A stretch of DNA of 64,000 bases from Macrostomum lignano (taxonomy: Eukaryota). A program made the translations under genes and the position numbers. Below the pieces are notes generated by a model, which was not told the origin of the DNA, did no database searches, and was given only the letters and a program-made list of their open reading frames with translations. How positions within the stretch are numbered: position 1 is the stretch's first letter; each line of letters opens with the position of its first letter. This document shows, one piece after another, positions 1-64,000 of the stretch. The DNA lies in the NCBI GenBank assembly GCA_002269645.1, contig NIVC01000269.1, forward strand, positions 186,001 through 250,000, written 5' to 3'.

Positions 1-199
1 CAGAAGCAGCAAATATGGTCCAATGTGTGCCGATCAACACTGCGCCTCAGTGCGGCCTTGCCAAGCCTTCGGGTGTCAGCAGCACGTCGACCGACTGTGC
101 GGGAAACATGAGGGTATGGCAAAAAATGCTTGTTCGGGTGTCCATAGTCTTCCGGTGCCACTCGGGGGAGTGAGTCTAGCTGAGGATGTCCAGCAGTTG

Positions 200-1265
200 C
201 CCTGTGAAAAATGATCGCTAGCCTTTCGCCAGCTAAATAGTAGCGAAATTTCGCCGGCGAAATGGTAACAGAATGTCACTACTATTCGCCAGCGAAATGC
301 CAGCAAATTTTTCCTGTAAATCGCCGCTATTTTGCCAGGATTTAGCTACCCTCTAATTTCTTTATGAATTCACTTTTATTGATTTGATTTGCACGAAAAG
401 CATTTTTAATGTAATATTACTGTTGTTTGTATTGTAACTCCTGTTTATGTGAGAAGTTAACCCCCTAACCCCCTTTCTTCAGCCGAAAATAAGCTTTGAA
501 GTATAATAAAACTGCGGCTGCGGTTTGCGCTAGGCTTGCCTTGAGCAAACCGGCTTTAGTGCCCAAGCGCGCTGCGTCTGTGGTGCGCCCCCCCGCCGCG
601 TGTGTACGTTCTGTGTTGTTTAGGTGGGCGCCCACCCCTCCGCCGGCGGGGGGGGTATTTTACTCCAGCCGCGCTGCTGAGTTGGCAGTGTTTTCGCGCA
701 GTTCTCGCAGGCCTCGTTACTGCTTTCGCTTTCGCCAACATCAGGTATTCGTGTTTTGCTTTGGGGCACTAATGTTAGATTTAGAAATATCATATGTCAA
801 TGTTTTGAAAAAAAGAAATATATTAATATACTGCATTATATATTATACGAGCTAAACAAAGAAAAATGAAAAAAAATGCTGTCATGTGCCAAATTGGCAC
901 CAACCTGGAGCTGGAGGGCTGCATGATATTTAAGTTAGTTTTGGGCCATTACCAAGCAATGGTTATGTATGCACTGCATTAAACTGGAACTCAATAAAAT
1001 GATAGGCAACATGCAATAAGTTAAAATTTTTACATTATGTGCAGAAAATTCATAAATTAAAACTTATAAAATGCCGTATAACTTTATACAATTCTTCATA
1101 TTTTATTATTCTTGAGTGTTTTTGTCCTCAGCATTATTGGCACTGGTCTTGTTGTCACTTGATATAATGGCCATGCAGGAAGCCTGGCGAAATTTTTGAT
1201 TTCGCTATGTCTGCGCTACCAAGCTAGTGTTTCGCCGGCGTTTCGCCAGCTCATTTTTCACAGGG
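200..1265. mobile_element. Non-autonomous DNA transposon (CACTA/CMC-like MITE)
   Basis: Perfect 15-bp TIR CCCTGTGAAAAATGA (200-214) / TCATTTTTCACAGGG (1251-1265). TG flanks both sides (2-bp TSD). Subterminal TTCGCC(A/G)GC repeats at about 225-297 and 1185-1250. No transposase. Confidence 0.7.
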
Positions 1266-2354
1266 TGAGGTTTGCTCACTGTCGAGGCTTGATCAGCGAA
1301 ACTAGAGAAATTCGCGATCAGGTGTCCATAGTCCACTGGTGCCACATGTTGAATGTCCAGAAGCTCCGCCTGGGTGACCAACGAAGTCAGAGCTGATGCA
1401 GACACATGTGGTCGACGTGCTACTGAAATTTGAAAGCTTGGCGAGGCCGCACTGAGGCATAGTGCTGATTGGCGCACAGGGGTGTACTGAATACACTGGC
1501 GCGGATGGGAAAAATCTGACAGAATCGTTGAATATCTCGACAGTCCAGAGGGCTGGCGACTTGATTCTTGTTTGAGAAGGTGTGGAAAAAAATGTTAGCT
1601 CGGGTTCTTGAATTTCGCGTGACTGCGTTGCCATACATACGCAACCTCCAAATTCAGTCGGCCGTGCAACCTAGTTTTAAGCAAGAAATGCGACTTATTT
1701 TTAAACCAAAAATGCAACTTACTTGGGGTCGCGACAGTAAAGGACTTTTTTTGGGGGAGGGATCGTGACAAAAATGATCCTTTTTTGAGGTCCCGTTAAA
1801 AACAGCCTTCTGTTGTTTTGTTTTAATGTAAGTACATTAATACAATTCTAACTTTCCTTCTTTCTTTTCCATTTTTCTATACCTTACACTTTAACCTCAG
1901 GTGTCCTCAGGACTTCGCTTCCTGATTGGCTCCTTGCTACCGACGAGGAATGCTAAATGAATTGAACACGAAAAAACCTCTGCTGGGCAGCTGGGGTACA
2001 CTTAGTTGCCTCTGGCTGCGACATGGTCTCTGTTTTTGCTTCTTTCCCTTTGTTTTTCTCCTTCCCTGCCTCTCTTTTCCCTCCTGTCACGCTTTTTTCT
2101 TTCTTATTCCCATCCTTTTTCGTCTAATTAGTTGGCCGCTTCGGCCGACTCGTCCGACTGTTGCGCATGTATGTGCGTTGTTCCGTTCCGGCACAGGAAA
2201 ACAATTATCAGGGGGAATCCCCCCGTTGGTAGTTCTACTGGCAGAAAAGGTATTCCTACTGTTAATTACTACATTAGAAGAGGAAGAGCAAAATAAAGGG
2301 TAATGTTTTCCTTACAATGTTCAATTCCTTAATTCCTTACAAAATTCATTTCAG

Positions 2355-3782
2355 AAGTCAGCAGGCTAGCCCTAATTCTCACTGAAAATAGATTCACTGA
2401 AGAACCCTCTGTCACCAACGTCAAAGACATTCTCACTAATAGCGGCTTTAGGGTTGAATCGAACGTGCTGGGAAATTATGCTCAAGACATAATATCGTTC
2501 GTGCCTGATGAAATTTGTCGGTCGACAGTTCAGCAGTTGATCATTATTGTGATCGCCAACGCTCAATATCCGAAATGCATGGATGATTTCCTGAAACTGA
2601 TGACTGACGGTGGATTTTTCGACCTTCAAAAGCGCTTTCTCTTATTCTGCAGAGTTTCCAATGGTAATGAAAACACCAGCGACTTGCAGTTGCAGAGAAA
2701 ATTTTCTAGCAATAGTTTCAAGTACAAGAGCGCAATCGTTGGGTACAAGTTTGACGCCGAAGAGAAAATAAGAAACTTCATTAACTGGCTCGCTCAAGAA
2801 ATGAACACTTGCTGGAACAATAGCTGCCTATCAGCCATGCTTAGCAGATGGTTGCCAGCTCATGATGAAGAAGATTTGTACATGTATCCAACAGGAAAAT
2901 GCAAGCGACCTTTCCTACGGGACATTTTATTTCACCTTGATAATCGAGAGCAGCAAGAAGGTAACGGCCCGATGGCAGCTGGAGCCGAGGGCCCGATGGC
3001 AGCTGCAGCCGAGAGTCCGATGAATGCGACAGTCGACAACGACCAGATTGCTTCCCTGATTTACCCGAACAAGCGCACTCCCACCAAACCCCAAGCTCTG
3101 ATCATTCTCTATTTCAACAAGAGTGCAGCGCCGTGCGAGTCTCTCCAGGCCGACTGTTTGCGGCTGATGAAATTATTCAAGTTTCGCCTTGGCTACCTCG
3201 TGACAGATATTCAAGTTGATTCAGAGAGCCAGAACGATCTTGAGGACAGAGTGAAGAGCTTCGCAAACCAACAAGATCACGGTGACTCGTGCGTCCTCAT
3301 TATTTTGTCACTGTCGAACGGTCTGCTGTGTGGCCACTCCATCATCAATCTTTTTAGCCAGATGTCGCTCAGCAAGCAGCTAAAAGGCAAACCGAGGCTG
3401 TTTCTTTTGAATGAGTGGCAGAGTGGCGCACAGACTGGCCGACTTGCTGATCCAGCCAGTCCGAGCGAAGCATTTGAAATTTTGCCAGACACTGTCAGTT
3501 CAATGGAGGACTATTGGGGCACCAGAAATGAGACATCTAAAGTTCACCCCTTTAGTGGAATGGTATTCGGCCTTGCCTCAGCAAACAATGAGACAGATGT
3601 AGATGGGAGTGATTTTGTTAGAACGCTCTGCACGACCTTTGAGAAGTTCGGTAGCACTAAAGACGTAGTGTCCATGAGTGCCATAATTAATGAAGAACTG
3701 TCAGTTTCTGCTAAAGCGTTGCCTCGCTGGATTATTCAAACAACGAAACTTTTTTTCATCACAAATACAGGTGGACTGGAAA
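2355..3782 (+). CDS. Gene A exon: degenerate caspase-fold domain plus catalytically dead pseudo-caspase domain
   Basis: The reading frame is open upstream of the GTG at 2465 (VSRLALILTENRF...). Caspase motifs PQALIIL, HGDSCVLIILS-LS (His replaced by Leu, 3311), KGKPRLFLLNEWQ (Cys replaced by Trp, 3416), GSDFVRTLC. As an unspliced ORF it runs to the stop at 3838. Confidence 0.85.
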
Positions 3783-6700
3783 GTAAGTTTCCCAATCTTC
3801 TTATAACTTATTCTATTCCCTTGTACGAGCGTAGTTGAAGATTTAGTATATTGTGATTGTGCATTATTTGGTATAATTTACATTTACATTTCATTGCCTG
3901 TGTTTCTCACAAATTTGTCTTTCTTTATTAATTTCAACCTACAGCAACAAGTCAAAAAGTTTCACCTAATGGGCCTCAAGACAACGGTGAGAAAATTTAT
4001 ACTGACAGCATGAGCTACGTTCAGTTATGTACTAACTTGAAGAGTTGATATTTATAGATAACATTTGAAACTATTAAAAATTTCTAAGAAAACATTACAA
4101 ATGCATTTTCAGCTTGCACCAGTGAGAGAAACAAAGCTGGTAAGTTGGAACAATCTAGAATAATTACGAGTTCTTGACATTTGAATTGTATGTGGTTCGC
4201 GACTGCATGTTGCAGAAATTTTTCCGCCTTACTTAAAGGCGCACAACTCGCTCAGCAATCACACCACACATACAGGTGACTGCATGGCGATAGGGACAAG
4301 GGGAAGGAAAGGGAGAAGGGGAAGAGGGAGAGGAGAGGGAGTTGGTGAAACAACTTGAATACTTGTTTTAGTTAGCCGAGAATTCCTAAAGGGAAAGCGA
4401 TAGCGACGACAATTTATATATTTGATAAATCAATAGAAAAGGAATAAAACGTGAAAATGAAACTTTGCGTGTGTGTACAGTAATCAATGTACGCAAGGGA
4501 ATAAAAGACCGCGCACGACACAGGACAACCACCCCAAACCCACGCAAGCACAAACAAGACCGCGCTAGCTCACACCACCACTGTGGGGACGGAGGAAGTG
4601 AGAGGAGAGATCAGGGAGAAATAAGGTAAGGAGGAAGGAAAAACGGGACTCGCACTACTGATCAAGACCAGTCGAGTAGGGAGCATTCCGGACCAATGTC
4701 GCCCGACCCACACTACTCGTATGACTGGCATCCAGTTCCAGAGCTGAGCAGAGTCAGCCGCCTCCTGATTAGAGGGCTTTCACAGCTGACAGGAAAGCCG
4801 GAAGGAGAAGTGGGATTGGTTGGGGAAACAATGGAGATGGGACAAGGGATCGACAACGCTCACCCAACCGCCCAGACGGTCGAAGCAATCCAAACTGCCA
4901 CCACTTGTGGCGCTCCTAGTTGCCACCTTGGAACTTTAGAGAAACGAGTCCCCGAATTTCTACTTCCAACTTAGCCAATACAACACGCGTTCAGAGGGCT
5001 CCGTGCATTTCCGTTTTAGACTAAGTTTAGCTCAGAATGAAGTCACAATCAGATCGGGTTCACGGGATCACTCGATGTTCAAGCACGAGGTCTTTGCTCA
5101 AGCCGAACTGAGAGCTACACGTATCAACAATTGATTCTGACTAACCGACTGAGGACCCTAAAGCAGCCTGTTGTGAGGCAGATGAAGCTGATCCTCGTAA
5201 AAGCGTATTAGCTGACTCAGGAGCGAGAGCCCAAGCAGGCTGGCCGACACGCGAAGGGGAAGACGGGAAAATGAGCAATGAGCAGAAGCTCGGGTATTGA
5301 GCATTCGGGTAGCTAATAAGGGGAGATATGCAGGTCATACAGTAAAGACAACGAAGACAATATAGGAGGGAAGGCTCGAAGATAGCTGTGCACCATTTGA
5401 TAAATTTCAGGCTGTGGGTCATATATCGGTTAGAACAGAGGAACATCGGTTACAGACTCTATAAACTTGCAAAACTGCAATTAGCCTACCCAAACCTACA
5501 TGACTTGGGTAGAGGATCGGGAGCTACGAACGACTTCTGCTCCATCTATGAGGCTTTTCAAATAGTCGATTCTAGAACCAGAATCCGTTCTGAAATTCCA
5601 GGAAATGAAACAGTAAAATTCTCTAGCCCCTATAAACAAGAAAAGAACAGACAGTAGATAATTTGATTACATATGACAACTAACAAAATGATGGCAGAAA
5701 ATCAAACACTCAATATCATATTGTAGCGGCAGACGGGCTCGAAACAGACAGGGAGGCCATGTAGACAGACCGAACAGTGCATGCGTCTGCACGCTATCCC
5801 CCTGTTTGCTTTGCTGGGGTGGGCGCTCGCCCCAGACAGCTCCTGGTTTGTGACTCACGCCCCTTTGTTCGCACCTCCCCATGCTGGCTGTTCCCCTTTT
5901 ACAAATAAAACAAATAAAAGCGATGCACTTCTGCTTCGTCTGGTCTAACGCTTCTTGCAGACCACTAAAATATTATATACTCCAGGAAAGAAGTATAGAA
6001 GTATAGTTTTACTACTTGGATTCACAGATATTCAGAACCGATTTGGGTCCTGTAATTGGCAATTTGAAAAGCCTATTTAAACTTTTAAAAATGGGCAACG
6101 AATGAGAAATTACTGAGAAATTCTCCGACTCCAACTGACCGTCTATCACATCACTTTGCCGTCTATTGAGTGTACCTGAATCTAACGCATTGCAGCCTTC
6201 TTTGACGCTAGTAAAAAGTACTTAATACGAGTATGTTCTCTACAAAATTTCAGGTCGAACTGGTGTTGCCTTGATTTTCACAGAGTATTTATTCGATGCT
6301 GTCAGAAACTACCAAACGTTTCTTGAGTACGCAAGCTTTAAAGTACACGTGGACCGCACACGTGGTGACGTGGAATCGTTAAGAAAAGCGTTCGATTGTG
6401 AGAAAGACCATTTTCAAAAAGACCTCGTAGTTATTGTTGTCGTGCGCCAACGTCATAGCGATGGGGATCTGTGGCGAATAATCCGCGATATTGGTATCGC
6501 GAGATCGACAGAAGCTCGCCACAGCATACTGCTTATCTATTGCGAGGTCTATGACACCGAAGAATCTTCTCAGAGGGAGTTACAGGTAGCCCGGCAAGTA
6601 GAAAACTTGCCTGACAAGTTCAGCATGGCCTGTTTCTTTGGCAATGAAGAGGAAGTCAAAGAATTTCTTGACTCATTGCTCCAAGATGCGAGGATGTCAG

Positions 6701-7722
6701 AAAGCCTGAATGGAATTTCCGTTGTTGGCAGAAATTTTCAAGACGGGCGCACCTCTCAAAGAGAGAACTTCGTGTTCAAGCGTAATGATGAAATCCCAAA
6801 ATGGGCAACGGGAAGAGTGATTAAATGGCTAGGCAACTATACTATCAAATCAAGTGTTCAACGATCTACTACTGCGCAGGACGACACCGTTCAGTCAGAA
6901 GTTGTAGTTGATGAGTTCCGACTGTCCGAAACGCGGAAGAGATGGCACCCAAAGCTCCCCCCAGCAATCGAATCCACTTCAGAATGTGTCAGAGCACCCA
7001 GAGCACTCATCGTGCACAATGTTATCTTCAAAGAGAAACTAAGCGCTAGGCTCGGTAGCCAGCATGACTGTCAAAGGCTGACAGAGAGTCTCCTAAGACT
7101 CGGCTACAAGGTCTCGATCAGGTCGAATCTCAACGGAGCTGAAATTAAACACGAAGTTAAGAAGTTTTCCGAAGAGTCTGACGACGGCAGGTCATCTGTC
7201 GTTGCGTTTATGTCTCACGGACGCCTCGGCGAAGTCTTCGGCTCTGATGAAGAGCCTGTAGGAGAAAAAGATGTATTACAACTTTTCTCAGATGAATCAG
7301 GGACAAAAGACAACTTTCAGCTAGCCATATTTCAGTGCTGTCGTGTTCCAGGTCAATTACCAGACGAGGTGTCGTGTCTGGCCTTCTACCCGGGTATGAT
7401 AATCGCTCACTCTACCCTGCCAAATGACTTCAGTCTGCGTGTGAAGAGCAAGGGCAGCCGGTTCATCCAGAGCTTCTGCACAGTGCTGGATCTTTTTCCT
7501 CACAATGACATTGTAACGATCATTCCTCTGGTGAATTACTTAATGCTCAACTCGATTTATCAAGGATTCAGTCAGCAGCCTTGGTGGTTTGTTCAAAGCG
7601 GAAAAAGGTTCTGGCCCAAAGTTCAAGGTGCTGGTGAAAATTCACAAAATCCGTCAGAATGCAACAATGCTTTTGACTTACAGGAGTTACAAATAATTAT
7701 CGAATCAGATCACCAGGATTAG
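2355..7722 (+). CDS. Multi-caspase-domain protein A (degenerate fold - pseudo-caspase - degenerate fold - active caspase), about 980 aa plus unresolved first exon
   Basis: Predicted exons 2355-3782, 3945-3986, 6254-7722. All junctions are phase 1 and in frame: acceptor ttcag at 2354, donor A|GTAAGT at 3783, acceptor ctacag at 3944, donor G|GTGAGA at 3987, acceptor tttcag at 6253. Joined read: ...ITNTGGLE-TTSQKVSPNGPQDN-GRTGVALIFTE... Confidence 0.72.
6254..7722 (+). CDS. Gene A terminal exon: degenerate caspase-fold domain plus caspase (peptidase C14A) domain with intact dyad
   Basis: RALIVHN, ARLGSQHD, FMSHG (His 7216-7218), IFQCCRV (Cys 7339-7341), MIIAHST, SLRVKSKGSRFIQSFC. AATAAA at about 7926. 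Confidence 0.9.
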
Positions 7723-8145
7723 CCTGCAGTTGAGGATCGTGGAGCAGCCCCTGTTCCAGGTCATTGATACCCTGTGTGGATCATCGGGCAGAGCATGATG
7801 ATCTTAATGCGGTTGATTCACTAACTTCTAATGGGATTCGTCTGACTGATGACGCTCCTGATGCTCCATATAATTCTAAAAGTTGTGCTGGAGTGGACAG
7901 CCCTATCCAACTGCGTTGAGTATATAATAAAGCTCCATAAACTATAGTTTTTTATTATCAGCATATGCGGCGACAAGACAAAATTGATTAATGCGCAAAA
8001 GTAAGAGTAAATTTATTTATACTATAATATAGCACGTTTTTTAATAATTCTCACCCATTGTTAATTGTTGTAATCCAATTATAGGTAAATGTAATACAAA
8101 TCAGAAATTCTCCATAAAGTACACTGGCAGATCTAATGAGGGATC

Positions 8146-8619
8146 GAAGCTACTCCGTACGTTGCTTGGTCCACTACACCCCAAGCACAGCAGCACCTGG
8201 TACATTAAATAGACTATTTTATTTCAAATATTCCCATTCCTACGGACATATTTCTTGCTATGGCTTGCCCCTCTCGGTTGTTCTGCGAACGCGTCCGCGC
8301 AAAGTCTAGCTAGATCTCTTTTTGTCTGTGCTTTTGTCTGCGTCGCTATATATATATGGCTGAGACTCAGACACCGGGTCCTTGGTCGGTTTAGGGGCAG
8401 ACATAGAAACCGTCCAGCCAAACCTGTCTAGCTAGAGCACATAAAATTGAAATTGAAATAAAAAATGATTGCAATTGAATAGCCGCGTGTAAGCCGAAGA
8501 CACAAAAGGGACAAAATGTGTTTATTGAATCCTTGTTTTTTATTCGCACACTATCTTTTACCTCGCTCAACGATTTGCTTCTAACCTCTTTACACATTAT
8601 CGTTTAGTTCGTGTGGTTG
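8146..8619 (+). repeat. Interspersed repeat, copy 1 (second copy at 16804-17173)
   Basis: Near-identical from GAAGCTACTCCGTACGTTGCTTGG to TTAGTTCGTGTGGTTG. This copy has an extra 96 bp (8266-8361). Confidence 0.9.
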
Positions 8620-9431
8620 ATTAAAAAACCTGTACATATTTTATTATTTATACCGGAAATTTTCAACACATTTTTCTTGAACAAATTTTTTATTTGTATT
8701 TAAATCCTTTATACCGAATTTAAGCTCAGATCGCGTCATTAACTTAGCTAAAAACAATTGTTTAAAATAACTTTCACATTCTTGCTATTTGAGAATTAAT
8801 CTGACGTCAACTACTTGAACTAATAACGTTCCGCAACTATTGCGATGACTTTTTAATAGAAAGTTTTTACTGCTCAATGTATGAAGCTTAACGTATTTAG
8901 TTAATAATTATTAGTACTATTTTTTTCAGCCAGCTATCATTAACAATCCTCGGCTAGCTCTTGATTATGAGCAATTTACGGTTAATTATTTGTGAAGTTC
9001 CACTGTCCTGCTGTTTCTGTCGCTTAACAGTTTTTTTCTAACAATACAGCAAAAAATGCTTCATCATTCACCTCAAACCGTTTCAATTGACTTTCATTTT
9101 CTACGAGCAGAAACGTGTTAAATAGAAACTAAATTTAGATAGAGATTTAGGTATATTGATTTAGCTGTTTCAAAATGCTAAGACAGTTCGGAAGTCAAAA
9201 GATAAATCTGAGAGCACACAAATCAACAGTTTTCTAAAATAAAAATCACTCGTAAAATCACTTTATGCACTGTCAGGTAGTTCAGGCAAGTGTTTTGTAC
9301 TCGTACTGCAAACAGCTAAATTTCATAACAATTTGCTACCGAATTTATGCCCCTTTTCAGCGAGAATTTTTCAAAGGCAACTTGAGAGATTTAAAACAAA
9401 TAAAAACATCCGTTGATTTCTATCAGAAAAC

Positions 9432-11965
9432 ATGACGAAAGACGCTTCAACTTTTATTGGTAAGGGGTTCGCTTTCTTCATAAATTTTCTATAGCTGACG
9501 AAAGATCTATAAAATACGTATACTTGAATAAACGTTTAAGCCGAAACTTTTAGAACGATCGTATGGCAACCGCCCAAAACGAGACAATTTTTTTAATTTT
9601 TACCCTTTCAGATCATCGCCGACTGCTGCTGGTCTTCGCTGATGAACACAAAGACATGCTGATAAATTATACCGAGTTTATGGAGAGTAAATGCGGATTT
9701 TTTAGGAAGACATTTCCCCTCGCAAACATTTCTGACGGCTTTGCTGAACTCGACAGCGGTCCAGTCATTCAAGTTGTCTGCGCCGTCGTCTGCTCGGAGA
9801 CATCCGCATGCAACATGGAAGACTTCCTGAAGCCTCTTATTGCTCGGTTTGGGAAAGATGTCGATCAGCTGCTGCTGTACTGCAGAGTCTGTGATGGCAA
9901 CCCAAATGAGAAGGATGAAGAATTAAAAAGTAAATTCAACGCCAGTGGATTCGAATACAAAAATTCGACAATTTCTTACATTGCTGACAGTTCTGACAAT
10001 ATTAGAAAGTTCCTAAGTGACAGCCTAATCAAACAGAAGACCAAGCAATGGAATGCCGAAACTTGTGCAGCTGATGTTCTTTACAACATTGAGGGTTTTG
10101 AAAAATTGTGCGTACAAAAGACAAAGAATTTTTTGCGACACATCTCGGAACCACATACGTCTGGGCAATCTGGCGCCATTTCATTCGCTGAGCCGTTTAC
10201 CAATCATATCAACACACAGATCACCGACAATTCGTTGATTTATCCTAATAGTCGTGAAACTTTTCCGAAGGCTCTTATCATTTTAAACATCTACCCAGAA
10301 AAGAATATCAGCAAAGCAATGCTCACGGACTGGAAGCGTCTGCTGTGGCTGTTCGACAAACTGCAGTTCAAAGTCACAGATGTGCAAACCGACGCCAGTA
10401 CTGAGAACGCAGCAGAAACCAGTGTGAAGAATTTTGCAAACTCTGAATACCATGGAGATTCGTGCGTCTTAGTGATTCTGTCTGAGTGCAAGTTCAGCCA
10501 AAACTTTATTCGCAAAACCAGCGACTCTATGGCAGCTGGCGAAAAACTCCAGGACAAGCCCAGACTGATCATCCTGCAGCACTGGGAGACCAAACCGCCA
10601 AGTGCCGATGGCGCGCCCGCTGGACTTTCCCAGTTCGTGCCGGCTATTGTTGACTCAATCCGGACCCGCCGCAAACACACAATGCCTGAAGTGCGAGTTC
10701 ATCCGCATGGCGGAATGATTTGGTGCCAGCCGGCTGCTGCAGACTCCGACACTGATGACGGCAGCTCACTTGTTTGGGCGATCTGCGACACCTTCATCAA
10801 ATATTCAGCCACTGAGGACGTGGTGTCAATGATTTCGCTGATCAATGAGAAGCTGAAGGCCTCGCCTCCACTGTGGTGTGTGCAGACTACCAAGTATTTC
10901 TTCATCACAGACACCAGTCGTCCATTGAATAACTCACGTGAGTACCTTTTTTGAGCTTATTCAAATTATACTTCGTATTATTATATTCCATAACTTATCT
11001 TTCGACTGTGAAATCGTTTTGTCGAATTGTGCAGTTGCTCTGTGATTCGGAATTACGTGCATTATTACTAACCAGAACAGGTAGAAAAGAGCAAATGTAT
11101 TCGTAATTACGTTAAATCAGCCAGCACAAAAAGGTAGCACAATAAGCTAATGAGGGTCAGTCGATGGAAAATCTTAAACACTATTTCAGTCTAAAAGCTG
11201 CCTCATTCCATCGATAAAATGTCTCTTAAAAAACCTTTTTCAGTCGAGCCACCTTCCACTAAAGAAAGCGCAAAAGCGGGTCTCGCCTTAATAATTAATA
11301 ATTACACATTTAAGAACGACTGTACTGGTAAATTTGTAAGAGAAGGAAGCGACATCGATCGTGAAAAATTGAAAAGTACTTTCAAAAAGTTTGGTTACGA
11401 CACTAAAATTGCGGAGGATCTCAGTGCAGAGAAAGTTCAATCTGAAGTGAAACAATTTGCCGATGATAGCCGTCACGGTGACACCTGCATTGTGGTCATC
11501 ATGTCCCACGGAAAACTGGGAAAAATCATTGGAGTTGATCACGCGGAAGCGTCGGAAACGAAAATCCTAAAAATACTGAACGATAGCAAAAGCCTTTCAG
11601 GAAAGAAAAAACTCGTCATATTTCAGCTATGCCGAGATCACCCAGATGGAAGCCCATCGAGCAATTCTGCAGACCATCCCACTCGACTGGTCTACCCGGA
11701 CATGATCGTGGCGCACTCGACAAGCATAGGTGAAAAAAGCTTTCGCAGCACAGATCAAGGCAGCCGGTTTGTGAATAGCCTGTGCGATGCTCTTGACAAG
11801 TTCGGGAAAGGCTCAGACATCGTCTCGCTCATCAGTGCCATCAACTGCATTATGATGAGAAGTTTTTACGATGAAACTAGTACAATTAAAGATGACACCC
11901 AGCTGCCCTTCTGGCTGGTGCAGACCACGGGCCCTTTTGTTCTCGCCAATCTTACGGATGGCTGA
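9432..11965 (+). CDS. Multi-caspase-domain protein B (degenerate fold - pseudo-caspase - active caspase), 691 aa
   Basis: Predicted exons 9432-9459 (MTKDASTFI, donor G|GTAAGG), 9612-10937 (acceptor ccctttcag, donor C|GTGAGT) and 11244-11965 (acceptor cctttttcag). Both introns are phase 1. Total 2076 nt = 691 aa + stop. Confidence 0.75.
9612..10937 (+). CDS. Gene B exon: degenerate caspase-fold domain plus pseudo-caspase domain (paralog of 2355-3782)
   Basis: SLIYPN, PKALIIL, HGDSCVLVILS-EC (His replaced by Glu, 10484), KPRLIILQHWE (Cys replaced by Trp, 10583), RVHPHGGM, WCVQTTKYFFIT. Alignable by eye along its length to the gene A exon. Confidence 0.85.
11244..11965 (+). CDS. Gene B terminal exon: caspase domain with intact dyad (also readable as a 248-aa ORF from ATG 11219)
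   Basis: GLALIINN, VREGSDID, IMSHG (His 11507-11509), IFQLCRD (Cys 11630-11632), DMIVAHST, SFRSTDQGSRFVNSLC. Confidence 0.92.
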
Positions 11966-12930
11966 GAAGTCGCTCGCACTGGTTCCGATAAGGGCTTTGG
12001 CATCCGAATAAGGGCAAAATGCATGACAGACACTCGCAGTGTTAATTTTTTTATTTATATCACTAATTCAATTTTAGCTTCTAAAACATTGTTTTTAAAC
12101 AATCATAAGCCCTACCGTCAGTAGAATTTTTTTGACATTTTGCGTTTTTCAGTCGGTGCTTGCGCGATATTTATTGGTTTATAGACGCACAATTTTCTGA
12201 TTGTTGCAAATTATAGTGCCTCTACTTTTACCATGGCCAAATGTGCCAATGGATTGATTCTGTTCTACGCGGCCACCCACATTGAAATAAAAAAATTAAG
12301 AAATAAAAAATACCAGGGAGCGGGCACCCTAGCTGCAGTCACTGCAAATGTACAAGCTTAGATTGCTTCCTTCATCATCACAATCACAATATACTAAATC
12401 TTCATCACAATATACTAAATCTCTAAGGTTTGTTTGTTTTACCGGTATCACAATATACTAAATTTCTAACGTTTGTCTGTCTTATACTTTAAATCTCTAA
12501 GGTATGTCTGTCTGACCGGTATTCCAGTCTACAGCCTGAATGCCTGAACCGTTTTTTTTAACATGCTTTATTCAATTGCAAATTCTTGTGAGATTTTGTG
12601 GATTTAATTGTGAGGCAGAATCCTTATAAACTATGTATATTACTTATAACAGTAGTTAAACCCGAGTTTTAATCACAGCCAATCAGAAATTTTCTTCCCC
12701 ATTTGTTTAAATTCTCCAAGCAAATCAAATTCTTTTGTTATAATTTTAGTAATTGTTAAAATGCGTCCCACCTTCCCCAAATTTTCTGTATATATGGAAT
12801 CAGGTTGACGCTAGAAAAATATAACCTCGGCGATCGTTCTCAATAATTGCCTTTAACTATTCTTGCGAGAATCTTTTAGCGAAACAAATCTAAATTTGGC
12901 TAAGACTTATCTCGTTATTTCTTTCATAAG

Positions 12931-13060
12931 ATAGGGAAACCAGAGGTCGTGGAGACCCAAAACCAGGACTCTAGATAGGGAAAACCAGAGGTCGTGGAGA
13001 CCCAGAACTAGGGATCTGGTTAGGAAACTTGAGGTCGTGGAGACCCAAGAATAGAAACCT
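12931..13060 (+). repeat. Three degenerate tandem copies of a ~45-bp unit (GAGGTCGTGGAGACCCA core)
   Basis: The core motif is visible three times. Confidence 0.75.
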
Positions 13061-13834
13061 GAGTAGGGAGATCGAGATCGTACAGATCCTAAGAAAGCCG
13101 TACAGGCCAATAATAGGCATTAGGCATTAAGAGATTAGGTATTAGGGAAGTAGATTAGTTACCGCTGGACACCCTTGATCCCTGGAAAACGCTAGACTTT
13201 CGGACTGAACTAGTAGGGAATTAGACAGTGTCTTACCGCTCGGGCACTACACTCTATCGCAAGGTTTCTAGGAAATCGTGTGAAATTAGAAATCTCTAGG
13301 AAAGAGTCATAGATTAGGGCTGCCAACGCTACTCAAAGTAGATATATTAGTGACAATTTATAGGATAGAGAAATTAGAACTAAAGGACTGCAGCAAATTG
13401 GTGAGATAATTTCAGTAGGAACCAGAAGGGCTAGCACAATTGCATTGAAAAATTCGAATGGGAAAGTGGTTAAATATTCGAAAAACGAGTTTTCCCAATG
13501 CTTTCAATCGGAGGCTAGAAAAGGTCAAAATCTCGACTAACTGAATAGCAATTCCAATTAAGATTGCGCCACAACTTTTCTCTTTTCACTGTGTAGGCCT
13601 CAATACAGGCTGCCGTGTGCAGCGGAGAGGAAAATACACAGTGGCTGCGTGTGTACATTCTGACCCTGGCTCTGACTCCATAGAAAATTGCTATTTATAG
13701 ATCTCACTCAACTGTGCATTGGCTCTGCCTGCATACAACCTGTGCACACTGAGCAAGCCTATCACTGCTATGAACATGTATTTGACTGCAGTGCCGAAGC
13801 ATATATGGCAGATTTTTGTGCTCTCCGATCAGTA

Positions 13835-13917
13835 GGTGGAATAGCCGAGGTGTAGGCACTAGGATTAGGTTTAGTCTCGGCATAAGGTCCAAGGTTCGAG
13901 TCTGCCTCCTCGGCGGA
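13835..13917 (+). pseudogene. tRNA-Leu(TAG)-like sequence (pseudo-tRNA or SINE head)
   Basis: A-box TAGCCGAG, 3-bp D stem GCC/GGC, anticodon arm CTAGG-ATTAGGT-TTAG (with G-U pairs) carrying TAG, long variable region, B-box GGTTCGAGTC (13893-13902). The T stem and acceptor stem pair poorly. Confidence 0.55.
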
Positions 13918-14431
13918 TGATTAAAATCAAATAAATTTATTCATATATAGCTTGGACCTCAACTAATTGGAATATTTTTTGTTGAATTAGCAAAGCAAAG
14001 CCAGCTACAGTGAGAGGCCTGCAAGTTAATGCATTGAAATTAAAAACCAAGCCAATGCCCAGGACTAATTGAATAGCGACACCCGCCCCTCAATTTCAAT
14101 ATCAAAAATGTGTTGCGCAACCTTTCAACGCTTGTAGCTCTCCACGCGAGTGTAGAGAACCAATGCTATAGTTGGCACTGAGTTATGATGCAATACAATT
14201 GCATCGACAGTCAGAATGCTTCTCAATCAAAAAGAAACTGTTTGAACTTTAAAAAACGGGGCAAAAAATCGAGTTTTTCGAATATTTAATCCCGAAAAAA
14301 TTAAGCATTCCTTTGCAAAAAATGGTGTACCAGCGCTCCATAAATACGCATCGAATGCAGAAAACCCCACAAAATTCTGACTACGCAGAGTCAAGTTAAA
14401 CGAAGGTTCCTATACATATATATAGATAGAT

Positions 14432-15010
14432 AGGTAGGTAGGTAGGTAGGTAGGTAGGTAGGTAGGTAGGTAGGTAGGTAAGTAGGTAGGTAGGTAGGTA
14501 GCAGGGGCGTAGCCAGGAAATTTGATTGGGGGGGCCGTGAGTTAGGGGGCGCCAGCTTCTTATAGGGGGGCGCCAGTTTCTTTTAGGGGGGGGGGGGCGC
14601 CAGTTTCTTATAGGGGGGGGGGCGCCAGTTGCTTTTAGGGGGGGGGCAGTTTCTTATAGGGGGGCGCCAGTTTCTTTTAGGGGGGGGGGGCGCCAGTTTC
14701 TTATAGGGGGCGCCAGTTTCTTATAGGGGGCGCCAGTTTCTTTTAGGGGGGGGCGCCAGTTTCTTTTAGAGGGGGGGCGCCAGTTTCTTTAAGGGGGGGG
14801 GGGCGCCAGTTTCTTTTAGGGGGGGGGCGCCAGTTTCTTTTAGGGGGGGCGCCAGTTTCTTTTAGGGGGGGGGCGCCAGTTTCTTTTAAGGGGGGGCGCC
14901 AAGGCCAGAGTTGGTGATTGGGGGGGGGGCCACGGCCCCCCTTGCTCCCCCTCTGGCTACGCCCCTGGTAGGTAGGTAGGTAGGTAGGTAGGTAGGTAGT
15001 TAGGTAGGTA
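14432..15010. repeat. (TAGG)n microsatellite interrupted by a MITE
   Basis: TAGG runs at about 14432-14501 and 14968-15010. Confidence 0.9.
14502..14967. mobile_element. hAT-like MITE with an internal G-rich minisatellite
   Basis: Perfect 15-bp TIR CAGGGGCGTAGCCAG (14502-14516) / CTGGCTACGCCCCTG (14953-14967). GTAGGTAG flanks both sides, consistent with an 8-bp TSD. Internal GnCGCCAGTTTCTT(T/A)TAG repeats. Confidence 0.8.
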
Positions 15011-15399
15011 CATAGATTTTATTTTTAGTATGGTTGGATTTTTAGTATATCTGACTAGCCATTTAGCCTTTCTCCGGGTGGCTTCTTAGCAGTTTTGCGC
15101 TTGTCTATAAGCAGTTTTGTACAGTCGCTGAGCAAATGCCACTAATCTGAAAGCAGTTTTGCAGTAGCAAATATCTCAGCAGTTTCAGACCGAATTATAC
15201 TGAGTTACATTTCTTAATGTTTGTAACTTTGCGATGTCAGTTAATTAAAAGGTCTCTTACGGCTCGTATAGTTATTCTATATTTTTTGTCTAAGTTAGTC
15301 TTGTTTTCACAATATTAAATTTCGCACTAGTTGCACGATAAACCTGACATGAGGATTACCATCAGAGTTGCTCTACTCTCCCCAGTTTGGCACCACTCC

Positions 15400-16620
15400 C
15401 ACCCTGATAAGCACACCACTCCCACCTTGATTAGCACCACTCCCATCTGATTAGCACTCTCCTCACAGATTAGCACTGCTCCCACCGGGATTAATATCCA
15501 CTCCCTCAGATTACCCCCACTCCATACATTAGCACCAATCCTCCAGATTAACACTACTCCCCATATTAGCCCCAATTCTCCTATATTTGTCCCACTGTTA
15601 GATTAGCCCCACTCCTTCAGATTTGCACTACTTCCATCAGATTAGCACCAGATTATCACCACTCCTCCAGATTAGCCTCCCTCCCCAGATTAGCACTGCT
15701 CCCCAGATCAGCACCGCTCCACAGATTAGCACCGCTCCTCAGATTAGCACCGTTCCTAAGATCAGCACCGCTCCCCAGATTAGCACCGCTCACCAGATTA
15801 GCACCGTTCCTAAGATCAGCACCGCTCCCCAGATTAGCACCGCTACCCAGATTAGCACCGCTCCTCAGATTAGCACTGCTCACCAGATTAGCACCGCTCA
15901 CCAGATTAGCACCGCTCACCAGATTAGCACCGCTCCTAAGATCAGCACCGCTCCCCAGATTAGCACCGCTCCCCAGATTAGCACCGCTCCTTAGATTAGC
16001 ACCGCTCACCAGATTAGCACCGCTCCCCAGATTAGCACCGCTCCTCAGATTAGCACCGCTCACCAGATTAGCACCGCTCCTCAGATTAGCACCGTTCCTA
16101 AGATCAGCACCGCTCCCCAGATTAGCACCGCTCACCAGATTAGCACCGTTCCTAAGATCAGCACCGCTCCCCAGATTAGCACCGCTCACCAGATTAGCAC
16201 CGCTCCTTAGATTAGCACCGCTCACCAGATTAGCACCGCTCACCAGATTAGCACCGCTCCCCAGATTAGCACCGCTCCTCAGATTAGCACCGCTCACCAG
16301 ATTAGCACCGCTCACCAGATTTGCACCGCTCCTAAGATCAACACCGCTCCCCAGATTAGCACCGCTCCTAAGATCAACACCGCTCCCCAGATTAGCACCG
16401 CTCCTAAGATCAACACCGCTCCCCAGATTAGCACCGCTCACCAGATTAGCACCGCTCACCAGATTAGCACCGCTCACCAGATCAGCACCGTTCCCAAGAT
16501 TAGCACCGCTCCTCAGATTAGCACTATTTCCCCCCAGATTAGCACCACTACCCCAGATTAGTCCCACTCTTCCAGATTAGTCCCACTCTTCCAGATTAGT
16601 CCCACTCTTCCAGATTAGTA
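15400..16620. repeat. 18-bp minisatellite (CCAGATTAGCACCGCTCC) with degenerate flanks
   Basis: Dozens of directly visible units; they explain the STAPQI and SGANL ORFs. Confidence 0.95.
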
Positions 16621-16803
16621 ATAAATACCTGAGTAGTAGCACATACTCACAACAGACTTGCACTGCTCTAGAAGATTAATGCAGTCCCAGAATAATATTA
16701 TTAAATGAACATTTCAAAAAATCTGCATCAATCTGCATGGGAGGAGACATCATTATTGCCACGAGTTAAGAGAAAAACTTTATGCCTCACTGCAGACTGG
16801 ATA

Positions 16804-17173
16804 GAAGCTACTCCGTACGTTGCTTGGTCTCTCCACCCCAAGCACAGCAGCCTGGTACATTGAATAGACTATTTTATTTCAAATATTCCCATTCCTACGG
16901 CCATATTTTTTGCCATGGCTGAGACTCAGACACCGGGTCCTTGGTCGGTTTAGGGGCAGGCATAGAAACCGTCCAGCCAAACCGTCTAGCTAGAGCACAT
17001 AAAATTGAAATTGAAATAAAAAATGATTGCAATTGAATAGCCGCGTGTAAGCCGAAAACACAAAAGGGACAAAATGTGTTTATTGAATCCTTGTTTTTTA
17101 TTCGCACAATATCTTTCACAACACTCGATGATTTGCTTCTACTTCTTTACACATCGTTTAGTTCGTGTGGTTG
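16804..17173 (+). repeat. Interspersed repeat, copy 2 (of 8146-8619)
   Basis: Direct sequence match, lacking the 96-bp segment. Confidence 0.9.
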
Positions 17174-18330
17174 TGTGACGCGACCCTTCTTGTTCGGTGC
17201 CGACGGCTATGCACTTATAAATAAATGAGTCTACGTAGCAAGAAAGTTTAGAATTTTAACTTCGACTAAATACTTCGATTTTATTTAACCGTATTATATT
17301 ATTTATTTGAAGACAGGAGTTAACTGTTGCTGTTAAATTATTGGTAGTAAGTACTAAGTATGGCGAATAGGCACAACGCGGCGGACAAACCAACAGCACA
17401 CACGAGCCCAACGAGACAAAAAAACTAGAGAACAAAAATGCGATATAACCCACTTTTAAATAATACAATACCCGTATTTCTATGAATGATACAGTAAAAC
17501 AAATTTTATGTATAAATATAGAATAAATTTAAGATTCGTTTAATAAATAGTAGCTAGATTAATAATATAATACTAAAAAGGCATTAATAACACTAGAATA
17601 TTTTCAGAAATAAATATCAACATCGTTACAGTTGATAAAAATACTGTACATATTTTATTATTCCATGATTTATGATTTGTAGATTTCCTGGAAAGAAAGA
17701 TCGAGTAGATTCTTAGAATTTAAGGAAAGAGAGTGCAGAATCGGAGGGAGAGCGGTTTCTTAGAACTCAGACAGAGAGAATTCTGGGTGGTAAGAGGTGG
17801 ATTCGAAAAGAAGAAGTTGAAAAAGAATCGGATGGTAGATGATAGAAAATAAATGAAGTATATTCTTTCTCAATATGCCAAAAATTAGTGTAGGTGTGTC
17901 ATGCCGTGTTATGCATCTGTGATGAAGAAACAGTCAGAAGCAACTCGAATCATAAAATTCGAGTAAAAATTAACAACCAGTTACCGTTGCGTATAGGCAG
18001 CATCTATACGCTGAGTGTTTACCCTCTATATTTAATTTTCATGTGCACTCATTTTTATGACAAATCCACTGCAGTTCTCATGAATAAGAGATGATTCAGT
18101 GATTCAGTGATGGTGCGATCAGCGGGACATTATGGTACTCAGTGGGAACTCGAAGTAATTATAGCTGCAGCCAATACTCGTACCTGCTCCGATGAATATA
18201 GAAATTGGGAGCGTTGAAGACCCAGTTGATTTACACGAACTGTGGGCGGTGTTATTACGATTATTGATTCCGCTTTTAGTATGAAATCCTCTCACTGAAA
18301 AGTGCATCACGCAGCGTTTTTTTAAATTGC

Positions 18331-19120
<790 letters not shown>

Positions 19121-20417
19121 CTTGCATTGTACGAGCTACATTTATACTCAACAACATTGAAAAGTCGCCACTCTATGCGCCAGTGAGCAATTTCTCTTGG
19201 ACTATTCTGAAATAAAAGATACGAGAAAACTGAACGAAAATAGCTCGGATTTCTCGAGTCCACGGAGAGCCGTGACTAGTCGAGTCCATGCCATCGTGGA
19301 CCCATCCTCTAGTCGAGTGTTTTTTATGTAGTGGAATGCCTGACTAGTCCGGGCCGATGGGCTGAAACAGAAGCTCTAGGCGGTTGAACAGGCCAAATAG
19401 AAAATCGATAACCCTCTAGCCACCACCCCAACTATATCTAGGCGTGAATAGAAATCGTTGGCCACATGTACATACAAGCAGAATTGCAGAGTGAATCTAG
19501 CGGAGTCGACGGGGGTAAAAGTGTACATTAGAATTAGAAAAGCACGCACTTGTTAGAAAATCGATAATCTTGACTCACCAACCCTATGCACTGACGGGGA
19601 AGACGGCAATAAGAAAGTTACAAACTACTGCATGTAAGCGGCCTAGAAAGACGCAACACATCATTGGATGCACTATCCAATTAAGGCTAACATTGTTTGT
19701 AGTTCATATTATTTGTGTTGCACAAACCGTTGAATAAAGTAATCTCCGGCCTTTACATTCGTTTTCTCGAATTAACTGAGTCTGTTGAGGCAAATCTAAT
19801 TAATTTGTATCAAAATATACTCAGCAACACTTTAATAAACTACATGTAGCTAGAATAATTCAGCCTTAGACATCTCAAACTCTTATAAAAATGACTTTTA
19901 AGACAGAAGACTCAATCAGGACTGTTTCGTATAGTTTTATTGTCAAAGAGTTCTAATAACCGGTATTGATTTTATTGTTCAAACTTAACTAAACACACAC
20001 AAAATAGATTTAATGCTTTAATCGTCAATTTGAAAAGTAACAAAAACTAGTTTAGCAAATTAACAAAACTAGCAAAACACCAATAAAAATTGAAACAATA
20101 ATTATAGTAATTAACGCACAGATTTTAACACTTTAACAAACAGATACTAACGGTGAAACATTCGGAATAGAAAAATGATTAAATTAAGAGCAACTCTACA
20201 GTAGTACTAAATATATAGTTAAAAGAAAAATAAATAAATTTCACCTGGATAAATAAAACTGGTTTCTTGACAAAAGTAGTGCGCCTAACTAATTTTGACG
20301 TTAATTAAATTTTAATAGTCTACTTTGCAATTATGTATTTCAATCCGGACTTGAGAAAGCCTTCTCAATCCATCAAAAATCAGAGTTTTGTTTAATTTAG
20401 TGCCAACTTTCAAATTT

Positions 20418-23400
20418 TCAATGCTCGTTTAAATCGCCCAGTAGCTGGCCAACATCCTCTCGGACGCCATCCTTGATGTCCTTGGCGGCATCGAGACCCC
20501 GACGAACCGCGGCCGAGGCCGACTCTCTGAGATCGTCGCCGCTGTCGTCTTCTCCGCCGGATGAGGAGCCGAAAAATCGAATCAGAAGGCGGTTCACCTG
20601 ATCCGGGGCGTCCTGCTGCACCCAGTGGCTGGCCTGGGGCACCAGCTGGAACTCCATCTGACTGCAGTACTTGCCTGCATGTTATGGGAGTGGCGATTGA
20701 TCGAAGCTATTCAAAAAGATACCAACTTGGGAAGCGCACTAGTTGGGAACCCGGCGATTTAGAAACCCTTCGATTTAGAAACCTACTATTAAGAAACCCT
20801 ACTAAAAAATTTAGGAAATCTACCATTTAGAAACCATGAGACATGACTTATATGTTACTCGTAGGTACCCTACTATTAGGTAGGAACCCTACCGTACTAT
20901 ATAAGAACCACAAAGTTTAGGAACCCTATCATTCAGGAACCATACAATTTAGGAACCCTACAATTTAGGAACCCTACAATTTAGGAACCCTACCATTCAG
21001 GAACCCTACCATTCAGGAACCCTACCATTCAGGAACCCTACCATTCAGGAACCCTACCATTCAGGAACCCTACCATTCAGGAACCCTACCATTCAGGAAC
21101 CCTACCATTCAGGAACCCTACCATTCAGGAACCCTACCATTCAGGAACCCTACCATTCAGGAACCCTACCATTCAGGAACCCTACCATTCAGGAACCCTA
21201 CCATTCAGGAACCCTACCATTCAGGAACCCTACCATTCAGGAACCCTACAATTTAGGAACCCTACAATTTAGGAACCCTACCATTCAGGAACAATACAAG
21301 ATTGGAAACTAGAAAAACCGTAACAGAGTTAAAGGACATACGGGCACTGCAATAAGCAACTGTCTTTATTCGAAACTCACCAGACAATTTAGCCGCTTCC
21401 TGCGTGATGTACTTATCGTTGGCGCCAAACACCAGCATGGTTGGCACTGTAAGCTGCTTCCTGCTGCCGCCTTCGGCGCCCCGGCTAGGATAGCGGAACG
21501 CGGCCCGGTAAAAGTTAATGGGCCCAGTTAGAGCCGTAGCCGACGAGAAGGTGTACTTGAAAGCGTCCAATTCCTGTTGGTTAACAACGCCTTTCAAAGC
21601 GATGTCCATCGAGACGAGATCTTGACGAGTAATGAGCCATTCCGGAAAGCAAGGCAGCTGGAAGAAGAACATGTACCAAGACTTGAGGAACTGGGTCAGA
21701 TTCGAGCGAATGTAGGTCTGGAATGCCACGGGATGTGGGCAGTTGAGTACGGCCAGTTTGGTGACCATGCCCGGGTGAGCCATGGCGAACGACCAGACAA
21801 CTGCGCCGCCCCAGTCGTGACCAGCCAAGTAGCACTTGTCGTAGCCTGGTGTTGGTGAAATAATTTTTGTTCTTATCTAGTTTACGATTACTCAATCATA
21901 ACTCTTATAATTACTGCATTACTGCCCATTCCGCCGACTCCCCGAAGCAGGCACACAAGCACGCGGATACGTACGCAGTCATACGCGCAGGCACACACTC
22001 ACACAGGAGTGTACAGCGGCCCTAACTTTATTTATCGTTAGGCATGTACACTTCACTGTGCCCTTAAGGGCGTTAACTCCACGAGCAGAGCCAAGCCGAG
22101 ATTCCAATTTAGCCCCAAAATTAATGCAACTACACTTGGAATCGAGCCTGGGCCGCTGGTCCATAAGTGCGCCAGGATAAACCACTAGTCCTCTCCCAAA
22201 TCATCACAACTATGATTGTAAAACTCAACAGCCTATCAGTAAATCACAGCCTTTGTTCAAAGTGAAATATTAAGCTACAGGAAACGCAAATCTTACCCAA
22301 AGAGTTAATAGCCTGTCGGATATCTTCAACCAGTTTTTCAATTCGATAATTCTCAACGCCGCGCGGCTTGTCGCTGTCGCCGTAGCCGCGCATGTCTATG
22401 GCCACAATCCTGTGGGCGAGGCGAGAATTAACAAGATTAAGATCTGGGCACTACCATTTCGCTCACCCCTGAGCACACACACGCTCACATAGGGTGTGCG
22501 CTACTTAGTACTCTTAGTAAACTACTGTTAGTAGCTCGTAATGTGCTGCAGATGCAGGTTTATTTTAATTGATTTAAAATTTCACTAACCTGTAATTCTT
22601 AGCCAGATCGCTGTCAAGCTGATGGCGCCAGCTGAACCAAAACTCTGGGAAGCCGTGCACCAGCAGTAGGAGGGGTTTCCGGGGATCGCCATTCTCAATG
22701 CAGTGCAGAGTGATGTCCTGTTAAGTAAAGTTAAACAAATACATGCAAGTGGAGCAGGTTAAGACATTAAAACATTACAACAAAGCAGTTTCATTAGCCA
22801 TTACGGGGACACTATTTTCATGTTGAGTGGTTCCCAGCAAATCAGTGTCAAGTAGCGCCAAGGGCCAAGGCGATACTGTAAGGTGGCGCCAAGGCTATGA
22901 TATGGGATGGCGCCAAGGCTATTATGTAAGGTGGCGCCAAGGCTATGATGTAAGGTGGCGCCAAGGCTATACTGTAAGGTGGCGCCAAGGCTATACTGTA
23001 AGGTGGCGCTAAATACTTTCGCTAGCCAATTCTGCGGGTGAAGATTCAAAGTCGCTTTTTTTCAAAAAGCTCGATGTTCACGAGCAGAATGCATGACTGC
23101 ACTTGGAGGGGCTTGTGTTGTTTTGCGTGATAGAATTGCATCAACGAGTGTCCACTTTTGACTTTATCATATTATCTTAACTCACCAATCGACTGAAACA
23201 GTCTAGTCAAAGTCCGACTGTAATAAAACTTCACTTAGTAAACAAACTTTGAACGCGACGCTCAAGTGACGCCCATGTCTCAGTGTGCAGTGTTTAGTTA
23301 ATCAAAATAAAAGTCCCAGCTGATAAGGCGGGGTCAGCTTTTAATCAGTCAACAGTGGCACTTGTTTTGCGAGTGAATCAAGTCAAACCCAGTCAGCTCA

Positions 23401-25389
23401 GGCACGCAGCAAAGCAGTGCTAAACTACAAAGTTCAAACAATCCAATTCCAGACAGATAACAGATAAGGCGCCTGGCCGCTAGTCTGGACACGAAGACAA
23501 GACAAAACAAGTCACTATAATGTCACACACACTTGGGTCTCATAGTGGGGTCAAAGCTTCAAGGTCTAGTTTTGGAATGGACTTATCGAAAATACAGGAG
23601 CTCAATGGACTTGGTTGGTAAAAAATTTCCTACAATGTATCAAAGCATTCAAACTGTTGAAATAAACAAGATCTCAACTTTGATCTTAGCTATATGCATG
23701 ATTTATCAAGTCCATTATTAGTCTGAGAAACTTGGACTTTGATAGCCTAGTTAATTGTCATACCAGAGATATACTTAGATAAGAAATTGTACAAATAAAT
23801 TTATATATGTTTTTCTCAAAAAAGTACATTTACATTGGATCATAATATTATTCAAGAGGCTTTACTTAATTAATTTAAATGCTATAAAAATGAGTTGTCT
23901 ATATGTATGTACATATTTATGTATGTAACTGTGTGATAAATTGGAGAAAAAATGGCTTAACCAATTTTCTTCAAACTTGCACCATTCAATTGGAAATTTT
24001 CCTGTGATGGTACATACATTAAAATGCTAAAAAACATCACTTTTTTGGTATCCTAATTGCTTTTTGGTGCCTAAGTTAAAAATAAAACCTTCATTCTAGC
24101 ATTTGACTGCAATGATCTAATCTATAAACAAAAACATTTATTTTGTTAAGCTAATATGCTTATATTAAATTTTGAAAAGTCTTCAATTTGAAATAAGATA
24201 TTAGCTATATACAGTATATGGCTATACAGACCCTAGATTCTCAAATCTATTATACTATATCTTATATACTATATACTATATACTAGAAAAAAAGTGACTT
24301 CCCTACACTTTATTTTCAGTTTTATGCTAGAAAAACTAATTTACTTGCAATATATGCACTAGACTCGGACTAGGAAGGTTTTTCTACAATAAAGGACCTT
24401 TTTGCAGTATAACAATAAAGGACATTTTTGTGCTGCGATGTAAAGGATCCTTTCTTGTATTATGATATTTCAATCTTTTGAATGCCAATAGCTACACCAT
24501 ACGATAGCTCTGTGGGATTGTTCCATATGCTAGATGCTAGATTGTATGCCAACCCTTTTATGTCTATTTTGTTTTCTAGAATTTTCTAGTGTATATATAA
24601 GATTTGCCTGATTTTGAAGTAGGGCAAAGGCCATATAATAGAAACTTAAAAGATAAAAAATGAAACATTTTTATTAAAATTATGAATGGCTTAAATGCAA
24701 CAAACTATTTTAAGAGCCTATAGTTTTGATTTCTTATTGGTAAAATATATTGATAAGATAAATTGATAAAATTTTGTTTAGGCTAGTTCTAATTTAGGCA
24801 TTGTTACCCCAAAATCAAACTGGGTTAGGCCTACCAAAATGCCAGGTATCAAAAAGCATAAAAATGTAATAAATACTTTGCTATTAATTCATAACATTGC
24901 TAGAAAATTATAAAACCATTACATAAAATATAAAAAATAGTAATGCAACAATGATAATAAAGAACCTTATAATCAATCAATCCCAAAAATGACAGGCTAT
25001 ATTATTTATGAAGTTTGAAGCAGTATTAATAAGCAAAAATAGCGTATGATTAACCTTGAAAATTATTATAAAAGTAGGAGCAGTACGCAAGAGCAATGGC
25101 CTACTGTTAATATTTTATTTCAGAGCAAACTCAAAGTCAAACCAGGTCAGTGTAAGTCAGTTGATTATAGAAAATGTAGAAAGAAAAATGTTTTACTTAC
25201 TTTTAAATGAAGGTAAGAAGACTTTCCGAACCTAGGGTCAGTTAGGATTCTCGGCCGGCTTCGATAGTTAACACCTTTGATCGTTTTTAACCCTTGAGTA
25301 AAAACGGAAACAACGATCTTAAACGCTACTGGGATTGAGAAAATCAATCCAATGCAGCAGACAATAATATACTCGATGGTTTGCTTCAT
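20418..25389 (-). CDS. Epoxide hydrolase 3/4-like alpha/beta-hydrolase, 383 aa
   Basis: Exons 25389-25201, 22717-22590, 22409-22297, 21845-21381, 20674-20418 join in frame (1152 nt) with GT-AG sites. N-terminal hydrophobic anchor, HGFPEFW, DMRGYG, nucleophile GHDWGG, lid tyrosines (SWY, INFYR), acid GANDKY, His in ASHWVQQD. Confidence 0.92.
20905..21290. repeat. 17-bp tandem repeat (AGGAACCCTACCATTC-type) in the last epoxide hydrolase intron
   Basis: About 20 visible units. Confidence 0.95.
22855..23010. repeat. 24-bp tandem repeat (GTAAGGTGGCGCCAAGGCTATACT)
   Basis: About 6 units in intron 1 of the epoxide hydrolase gene. Confidence 0.9.
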
Positions 25390-26064
25390 TACAAAGCTTT
25401 AAAAGTAATGTTTTGAAACTTAGACAAGATTTTTAATGCTGTATTGTCACTACAGAGTCAAAGACAATATTCTTATATTCATGCAAAAAACTAAGGATGC
25501 AAACTTCCTAAAATTTACCTTACGACTCGAAGTTAAATCAGCGCTATGTATAATATTGTTGTAAAGCAGTCTAACAAAGTAATATTATCTAACATGACTA
25601 AGGCAACGTTAAAATGCTGTTTTTAATATCATTAATTAAAGTCTTAGCTTTAAAACATTCTTTATGTATTGCCAGAGTGTTCTCATTAGTAACATGTTTT
25701 ACAAAGTTAAGGACGATTTTTAATTCCTCTTCCTCTAGACCCAACTCATGAGAAACAAGGCAAAAGGCAAATATACGCTTTTGCTACTGGACAGAGGGTA
25801 GCAAGTCAATCGATAGTGTTTAAGTGAACCATTGAGGGTATATTTAATATCCTTGTGGGCTTCTAAGCTGCATGTATGTAAGTCTACATACATGTATACA
25901 TGTACATAAGGGGTCGGAAAACTCTAGCCCAGGCCGCGAAGCCTCTCTATTCGATGTCTACGGTCCTTTGAAACTTCCCAATAGCGATCCGGTCTTCGCA
26001 AGGGTTTTTTTATATTCTAAGCTCTTTTTTTTATCTCGTCTCTCTTCTCTTTTCTCTCATCATC

Positions 26065-26175
26065 TCTCCCTTCTCTCCTCTCCTCTCCTCTCCTCTCCTC
26101 TCCTCTCCTCTCCTCTCCTCTCCTCTCCTCTCCTCTTCTCTCCTCTCCTCTCTCTCCTCTCTACTCCTCTCCTTT
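26065..26175. repeat. (CTCCT)n simple repeat
   Basis: Directly visible. Confidence 0.9.
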
Positions 26176-28189
26176 CCTATTTCATCTTTTAATACTCTCG
26201 CCCTATTCTCTATTCCAGCGATCTCTCTCTCCGCTTCCTAATGGATTCTGTGTCTGGCCCTTGAGATAAAAAAGTTTGCCGATGCGAAATCTATGCATAT
26301 GTAGGCAATGATTGACTATTAAAACTAGAAAATAATGGAATGTAATCAAGTCATCTGTTTCTGCAAGATTAGGGCAAGATTAGGGCTAATTTTCTACCAA
26401 TCTTCGTACACCTGCAGGCCTATATAACCATGAAGCTTTTTCTCAAAATTAGCAAATCAATTAATTACATGCAGAATAAAAGCATCCGCTTAAATTTTTT
26501 GTAGATATCAAACATTTCGCATAACCACAGCCTTGCGAACTTCAACTGCATGAGCAGTTCCTGTATTAAAGTTTTGCCATGCGTAGTACACATACGTACA
26601 TTGAATTTAATTTTCGGTTTCAACAAGTGCAGATTCCGATTCTACTGATTAGAGTGAATAAGCTACTCTTTAGTAATAAACGCAGTGTTTCTGCATGCCG
26701 ATCGAAAAGCTCAGCACACGTGAAAAGCAAACAAGCAATTAAGTGCAATTCCCAATCAGAAAACTAAAATGGGGCCAAATGAAGATCGAGTACTAGCTCT
26801 CAGCTACTTATAAAGCAGGTGTAGCTTCTCACCCCTAATCAAATGCTCAGACTGCAGCCTGGTGGGCCAATGAATCCTGCAGATCGAGAGACCGCGCAAG
26901 CACCAGACTCGTACTTAGCTGATCAGGAGTTATAGCCGACTCTCGATGAAGTTCTAGCAGGGCAAATCAGGGAAACGGGATCTCCATCGAAGCGCGAGGT
27001 GAAAAACCAGGTTGAGTTCCTAGCAGGCAAAAAACCAGCGGTTTAAATTGGAACCAACTGAGGCATACAATTTGTTATTGTGGAATACGTCGATCCTGAT
27101 TGGCTGAGCTTGTTGCTACCCAGACCCGAAATGCAGAGAGACCCTATCGTGCCCCGGGAAAGCCTCAAAAAGTAACAGCTAGGTGCGGCCATAAATTATC
27201 CGATTTTGACACGGAATAATTTATGAGTTTAAGCAATGCCAAGTCCAAATTGAATATGAAAATATGCATTAAGATCGCGGATGAAGAGGCCGGATAGTGC
27301 AATGGAATAATCCCCAAGAAGATTCCTCAGGAAGAGGGCACAACTGTCAAAATATCACCGTGCTTGTATAAACGCGAACAATAAACTGTAGTTTTAATCA
27401 AAAGAGAGAAAAAGAGCCAGCCAGACAATCTGGCCCTTGTACATGTACATGTAGATGTAGATCCTCAGGCCTGAATGCCAGGTAGCATCTGGAGGTGATT
27501 TATGACCAGAAAAAGTATGATTGTAATAGCAAAAAGGGAAGAAAAGAATGAAGAAGATAGCAGAAGAAAAACGGAAGAAGAAAATGCCATTCCTACTGTT
27601 AGTTAGTAAATGCAGTATGCGGGAAAGAGCTCAAGTACCGGCACGTCCGTGCTGAAAGTCCGTCCTCATTGCAAAATAATGAAAGCAAAACAGAGCAGCC
27701 GATTAGGGTTTTAGGCGTACGTATTGGTGCACGAATTGACCTTGGGGTCGGGGGTCCAATGCCTCACGATTAGAAAGTCAGAGCCGCTGTGTCACCCTTT
27801 GTGAGCTTGTGTATGAGTGCGTGTCTGCGATCAATATCTGTGCTCCTGTCGGGAGTCACCGGAATAGGCAGAAATACACATTTGTAAATTAAAATTTCTT
27901 TCTGGACTGATTGTTCGAGAGCACGTTTACACGTAAATTTATGATGCAGATTTAAAATTCGTTTTGCTAGCAGTCAATTATTGTCACAGATACTAAATAC
28001 GCTAGATGTTTCACTCAGTAATGTCCAGTTGGCGTATGCGTATATTTGCTTTATTTTTCTTTATGACATAAAATATTTCGAGAAAATGACAGTTAGCTTG
28101 CTCGTGTCACAGGAAACTTTGCCGCTTTCAATTCTTTATCTATGGCCAAACTTGGCAGTAGTGGATCAGGTGCTAGTTGAATAAATCTC

Positions 28190-28440
28190 TCTCTCTCTCT
28201 GTAGTTGCCATACCGTCGGAGGACGTAAGCGACCACCGTCTTCCACAAAGCACGGTCCAATTGAGGCTCGAAGTATTCCTAAGCTGTTCCTGTTCATCCA
28301 CTGGGACAGGTTTTTCAGAAAGGTTCACTTTTCCTTCAATACGAGCTTCCATCCGAAGTAATCAAACTTCCTAAATACGAAATAGTTGAATTTGAAAACT
28401 TGCTTCACATGTTCGCCATTTATATGGTGATGTTGCACAC
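28190..28440 (-). mobile_element. Decayed non-LTR retrotransposon (RTE/L2-like) reverse transcriptase fragment
   Basis: Minus-strand translation with stops: ISYLGSLITSDG ... ALWKTVVAYVLRRYG. This resembles the F.YLGS.I..DG and LY..V...LLYG motifs of RTE-type RT. Confidence 0.5.
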
Positions 28441-28479
28441 GGGGGGCTTCTTTCTGTTGTGGTAACAACTATTCATTCT

Positions 28480-29190
28480 GTTTTCTTGCAGTTATACTTC
28501 GCTTAAATGGAATATATTTCCTAAATTCGACTCTGCCCTTGTAGAGGACCAGAGTCTTATCCACGGATAGCCGGGGCATATAGCATATAGCACAGCAACT
28601 ACGCTTGCTCCAGGAAGGGACGCATCTTCGCTGCAACGGCTCATCACTGATAAGGTTGATCGGATTTGTAGAAGCGCAGGCAGGACAAGAGTTGCTTGAA
28701 TCGATCCCTATACAGAGAGAACGGTTGCACCACAAAGACGCAGTAGTACACGGAATCACCCGACCAGTAGTGGGTCAGCTCCGCCTTCTTGTCAACGCCC
28801 ATCAGAAGCATGATGTCTCGTCGGCCCTAAGTCTTTTCAGCTCATGATTATTTTGGGAACAGCCTCGACGGTCTCGCACTCTTCATAAGTCTTCCATGCC
28901 TTACTGTTGGTCCATCTGCGTAGGTTCTCAAACCGATCGTCCGGCAGGTACAGCTTGAGGAAGGCTGACTCGTTTCCATCGGCAGTTTCAGGTGGCTGCC
29001 AGTCAGGTGAAAGCGTCGGGGATGGCCTGTTGTCCAGGTACCCCTTTCTTGTACAATCACCCGATCGCCAGGTGAAGCCACTCAAGGTTTTGTTCTATAA
29101 CCTGGGCTGGTAGAGCTCTTCATAGTTGCTCAGCGACTCGTTATCGGTAACGATTGGGGACTCTGTCGCGTTGTCGGTCTCCGAATCAGA
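28480..29190 (-). mobile_element. piggyBac (PGBD4-like) transposase pseudogene fragment
   Basis: Frameshifted and stop-containing pieces: AFLKLYLPDDRFENLRRWTNSKAW, MLLMGVDKKAELTHYW, RDRFKQLLSCLRF, YMPRLSVDKTLVLYKGRVEFRKYIPFKR (cf. SVDESMIPFKGR...RQYIPSK). Confidence 0.85.
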
Positions 29191-30155
29191 TTAAGAACTC
29201 ATGATCAAATTAATACTACGCTCGTACAGTTACAAGTACAACGCTGCTAGTAAAATGACGCTATATATCTAGCTAGTAGAATGAAACAAAAAACTAAGGA
29301 GGTTAACTGCACCGATGGGAACGCAAGGGCTGTGAGCGTCAAAATCTATGTGGCAAAAACTGCTTGAAAAGTTGCTTTAGTCTGGAAAGGTACACGAGCT
29401 TTAAAAACTCGAGCTCAAAATGTCTATGACACCATCTTGAACCAAGCTGTACATCGGGAACGGATGTGGCGGTATAGACGGGCAGTCAGGAAAAGGGTTA
29501 GACCGTCCTAATCCATCAGTCTGAGCCAATCGGGGGCGGTTTTGCTGATTGGGCACAAAATCGTGCCATGCAGTCTCATCATGGTTAAACCTCTCTTGGT
29601 TAAACCTTAAAAATTTCCAATACCAGTTCTAGGAGGTCTCCAATCTGTCACGGAATCTTCTCAGTGTACACGCTGAACTTTGCTTCCAATAGATATATGT
29701 ATTACTGAGAACTCGAATTAGTTAGGTAAATAAGTGTTACTCAACACTACCAGACAGAGAGAAGTTTTGCTAAATATAGTTGAGTGAACCAAAGAATCAA
29801 ACTTCTCGTACACAGCAACCGGAAACGTATTGTCGTCTATTTTTTGTGCAGAGAAAAAGCTCACACCCGGGACATTAGGAAGCCAGACAGTCTAGACTAG
29901 AAACAGGATGTTCATTTCTAGAAGAGCTAGCTATCTAGGTTTGGATTCAAACGAAATAAAAAGTTAAACTGTTGTGAACCTAGATACAAAATTTTTAGCT
30001 CTTTTTCCCTAATAGTTCTTAGTTCCAGAAGTGCGCTTCACTGAGCAGACGAACAAAATTGTTTTTAAACTTAATTTTAAAACGTTTTCATATTTGGCTA
30101 CTGCAGTGATTTTCTTACTCCTTAGAGCAAATGTACGAAACATAGAGAATTATTC

Positions 30156-33100
30156 ATGGATTACTTAGAGGCGCTTCTGTCAAAAAAGTTAAAAAACTTA
30201 TCTAATCTGATCAAGACCGACGGTATTAGCCAAGTGAATCAGGCGCGGTACCAAGGCAACGGCCTTGTTCACGTGGCTGCCGCCAGCTCCGACCTGGAAC
30301 TGACGCGGCTTGCCATCCAGGCCGGGCTGGACCTGGAAGTGCGAAACGACGAGGACATGACGGCTGTTCACGTCGCGGTTGCTAGCGGCAATGCCGAAGT
30401 ACTGAAGCTGCTGCTGCTGGCCGCAGCGGACCCGAACGCTGTCTACGGCAGAACCGGCTGGGGTCCCCTGCACCTAGCAGTTCGATCCGCCTCGACTGCC
30501 GCCTCCGTACAACTGGAGATGCTGCGCCTGCTGACGAAGAGCGGCGCCGATGCCAGTCTGACAGATGCGGACGGCAACACGCCGCTGCACCTGGCGGTGG
30601 AGGCCAACGCCGACAAGCGAGTCGTTGCTCAACTAGCTGACGCAATGGAGAATCGAGTCTCAATGAGAAACCTTCGCAGCCTGACGCCACTGGAATATGC
30701 AGCCATGAACGGCAATCGAAAAGCGATTCAGCAGCTGGTGAAGCGAGGCGCAGTGCCGCAGATTCGACTGCTGAACCGGTTTGGCTATATTGCCTACGTT
30801 GAGGTGTTTCTGGAGATCACCATCAACAAGTTGAGCACTGACTCTGTGGCCACTCTGCTCAGGCACCCGGATTTTCAGGCGCTGATTAACTACATTGTCT
30901 CCTACAAGATCAATGAACCCAATCGGCGCGATGCTCAGAGTGGTCAGTCAACAATTCTGAGCGATTTGGTTAATTCTCGGTACAACGGTTTGGGCACCTT
31001 CAAGAGCCTGCTATTGAACAATATCAATACAAGATTCGCAAATCACCTATCTGACAATGCCAAGGCTAGAGCAGCCTGGGCTGACCTGGTTATAACCTAC
31101 GTCCTATTTAGAGAATCCGTATCCCTGATAAGGATGCTAATTGAGGACAAGCTTCTGTTCTTTCTAACTGACGCTGCAATCCAAGGCCAGCTGCACAATC
31201 TGTACAAAGGCAAGTTCAATCGCTACCTACCAAGCTCTTTGTCTCAGAGCTTCGTAGCGGACGATGGAGCTAGTAGGCAGCAGATTGAGCAGATGCTGCG
31301 TCGTTGGCTAAAAAGCAAATCCGGTATCTGTTTGATGAAATTCGGTTTCCCTAGCGAGGAAGCAGTCTCTATTGGTATTAGGCAGGTGTTTCGAGCGCCA
31401 GCCTTTAGCTTGATGACCTGGGCGACTGCGTCCGGTCGCTATCACCTGTTGCCCTATCTTTTCATAGCCGAAGACACGGACAATATACCTCTCGGACTGT
31501 TCAGCATGGCGCTGCTCAATCGTCTTATGCAGGCGCGCAGCTCTGTCGGCACTCTATTCAGCCAGGATGCGGAGTACTATCGATTAGAGCTCGAAGTTCT
31601 CATACACTATCTCATATCCCGGATGTGGCACTTAGACAAGTCGCACGAGAAGTCCAACTCGGCGCTGTTCCAACTGCAACAGCTGCCCGTGTATGGCGGG
31701 GCCAGCATGCTAGACATGACTATGCAAGTTCGATCGTTGAAACTGCTCCAGTTTTCTAGCACTATCAGCGCTATGAGCCTACTGTGGTATCGCGGCCTGT
31801 CTTGGATGTCAAGCTCTCACCGGTTCCTGTTTATGGCTTCATCATTAGGCCTCTGGTTTGTGCTGCTGATTCCGGTAATTGTGCCGACGCTGGAACGGCT
31901 GATTCCAGCGCGGTCGCCCGGCTTACAGTTCCTTAGAGTCGGCCTCCTGCTGTGTCTGGCGTTCATCAATCTTCTGATCGGGCTGGGCCTAGCTGGGCGC
32001 TACACCCTTCAAAGAATTGAGAAATTTCGACGAAAAGCATCAGCAGCCGAGAAGGAGCAACGACAAAAATTTGGCAGCCTCCTGCTCACTGGAGCGCCCG
32101 GCCAACGATGGCAGTTTGACGTCATGGTCGGGGACGCGCCGACGTCGAGCGCCGACTCCGTGCTGGAGTTTCTACGCACCCCAGCAGTGAAATACCTGGC
32201 CTTCTTGCTCACGTACTTAGCCTATGCGCTATTAGGTTTATGGATTGGCACGCGAAGCTTCCGGTACATCATTTCCGACGCAGAAATCGTCTATTGGATC
32301 TTCTTCTTCGGTTTCCTATTGGAGAACGGGCAGCAGTTTGTCCGCACAAAATTATTTGGCAGTTGTTTCTATCGGCAGTCAATCTTCTGGGCCATAGTGT
32401 CGGTGCTTACCTACCTGTTCGGCTTGACAGCGTTCATCTGGCGAATGGTTTACCACACTGCTCACCAATTCGAAAACAGGACTGCGACTTCGTTTGAAGC
32501 GCGCGAAGTTGCCGACTCAACTTTCCTGGGCGTTCGCTATCTATTCGTGCTGTCCCATTCGCTAATGTTTATGCAACTCTGGCGATTCTTGTCCTCGAGG
32601 CCGTGCATCGGGCTGCTAATCCGCATGATTGAAAAACTGATTAGATACTACTTGTGCCAGTTTGTGCTGCTCATGCTGCTGGTCATGATTCGAGGAGCGT
32701 TTATCTTTGGCAGTATTTTGTATCCGCAGGTTAGTACTCTCGCAGCTACCCTTGAAAAAGTTGATTTTCAAGTAGACAGGCCAGTGAGACGATGCATCGA
32801 ACAGAATTAATAAGTTTCCTTGTGCACTGAAATGGATTCTTCAGTATGCAGTGATGCACTCATTTGCTAGCACGAATTTAAACTTGAAGTTTGAAAATTT
32901 AAATTGCGTATCAAGCAGGATAAAACTCGTAATTCTTGTGTGCAAATAAATGAAAGCAAAATTTGAAAAAAAACCTTTTCAGGGCTACGCAATGCACGCC
33001 AATAATGGCACGGTCACCCAGATGTCCACTCCGATCTACTTTCTAAGAGTGTTCGTGCACTCGTACTACTCAATAATGGGTGAATTCCTGTCAGACTATC

Positions 33101-33597
33101 TGAGTGGATTCGAATGCCAAGGCGACTCGATCTGTCCGGCAACTTACCTGGGCAGCTTTTTGGTTACAGTATTTCACATGTCCGGATACGCCTTCTACAC
33201 CACTCTGCTGCTGCTTGGACTTCTCATCTCCTTGGTTACCATCATTGTTGACGAGCTCAACCGGAATCACATCGCTCACTGGCAGATTGCTCGGTACAAC
33301 TTTGTGCAAGAGTTGAACTACTATTCTCTGCTTTATCCACCATTCAATGTGCTGCACATCTTAATTGAATGGATCGCCATGGCGAACGACTGGAAAGCCG
33401 TAGCTCAACTGTACGACCTCGGCCAGGGTTTCTACAGCCAGTCCAGCCTGATCAACAACCTGCTCAGTCAGGCGTATGTTTTGGAGCGAGATCGAGATCG
33501 AATGCTAGCCGAGATCGAGCAACGGCGAGAGCACCGGAACAAAACCAAGATTGATACTGGAAACAGTGGACTGCATCGTTGGCGTTGCTGCTTCTAG
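30156..33597 (+). CDS. Ankyrin-repeat TRP-family cation channel with TRPM-like linker and transmembrane region, 1062 aa
   Basis: Exons 30156-32729 (donor CAG|GTTAGT) and 32983-33597 (acceptor ccttttcag), phase 0. About 5 ankyrin repeats (MTAVHVAV, WGPLHLAV, GNTPLHLAV, LTPLEYAA). Six TM-like segments, pore SYYSIMGE, TRP helix WQIARY..QE....LYPPF. Confidence 0.85.
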
Positions 33598-35571
33598 GGG
33601 AACGCACTGTTGTCTAAAACCTAACACACAGGGAATTAATTTCCACCTATACTCAGCAACAGTCAAAAGTTCGACAACTTTTCACTCACAATTCAACCCT
33701 CAAGTTACGCAACTAAGCCGACCGCGAGAAAGGGAAAGTTAATTGAATCAATAATAAACGTCAGTCCCACAAAACAAATCATTTTCTATGCAATATACAG
33801 TTAGAATCACGATGCTTAATAACGCGTGTGGGATCCCCTCGCACGCAGAAGTGCGGCGACTCGGCGGGGCATTCCCAGGTTGACACGGCGCAGAAAGTCC
33901 TGGGGAAGCTGCTGCCAAGCGTTTTCAATGGCAGGACGCAGCTCCGCAACATTCTATGGTGGAATTTATGGTGGATCTCAAATTCTGCGTTTTACGAAGT
34001 CCCCGACATCCTCGATGGGATTGGTGTCTGGGGGCCCGGAAGTGCAGAGTGCCGTAAGTTGCGTCATCGCAAACCCAATAAGTGAGAAAAAGAAATCTCG
34101 CTTGGAGGGTGGAACTTTTGACTGTCGCGGAGTATTTATTATTTTTATCAACTGAAAGTCTGTTACTTGGTTAAGTTACTTAGTTAATTATTAGAATTCT
34201 CTTGGACAAACTTTTGTTTTAACGAAGCCACGTTTATCACACCGGCTGTCGTGCACCAACGAAAAACGAACGTGTACACATGCATACAGTAATACCGTTC
34301 AGCAAAACAAAGTTGAATGTTCAAATTCTAATTTAAATCGGTATCAAATTTTATTGAGTTGAAGTTTACGCAATGATAATAAAAGACTACGAATACATAC
34401 GACCTGTACGCATATAGATTTTTCAAAATGGCTTCATTAAAAATCTAAATTGGTCATGAAAATACATGTTCATATGCAAAGTATTTTAAAAGTAAAAATG
34501 ACTCGGAAAAGAGCGACCACTGCAGGGTAGGTTGGTGGGCCTAACATTAACATACCAGATTCATGAGAATTGTTAAATACTCGTTCGTATATGCATATAT
34601 AGAGAGTAAAAATAAGCTTAGTTTTTTCATTTGCGATTCTAATGATCTTCACAAGTTTGTTCAACTTTAAACAAATTAAAAAAAAAATACATGTATTCGC
34701 AGACGTTCTTCTCAGGACGTGTCCATTAAGTTTTTTTACCGATATTATACTCTGATAGCCCATCAAAAAGCATTTAAGAAAACTTGTTTTTATATTTAAT
34801 CAACTTATAGCTGCATGTGTTTGCCTTTAACTCACGGATTGCCAAAAACCCAAGATTCAGTTTCAGGAGCGTGGCTAAGCCTATACACACTAGTGTATCA
34901 AAATTACGCTCGTATCAAAAAAAAGCAGCAGATAAAGAGAGAGAAAGTAATACAGTGAATTTCTATACTTATCGAGTAGGATAATTAGATTTTCTTTTCA
35001 ACAAAAAAACTCAACATCATGCGATCCGACTAGAAAAGTTAATTTACTCGTGTAGTTTGCAGGAACTGAAGCAAGTCACGCGTGTCAGGTAGCTACAATA
35101 CGATTTCTAGCACACTGTAATAAACCAAAATTAACACAATAAATATACTAGCATTACCATCGAAGCACTTATCAAATATTAAAATATCACCGCTCATTTC
35201 TAGGAAAATACTTTTCGTTCATATGATTAAAACACAAATTTTCGTTGAACATATCTATAAAAAAATATATTCTAATCTTGGCTATAAAAAGTTAATCTTG
35301 GCTTAAGTCAACATTATGGAACTAGTCCCACAAAGCTTGTAGCCAGGGCACGGAGACAATATGGCGCCCCCTTGCAGTAGCTAAAACTTTGTTTTAGTTG
35401 CTGCTAAAATTTAAATTATTTTATAGCTCTTACCTTAAATTTATACAACCAAAAACATCGAAGCCTATTAGCTTCTCTGAAAGCAACCCATTGCCGCTAG
35501 TTTAGTAGCAACTGCAGTTGGTGACAAAAAGGGCAATTATTTGATAACAGAACTCATGGCTATGGTCATAC

Positions 35572-38500
35572 TCAGACAGATCCTTCAGGATAGATAATCC
35601 GAGGTGCCAGGCAGCTCCTGTCAGTTGGCTGTGGCGACGCGGGCATGGCCAAACTGCTGCCGCCTCCGCTGCTGCCAACCCCGCCGAGCTCGATGGATTC
35701 TGGCAGCGCGGACATCGGGCTGGGGAGCCCAATGCCTTGGCCGAGAAATGATGATTGCTGCAGCTGTTGATGCTGTTGCAGCTGTTGCTGGTGCAGATGA
35801 TGATGCTGATGGTGCAGCAGCGGATGCAAGGCTTGCAGGTTGGACTGTCGAGACATGGAAGCGGCTGCAGCCGCCGCGGTGGAGGGGCAGAGAGCGCACG
35901 AGAGGTCCTCGTCTGAGCAGCCGCGTCCGCTGTCCGATCGATTGCCGTCGGCGCCGGGTCCAGCTGTGGCCGCGGCGGCACCGGACGAGGCCGAGGATCC
36001 GGTGGCGGTGCCCGAGGAGGCTGGGATCGCCTGGCGGTGCCTGTACAGACTGGCCATGTCTTGGACGATGAACGGCCTGCCGCCGCACTGGAAGGTTCAA
36101 CGGATGATGACGATGCTTGGAATGAATTGAACTTGGAATTGTGGCGTCACTCATTTATAACAAACGTAATCTCTTTTCAAAGCTGAATATCAAATTACTT
36201 TACACAAACTGATAACATGCTACTGATAGCGACTGCAGAACCATGGGTTGTACTTTTTTAGTCATAAAATCCCGTGTCGATTAACCTAACTAGCAGTTAG
36301 GAGTTAGGAGTAGGTTTGGCAGTTTGGAAATGAAGACAATATTTCATTTTTTTGGATTCCTGTTGTGCAGAATTCTAAACTTCAAATCGTCCTCGTGCAT
36401 CGTATTTGCGATGAAGACTCACCCCCATAGTACTGCACAGGTGAGAATGATGCGAGCCAACATCGCAACTGGCCTCTGTCAGCGGCGTCTCCTGCTCGTA
36501 ATACCGTTGGTCCTCATCATCCGCGCCTTTGTTTCGGCCTCCAATGCTTGCGACGCCGCCGACACCCCTGCCGCCGTCCCGGCCACCTCTGCCGGCCCGG
36601 TAGGCGAGATCAAACAGGCCACCAGTGCACGACCGATTTATGCAAGCGACGGCTAAGATCAAAGCGACCGCCAATAGGGCCGATACTGAGGCCAGCGTGA
36701 TTATAATGACGACGTTGCGTCGAGTGTGTCGCTCTGTCAGACTTGCCGCAGTCTCATCCGACGCGATTGGCAAAGAGTTGTCGACATCGATGTAGATCAC
36801 CTGTTGAGAAATTAATTATAGACAAGAATTATAGACAAGCTATCTTCGCACGTTTTGTACTAGTTAGCAGACCATGCAAAATCGTCAGAAGTTTGGTATT
36901 AAGCAACTTTATTTGCGTTGATGAAGTTATAGTGACCTATTTAGAGTTAGAGTCAGGGGGCTGTGTCCACATTGGTGCACTTAAACCGACATTGTCGGTT
37001 TGCAGTCACCCAGGTCCCTCTCCCTGGGTGACTGCAATGGTAAAATGTCTATGGTCAAATCCTTCCATAGAGATACAGGATATTCTATAAAATATGGAAA
37101 CATTCTAGTACGAGCGTATGGCTTAGCTCCAATTCACTATCTTAAATACGAAATCCAGAGACAAGCTTATGAATCCAAGGTGTAAAATAGACGCTCTTTC
37201 TTATCATTGGCTACTGCTAGCAACAACGCCCCTTTCCCTAAACCCCTAGGAATATAGAAAATCTGGAAATCTCTGGATACTATTTTTTCTAGAACATACA
37301 CACGAGCTCGGGACACTCTAGTGCAATGACTTCGACAACATCGTCCCACAACCAGCGCTGACTCCTGAGCACATACAAGCGCGCCAATAATGTTTGCAGG
37401 CACGATTTTCTAATCGTCAGGCATGTAAACTCGCTGCACGACACACCCCACGGCCAATTCAATGCAAAAAAATTGAACCCGCGGTCGAGAGTCAGACGTT
37501 TTAACCTTTAATGTTGTCTGTTGTCTCTCCTATTCCTGCTTATTTTAATGCTCAATAGCTCACCCTGATATCGCTCCAGTTGTGTCGTCCGCCGCCAACC
37601 ACTTTGGCTATGATGGTATGCCTTCTCAGGTCCACAATGCCCAGCTCCCCGGCTACCCGAATGTCTCCGCTGCTCGAATCGATGCTGAACCTGGGCGGAA
37701 ACGTCTCCGGCGCGATCAACTTGTACACCATGCGAGCATTCGCGCCGACATCCGGGTCAAAGGCGCGCACTCGAATTACTAGCGCATTCTTCGGATGCGT
37801 GTAGATGCTGATGCGCACCGAGGTGCCATTTTCGGCTGGCAAAGAAATCCTTGGCGGCTCGTCGTCCTCGTCAATGATCATCACGACGACTTCCGCGTCA
37901 GTGTGTCGGGCCAGGCCGCCGGGTCCTTGGTCGGTGGCGCGGACGCGAAGCCGATGCTCGGGGCACTCCTCGCGATCGAAGCTCACTAGGGTGTAGAGAG
38001 ATCCGTCCTGGTCCAAGCGAAAGCTGGACGCTGTGGGACTCGACAGTAGAGTGAAGATCACTCGAGCGTTTTCACCTGTGTTTTTGGCAGGTTGAGAATA
38101 ATGATTCTGATATATTGGTAAGAACTGTCTGTACTCTTTGACATCTGATACGCATATTTTACTGCATGCGCTAATTCGAACAATGTAATCCTACACTACA
38201 GGACAATACTTGAAGTCTACCTAACAGTCTTACGTGCTGAAATCAAATTGTGGAACTAGTTGAGACTAAAATCTATAAGCTCACATGAATATCATGTGAT
38301 CGTTTCTGTTTGTCCCCTTTGAGACAAACTAATCGAAGGATGAAGGAATAATAAAGATATGTTGACAGTTTAGTGTTGTAACAGATTTTTTGCTTGACAT
38401 GCGAAAACTTCAGAAAAATTTCAGATTTGTCCACCAAGAGACAGGGACATCCACCAAGAGACAGGGACGCTAGATTTGTCCAACAGGAGACAGGGACACC

Positions 38501-41500
38501 CACCAAGAGACAGGGATGCCCACTAAGAGACAGGGACACCCACCAAGAGACAAGATACTAAATGTTGGTGTTCCTTAGGGTTGCAACCCCTCCAATTCCA
38601 ATTCCTTAGGTAGGCGGTCTTCAGTCTTGAAGTTAAACCCTGATAAAGCACAAAGGTTCATAATTGTTTTTGCGACTTTGTTAATTTTCGCTCCCTAAAA
38701 AGACTTTAAAAATGAGTAGGCTCATGCAAGCTACTAAGTTGAAAGTAGAGTGAAGGAGCTTTGCTATCCGAACACGAATGAACAATAATGAATAGCGTTA
38801 GAATATTTTGTGCCGAACTCATCGTCCCCAGCTCTCAGCCGTATTTTCCCACCATAGAAAGTTTAGAATAGTGCAGCTGAAACTCACCCAAATCAGCGTC
38901 TCTAACCGTCAATTGGCCCAGCTGTATCAACGCTTCGCTATTCTCTACAATAGAAAAGTGTCGAGCTCCGTAAAACTCCGGCGCATGATCGTTAGTGTCC
39001 AGTATCGACACCTTCACTGTGGCGGTCGTCGACATTGCCGGATTTCCGGCGTCAGCCGCCTCAACCAGAAGCTCGTATTTGTCGACGGACTCTCTATCCA
39101 GCAGGCTGGTGGTGGTCAAGCGGCCTGACGTCGGGTCCACCGCGAATGACACCTCCGAGGAGCTGCTAATTAGGCGATAGGTAATCCGGGCGTTCTCTCC
39201 TTCGTCTGCGTCCGTCGCCCATACATTGACGACTTCAACGCCTGGTCGACGATTTTCTTCCACTTGAGCAGCGATGCAACCGTAGCGATCCGCGTCTTTG
39301 AATACGGGAGCATTGTCGTTGATGTCTGTCACCTGAACGAGCGCCGTGTAGGTGCTTGTCAGGCTCGGATCTCCGGCGTCCCAGCAGGTCAGAGTACCGG
39401 TGACTCTCGGCTCGACCTCTCGGTCTATGGCTCTTTGAATCGCAATTTTGTAAACACCTGAAAATTCTACACTAGTAAATTGCAGAGCTGCTTGCTCTGA
39501 GTTGGCCGCACCGCGACAGGTCCACTGACCTCCGGGGCCAGTGTCTGGGTCCGACACGGAGACGAATCTCGGCGAAGCATCCCCGGGCAGTTCGTTCTCA
39601 GTTACGTAAAACGGCTTCGTGTCCGACTCTCGGTACCGGGGCGGGTTGTCGTTGCGGTCCAGCACTCTCAGGTGCACGGGCGCCGTGTCGTCAAAGTTAC
39701 CGTCGAATACGCGAACGGAGAACCGAAGTTCGGTTATTTTCTCATAGTCAAGAGGCTCCTCGGTCGTCAGCAGGCTGCCGTCGTCAGTTACGCGCAGGTG
39801 GCGACGTACATCCTCGGATGCTTCGGTCGGATCGAGACTGTAGCTGAGATTGTAGTGCAGGTCAAGATCGTCGGCTGTGAGCTGCGGATATTCATAAGCA
39901 AAGTTTTCTATTGGATTTTCTCGTATGTTTAGAAACGAAAAAGGCATTGTTGCGACACACCCACTCTCGGCCTAATCATATGCAGAAACGGCAATGTTAA
40001 AGACTGCAATAATTTCATAAATTAATTTAGTCCGGTGCGCTATAGATCATACTGGCTAGCGGGGAAGCTGATAGCCATAAGCCTTTGCTAAGCTAACCAA
40101 CTCCCAATGATTGATCGATGATAACTGAGGATTTAGCTACCTGGCTCTCATTGTTTGCGATATATCTCATTCCTATCTATCCAAATTGCCAATTATCGCT
40201 TCGCCAGATATTCCGTTCTGTTCCCCAATACAAGTCTTCATCTCTTTTCGTCTCTCCTCATCTCAAAAACTGCTGCGTGTAGAATCTATTTTTTAGTGGC
40301 GGTGAGACAGAGAGCTATTGGACTAGCTCTTCGCAATTATGTTTTCCGTGCCTGATTGGCTGACTCGCGAAATTATATTATTATATTAGACTAGAGGAAG
40401 GACGTGGCAGAAGAGGCTAGTTGATAAAAAAACTTAACTACTATATAAGGCGACTTATGGTGGCCGGTCTTACTGATGATTTTTTGACTTCCACATATGA
40501 GACCAGCTTGGGCTAGCCGACACGCGAGCAAGCCTCAGAGCCCAGAGCCCAAATGGCACGACGAAGGAAGGAAAGGGCCGGACTGAGAGAGATTTTAGAA
40601 GTTTGCGAGACGTGAATTCCGACTGGTATAACCCACCCCCGCTCCCTGCCGCCGGCTAGCTGAGGGCAAGCACTGGACTGAGTTGGACCAACTGACTGGC
40701 TGATGATGTAGAACGCGTCGCGGAGGCTGGGATTGCTCCATCTCGCCTGTCTAACGGTAGAAAAATATAACTTTAACCGGCCTGCCTTCCACTGGGGCCT
40801 ACCAAACTGTAGTTCACCTGACCCCCTTACTCCCCAACCCACCTACGCCTCGCTCCCAGCAGTGGAGCGCCATTGTGGAAACTGTCTCGGTAGCTTCTGT
40901 CAAAACCGCCCCCGGCCCTCATCGTCCTGCCCACCTCACCTGCATTTCCAACTGGCTGCAGAGAGGGGTGCAGCGGGGAGTAAAGGACTTCTAGGCGGCT
41001 ACTGGTGGGAAACAACGCTGAAAAAATAATAATTTTGCCAAGCCGGGGATGAGAAGCGCGCCCAACCAAGGCCTCTCCGGCTGCAAGTTGTACGTGTTTG
41101 GCGACTGCAGCTTTTTTGGAGGAGGCCAGCCTTGTTTATAGCTACCTACCTTTAGCGGTGTGGCATAACGCCGCCCTGAGCTGCTGCTCTATTTGGTATT
41201 CAGGACGGGAGAAAATGGAGAGATGAAAGAGGTAAGGCAGAAAAGGTACGCGACTATTCAGCAAGGAATCATCTCTCACATGCGGGGGTGACACTATGGA
41301 ATGGAGATGTAGGAAGAATCGGTACTGAGGAATCTGTGCTAGTCAAACTACTGGCATGGTAAACCGCGCCATACGCCGCCGGGGTTCGCTTCTCGCTCGT
41401 TTTCATTCACGTCAAAACAGCCTCAAGGGCGAACGGATGATTGATGAGCTGTCGGCATCAGCTCTCATTCTAGTTGGGACTGAATTGTGTGTCGGAATGA

Positions 41501-43948
41501 AGTTAAGCCTTTCTTTGGCTCTCAGACGTTTCTGTTAACCATTCAGCGTGTCAATATTGAATTTCCCGTAAATTACTTAGCCAAATGTGCCTACCTCAGT
41601 TAAAGCTACGGGGGCATGTCAAATCTTTGTCAGCTGTTTGCAGAATTTTACGAAGTACTTTACCTATGACCCAAAAATCTACTATTACACCTGTACCCCC
41701 CCTATGTGTAGGAGCGAACAAAGACTTAAATTACTAAACAGATGAGGCAGAGTAGTCCCACGTTAACCACCGCTTTGATATCAAAAGCCCCTCCGCTAAG
41801 AATGTAAATGAATATTTAATAGTCGCTACCGGCTCTGCTGACTCCTCTGGCACGTGCAGATATTGTATTCAGGCACGCACACGTACACTCGCTCACGCAG
41901 GGTGTACAGCTGCCCTGCTTTTCTAATCGTCTGGCATGCACGCTCTCTGATGATTTCAACGGGTTGCTGGCCTTTGTAGGTGTGAATTGAATAGTTGTGG
42001 TCGCGCAAGGAATCGATCGAACTGGGGCTCGTGGCATGATGGAGTCAGAGCAGCCCTCTGCCCTCTCCCTAAAGCCCCTATAAAATATTCAGCTGTATGA
42101 GAACCATGATATTTTATCTTTCTAGATCAGGAAGTTTTATAGCGTTGTGACAACATATCTTTCTTTTGGTCTTCCTACATACGGAAAATGCAGCTATCTC
42201 AAGTTTAAATAGTTTTGACACAATAACTATTGCTTAGAAACTCATCATTCTTACCTAGCCTCACGCAGCTTCACTCAGGGCTGTCCAAAACTGACCCAGT
42301 GAGTTTTAAACCGGAATCCCCAACATCAGTTTGGTAAATCCTTGATGCATCACTGCCAAATGCATGCGCAGCAATATTTCTGGCTAGGATTATTGAAGGG
42401 ATTTAGCGATTCTGGAGTTCTCGTATTTTTATTATTCGCAGAATAATCTCTTGGGCTTGAGCACGGGGGTATTGATTTAGAGGAGAAAAAACTCAAAAAC
42501 TTTATTACAACTCGCTTTCGTACGCCTGTACTCATCCTTGGGATGGCAATTTCATTCTGCTTTAAACAGCAGCTTTTAGTCGAGAGCTCAGAACAATCAA
42601 AACATTACCTGCTCTGCTTCTGGCGTGATGGATAAAGTGAAGTGGACTCGTTGAACCTCTTTGGGAATAGATGACAGTCTTATACGTGCAGGCTGTAGAC
42701 TACGCACCTGGTTATTGCTAGCGCACTTTCCATTGACTCAAGGGATTTTTTTCTGGGAAACAATTTGGCTTTTCTTTTGTTTGGGAAAATCCTTTGCTAT
42801 CGGAGGCTTCCTACCTGCGCGGGAAGAATTTCTTAGATCTGAGCTGGTAGCTCAAAGCATAAAAGAATTGCATGTAGAACAAATAAAAAATGTTTCATTA
42901 AGGAATCTTTAAATTATTAAATAGAAATGTTTTTTGACAGGAAGGAAGGTTGGAGATGAAAGGAAGATTAAGAATCGATCATCAAAGCCGCTTTGAATAC
43001 AAATTTGATTTGCAGTCTTACCTGCAAGATCAGTGTGCCATTGGGTTGATTCTCCGGTACGGAGACATTGTAGAATTTATTCCTGAACCTTGGACTGTTA
43101 TCGTTGACGTCTTTGATGGTAAGCCGGACGCGCGCCCGACCTTCCCGGCCGGGTCCGTCCCGAGCCAGCAGGTCGAACTGGTAGTATTGACGAGTTTCAG
43201 CGTCCAAGCCTTTCTGAATGAACAGATAAGGTTTGTCGATGTTGTCGGTTTTCAGAGTGAAGGTCGCCGCTGTCTCCTTGCTCAAACTGGCCGGATCGAA
43301 GCTGTAGCTGATGCTGCGAAACTCCTCAGAGAAGTCCCCGTCCGTGGCTACTGGCAGAGAAATTTTTCTAGACGAGCACGGCGTCGGTACTACAAAACAG
43401 ATCGACTCGTCGCACCCGATATCGAAGTACTCCCCGTCAATGCTGGGAAACTCTGGCGCGTGGTCGTTCCAATCGGTGACGTTTAAAGTGAACTGTAGCC
43501 GAGCAATTATTGGTTGGCGAATTTTCCGACGGTCGGCGACGTGTGGACGAACTAGAACAGCGAATTTGTGTCGGCCGACGCCGTGCAGGCAGTTGAACGC
43601 CCTGACGCACAGCTGTTCAAGATCGATCTTTGTGTGCAACCGAAGCCGACCTGTGCTTGCATCGACGTCCACATACGGATCCTGCTCGGCCATGGAATAC
43701 TCGGCTCTTGCCGTCGTGGATGGCTCGACGCTTTCGGAGGAATCAACGGCTAGAAGTCTGGACAGGCGGCCCGTCAGTCCAGTGAGATCCTGGGCAACGC
43801 CTAAGTCTAGCGGAGCGGTCTCTTCTTGAACTGTCAGACTGGCTGATAGAACTGTCAGGCTGGCGTGAACGTTGGTAGGGATTTTACAGGCGATAAAAGC
43901 CGCTAGGAGAAGCAGCGACGAAAGTTTCAAGTAGCTCAGGTGCGGCAT
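35572..43948 (-). CDS. delta1-type protocadherin (7 cadherin repeats, TM, CM1-like motif), 1108 aa
   Basis: Exons 43948-43022, 39881-38888, 38075-37564, 36800-36423, 36087-35572 join in frame (3327 nt). Signal peptide, EC1 IDLEQLC..C, repeated DxNDxxP and LDRE motifs, TM VVIIITLASVSALLAVALILAVACI, cytoplasmic DSGRGCSDED, His/Gln-rich tail. Confidence 0.88.
38427..38555. repeat. Short tandem repeat (CCACCAAGAGACAGGGAC-type), about 5 copies
   Basis: Directly visible in a protocadherin intron. Confidence 0.8.
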
Positions 43949-44010
43949 TTGGCTTCTTTCTTCTTTGAGCTGCAATTTGACGTTGTCGAGGGGATAGGGT
44001 TGCGTCAGAA

Positions 44011-44440
44011 TGATGTAACACTTAGACCTGCAGGATGTGTCTGATGCGCCTAAATGATGATACACTTAGACCTGCATGATGTGTCTGATGCGCCTAAATG
44101 ATGATACACTTAGACCTGCATGATGTGTCTGATGCGCCTAAATGATGATACACTTGGACCTGCATGATGTGTCTGATGTGCCTAAATGATGATACACTTG
44201 GACCTGCATGATGTGTCTGATGCGCCTAAATGATGATACACTTGGACCTGCATGATGTGTCTGATGCGCCTAAATGATGATACACTTGGACCTGCATGAT
44301 GTGTCTGATGCGCCTAAATGATGATACACTTAGACCTGCATGATGTGTCTGATGCGCCTAAGTGATGATACACTTAGACCTGCTTGATGTGTCTGATGCG
44401 CCTAAATGATGATACACTTAGACCTGTATAATGTCTGATG
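44011..44440. repeat. 44-bp tandem repeat (ACACTTAGACCTGCATGATGTGTCTGATGCGCCTAAATGATGAT), about 9 copies
   Basis: Period 44 (copies at 44018, 44062, 44106...). It lies just upstream of the protocadherin ATG. Confidence 0.95.
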
Positions 44441-46029
44441 ACTCAGCTGTGTCTTAAATTTTCACTACCGCCTTTATCTAATAGACTAATTTTCAGAACA
44501 AACAGAAGTCTCAATTCAGTAAAATAATCTGGCATAGTTTCCAAGAAATCCAGCTTCCCATAATAATACACAGACAGGTAAAGAGCAGGCTGTACTCAGA
44601 GTAGGTCCGAATCGATTTTACCTCGACCAGCCTCAAGCAAAATCCCGTTGGAAGGAGCTTAAAAACTAGAGAAGAAAAAAAATTAGTCAACAAGAATATG
44701 CATGTTCCAATACGCCTAGACTGAGGGAAGGATAAGTTTCACCAAATCCCCGAGTTGTCCCGTCTCCATTTCCTGATTGGTTTGTCGAGCAGCGAACGAT
44801 TTCTAGGAAACTGTAGACTTGAACCGAAGAAGCCCGTAGTACTGGAGAGCGGACAGACTCAAAGCTATATTTCCCCTAATAGTGATATCCATCTGCCGCA
44901 CTAGGGTGGCACAACAAAGAATGCAAAATTAGGGAGTGAAGCTGGTTGGGGCGTTGTGTTGGTGACATATTGCTATCCAAATATTGCTCATTATTCGAAG
45001 CGCGTAAATTTGCTCAGAACCGGCTCATTCATCATCTACACGCCAGCAGTGAGCATATGTTCCCTGGGGAGTTGGGACTGGTGGTTTTTTGTGGCTGTAG
45101 GAATCCTACTGACTGACTACCATTGCCCATCGAAACAGCATCTAGGCTCCTCTCCAAAGCTTCATCAAGCTGCAGGCATCGAGGCAGCGCTGTATCGAAA
45201 TAGAAATTTATGCCCGCCAAGCAAATATTCGGCGTTCCATCGCCGCTACAATTGCTTCATCATGCCCGCTAGGGAGCTCGGGGAGTTTTTTTCAATTTCG
45301 CCAGCAAGACGCCATTTCTGGACGACACTTTCAAGTGGCGGTGCCTCATGCTGCCACTTTTGTTAGCAGAAGTTGATGCTAGCAGCGGAGGTTGTTAGTG
45401 AAACCCCTATAGTTTTGGTCTTACTTTGATCTGAAAATCTTTTGTCGTTTTTTTCCAGTATCGTTTCTTTTCGATGGACAATTGAGGCTGCAAAATGTTT
45501 CTTTGATGTCGAAACTTGTGCAGGCGCAATTCCCAATGAAGTTACACGAAAATATTTCATGTGAAGACTCATAGAAGAATCACTTCAAAAAAGTAGTGCT
45601 TCGAACGCTATTAAAGTTACTGAACTCGAAAAAAGGGGAAAATGTAGCAATCCACTGATTGCGTCTTGAGTGGCATTATACACCCGTCTACAAGTGCCAA
45701 CTCGAGCTTCGAACGAATACTGTTTTTTCAATGCTTTCTCAATGCTTCAAACGGGTGCTTGAGGGGGGGGGTATTTAAACTAGCCAACTAATCTGCATAG
45801 TGTATTTATTAGAATATTACTCACTCTAGTATAATACCTGTCTACTGCACTCTCTTGACCTTCACGATTGCCTAATGTAATCAAGAAAACTGACTTCTTG
45901 GAGTGACTATTTGCGGAGCTCCGTTTGTAGAATGATGTGGTTTGCGTACTTTGGGATGGATATCCCTACTATAGATTAGACTTAGAGTAATTGAGACAAT
46001 TAGTTGACACAGTAAAGGTAAGATGGAGA

Positions 46030-46335
46030 GCATGAGGCATGGAGATTAGAGAAGGGATGAGAGGGATACCATTAGAGGGAGAGGGACAAGGGACAAGAAG
46101 GATATCATGAAAGAGGGAGATTAAAGAAGGGACGAGAGGTTAGAACATGAGACTGGGAGATTAGAGAAGGGACGAGAGAGAGAAAATGAGACAGGAGATT
46201 GATGGGCCGAGAGAGAGAGAAAATGAGACAGGATATTAGAGAAGGGACGAGAGGGAGAGCATGAGACTGGGAGATTAGAGAAGGGACGAGAGGGAGAGCA
46301 TGAGACAGGAGATTAGAGAAGGGACGAGAGGGATT
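46030..46335. repeat. Degenerate GA-rich repeat (GAGATTAGAGAAGGGACGAGAG core)
   Basis: Several imperfect copies. Confidence 0.7.
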
Positions 46336-47047
46336 TTAAAACTGCCCTGGTTAGAGACAAAAATAGAAACACGATAAACTAATCTCCCTTCTCAACTCCC
46401 TCACCAAATGCAAAGTATTGGTAATCTTACTCTTAGAGTACAAGTGGCTGTTTATCAGTCAGTTCCCAATTCGCTTACCGGTCAGATTATTCGTATAGAA
46501 CTAAATCGAACTGAGTCGAGCTTTAGAGAAGAGCAAGCGTCGATCTCTCCAGATGTCAGATGTAAGAACTGTCGCCCGGAGCCACGTGCTCAAACTCTTG
46601 TTCGACTCTCTTGGCGGCTCTTAGTCAGGTTAGGATAGAAGAGGGAGAGAAGCTGAGGGGAGAGGGGAGCAATGGAGAGATAAAAGAGTGAATGGATAGA
46701 AATCAGCTCCAGAAGCCATTGACTCAGGCCGTCTGAGAGCAAAGGAGAAGCTGCGTCCAGCTTTGACCGTTTGATTGCTCATTCCTATTGGCTGGTACCT
46801 GTTTGACCAATCAGATGCATTCTTTAGCCTGGATAGCGGCTGGATACGGTTTTTTGCGATTAAGATTCAATGCGTTCTGTTCTTGTCTGTTTTATTGTTT
46901 ATTAATTAGTCCATTGATATGTTGTCTGTCTTTGTGTCTCCGTGTCTTCGTGTGTTTGTGTCTTAGTATAAGTGTCTTGTGTGTCTTAGTGCCTTAGAGT
47001 CTCCGTCTGTGCTTGTGTCTTAGTGCCACTGAGACAGACAGTGGCTG

Positions 47048-47962
<915 letters not shown>

Positions 47963-48369
47963 CGCGTCCTGATGCACTCAGTTGATATCCCCAGAAGCCA
48001 GAAGTCCCAAATATTTACCGCATTTAATGCCGGGCAGCCGCCATTTCCATCATCAAAGTGGCATCAAATTTCCGCAGCAGCGTTGGCTATGCTGGTTTTT
48101 CTTCCACGGTTTCTGTTGAGCCCACACTGTAGTGGCCATAAAACAGCCAGCGGATGCTCATATTTCATACGGCGTTTGAAATTGAAATTACACAAAATTA
48201 TTATAGACCTGCGATGCTCAAATTTTAGAGAGTACGAGCTAGAAAGCGAGTAAAAAGTAGAGAAAATCGCAATGAGATTTTTTTATCCATCATAAGGCAA
48301 AAAGTTAATGAATCTTAGTGATGCAGTTAGAAATTTGGTTCATAAGATAAGAGATAGTAGAGAGAAAAT

Positions 48370-48965
48370 GAAGTAGAGAGGAGAGAACACAGGGGGAATA
48401 GTGTAGATGTGAGAGGGGGAAAATATAGGGAAGAGAGGAGAGGAGAGAGGAGAGAGGACAGAGGAGAGTGGAGAGGAGAGAGGAGAGGAGAGAGGAGAGA
48501 GGAGAGAGGACAGTGGAGAGAGAAGAGAGGAGAGTGGAGAGGAGAGAGGAAAGTGGAGAGTGGATAGAGGAGAGAGGAGAGAGGAGAGTGGAGAGAGAAG
48601 AGAGGAGAGTGGAGAGGAGAGAGGAGAGAGGAGAGAGGAGAGTGGATAGAGGAGAGAGGAGAGAGGAGAGTGGAGAGAGGTGAGAGGAGAGTGGAGAGAG
48701 GAGAGAGGAGAGTGGAGAGGAGAGAGGAGAGAGGAGAGAGGAGAGTGGATAGATGAGAGAGGAGAGTGGAGAGAAGAGAGGAGAGAGGAGAGTGGAGAGA
48801 GAAGAGAGGAGAGTGGAGAGGAGAGAGGAGAGAGGAGAGTGGAGAGAGGAGAGAGGAGAGTGGATAGAGGAGAGAGGAGAGAGGAGAGTGGAGAGAGGAG
48901 AGAGGAGAGTGGAGAGAGGAGAGTGGAGAGGAGAGAGGAGAGAGGAGAGTGGAGGGAGAAAGAGA
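48370..48965. repeat. (GAGAG)n/GAGTG purine-rich simple repeat
   Basis: Directly visible. Confidence 0.95.
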
Positions 48966-49470
48966 AGAGCAGAAATAGTTAAGGCCTCGACGTGACAGGC
49001 GTGCTGGCAGCATCAAATCCATAATTGATAATCGACATGCAGAGGTCTCACATCGTCCTTCCCAATGCACAGCAGCATCAGCAGCAGCAGCTGTAACAAT
49101 CGCCTTGCCCGCCAATCTCCGCACTCAGTGACTGACCAACCCAAAATTATTTTATTTTCTAATAGCTAAACCCACAGATACTATATACTATATACTATAT
49201 ATATACTATATAGTATCTGTGGCTAAACCATGCTGACAATCTAATCTGCTAAAAGTATGTACCTCCTTGTCGTCTGGCTGTCTGCCTCTCTGTCTACATG
49301 CGCTGGCATCCGTGCGTGTGTCAGACTGCTAGAGGTTGTTGAATGACCTACTTATAGGTAGGTATGCACAGGTATATTAGATTTGCACTAACTGGTTAAC
49401 CTAATTATCTGAATATGTTTGACACGTGTTAATTTCAATGCCAATTAAAATATCTGGGGCCACTTTCAAA

Positions 49471-49928
<458 letters not shown>

Positions 49929-49931
49929 TCT

Positions 49932-52900
49932 ACTGTCTGTGTGTTTACGTGGACTTTTTGGAAGTTCAGTAGCCTCGTTAGCTGGACCACCCGGTGTAGG
50001 TAGACCACTTAGGTGGACCACCAAATAATTTTGTCTCTGGTGGGGTTAAGACGTTGATGAGGATCTCACATTAATGTCAGGCGGGTCAAGAAAGGCTTAA
50101 GCAATTTTGGGATGTCTAGCATGGTTTTTTCCAAAGTTATTTGCATTTCAGTTTAGCTGGACCTCCAGCCTGGTCTACCTAAACCGAGCGAGTCTGGTCC
50201 ACGTAAACCGAAAAATTTTAGAAAATTTTTCGAAAATCGTCTGTTTGTGTCTGTTTGTGTCTGTTTGTGTATAGCAGTTATTAAGCATAGATTCAATGCA
50301 AAACTGAATTTTTTACAGATCATTACCTTACGAACAAAGGGGTATGTTGGCATCATATTATGACCGCTACTGGCTATAAAACAATATGCGTTCAGTTCTT
50401 TGACATTCAAGTAGGTACGCAGGTTAATTAAAAATTCTGAAACCTCGTATGCGAAATGAATTTGATACAGTAAACTTTAAACTCCATTTAATTAGCTCAG
50501 TTCCAGCAATTCCGGTATCGTACTCTGAGCACAGACTCACAGAGTAAGACACCAACGTAAAGAAATCCAATTCGCTAACCAGATCAAACGATAAAGACTC
50601 CGAGACAAGAAAGATATTTAAGTGAAGCCTAAATAGTATTCTTCAATGACTTCTCAAGAACTCCCAGTGGTCCTTGATAGCCACACTGTGTAAATGCGAA
50701 TTTCTGAGGCTCTACCATTACACAAGAAGAAAATAGCAACTTCATGAATTAAGTGCTTGCCAATTCTATCCTAAACACTATGGGATATCCTGTTCTATCC
50801 TCCTCCAATGTTGGAAGAAGAAGATCCTAAGCTGCAGCCTTTCAAGTGCAAAGTTGAAGATGCAATTTACCTAATTGAAAAGACAATTCATACATGTACA
50901 TGCAAAAGATTTGATCAAGAGGACGCAATTAAGAAGGGCCTTTTAGCTAGCGATCGGGTCTCTGACTCTCTAGCAAAAGGTCGACTTGATTGCGGTCCCA
51001 GTAAAACTAAGAACGCATTAACAGTCAGCCTAACACTCACTGTCTGTTTGGTCCACGTAAACACATGTGCAGGATTATAGGGTTGGAACAGACAGACAGA
51101 CAGACCTCCCTTTCTATAATTGGCTGGTTAACACTTAGGAGGATAGATCCACCCCAACAATGGGACCGACCGCAGCCAATAGGAAACCCGCAAGCGTTCT
51201 GAAGGTAAGACAGTGGAGAGAGGGATATATAATGTCTAAGCGGGTGGTCCACGTAAACCATGGCGTAGTGAGACCAGACACAGACAGTTTAAAAGAAAGT
51301 ACTTATAATCCATACTATACAACTCTAAAGGATTGCAATTGTATAAATTAGAACGGTTTTTTTATACTTAATAGGTCTAATGTTAATCCTTACTCCAAGT
51401 TTCATACATATATAAATTTATTGTGCCAAAAACTGTAATCTACAACCAAGATATGATGACCCACAAAAAAGGACGCCAAGCCTAAGATAAAAACTAAAAA
51501 AACACCGTCGCAAAAAGCCACTGCGAAATCGAAGAAGCCGCATCGCCTGGTGAAAATCATCAGTCTGCTCGCAGATCCGTCGACACCGAGTCCAGAAAAG
51601 TGAGTTTCGTTTGATGATCTCAAAGTAGCTAGCTGCAAGGCCTGCAACTCAATTGCTGTAGAGAAGCTGGTCCACCTAACCTACAGACACAACTGAATCA
51701 GCTCTCTCAGTCTGTTTGAGGCTTTGGCTCTCAGAAGGTGGTCCACCAAACCTACAGACACAACTCGAACAGATTTCTCTGTCTGTTTGAGGCTCTGGCT
51801 CTCAGAGCCGCCGAGAAAGTTTAGTGCCGAGAATGCTTCAGTTTGTTAGAATGCAATCAGAACAGATTCCTAGAAAGTGAGCTAGTCCAGCATCTTGATG
51901 TGTAACGAGAGGCTCTTGGAGATTCCTGGCTCAGATTATCGCCTAGAAGTGCTGTAGAATAGCTGGTCCACCTAACCTACAGACACAACTCGAACAGATT
52001 TCTCTGTCTGTTTGAGGCTCTGGCCCTTAGAGCCACCGAGAAAGTTTAGTGCCGAGAATGCTTCAGTTTGTTAGAATGCAATCAGAACAGATTCCTAGAA
52101 AGTGAGCTAGTCCAGCATCAAGGCAGAACATCTGGATGTGTAACGAGAGGCTCTCGGAGATTCCGGGCTCAGATTATCGCCTAGAAGTGCTGTGGAGTAG
52201 CTGGTCCACCTAACCTACAGACACAACTCGAACAGATTTCTCTGTCTGTTTAGGGCTCTGGCTCTTAGGTGGTCCACATAACCTACAGACACAACTGAAG
52301 CAGCTCTCTCAGTCTGTTTGAGGCTTTGGCTCTCAGTAGCTGGTCCACCTAACCTACAGACACAACTCGAACAGATTTCTCTGTCTGTTTGAGGCTCTGG
52401 CTCTCAGAGCCGCCGAGAAAGTTTAGTGCCGAGAATGCTTCAGTTTGTTAGAATGCAATCAGAACAGATTCCTAGAAAGTGAGCTAGTCCAGCATCAAGG
52501 CAGAACATCTTGATGTGTAACGAGAGGCTCTTGGAGATTTCTGGCTCAGATTATCGCCTAGAAGTGCTGTAGAATAGCTGGTCCACCTAACCTACAGACA
52601 CAACTCGAACAGATTTCTCTGTCTGTTTGAGGCTCTGGCCCTTAGAGCCACCGAGAAAGTTTAGTGCCGAGAATGCTTCAGTTTGTTAGAATGCAATCAG
52701 AACAGATTCCTAGAAATTGAGCTAGTCCAGCATCAAGGCAGAACATCTGGATGTGTAAGGAGAGGCTCTCGGAGATTCCTGGCTCAGATTATCGCCTAGA
52801 AGTGCTGTAGAATAGCTGGTCCACCTAACCTACAGACACAACTCGAACAGATTTCTCTGTCTGTTTGAGGCTCTGGCTCTTAGGTGGTCCACATAACCTA

Positions 52901-55162
52901 CAGACACAACTGAAGTAGCTCTCTCAGTCTGTTTGAGGCTTTGTCTCTCAGAAGGTGGTCCACCTAACCTACAGACACAACTCGAACAGATTTCTCTGTC
53001 TGTTTAGGCTCCGGCTCTGAGAGCCGCCGAGAAAGTTTAGTGCCGAGAATGCTTCAGTTTGTTAGAATGCAATCAGAACAGATTCCTAGAAAGTGAGCTA
53101 GTCCAGCATCAAGGCAGAACATCTGGATGTGTAACGAGAGGCTCTCGGAGATTCCTGGCTCAGATTATCGCCTAGAAGTGCTGTAGAATAGCTGGTCCAC
53201 CTAACCTACAGACACAACTCGAACAGATTTCTGTCTGTTTAGGGCTCTGGCTCTCAGAGCCGCCGAGAAAGTTTAGTGCCGAGAATGCTTCAGTTGTTAG
53301 AATGCAATCAGAACAGATTCCTAGAAAGTGAGCTAGTCCAGCATCAAGGCAGAACATCTGGATGTGTAAAGAGAGGCTCTCGGAGATTCCTGGCTCAGAT
53401 TATCGCCTAGAAGTGCTGTGGAGTAGCTGGTCCACCTAACCTACAGACACAACTCGAACAGATTTCTCTGTCTGTTTGAGGCTCTGGCTCTCAGAGCCGC
53501 CGAGAAAGTTTAGTGCCGAGAATGCTTCAGTTTGTTAGAATGCAATCAGAACAGATTCCTAGAAAGTGAGCTAGTCCAGCATCAAGGCAGAACATCTGGA
53601 TGTGTAAGGAGAGGCTCTTGGAGATTCCTGGCTCAGATTATCGCCTAGAAGTGCTGTAGAATAGCTGGTCCACCTAACCTACAGACACAACTCGAACAGA
53701 TTTCTCTGTCTGTTTGAGGCTCTGGCTCTTAGAGCCGCCGAGAAAGTTTAGTGCCGAGAATGCTTCAGTTTGTTAGAATGCAATCAGAACAGATTCCTAG
53801 AAAGTGAGCTAGTCCAGCATCAAGGCAGAACATCTGGATGTGTAAGGAGAGGCTCTCGGAGATTCCTGGCTCAGATTATCGCCTAGAAGTGCTGTAGAAT
53901 AGCTGGTCCACCTAACCTACAGACACAACTCGAACAGATTTCTCTGTCTGTTTGAGGCTCTGGCTCTTAGGTGGTCCACATAACCTACAGACACAACTGA
54001 AGCAGCTCTCTCAGTCTGTTTGAGGCTTTTGCTCTCGGAAGGTGGTCCACCTAACCTACAGACACAACTGGAACAGATTTCTGTGTCTGTTTGATTGTCA
54101 GTTAATTTTATTTTCTACCTTTGTAGGAGCCTGTGGTTGATTTTGTTCGCCTGAGCTCGACGAGACTGACTGCGTTTCACCGAGATGAAGGTTAAAACGA
54201 ACTGTAAAAGAAGATTCAAACCACTAATTGACGAGAAATATAGAAAGGTTCATCATAGAGCTGAGCTGACGAAAGCGGATTTGATGGCCGAGTAGGCTGA
54301 AATTCGTGAGAGAGGCAATGACAGATCAATAACAGAAGCGGTCCCGGACCACGGAGGCAGGGAAGGTCCAGGAGAATATTTCGTAGAAAAAATAAGAAGA
54401 TTAAGCCATCATCTGCGTGAACGAAAAGATGAAAGTCGGTAAAATGATTGGCTTATCATATGATTGCTCACCAACTCATTCAGTATAATAGGACTGGTGT
54501 AGTCAAATCAATTTAATTTCAGTTTCAGTAACTTTTGTCGTTATTAAAAATGCCCTTCAACTTCTTGTAGGCTCGTACTCGGATGACCTTTTTTAACTAA
54601 TGGAATCTTACGTTTGTTAACATGTATTTGAAGCATACATTTTGACCTAAATTAGTTTTAATGAGTTTACAGTTAGTATTTGATATGATTCGGTATTTAT
54701 TTTCAAAATGCTTTATTTTCATTCACCTTCTTGTATTCACGCGACGCAACTAACTAATGCGATCGTACATTTGTTTAACCCGATTAGCCCGATTAGTAAT
54801 GCTAAATAAATTGGTTTGAACTTGGGATATTTTCATTAAATGACGTCGTAACCCTTTTATCTGTTCTTTTTGAGAATTTCTGTTTTAATTAGTTCAAAAG
54901 AACAGTTTAAAGCAATAAATTTTCTACAACGAAAGAGGTCTAACTAAACCAACTGTTTTTTTGCGGTCCACCTAACCCGGTCCCCAAAACGTAGTTAGTG
55001 AACCACCACAGTTTCCCCGAACTGGCTATTCCGTCAAGTTAACAAAAAGATAACCCTAGCTAGCCTTTCGCGTTGTCAAAACAGACTCTATTTTTTAACC
55101 GGAATTGCGTGGTCCACGTAACGCATTAACATAACTCAGGTCCCGCTAAACACACAGACAGT
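49932..55162. mobile_element. ~5.2-kb putative non-autonomous TIR element inserted in (TCTG)n
   Basis: Perfect 16-bp inverted termini ACTGTCTGTGTGTTTA (49932-49947) / TAAACACACAGACAGT (55147-55162). TCTG repeats flank both sides. The GGTCCAC(C/G/A)TAA motif recurs throughout. Confidence 0.65.
51665..54090 (+). repeat. Higher-order tandem array of ~238-bp and ~70-bp units
   Basis: Unit starts at about 51665, 51737, 51961, 52199, 52268, 52338, 52576, 52814, 52883, 52954, 53190, 53425, 53663, 53901, 53970, 54040. Confidence 0.95.
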
Positions 55163-55170
55163 CGTAAGAG

Positions 55171-55220
<50 letters not shown>

Positions 55221-55784
55221 TCTGTCTGTCTGTTTTAGAGTTTTGTTCTTCTGTCTGTCATGGCGTTCGTCTGTTTGTTACGCTCTGCCATCCTCTGATT
55301 AATCCTGCAGCTAAATTTTACACAAAATGGATCCGTGACCCTGAACTGAAACGTGACCTCCGTAATCCAATTTCGTCAGTGAGCTGTTTCAGCATAAACA
55401 TTGGCGTACGCAGAAACTGGGAGCTTCTGCGTAGCTTAAAAATGAACCAAGCTTGAAGGTTTGCAACACACAGCGAGAGCTGCTGCTTCACAGCGAGAGC
55501 TGCTTGTCCCCTAAAGCAACTGATGTTTTATTCATTGATCAAGCGAGTTTTGAGTCCATCAATACCTGCTCAGAGCAACTTGGGCTCTCATCGCTCGTAC
55601 AAGCTACGGAAAATGATTTAGGAATATTTTTAGAAAGTTGGACAACGAGGTGCACAGAGTGCGCATCGACACCCAGCAGCTGGTCGCCTCCTTCCCGACT
55701 CAGCGTTCCGGCTATCAACAGCTGGGCAGTGATGACACATGACTTGGGAGACACTGCTGAGAGAGTGCCAGGTCAAAGCCACGT

Positions 55785-56145
55785 CATAGCTAGGTCATAG
55801 CTAGGTCAAAGCCACGTCATAGCCAGGTCATAGCCGGGTCATAGCCAGGTCATAGCGACGTCATATCCAGGACATAGCCGGGTCATAGTTAGGTCATAGC
55901 CGGGTCATAGCCAGATCAAAGCCGAAGTCATAGCCAGGTCATAGCTAGGTCAAAGCCAAAGTCATAGCCAGGTCATAGTTAGGTCATAGCCGGGTCATAG
56001 CCAGATCAAAGCCAAAGTCATAGCCAGGTCATAGCTAGGTCAAAGCCAAAGTCATAGCCAGGTCATAGCTAGGTCATAGCCAGGTCATAGCTAGGTCATA
56101 GCCAGGTCATAGCTAGGTCATAGCCAGGTCATAGTCAGGTCAATT
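55785..56145. repeat. 10-bp-based tandem repeat (GGTCATAGCC/T)
   Basis: Directly visible. Confidence 0.9.
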
Positions 56146-56609
56146 GTAAAAACTTGTCAGTTCACGGCTGACAGGCTGACATTTTTTATTAAGTCCGCAA
56201 GTCTTCTACTTTTAGTTCCTTAAGTCGATTAGGAAATTTATTTTTTAAGATGATAGTGCATATTTTATATAATGCTTTTGATCAATATTATCACTAATAT
56301 CCTACTAACAGCGGTATATAAATATTTGATTTCCTTTTTGTTTAGCATAGAATCGTAGTTAAAATGGTAATTTCTATTATATTCATAAAACAATTCGCAT
56401 GCTAATGGTAAGCGCAATAATAACAATAATTTCTTTAAGTACATTGTAAAGGCGCTGTAAGATATGGATTAATGATGAAATCATGACTAATATTTTCTGT
56501 TTCATACTAGCTAAAATAAGTTAATATTACTAATTAGCTGATAGTATAAATTATAATCTTGGTCTATCCCTCAGAAACTACATGTAACTGTTGTACCCCC
56601 CCCCCCTCA

Positions 56610-57530
56610 GGCAGAAACTGTTATATCCCCCAGACACTAACTGTTATATCCCCCAGACACTAACTGTTATATCCCTAAGACACTAACTGTTATATCCCCA
56701 GACACTAACTGAAATATCCCACAGACACTAACTGTTATATCCCCCAGACACTAACTGTTATATCCCCCAGACACTAACTGTTATATCCCCCAGACACTAA
56801 CTGTTATATCCCCCAGACACTAACTGTTATATCCCCCAGACACTAACTGTTATATCCCCCAGACACTAACTGTTATATCCCCCAGACACTAACTGTTATA
56901 TCCCCCAGACACTAACTGTTATATCCCCCAGACACTAACTGTTATATCCCCCAGACACTAACTGTTGTATCCCCCAGACACTAACTGTTATATCCCCCAG
57001 ACACTAACTGTTATATCCGTCAGACACTAACTGTTATATCCCCCAGACACTAACTGTTATATCCGTCAGACACTAACTGTTATATCCCCCAGACACTAAC
57101 TGTTATATCCCCCAGAGACTAACTGTTATATCCCCCAGAGACTAACTGTTATATCCCCCAGAGACTAACTGTTATATCCCACAGAGACTAACTGTTATAT
57201 CCCACAGACACTAACTGTTATATCCGTCAGACACTAACTGTTATATCCCCCAGACACTAACTGTTATATCCCCCAGACACAAACTGTTATATCCCCCAGA
57301 CACAAACTGTTATATCCCACAGACCCTAACTGTTATATCCCCAGACACTAACTCTTATACCCCTAAGACACTAACTGTTATATCCGTCAGACTCTAACTG
57401 TTATATCCCCCAGACACTAATTGTTATATCCCCCAGAGACTAACTGTTATATCCGTCAGACACTAACTGTTATATCCGTCAGACACTAACTGTTATATCC
57501 GTCAGACACTAACTGTTATATCCTTCAGAC
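56610..57530. repeat. ~22-bp minisatellite (GACACTAACTGTTATATCCCCCA)
   Basis: About 40 units. Confidence 0.95.
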
Positions 57531-60500
57531 GCTCTGGTCCTGGCACAGCTCAGCATGAGGTGCCAGCTCCGCAGCAGGAGCCGGAAGCAGACTCAGTCTA
57601 ATTCTGTGTCTACTCTTGACTGCCAAGGCCAGCTGGTGCAAAGTCATGTTGGCCACGGGTTCGCCTTCGAGTTCCAGCAGCTGGTCGCCTGGCTGGATGC
57701 CCTGCGGATTTTGTGAGGAGTCGAACAGACGGATTAGGATGAGGGAATGGGAATTATTGGGATCCGGGAATGAGGATTGTTGGGATCAGGGAATGAGGAT
57801 TATTGGGATCAGGGAATGAAGATTATTGAGATCAGGGAATGAGGATTATTGGGATCAGGGAATGAGGATTATTGAGATTAGAGAATGAGGATTATTGGGA
57901 TCAGGGAATGAAAATTATTGGAAGCAGGGAATCAGGATTATTGAGATTAGAGAATGAGGATTATTGAGAGCAGGGAATCAGGATTATTGGGATCAGGGAA
58001 TGAGGATTATTGGGATCAGGGAATGAGGATTATTGGGAGCAGGGAATGAGGATTATTGGGAGCAGGGAATAAGGATTATTGGGATCAGGGAATGAGGATT
58101 ATTGGGAGCAGGGAATGAGGATTATTGGGAGCAGGGAATGAGGATTATTGGGAGCAGGGAATGAGGATTATTGGGAGCAGGGAATGAGGATTATTGGGAT
58201 CAGGGAATGATAATTATTGGGATCAGGGAATGAGGATTATTGAGATCAGAGAATGAGGATTATTGGGATCAGGGAATGAGGATTTTTGGAGCAGGAAATG
58301 AGGATTATTGGGAGCAGGGAATGAGGATTATTGGGAGCAGGGAATGAGGATTTTTGGAGCAGGGAATGAGGATTATTGGAGCAGGGAATGAGGATTTTTG
58401 GAGCAGGGAATGAGGATTATTGGGAGCAGGGAATGAGGATTATTGAGATTAGAGAATGATGATTATTGGAATCAAAGAATGAGGATTATTGGGATCAGGG
58501 AATGAGGATTATTGAGACTAGAGAATGAGGATTATTGGAATCAAGGAATCAGGATTATTGGGATCAGGGAAAGAGGATTATTGGAATCAAGGAATGAGGA
58601 TTATTGGGATCAAGGAATGAGGATTATTGGGATCAGGGGATGAGGATTATTGGGATCAGGGAATGAGGATTATTGAGATTAGAGATTGAGGATTATTGGG
58701 GGCAGTGAATGAGTATTATTGAGATTAGAGAATGAGGATTATTGGAATCAAGGAATGAGGATTATTGAGATCAGGGAGTGAGGATTATTGGGATCAGGGA
58801 ATGAGGATTATTGGGAGCAGGGAATGAGGATTATTGGGAGCAGGGAATGAGGATTATTGGGAGCAGGGAATGAGGATTATTGGGAGCAGGGAATGAGGAT
58901 TATTGGGAGCAGGGAATGAGGATTTTTGGGATCAGGGAATGATAATTATTGGGATCAGGGAATGAGGATTATTGAGATCAGAGAATGAGGATTATTGGGA
59001 TCAGGGAATGAGGATTTTGGGAGCAGGGAATGAGGATTATTGGGATCAGGGAATGGGGAATATTAAGGTCAGGCAAGTCAATTGTAAATGAATATTGTAG
59101 CATCATCGAATGAAGTGACCAGGGATTATCTAAGGTTTATTAAAAACACTAAACTAGATAGTAATGCCGCCATCTGTATCGGCACAAACCTCATCACTAG
59201 CCGCACTGCCTGTCACCACAGAAGCCACCACAAACGGCGACCTCTGCAGCGGCTGCCGCAGCTCCCGCCCGGTGGCCAGGCGCACAGAAAATCCAAACGA
59301 ACCCGCCGAAGCATCCTTGAGCAGCGTCACTCGACGGATCCGATCTTCGCTGCTCGATGATTGCGACGCCTGCGGCTGTCTTGCCGGACGTCCGAGTCGA
59401 AAGGAGCTCGATTGCTGCTGCTGCTGCTGTTGTTGTTGAAGCAGATTCTGGGACCAGAACTGGCTCCAGGGAAAATAGCCGCCGCCAGGTATTGCGGACA
59501 TGGGAGACGCGGCCGCTACGGAGTGATGAAGCGCGTAGGAACCAGGATAAGGAGTCGACATTGGTACAAAGTAGAACCCGGAAGGTGGCGGATTTTGGCC
59601 GAATGAGTTCGCTTGGTGATGAGGCTTTGGCGGCAGCTGGCTTGAGAGTGGGAAGTCGGCTGGATGTCGAGGAATGGAAATGATTTTTTGTAAGAAACTG
59701 CAAATTAATATATGATCAATCAACAAAGTCAATCAATCAAGCAATCAAGCAATCATCAAGAAATCAATAATTCAATCAACTAATCAATTAATCAAATAAG
59801 TCAGGGTCGCTGTACACATTACTGGCATTTGAAGCACTATATTACTGACAGGTGACACACACTATATTACTGACAGGTGACACACACTATATTACTGACA
59901 GGTGACACACACTATATTACTGACAGGTGACACACAATATATTACTGACAGGTGATACACACTATATTACTGACAGGTGATACACACTATATTACTGACA
60001 GGTGACACACAATATATTACTGACAGGTGACACACAATATACTACTGACAGGTGACACACAATATACTACTGACAGGTGACACACAATATATTACTGACA
60101 GGTGACACACAATATACTACTGACAGGTGACACATACTACTTTTGATGCATCATCAAAATTCACTTTTTGTTAAACTAAGATTTCTGTTCAATTCAATCA
60201 GCCAGAGAAGAGGGCCATTTGCTTCGAGGCAAAATGTCACCCAAGGATAAATTTTCTACCCCGTGGTTCATGCTGCATGTCTAAAAACCAAAAAAAAAAT
60301 TGGAAGCGAAAATCCCCAATATCTCTTCGACTGCATGGGATCTTCCCAAGGGATGCAGGTTTGTTGTCAGTCAACCATTGAACTGCACAAGTCTTTTTTT
60401 TGCCATCGTACGACCGTATCGGCAAAGTGCACAGTTGCAGCTTGTGTGCGATGCGATGGATGACAAGGGAAAGTTGATTTAGATAGGAATAGGAATTAAT

Positions 60501-63500
60501 GATGATTAGAGAGAAGTGATCTGGTATAGCTAGTTTGCATCAACTGGTAATGAGCGCGTAGAAAAAATTGGTTGGAAAGAGAGGGATGGAGAGGAAAATA
60601 TTTCAGAGAGGGAGACAGAGAGAGAAGAGAGGGAGACAGAGAGAAGAGAGGGAGACAGAGAGAAGAGAGGGAGACAGAGAGAAGAGAGGGAGACAGAGAG
60701 AAGAGAGGAAGACAGAGAGAAGAGAGGGAGACAGAGAGAAGAGAGGAAGACAGAGAGAAGAGAGGGAGACAGAGAGAAGAGAGGGAGACAGAGAGAAGAG
60801 AGGGAGACAGAGAGAAGAGAGGGAGACAGAGAGAAGAGAGGGAGACAGAGAGAAGAGAGGAAGACAGAGAGAAGAGAGGGAGACAGAGAGAAGAGAGGAA
60901 GACAGAGAGAAGAGAGGGAGACAGAGAGAAGAGAGGGAGACAGAGAGAAGAGAGGAAGACAGAGAGAAGAGAGGGAGACAGAGAGAAGAGAGGAAGACAG
61001 AGAGAAGAGAGGGAGACAGAGAGAAGAGAGGGAGACAGAGAGAAGAGAGGAAGACAGAGAGAAGAGAGGGAAACAGAGAGAAGAGAGGGAGACAGAGAGA
61101 AGAGAGGGAGACAGAAAGAAGAGAGGGAGACAGAGAGAAGAGAGGGAGACAGAGAGAGAAGAGAGGGAGACAGAGAGAAGAGAGGGAAACAGAGAGAAGA
61201 GAGGGAAACAGAGAGAAGAGAGGGAGACAGAGAGAAGAGAGGGAAACAGAGAGAAGAGAGGGAGACAGAGAGAAGAGAGGGAGACAGAAAGAAGAGAGGG
61301 AGACAGAAAGAAGAGAGGGAGACAGAGAGAAGAGAGGGAGACAGAGAGAAGAGAGGGAGACAGAGAGAAGAGAGGGAGACAGAGAGAAGAGAGGGAGACA
61401 GAGAGAAGAGAGGAAGACAGAGAGAAGAGAGGGAGACAGAGAGAAGAGAGGAAGACAGAGAGAAGAGAGGGAGACAGAGAGAAGAGAGGAAGACAGAGAG
61501 AAGAGAGGGAGACAGAGAGAAGAGAGGGAAACAGAGAGAAGAGAGGGAGACAGAGAGAAGAGAGGGAGACAGAAAGAAGAGAGGGAGACAGAGAGAAGAG
61601 AGGGAGACAGAGAGAGAAGAGAGGGAGACAGAGAGAAGAGAGGGAAACAGAGAGAAGAGAGGGAAACAGAGAGAAGAGAGGGAGACAGAGAGAAGAGAGG
61701 GAAACAGAGAGAAGAGAGGGAGACAGAGAGAAGAGAGGGAGACAGAAAGAAGAGAGGGAGACAGAGAGAAGAGAGGGAGACAGAAAGAAGAGAGGGAGAC
61801 AGAGAAGAGAGAGGGAGACAGAGAGATGAGAGGGAGACAGAGAGAAGAGAGGGAGACAGAGAGAGAGAGGAGACAACGAACACAAACAAAACACACATCT
61901 GCAATCGCTCGAAGAATCTGCACAAAAGTACACAGACTACCGGTTTTCCCAGATACGTTTAGCTCCATCTGCTGACAAGAACTCCCTGCAGCTGAACTTT
62001 ATCTGGTCGTCTTAAATTTCTCTTTCCCAAAACTGTGCGTCCATTCGGTCTGCCTACTGACTGCAGCGGGCTGGTGAACCAAACGAGTTCGACCATAGTC
62101 AGTGCTGGACCCCACCATCCGTGATCCCGCAGCTTTCGAGATCTGCTTCTGCCTCTGTGTGTTCTACACTCCTTTCTTTATGAGGGAAATTTGTCTGTGT
62201 ACAACAGCCGCTGCGGCTTCGCTCTGTCACTTTCTCTCCCTTAGTTTCTCGTCCTTCAAATCTAGGTCATAAACCTTGGATGTGCAACGGGCACGCGCTT
62301 CTTTCTAAAAGGTGCGGATTTGCAATATTGCCTGCCAAACATGTTGTCACTTTGCAATTTTTTAGCAATTCTGCTGTCGGAGAAATGCGTTATCCGAACT
62401 TCTGTTTTGCTCAATTACAGCTGGTTCGTTAAGGTATAGATGTCTGTGAGGGTCGCCATGAGGTTTCTGTAAGCGTCGCCATGAGGTGTCTATACGCCCG
62501 TATTGGACGCTATGAGGTATCTTCTGGGGAAGCCATGAGGTGTCTTCTGGGGGGACGCCATGAGGTGTCTTCTAGGGGGGGGCCATGAGGTGTCTTCTGG
62601 GGGGACGCCATGAGGTGTCTTCTGGGGACGCCATGAGGTGTCTTCTGGGGAAGCCATGAGGTATCTTCTGGGGGGACGCCATGAGGTATCTTCTGGGGAG
62701 GCCATGAGGTGTCTTCTGAGGAAGCCATGAGGCGTCTTCTGGGGAAGCCATGAGGTGTCTTCTGGGGAAGCCATGAGGTGTCTTCTGGGGAAGCCATGAG
62801 GTGTCTTCTGGGGAAGCCATGAAGTGTCTTCTGGGGGGACGCCATGAGGTATCTTCTGGGGAGGCCATGAGGTGTCTTCTGGGGAAGCCATGAGGTGTCT
62901 TCTGGGGACGCCATGAGGTATCTTCTGGGGGGACGCCATGAGGTATCTTCTGGGGGGACGCCATGAGGTGTCTTCTGGGGAAGCTATGAGGTGTCTTCTG
63001 GGGAAGCCATGAGGTGTCTTCTGGGGAAGCCATGAGGTGTCTTCTGGGGACGCCATGAGGTGTCTTCTGGGGGACGCCATGAGGTGTCATCTGGGGGACG
63101 CCATGAAGTGTCATCTGGGGGACGCCATGAGGTGTCTTCTGGGGGACGCCATGAGGTGTATTCTGGGGGACGCTATGAGGTGTCTTCTGGGGACGCAACG
63201 AGGTGTTCACCGAAAGCTTCACGAGGTGTCTACTGAGGTTGCCATGAAGTTGACGTGTCTACTAGGAGAGCATTGAGGTGTCTACTAGATGAGCATTGAG
63301 GTGTCTACTAGAAGAGCATTGAGGTGTCTAATCATAAGCAAGATCAGTCAATCACCTGTCAGGTCGCACTGTACCTCCCTGTCAGCTTTATCAGGCAGGC
63401 CGTACAGTCGCTGACGTTCAACACTGCTGTCAAGAGACGCTGGCGGAGCGTCGAAATCCTCGGCTAGAGAGGCCGGTACGGCGCCGGCCGCCGCGCCGAC

Positions 63501-63661
63501 GCGAAGGTGACGCGTCTTCATGAATTCGCCTTCCAGAGTGGACGAAGTCAGTGACGCTTGGTCTTCGGGACGGACTGCCGCGGCCGAGGAAGCGTACAGG
63601 AGTCGGTAGATGGACTGGCTGTCCGCGCCTGACTGAGCTGGAGTGTCTGCCAGCGATGAGG
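57500..63661 (-). CDS. PDZ-domain protein (partial model; harmonin/whirlin/PDZD-like PDZ)
   Basis: Exons 63661-63356 (phase 1-1), 59659-59190 (poly-Q, then RRVTLLKD..GSFGFSVR...VVASVVTGSAASDE, donor GAG|GTTTGT) and 57701-about 57500 (GIQPGDQLLELEGEPVANMTLHQLALAVK) join in frame to one PDZ domain. The 5' and 3' ends are unresolved. Confidence 0.75.
57735..59057. repeat. 22-bp minisatellite (GGGAATGAGGATTATTGGGATCA)
   Basis: About 60 units; it fills the intron that splits the PDZ domain. Confidence 0.95.
59835..60137. repeat. 25-bp tandem repeat (TATTACTGACAGGTGACACACACTA), about 12 copies
   Basis: Period 25 is directly visible. Confidence 0.95.
60603..61870. repeat. 19-bp purine-rich minisatellite (GAGAGAAGAGAGGGAGACA)
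   Basis: Directly visible; it explains the REER and LSLS ORFs. Confidence 0.97.
62455..63195. repeat. 22-24-bp minisatellite (GCCATGAGGTGTCTTCTGGGG[G]A)
   Basis: About 30 units, degenerating toward 63330. Confidence 0.95.
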
Positions 63662-64000
63662 CTGAACGCGTTGGCGGGTGGGTTGGTTTGACGAATCCCA
63701 ATGACAAGGATTGGATTCTTAATCCCAAAAGGAGTTCCGATTGGAATCTTTCCCAGCTATAAAGCTTCTATTCTTATTCCAAATTCAGACAAAATCGAAG
63801 TTTCATCCACACCCATGAAGGCCCAACCCCCAAGGCACAGGGAGCGCAGTATTGACGCGCTTGCATGCGCTCAGGAATCAGCGGAATGGGCGGAGTTGCC
63901 GTCAGCGCTGGTTGTGTGACGATGTCGATATCATGGAATATAATATATTAATATCGCGACATCAAAGCCTTGATTAGGTAAACCCATTGATGATTATTAA

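What the first reader, a model, noticed from the sequence alone, without database searches (positions are those of the whole stretch)
2355..11965. Two tandem genes encoding single-chain pseudo-caspase plus active caspase proteins with no death-fold prodomain
Seen in sequence: the four caspase-like ORFs alternate dead-active-dead-active. Canonical splice sites join them in frame into gene A (fold-pseudo-fold-active) and gene B (fold-pseudo-active). Only the last domain of each keeps the SHG His and the QxCR Cys. No CARD, DED or DD is visible. Established: caspases activate as dimers; cFLIP-L regulates caspase-8 in trans as a pseudo-enzyme; separase and TPR-CHAT/Csx29 carry a pseudo-protease domain in cis. 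Inference: these are p20/p10-type caspases with a built-in pseudo-caspase partner. It may act as an intramolecular heterodimer partner, an autoinhibitor, or a decoy sensor for pathogen caspase inhibitors or proteases. I do not know of a described caspase family with this architecture.
Basis: partly seen in the sequence, partly recalled or inferred. Interest (0 to 1): 0.92.

Follow-up and report, generated by a model that had tools for sequence, protein, structure and literature searches.

The report
Flatworm caspases with built-in dead caspase
Two neighbouring genes of the flatworm Macrostomum lignano each encode one protein chain holding a dead caspase domain followed by a live one; this layout is real, but it is already known from corals and mammals, so the new part is an unusual non-death-fold front domain.

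Summary
The window is Macrostomum lignano contig NIVC01000269.1. Four + strand ORFs each carry a Pfam Peptidase_C14 domain in the order dead, active, dead, active. The dead domains have lost the catalytic His and Cys (Cys to Trp) and both Arg residues that bind the substrate Asp; the active domains keep all four. RNA-seq-derived GenBank models support the splicing into two genes. A 99%-identical copy of gene A and a 42%-identical paralogue join the dead and active halves in one transcript.

Corrections: gene A has an extra 27-nt microexon (4113-4139) and no identified start codon. Gene B starts at 9432, not 9563.

The novelty claim fails. Single-chain pseudo-caspase plus caspase proteins are published (coral caspase-X 2016, with functional data; mammalian caspase-16 2025) and are frequent in predicted insect and mollusc proteomes.

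What seems undescribed is the roughly 150-aa flavodoxin-like module, present in three copies here, that takes the place of a CARD or DED. The 'fold + caspase' exon, flanked by phase-1 introns, looks duplicated and fused. Whether the two caspase domains pair within one chain could not be tested (AlphaFold pTM 0.37). Verdict: new variant of a known kind, moderate interest.

The parts
2355..3782 (+). Gene A, first recognisable exon (phase 1 in, phase 1 out): flavodoxin-like fold A1 plus pseudo-caspase A. The 5' end and start codon are unresolved.
   Evidence: Acceptor cag|AA at 2354/2355 and donor AAA|gtaagt at 3782/3783. The frame opens at 2333 and has no ATG.
2357..2851 (+). Fold A1: about 150-aa flavodoxin-like alpha/beta module
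   Evidence: Fold HMM hit, E 3e-64. An AF2 model of the homologous gene B module has pLDDT 80.7 and five beta-alpha units.
3083..3766 (+). Pseudo-caspase domain A. The His position is in LSLSNG (3305-3322) and the Cys position is Trp in LLNEWQ (3404-3421). Both S1 Arg are lost.
   Evidence: Pfam PF00656 at 41.4 bits; alignment and HMM columns.
3945..3986 (+). Gene A microexon 1 (42 nt, phase 1-1)
   Evidence: Splice sites read. Its peptide TTSQKVSPNGPQDN is present in the GenBank protein P0006 of the duplicate locus.
4113..4139 (+).
   Evidence: Present in P0006. Found in the window with ttcag| and |gtaagt sites. The spliced CDS translates without a stop.
6254..7722 (+). Gene A last exon: fold A2 (6256-6741) plus active caspase A (6934-7626), with stop codon. 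SHG lies in 7210-7230, QCCR in 7330-7347, S1 Arg in 7042-7059 and 7429-7446.
   Evidence: Acceptor ttcag|G at 6253/6254. Pfam 103.8 bits. RHCR read-out. The first ATG-coded Met is at 6625, inside fold A2, so this ORF cannot stand alone with a whole fold.
9432..9459 (+). Gene B exon 1 (MTKDASTFI), the GenBank start
   Evidence: P0001 N-terminus mapped. The GenBank gene range equals window 9432-11965.
9612..10937 (+). Gene B exon 2: fold B (9612-10093) plus pseudo-caspase B (10262-10858). The His position is Glu in LSECKF (10478-10495) and the Cys position is Trp in LQHWET (10574-10591).
   Evidence: Pfam 28.3 bits. Fold HMM E 4e-59. Alignment. Donor C|gtgagt at 10937/10938.
11244..11965 (+). 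Gene B exon 3: active caspase B, with stop codon. SHG lies in 11501-11521, QLCR in 11621-11638, S1 Arg in 11333-11350 and 11738-11755.
   Evidence: Pfam 128.3 bits. Best PDB sequence matches are caspase-7 and caspase-3, E 2e-22. The junction is used in GenBank protein P0001.

Best explanation
Shown: window 2355-11965 holds two tandem paralogous genes of Macrostomum lignano, members of a lineage-specific caspase family with at least five paralogue groups. The family's building block is one large exon that encodes a roughly 150-aa flavodoxin-like module followed by a caspase domain, and that is flanked by phase-1 introns. Inferred origin: tandem duplication of this block, followed by in-frame splicing from just after the first caspase domain into the second block, produced fold-caspase-fold-caspase chains (gene A, P0003, P0159). 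Loss of the inner fold gave fold-caspase-caspase (gene B). In every such chain the upstream caspase domain lost the catalytic His and Cys (Cys to Trp or Tyr) and both Asp-binding Arg residues, but kept its core strands and the alpha5/beta6 region. The downstream domain keeps the full Asp-specific catalytic set. Inferred mechanism, by analogy with coral caspase-X and with cFLIP-L/caspase-8: the dead domain is a built-in partner that pairs through beta6/alpha5 with the live domain of the same chain. This gives a one-active-site pseudo-dimer that does not need death-fold adaptors to be brought together. The dead domain restrains the live one until the disordered linkers (between the domains and between the subunits) are cut or an unknown signal acts on the flavodoxin-like module. 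The biological role, cell death or immunity, is unknown.
For: Domain identity and residue states. Fusion into single transcripts: GenBank models P0001 (this locus), P0006 (99% copy) and P0003 (42% paralogue) all span dead plus active, and these models derive from genome-guided RNA-seq assembly (PMC5730564). ORF1 and ORF2 lack usable ATG starts. Module and duplication: there are three fold copies in the window, and the fold also precedes a single active caspase in P0011/P0152. Introns before fold 1 and fold 2 sit at homologous positions, all in phase 1, in gene A, gene B and P0003. Maintenance of the dead domain: it is an intact ORF in four paralogue lineages at 41% mean identity; beta3 (0.71) and alpha5 (0.65) are among the best conserved segments, beta6 scores 0.51, and the substrate loop L3 is among the worst (0.24). 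AF2 secondary structure shows the full caspase topology in both domains. Mechanistic analogy: removing the dead domain of caspase-X increased cell killing, and caspase-X was modelled on the cFLIP/procaspase-8 beta6 interface. The same idea has been proposed for caspase-16.
Against: Core strands are conserved in any fold, so the conservation pattern is weak support. The window versus L003 comparison (99% identical) has no power to show purifying selection: coding divergence is 0.50% and non-coding 0.59%. Gene A has no identified start codon and is not annotated at this locus. ORF4 has its own ATG at 11219, so a stand-alone active isoform of gene B is possible. StringTie models can merge adjacent genes. 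No expression or functional data were found for these genes.
Confidence: 0.55

Rival explanations
1. Four or three separate genes: the dead and active ORFs are independent tandem paralogues, and the fused models are read-through or assembly artefacts.
For: ORF4 has its own ATG at 11219, 25 nt upstream of the acceptor. A stand-alone 318-aa caspase (P0008) sits next to P0003 at the paralogous locus. Several multi-caspase models in other species share clusters with about 300-aa single-caspase models, which suggests fused predictions. StringTie can merge neighbouring genes.
Against: Three independent loci give the same fused architecture from RNA-seq-based models. All junctions are canonical, in frame and phase 1, and their positions are conserved at 42% protein identity. 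ORF1 and ORF2 have no ATG that would allow independent translation of intact domains.
Confidence: 0.1
2. The dead domain is a decaying relic with no function. The proteins work as ordinary caspases that homodimerise between chains through the live domain, and the dead domain and folds are merely a long prodomain.
For: All catalytic and S1 residues are gone and loop L3 is degenerate. The 99% copy at L003 carries frameshifting indels in fold A1 and in gene B. The caspase-16 authors also raise intermolecular dimerisation as an alternative.
Against: The dead domain is an uninterrupted ORF of about 230 codons in at least four paralogue lineages that diverged to about 41% identity, with conserved motifs (HGDSC, KPRL, VHPxSG, EDVVSM, WxxQT). 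A neutral relic would have accumulated stops. The L003 indels may be PacBio assembly errors.
Confidence: 0.12
3. Sensor or decoy model: the dead caspase domain or the flavodoxin-like module baits pathogen caspase inhibitors or proteases, and their binding or cleavage releases the live domain.
For: The family is lineage-specific, expanded and tandemly arrayed, as is usual for immune genes. Ten nonsynonymous and no synonymous differences cluster in 180 nt of fold A2 between this locus and its 99% copy, which could reflect diversifying selection.
Against: The substitution cluster could equally be a gene-conversion tract, and it lies in the fold, not in the dead caspase. No pathogen, inhibitor or expression data exist. 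The neighbouring genes (hydrolase, ankyrin, cadherin) are not an immune cluster.
Confidence: 0.1
4. The flavodoxin-like modules, not the dead caspase, are the key regulators: they oligomerise or bind a ligand and so replace CARD/DED-mediated proximity activation. The dead domain is then only a spacer or scaffold.
For: The fold also precedes a single active caspase with no dead domain (P0011/P0152), so it is the ancestral prodomain of the family. It models confidently as a compact domain. No death fold is present.
Against: No ligand-binding motif or family match was found. Gene B lacks the inner fold, so its live domain is directly preceded by the dead caspase.
Confidence: 0.13

Closest known systems
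Acropora caspase-X (AmCaspase Xa-Xd; Moya et al. 2016, BMC Genomics 17:62, PMC4715348)
   Same: One polypeptide (721 aa) with an N-terminal caspase domain lacking His and Cys, followed by a typical active caspase domain. It has no death-fold prodomain and belongs to a multi-copy, lineage-specific family. The dead domain is proposed, and partly shown, to restrain the live one through a cFLIP/caspase-8-like beta6 interface.
   Different: It is cnidarian, and no close relationship to the flatworm family was seen: all close relatives of the flatworm proteins found here are Macrostomum proteins, though no phylogeny was made. No flavodoxin-like module has been described in it, and no fold-pseudo-fold-active four-module version. 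Here the Cys is replaced by Trp or Tyr.
Mammalian caspase-16 (Eckhart et al. 2025, J Mol Evol 93:395, PMC12198278; review PMC12292325)
   Same: The prodomain folds like a caspase domain and arose by duplication of the caspase-coding exons. The catalytic dyad is lost in the N-terminal copy and kept in the C-terminal copy. An intramolecular pseudo-dimer has been proposed.
   Different: It is a vertebrate protein of the caspase-14/15/16 clade, with many small exons rather than one large module exon. It has no extra alpha/beta module and its function is unknown. The flatworm dead domain retains an inter-subunit-linker-like insertion, whereas the caspase-16 prodomain has none.
cFLIP-L / procaspase-8 heterodimer
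   Same: A catalytically dead caspase-fold partner pairs with one live caspase domain to give a single-active-site dimer with altered activity.
   Different: cFLIP-L acts in trans and is recruited by tandem DEDs. Here the partner is in cis and there are no DEDs. According to PMC11463336, FADD was not detected in platyhelminths and DED caspases are lost in the parasitic ones.
Multi-caspase-domain predicted proteins of insects, molluscs and fish (e.g. Graphocephala A0A1B6LB92, Anabrus XP_068084304, Mytilus XP_071176331, Thrips XP_034246694)
   Same: Two or three Peptidase_C14 domains in one predicted chain, often with one domain lacking His or Cys.
   Different: The order varies (dead-active, active-dead, active-active). 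Some are probably fused gene models. None carries the flavodoxin-like module, and none has been studied experimentally as far as I found.

Membership tests
Caspase family (MEROPS C14A / Pfam PF00656) | Peptidase_C14 domain above Pfam's gathering score | tested here: met
   All four ORFs score 41.4, 103.8, 28.3 and 128.3 bits against a 21.4-bit cut-off. The full-length model matches CED-3 and caspase-3/7 structures, E about 1e-11, TM about 0.7 on the target.
Caspase family (MEROPS C14A / Pfam PF00656) | Catalytic His-Cys dyad (SHG ... QxCRx) | tested here: met
   Met for the two C-terminal domains (MSHGRLG/FQCCRV and MSHGKLG/FQLCRD). Not met for the two upstream domains (His replaced; Cys to Trp).
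Caspase family (MEROPS C14A / Pfam PF00656) | S1 pocket Arg64/Gln161/Arg207 (caspase-3 numbering), which gives Asp specificity | tested here: met
   All are present in both active domains by alignment. Both Arg are absent in the dead domains.
Caspase family (MEROPS C14A / Pfam PF00656) | Asp-directed proteolytic activity | not testable with these tools
   Needs recombinant enzyme and peptide substrates.
Single-chain pseudo-caspase + caspase (caspase-X / caspase-16 type architecture) | N-terminal caspase-fold domain without the dyad and C-terminal competent caspase domain in one polypeptide | tested here: met
   Gene B: GenBank RNA-seq-derived CDS P0001 at this locus. Gene A: the same architecture in the 99% copy P0006 and in the paralogues P0003 and P0159.
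Single-chain pseudo-caspase + caspase (caspase-X / caspase-16 type architecture) | Common descent with caspase-X or caspase-16 (orthology) | tested here: inconclusive
   No phylogeny was made. In the exhaustive search all hits below E 1e-30 are Macrostomum proteins, and other animals match mainly through the active domain at 25-39% identity. This suggests independent origin but does not prove it.
Single-chain pseudo-caspase + caspase (caspase-X / caspase-16 type architecture) | Intramolecular beta6/alpha5 pairing of dead and live domains | tested here: inconclusive
   The full-length AF2 model has pLDDT 61.3 and pTM 0.37, so the inter-domain geometry is not reliable. alpha5 and beta6 are relatively conserved in the dead domain.
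Single-chain pseudo-caspase + caspase (caspase-X / caspase-16 type architecture) | The dead domain modulates the activity of the live domain | not testable with these tools
   Shown only for coral caspase-X in HeLa cells.
cFLIP-like pseudo-caspase | Tandem DED prodomain and action in trans on caspase-8 | tested here: not met
   No DED by Pfam. The dead domain is covalently linked to the live one.
Death-fold prodomain caspases (CARD / DED / PYD) | Six-helix death-fold domain N-terminal to the caspase domain | tested here: not met
   Pfam finds none in genes A and B, P0003, P0006 or P0159. The N-terminal module models as five beta-alpha units. Caveat: the first exon of gene A is unknown.
TIR domain (suggested by UniProt's name for relative P0004) | Match to TIR profiles or structures | tested here: not met
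   No Pfam TIR hit even at E up to 10. There is no TIR among the top 50 Foldseek PDB hits.
Flavodoxin-like fold (structural class only) | Three-layer alpha/beta/alpha fold with five beta-alpha units | tested here: met
   AF2 pLDDT 80.7 and pTM 0.79, elements E-H-E-H-E-H-E-H-E-H. The best Foldseek hits are flavodoxins, SIS domains and receiver domains, probability 0.9-0.99 but TM only 0.36-0.51. This is fold-level similarity, not family membership.
Caspase large-subunit (p20)-like origin of the N-terminal fold | Significant profile-profile similarity to caspase domains | tested here: inconclusive
   hhalign gives 61% (E 8e-5, 80 columns) against the seven-sequence caspase alignment and 46% (78 columns, beta1 to alpha3 in register) against a 148-domain non-Macrostomum profile. 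Reversed controls give 2.4% or less. However, a TIR control against the caspase profile reaches 28% on 27 columns, and the signal falls to 0.3-8% with subsets.

The most novel reading that the evidence does not exclude
The roughly 150-aa flavodoxin-like module is a previously undescribed caspase prodomain that replaces death-fold adaptors in a Macrostomum-specific caspase family. It may itself be a third, extremely degenerate caspase-derived (p20-like) module. If so, gene A is a chain of four caspase-derived units with a single live site, built by repeated duplication of one phase-1 exon, and it activates as a self-contained single-chain pseudo-dimer without any adaptor platform.
Probability: 0.3. 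Interest if true: 0.65.

Novelty: new variant of a known kind. Interest (0 to 1): 0.45.

Why it matters
Caspases normally need another caspase molecule, brought close by CARD or DED adaptors, to become active. Chains that carry their own dead partner test whether one live site paired in cis is enough, and how such an enzyme is kept off. Corals and mammals (caspase-16) pose the same question, but caspase-16 is absent from human and mouse. Macrostomum lignano is transparent and regenerating, and has a published transgenesis method (PMC5730564). It could be a tractable animal for testing what a built-in pseudo-caspase does in vivo. The family also shows a clean route by which modular proteases arise: one exon flanked by phase-1 introns is duplicated and spliced in frame. 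It also adds an overlooked prodomain type to the platyhelminth caspase repertoire; a 2024 survey of lophotrochozoan caspases reported only a kinase-like unusual prodomain in M. lignano (PMC11463336).

Tried and rejected
- **TIR identity of the N-terminal fold** (prompted by UniProt's name for P0004): rejected by Pfam, hhalign and Foldseek.
- **Death-fold prodomain:** none found.
- **Sequence searches for the fold outside Macrostomum:** a PDB profile search gave only a designed Rossmann protein at E 0.011. Pfam, PADLOC and NCBIfam gave nothing meaningful. The big-database search with the fold alignment returned nothing, not even the self hits, so it is uninformative. The fold's distribution outside the 150 best hits is therefore untested.
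- **Purifying selection from the duplicate locus:** no power at 99% identity.
- **Intramolecular dimer by AlphaFold:** pTM 0.37, uninformative. Only 10 eligible sequences could be used in the alignment.
- **Upstream ATG exon for gene A:** about 50 ATG...GT phase-1 candidates in 1-2354 and none convincing. The best is 2171-2249, AAG|GTATTC. A spliced-leader-donated start was considered but not tested.
- **Literature search for the gene IDs:** no hits.
- **P0002 and P0160** (UniProt models from an older assembly) skip parts of domains and merge genes A and B. I treated them as poor models and did not use them as evidence.


Full report
**Source and context.** The window is Macrostomum lignano (free-living flatworm) contig NIVC01000269.1 of assembly GCA_002269645.1; window position equals locus L001 position minus 569. 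It is ordinary eukaryotic sequence with many satellite arrays. The neighbouring genes are an alpha/beta-hydrolase, an ankyrin-repeat ORF and cadherin exons.

**Observation.** Four long + strand ORFs (2465-3838, 6271-7722, 9563-10954, 11219-11965) each hit Pfam Peptidase_C14 above the gathering score, at 41.4, 103.8, 28.3 and 128.3 bits. ORF4's best PDB sequence matches are caspase-7 and caspase-3 at E 2e-22. ORF2 and ORF4 keep Arg64, His121, Cys163 and Arg207 (MSHGRLG/FQCCRV and MSHGKLG/FQLCRD). In ORF1 and ORF3 the His is replaced (Asn or Leu in ORF1 depending on the alignment, Glu in ORF3), the Cys is Trp in both, Arg64 is lost and the Arg207 region is deleted. The dead-active-dead-active alternation is therefore real. 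A six-frame HMM scan finds only these four caspase domains in the window.

**Splicing.** Independent support comes from GenBank proteins.
- P0001 (BOX15_Mlig018970g1, 691 aa) is encoded at this very locus (window 9432-11965) and reads ...RPLNNS|LEPPSTKES..., which is exactly the proposed gene B junction.
- P0006 (BOX15_Mlig007987g1, 838 aa) lies at a duplicate locus, L003, that is about 99% identical over window 1-14000. That second microexon is present in the window at 4113-4139 with good splice sites.
- P0003 (BOX15_Mlig020397g1, 1017 aa), on another contig and 42% identical, has the complete fold-pseudo-fold-active layout with a Met start.

These BOX15 models come from a genome-guided RNA-seq assembly (StringTie/TACO, TBONE, TransDecoder), not from ab initio prediction (PMC5730564). 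ORF1 has no ATG at all. The first ATG-coded Met in the frame of ORF2 is at 6625, inside the second fold, so neither ORF can be an independent gene that encodes intact domains.

Corrections and caveats:
- GenBank starts gene B at ATG 9432 (exon 9432-9459, then 9612 onward).
- Gene A's first exon was not found, and gene A is not annotated at this locus.
- The L003 copy has a 1-nt deletion in fold A1, which explains why P0006 starts at an internal Met.

**The N-terminal 'fold'.** An HMM built from seven copies finds three copies in the window: 2357-2851, 6256-6741 and 9611-10093. It also finds one copy in front of a single active caspase in P0011/P0152, which were not in the training set (E 1.6e-16). 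AlphaFold2 on the gene B copy gives pLDDT 80.7, pTM 0.79 and five regular beta-alpha units. Foldseek against the PDB returns only generic flavodoxin, SIS and receiver-domain matches with TM 0.36-0.51.

Sequence methods find no family in Pfam, PDB, PADLOC or NCBIfam. UniProt's name 'TIR domain-containing' for relative P0004 could not be reproduced by Pfam, hhalign (0.2%) or Foldseek.

Profile-profile comparison gives a weak but in-register similarity to the caspase large subunit, with the fold's LLxYCR on the caspase IIQACR in the first comparison.
- Against the seven-sequence caspase alignment: 61% probability over 80 columns.
- Against a 148-domain profile from other animals: 46% over 78 columns, beta1 to alpha3.
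- Reversed controls: 2.4% or less.
- A TIR control against the caspase profile: 28% on 27 columns. With subsets the signal falls to 0.3-8%.

I therefore treat a caspase origin of the fold only as a possibility.

**Origin.** The introns just before fold 1 and fold 2 lie at homologous positions (three to four residues before the first strand) and are in phase 1 in gene A, gene B and P0003. Another intron follows the dead domain by 8-13 residues in all three. Each 'fold + caspase' module is one exon between phase-1 introns. The simplest history is a tandem duplication of that module (or of a fold-caspase gene like P0011), followed by in-frame splicing into the second copy and decay of the upstream catalytic site. 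Gene B then lost the inner fold. This is inference from the anatomy.

**Is the dead domain maintained?** Across four paralogue lineages (gene A, gene B, P0003, P0159) it is an uninterrupted ORF with 41% mean pairwise identity. Conservation is highest in beta3 (0.71), alpha5 (0.65) and beta2 (0.62), beta6 scores 0.51, and it is lowest in loop L3 and alpha3 (0.24 each). Both dead and live domains keep a WxxQT(T/G)K-like motif at beta6. This fits a scaffold that keeps the canonical dimer interface and has given up substrate binding, but the evidence is weak. The comparison with the 99% copy has no power: coding divergence is 0.50% and non-coding 0.59%.

**Structure test of the cis-dimer idea.** Full-length gene B, modelled with a 10-sequence alignment, gave pLDDT 61.3 and pTM 0.37. 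The secondary structure shows the full caspase topology in both domains, with disordered linkers at 179-225, 336-379, 433-462 and 582-600. The model's best PDB matches are CED-3 and caspases 3 and 7. The arrangement between domains cannot be trusted, so this test is inconclusive.

**Comparison with what is known.**
- Acropora caspase-X (2016) is an inactive-plus-active double caspase. Deleting its dead domain increased killing of HeLa cells, and it was modelled on cFLIP/procaspase-8.
- Mammalian caspase-16 (2025) has a caspase-fold prodomain that lost the dyad, and an intramolecular interaction has been proposed.
- The exhaustive HMMER search with P0001 (2990 hits at E 0.001 or better) shows that, apart from Macrostomum paralogues, many of the best 150 representatives have two or three caspase domains. 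Some are dead-active (Anabrus, Graphocephala), some active-dead (Mytilus, Thrips) and many active-active, although some are probably fused models.

None of these has the flavodoxin-like module. A 2024 survey of lophotrochozoan caspases reported only a kinase-like unusual prodomain in M. lignano and no other unexpected prodomain in platyhelminths. No paper mentions these gene IDs. The Macrostomum family is thus a new, probably independent variant of a known architectural theme.

**Verdict.** The most likely mechanism is a built-in cFLIP-like or caspase-X-like partner that regulates the live domain in cis; this rests on analogy only. Interest is 0.45.

Noticed in passing
window 6370-6550 (fold A2) versus L003: Between this locus and its 99%-identical duplicate, 10 of the 11 gene A substitutions are nonsynonymous and fall within 180 nt of the second fold (V538M, E539K, C547R, Q564H, W572L, R576G, A581T, I590T, Y594H, Y598H), with no synonymous change anywhere in gene A. 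Local divergence is about 5.5% against a 0.5% background. This could be a gene-conversion tract from another paralogue or diversifying selection.
   Followed up: partly
L003 (NIVC01000988.1), equivalents of window ~2696, 10541, 10682, 11300-11330, 11873: The duplicate locus carries 1-nt and other small indels that break fold A1 and the gene B copy; GenBank annotates only 325 aa there. These are either PacBio assembly errors or the start of pseudogenisation of one duplicate.
   Followed up: partly
window 2355-7722: Gene A is intact as an ORF here but is not annotated in the GenBank record of this contig, whereas its frameshifted duplicate is annotated. The annotation pipeline excluded transcripts overlapping repeat annotations, and the 2.1-kb intron 4140-6253 may hold one.
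   Followed up: no
L002 7318-8274 and 10001-14194: At the paralogous locus a stand-alone 318-aa active caspase (P0008, single exon, no fold) lies upstream of the four-module gene P0003. Its N-terminal region resembles the linker that precedes the live domain of P0003.
   Followed up: partly
P0153 (BOX15_Mlig031666g1, 745 aa), residues ~440-500: Another family member has a Cys-rich, zinc-ribbon-like insert (CSCAVGSEGFDCTCKKCKD...CVNCKECVRCRD...CKKCG) between the fold and the live caspase.
   Followed up: no
P0004 (UniProt A0A1I8GM93): UniProt names this relative 'TIR domain-containing protein'. No TIR signal could be reproduced for it or for the fold with Pfam, hhalign or Foldseek.
   Followed up: yes
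window 14545-16618, 18331-19119, 20919-21292, 44009-44434, 46021-49944, 51662-54094, 55767-63206: There are many long micro- and minisatellite arrays, for example an 18-mer x65 at 15429-16618, a 12-mer x76 at 47050-47962, 23-mers at 56616-59064 and a 19-mer x67 at 60605-61875. They explain the extreme GC and AT skews in the composition profile and the spurious long ORFs at 15656-16567 and 60496-61975.
   Followed up: partly
window 20418-21965 (-), 30156-32810 (+), 37552-44065 (-): Neighbouring genes are an alpha/beta-hydrolase (annotated in GenBank), an 884-aa single-ORF ankyrin-repeat protein, and several exons with cadherin repeats on the minus strand.
   Followed up: partly

What the first reader, a model, noticed from the sequence alone, without database searches (positions are those of the whole stretch)
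2357..2870. N-terminal domains look like a third, highly eroded caspase fold that keeps the Cys but not the His
Seen: three related ~150-170-aa segments (2357-2870, 6256-6700, 9614-10100) follow caspase secondary-structure order. Strand 1 is RLALILTE / GVALIFTE / RLLLVFAD (cf. GLALIINN). A helix ends in GF or SF. A hydrophobic strand has no His. Then KRFLLFCRV / SILLIYCEV / QLLLYCRV (Cys at 2648, 6541, 9881; cf. KLFIIQACRG), then SAIVGY / STISY (cf. DMLVAYST) and a helix (IRNFINWL / VKEFLDSL / IRKFLSDSL). Inference: the prodomain is itself a caspase-derived domain, giving 4 caspase folds in A and 3 in B. The Cys retained in all three may be a redox or covalent-trap site.
Basis: inference. Interest (0 to 1): 0.75.

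Follow-up and report, generated by a model that had tools for sequence, protein, structure and literature searches.

The report
Degenerate caspase-like prodomain in flatworm caspases
Three flatworm (Macrostomum lignano) caspase exons each begin with a roughly 180-residue, species-restricted domain that is most likely a heavily eroded, catalytically dead copy of the caspase fold, although a generic flavodoxin-like domain is not excluded.

Summary
The three segments exist at the stated coordinates, are related to each other, and carry the quoted motifs and Cys codons. They belong to two M. lignano multi-caspase genes: N1-pseudocaspase-N2-caspase, and N3-pseudocaspase-caspase.

The caspase-fold reading is partly supported.

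For it:
- Profile-profile comparison with the family's own caspase domains gives P about 1e-5 to 1e-4 over beta2-beta4. The N-domain Cys falls on the catalytic Cys.
- This is robust to realignment and lies above all shuffles. Three other alpha/beta families score at noise.
Its best PDB matches are then MALT1 paracaspase.

Against it:
- The 172-residue core alone matches flavodoxins best.
- Pfam and profile-sequence searches find nothing.
- The p10-like half has no sequence signal.
- Human caspase-3/7 score at noise.
- TM-scores are only about 0.5.

TIR, which is UniRef's name for one paralog, is not supported.

The retained Cys is probably a buried relic. It is Phe in one paralogous domain, lies in a hydrophobic strand, and the His and Asp-pocket residues are absent.

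The family was found only in M. lignano (6 clusters among 1.84 billion representatives).

The parts
2355..3782 (+). Exon of gene A that encodes N1 plus pseudo-caspase C1. It is bounded by phase-1 introns.
   Evidence: The acceptor cag ends at 2354 and the donor gt is at 3783. P0005 maps to 2801-3784 at 99.7% identity.
2357..2887 (+). N1 domain: beta1-alpha1-beta2-alpha2-beta3-alpha3-beta4-alpha-beta5-alpha4-alpha5-beta6(LYMY). This is the feature in the finding, extended by 17 nt.
   Evidence: AlphaFold models, (pLDDT 80.8 and 76.1). The sixth strand is residues 174-177, with pLDDT about 67.
2648..2650 (+). Cys98 codon of N1 (FLLFCRV), within predicted strand beta4.
   Evidence: hhalign aligns it to the catalytic Cys of the family's caspase domains.
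3095..3742 (+). C1, a pseudo-caspase domain. The His is lost (LSLSN-G) and the Cys is lost (NEWQS).
   Evidence: Pfam PF00656 E 1.5e-10; alignment A4.
6254..7722 (+). Last exon of gene A, encoding N2 plus active caspase C2.
   Evidence: The acceptor cag ends at 6253. P0005 maps to 6250-7719 at 97% identity.
6256..6738 (+). N2 domain, the divergent 'type 2' copy. Cys codon at 6541-6543.
7000..7593 (+). C2, a caspase domain with SHG and QCCRV.
   Evidence: Pfam PF00656 E 1.5e-29; alignment A4.
9612..10937 (+). Exon of gene B that encodes N3 plus pseudo-caspase C3. It is bounded by phase-1 introns.
   Evidence: The acceptor ends at 9611 and the donor gt is at 10938. P0001 maps at 99% identity.
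9614..10123 (+). N3 domain. Cys codon at 9881-9883.
10268..10897 (+). C3, a pseudo-caspase domain (LSECK in place of SHG; QHWET in place of QACR).
   Evidence: Pfam PF00656 E 1.8e-6; alignment A4.
11244..11965 (+). Last exon of gene B, encoding active caspase C4 (SHG, QLCRD).
   Evidence: The acceptor ends at 11243. Pfam PF00656 E 4.9e-37. P0001 maps to 11240-11962 at 99.6% identity.

Best explanation
The N-domains are a Macrostomum-restricted family of degenerate, catalytically dead caspase-like (pseudo-protease) domains. They most likely arose by duplication of the caspase domain within this lineage. They then lost the His, the QAC context, the Arg-bearing L1 loop and the long intersubunit linker, which a short helix now replaces.

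Each N-domain sits at the start of an exon-delimited N+caspase module. It takes the place that CARD or DED prodomains occupy in other caspases.

Inferred mechanism, not shown: N acts as a non-catalytic scaffold or built-in partner for the neighbouring caspase or pseudo-caspase domain. This would be comparable to FLIP(L) pairing with caspase-8, or to the pseudo-protease domain that supports the active domain of separase. It would regulate folding, dimer-like pairing or activation without death-fold adaptors.

The conserved Cys is a buried relic of the catalytic Cys, not an active nucleophile.
For: Shown:
- Relatedness of N1, N2 and N3.
- The family occurs only in M. lignano caspases with N-C, N-Cpseudo-C or N-Cpseudo-N-C architectures.
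- hhalign of N against the family's caspase domains scores 37.8, P 6e-5. The alignment follows the secondary structure from beta2 to beta4, and the N Cys lies on the catalytic Cys.
- Against the p20 half alone the probability is 84% and P is 7.5e-6.
- Against active-only domains the score is 34.5 over 98 columns, beta1 to beta4.
- Nulls: reversed profiles score 12-15. Block shuffles score 16.1 +/- 2.6 (max 24.0) and 15.4 +/- 2.3 (max 24.7).
- The signal is robust to three realignment methods, with scores of 27-40.
- The extended AlphaFold model has beta5-alpha4-alpha5-beta6, the C-terminal order of caspases.
- Its top 10 Foldseek PDB hits are all MALT1 paracaspase (E 1e-4 to 8e-4, TMq 0.44-0.53). 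A 169-residue chain of the caspase-3 complex 7xn4 gives TMt 0.61.
- Profile search of PDB sequences ranks insect caspases as the best natural hits in the same register, though only at E 0.075-1.
- No polar residue is invariant across the seven domains; the invariant residues are F31, L95 and L112. This fits a scaffold rather than an enzyme.
Against: - The 172-residue core is a plain (beta-alpha)5 unit. It hits flavodoxins first (E 2.5e-5 to 1e-3), and no caspase appears in the top 50.
- All TM-scores are about 0.4-0.6.
- The sixth strand has only moderate confidence (pLDDT about 67). Its pairing and direction could not be inspected because no coordinates were available.
- There is no Pfam C14 hit.
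- hmmsearch --max in both directions gives nothing above shuffled decoys.
- The hhalign signal weakens in sub-profiles: type 1 only 18, type 2 only 20.9, pseudo-caspases only 24.3.
- The C-terminal half has no similarity to the p10 half (score 9.3).
- PDB profile searches with sub-profiles lose the caspase hits and pick up T4 lysozyme at similar E-values.
- The proposed partner or scaffold role is entirely inference.
Confidence: 0.52

Rival explanations
1. N is an unrelated, lineage-specific flavodoxin-like (beta-alpha)5 domain that was fused to caspases as a novel prodomain, for example an oligomerisation or ligand-sensing module. On this view its resemblance to the p20 half is the generic resemblance among three-layer alpha/beta sandwiches.
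For: Foldseek with the 172-residue core gives flavodoxins as top hits and no caspase in the top 50. There is no Pfam or profile-sequence signal to caspases. There is no p10-half similarity. The hhalign signal is fragile in sub-profiles.
Against: hhalign of N against real flavodoxin-like families (receivers, FldA) is at noise, whereas against caspase domains it is well above every null. No flavodoxin, CheY or TIR functional motif is conserved. The extended model switches to paracaspase as best match. The Cys-Arg dipeptide after beta4 is kept in 4 of the 7 domains, as in QxCR of the family's active domains.
Confidence: 0.36
2. N is a TIR domain, with a signalling-adaptor or NADase role. This is what the UniRef name 'TIR domain-containing protein' for paralog P0002 (A0A1I8GM93) suggests.
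For: The UniRef name. TIR is also a (beta-alpha)5 fold. Flax L6 TIR appears at rank 46 in the first Foldseek search (E 4.9e-3, TMq 0.40).
Against: No Pfam TIR-family hit appears in any N-domain or in P0002, even at E<=10. PADLOC and NCBIfam give nothing either. No TIR is in the top 50 with the extended model. No RDxxPG BB-loop motif or conserved Glu is visible in alignment A3.
Confidence: 0.05
3. N retains caspase-like chemistry. On this view the conserved Cys is a functional nucleophile, redox sensor or covalent trap.
For: The Cys is kept in all three window copies and in 6 of 7 family domains. It aligns with the catalytic Cys.
Against: The Cys is Phe in the second N-domain of P0004. It lies two residues inside the hydrophobic beta4 strand (FLLFCRV, strand 92-100). 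There is no His at the aligned position and no Gln or Gly of QACxG. The 12-residue loop that carries the P1-binding Arg in caspases is absent (alignments). No polar residue is invariant.
Confidence: 0.07

Closest known systems
FLIP(L) pseudo-caspase domain (partner of caspase-8; reviewed in PMC7586951)
   Same: It is a caspase-fold domain without catalytic activity that is paralogous to, and works with, an active caspase domain. The C1 and C3 domains of this locus are clear analogues, and N is a more eroded candidate.
   Different: FLIP(L) is a separate polypeptide with DED prodomains and is readily recognised by caspase profiles. N is in cis and only about 180 residues long. It is invisible to Pfam, keeps the Cys but loses the His, and has a helix where the intersubunit linker would be.
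MALT1 paracaspase domain (best Foldseek matches, e.g. 7pav, 4i1p, 3v55)
   Same: It is a single-chain, uncleaved caspase-hemoglobinase fold. It is the best structural match to the extended N1 model.
   Different: MALT1 has the catalytic His and Cys and matches peptidase C14 profiles. The similarity here is only TM about 0.5 and E about 1e-4, with 10-15% identity.
Separase pseudo-protease domain next to the active caspase-like domain (own knowledge, not tested here)
   Same: A degenerate and an active clan-CD domain sit in tandem on one chain, and the dead one supports the live one.
   Different: It is an unrelated family with a different size and context. No sequence or structural comparison was run here.
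Bivalve caspases with two CASc domains (Mytilus coruscus, PMC10967218)
   Same: They show lineage-specific duplication of the caspase domain within one protein in a lophotrochozoan.
   Different: Those duplicates are recognisable CASc domains. A cryptic, profile-invisible extra copy that serves as the prodomain is not described there.
Flavodoxin-like fold (flavodoxin, CheY receiver, TIR)
   Same: The beta1-beta5 core of N has the (beta-alpha)5 order, and flavodoxins are the best hits for the core alone.
   Different: There is no profile similarity to receivers, FldA or TIR and no cofactor or phospho-acceptor motifs. N has two helices and a further strand after beta5.

Membership tests
Caspase-hemoglobinase fold / peptidase family C14 | Six-stranded sheet, order 2-1-3-4-5-6 with beta6 antiparallel, and two helices between beta5 and beta6. 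| tested here: inconclusive
   The extended AlphaFold model gives beta1-5, helices 135-152 and 158-168, then strand 174-177 at pLDDT about 67. MALT1 becomes the top Foldseek hit. Strand order and direction could not be inspected because no coordinates were available.
Caspase-hemoglobinase fold / peptidase family C14 | Significant match to the Pfam Peptidase_C14 profile (PF00656). | tested here: not met
   No hit appears at E<=10 for any of the 7 N-domains. C1-C4 all match.
Caspase-hemoglobinase fold / peptidase family C14 | Profile-profile similarity to bona fide caspase domains, above controls. | tested here: met
   hhalign score 37-38, P 6e-5 to 7.5e-6. Shuffles reach at most 24.7. Other alpha/beta families score 9-13. 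Caveat: the signal is seen only against the family's own caspase domains, not against human caspase-3/7.
Caspase-hemoglobinase fold / peptidase family C14 | Catalytic His after beta3 (SHG). | tested here: not met
   The position aligned by hhalign is Asn in N1. By alignment A3 it is Ser/Glu-type in N3 and Arg in N2.
Caspase-hemoglobinase fold / peptidase family C14 | Catalytic Cys after beta4, in the QACxG context. | tested here: inconclusive
   A Cys is present at the aligned position in 6 of 7 domains and is followed by Arg in 4. The Gln-Ala is missing (a two-residue gap in hhalign), and one domain has Phe.
Caspase-hemoglobinase fold / peptidase family C14 | P1-Asp pocket: the Arg in the beta1-alpha1 loop, the Gln before the Cys, and the Arg after beta5. 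| tested here: not met
   The beta1-alpha1 loop is about 12 residues shorter than in caspases (alignments). No Arg or Gln is conserved at these places in A3/A5.
TIR domain | Match to TIR profiles (Pfam TIR families; bacterial TIR models in PADLOC and NCBIfam). | tested here: not met
   No TIR-family hit was listed for any N-domain or for P0002. The PROSITE profile that presumably underlies the UniRef name could not be run.
TIR domain | Structural match to solved TIR domains, plus box 1 / BB-loop (RDxxPG) / box 3 motifs. | tested here: not met
   The only TIR hit is L6 at rank 46, TMq 0.40. None appears with the extended model. The motifs are absent from A3.
Flavodoxin-like fold (flavodoxin / CheY-like) | Five parallel strands in (beta-alpha)5 order. 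| tested here: met
   The core model shows this order, and flavodoxins are the top hits at TM 0.41-0.51. This feature is shared with the caspase fold, so it does not discriminate.
Flavodoxin-like fold (flavodoxin / CheY-like) | Sequence-profile similarity to these families, or their functional motifs (FMN loop, phospho-acceptor Asp). | tested here: not met
   hhalign against 7 E. coli receiver domains scores 12-13 and against FldA 9. There is no Pfam hit.

The most novel reading that the evidence does not exclude
These flatworm caspases carry up to four caspase-derived folds on one chain: eroded N, pseudo-caspase, eroded N', and active caspase. These would assemble intramolecularly into a pseudo-oligomer that mimics the caspase dimer or tetramer. 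That would give an adaptor-independent, self-contained activation or latency switch in place of CARD/DED-driven proximity. N would then be the most degenerate caspase fold yet recognised, and a new Macrostomum-specific domain family.
Probability: 0.15. Interest if true: 0.7.

Novelty: new variant of a known kind. Interest (0 to 1): 0.45.

Why it matters
Pseudo-enzymes derived from caspases are rare. FLIP(L) is described as the only human pseudo-caspase (PMC7586951). A survey of lophotrochozoan caspases reported only a kinase-like unusual prodomain for M. lignano (PMC11463336), not this one.

If N is a third, cryptic caspase-derived fold, this locus shows serial duplication and stepwise decay of a protease domain into a regulatory module within a single gene family. 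The stages would be active, then pseudo with both catalytic residues lost, then eroded with only the Cys left. It would also offer a model for caspase regulation without death-fold adaptors.

If N is instead an unrelated flavodoxin-like domain, it is still an undescribed, lineage-restricted caspase prodomain.

Tried and rejected
- Word-indexed homolog search with N1 alone found nothing. With C4 it found only two M. lignano fragments, so no deep caspase alignment could be built.
- Pfam, NCBIfam and PADLOC scans of all N-domains gave only scattered chance hits: DUF7909 at E 0.15, Peptidase_M9_N, SIS, acylphosphatase and Csm2.
- PDB sequence-profile searches gave a designed Rossmann 2x3 protein (E 1e-4, generic idealised beta-alpha repeats). 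Caspases appeared at E 0.075-1 with the 7-sequence profile. Sub-profiles gave nothing or T4 lysozyme/Nup155 noise at the same level. I therefore do not count the PDB caspase hits as evidence on their own.
- hmmsearch --max of the N profile against caspase sequences, and the reverse, gave no signal above shuffled decoys.
- The idea that the beta5/helix motifs (SAIVGY, IRNFINWL) match the p10 half got no support (score 9.3, against shuffles of 10.2 +/- 1.5).
- The N3 stretch LCVQKTKNF resembles the C3 beta6 stretch LWCVQTTKYF. This is not shared by the other N-domains, so I treat it as a coincidence or at most a lead.
- I rejected the TIR reading (see rivals).
- I attempted dN/dS between the window and its near-identical copy L007. 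There are too few substitutions for it to be informative.

Full report
**What the window is.** The region is nuclear DNA of the flatworm Macrostomum lignano. The ORF at 9563-10954 is 99% identical to hypothetical protein BOX15_Mlig018970g1 (P0001, 691 aa). A 13-kb stretch is 99% identical to GenBank contig NIVC01000988.1.

Four long exons carry caspase-family domains by Pfam PF00656:
- C1 (2357-3838 ORF), E 1.5e-10
- C2 (6256-7722), E 1.5e-29
- C3 (9563-10954), E 1.8e-6
- C4 (11219-11965), E 4.9e-37

C2 and C4 keep SHG and QxCR. C1 and C3 have lost both the His and the Cys, so they are pseudo-caspases (alignment A4).

Mapping of database proteins shows gene B = N3-C3-C4 (P0001) and gene A = N1-C1-N2-C2. 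P0005 is a gene-A model that starts inside N1, and the paralog P0004 (1017 aa) has all four parts.

**Check of the observation.** The three segments are truly related: N1/N3 E 2e-15, N1/N2 E 0.002, N3/N2 E 0.02.

A profile of five such segments, searched exhaustively against 1.84 billion representative proteins, returned only six proteins at E <= 0.001. All six are M. lignano caspase-family proteins, with architectures N-C (P0007), N-Cpseudo-C, or N-Cpseudo-N-C. So this is a real, lineage-restricted domain family with no Pfam model.

In an alignment of seven domains, only F31, L95 and L112 are invariant. The Cys is present in six, and is Phe in the second N-domain of P0004.

Each N-domain begins 1-3 codons after a phase-1 splice acceptor, and the N+C exons are phase 1-1. 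This suits module duplication.

**Fold.** AlphaFold2 on N1 (172 aa, 7-sequence alignment) gave pLDDT 80.8 and pTM 0.82, with a clean (beta-alpha)5 unit. Foldseek against the PDB returned flavodoxins first, including GPCR-flavodoxin fusions (E 2.5e-5 to 1e-3, TM 0.41-0.51). One TIR (flax L6) appeared at rank 46, and no caspase was in the top 50.

However, a flavodoxin-like core is also what a caspase fold looks like without its last strand.

A second model, extended to 218 aa (pLDDT 76.1), keeps the core. It adds helix 158-168 and strand 174-177 at pLDDT about 67. That is beta5-alpha4-alpha5-beta6, the C-terminal order of caspases (caspase topology is from my own knowledge).

With this model the top ten Foldseek hits are all MALT1 paracaspase (E 1e-4 to 8e-4, TMq 0.44-0.53). 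A 169-residue chain of the CopC-CaM-caspase-3 complex gives TMt 0.61; I infer it is caspase-3. Flavodoxins drop to E >= 4e-3.

MALT1 may rank above classical caspases because it is a single uncleaved chain, whereas most PDB caspases are split into p20 and p10 chains (inference). All scores are modest. I could not inspect coordinates to confirm the direction and partner of the sixth strand.

**Sequence-level test of caspase ancestry.** A pre-planned profile-profile comparison of the seven N-domains with seven caspase or pseudo-caspase domains of the same proteins gave score 37.8, P 6.1e-5, probability 65%.
- The alignment runs from the GF-x-V strand (beta2) through beta3 and alpha3 to beta4.
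- It puts the N Cys on the catalytic Cys after a two-residue gap (LLLY--CR against LxIFQxCR).
- It puts Asn68 of N1 on the catalytic His.

Restricted to the beta1-beta4 half against the p20 half, probability is 84% and P is 7.5e-6. Against active domains only, the alignment extends to beta1 (98 columns, score 34.5).

Nulls and controls:
- Reversed profiles score 12-15.
- Column shuffles score 11.8 +/- 2.1.
- Eight-column block shuffles of either partner score 15-16 +/- 2.5, with a maximum of 24.7.
- Three realignment methods give 27-40 over the same region.
- Real negative controls are at noise: seven E. coli receiver domains taken from NC_000913.3 score 12-13, and FldA scores 9.

**Limits of that evidence.**
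- The signal exists only at the profile-profile level. hmmsearch --max in both directions finds nothing above shuffled decoys, and Pfam C14 does not see N.
- It weakens when either profile is thinned: type 1 only 18, type 2 only 20.9, pseudo-caspases only 24.3.
- The C-terminal half of N has no similarity to the p10 half (score 9.3). A low-stringency hhalign run does place them colinearly.
The family's own caspase domains match them at 175. The resemblance is therefore to the lineage's own caspase domains, as expected for an internal duplicate, but it is thin.
- The PDB profile search ranked Spodoptera and Drosophila caspases as the best natural hits in the same register (E 0.075-1). Sub-profiles lose them and pick up T4 lysozyme at equal E, so I give that little weight.

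**The TIR alternative.** UniRef calls the paralog fragment P0002 a 'TIR domain-containing protein', presumably from a PROSITE profile that I could not run. Nothing I could run supports TIR:
- No Pfam, PADLOC or NCBIfam TIR hit was listed.
- hhalign is at noise.
- A single weak structural hit disappears with the extended model.
- There is no BB-loop motif.

**The Cys.** It is conserved in the three window copies, but it is Phe in one family member. It lies inside the predicted beta4 strand, flanked by hydrophobic residues.

It also lacks every partner a caspase nucleophile needs. There is no His, no Gln-Ala, and no Gly. The beta1-alpha1 loop that carries the P1-binding Arg is about 12 residues shorter (alignments).

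I read it as a buried relic that is tolerated or structurally useful, not as a redox or trapping site. This is inference; probe labelling would test it.

**Most likely biology.** The best reading (about 0.5) is that N is a very degenerate caspase-derived pseudo-protease domain. It forms the first half of an N+caspase module that has been duplicated (P0007 has one module, gene A has two) and partly decayed. It would serve as a non-catalytic scaffold or partner for the adjacent caspase domain, in place of the CARD or DED prodomains.

The main rival (about 0.36) is a lineage-specific flavodoxin-like domain of independent origin, fused as a prodomain.

Either way the domain family is undescribed. 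A recent survey of lophotrochozoan caspases lists only a kinase-like unusual prodomain for M. lignano (PMC11463336). Tandem CASc domains are known in bivalves (PMC10967218). Pseudo-caspases are known from FLIP(L) (PMC7586951). This would therefore be a new variant of a known kind rather than something categorically new.

**Verdict.** Interest is moderate.

Noticed in passing
window 6370-6550 (inside N2), compared with L007 (NIVC01000988.1): The window and a 99%-identical copy differ by 10 substitutions clustered in 181 bp of N2. All 10 are nonsynonymous and none is synonymous: V39M, E40K, C48R, Q65H, W73L, R77G, A82T, I91T, Y95H, Y99H. N1, C1 and N3 have no changes and C2 has one. Possible causes are a gene-conversion tract, a mutation cluster, or relaxed or positive selection. 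This is unresolved (0 synonymous of 10 is not significant by itself, P about 0.09).
   Followed up: partly
window 2354/2355, 3782/3783, 6253/6254, 9611/9612, 10937/10938, 11243/11244: All module exons are bounded by phase-1 introns. Each N-domain, and also C4, starts a few codons after the acceptor. Such symmetric 1-1 exons are the kind that can be duplicated or shuffled without breaking the frame.
   Followed up: partly
window 3095-3742 and 10268-10897: C1 and C3 are clear pseudo-caspases that have lost both catalytic residues (SHG becomes LSN/SEC, and QACR becomes NEWQ/QHWE) but still match Pfam C14. Each protein therefore pairs a dead caspase domain with a live one in cis.
   Followed up: partly
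window 2357-2800, compared with protein P0005 (PAA73902.1): The deposited gene model for gene A starts at an internal Met (MNTCWNN...) and omits N1. However, N1 is in frame in the same exon behind a good acceptor, and the paralog P0004 has it. The annotation is probably truncated, and upstream exon(s) were not located.
   Followed up: partly
protein P0002 (UniRef A0A1I8GM93), paralog of gene A: UniRef names it 'TIR domain-containing protein', although no Pfam TIR model matches it. The basis of the name could not be traced with these tools.
   Followed up: partly
window 10103-10123 (N3) compared with 10870-10900 (C3): The N3 stretch EKLCVQKTKNFL, at the predicted sixth strand, resembles the beta6 motif LWCVQTTKYFF of C3. 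The other N-domains do not share it, so it may be chance.
   Followed up: no
window 30156-33597 (+), 37552-44065 (-), 21262-21828 (-): Other coding-looking ORFs are present. One is a long ORF that by eye looks ankyrin-repeat-rich with multi-pass hydrophobic segments (TRP-channel-like?). Others are several cadherin-repeat-like ORFs and a fragment that looks like an alpha/beta-hydrolase. None was checked against any library.
   Followed up: no
window 14545-16618, 47050-49944, 56616-59064, 60605-61875, 62505-63206: There are many long micro- and minisatellite arrays: an 18-bp unit x 65, a TGTC/GTCT-type 12-bp unit x 76 plus GTCT x 118, 23-bp units x 40 and x 58, and a 19-bp AG-rich unit x 67. They account for the extreme GC/AT-skew values and for the long repetitive pseudo-ORFs.
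   Followed up: no
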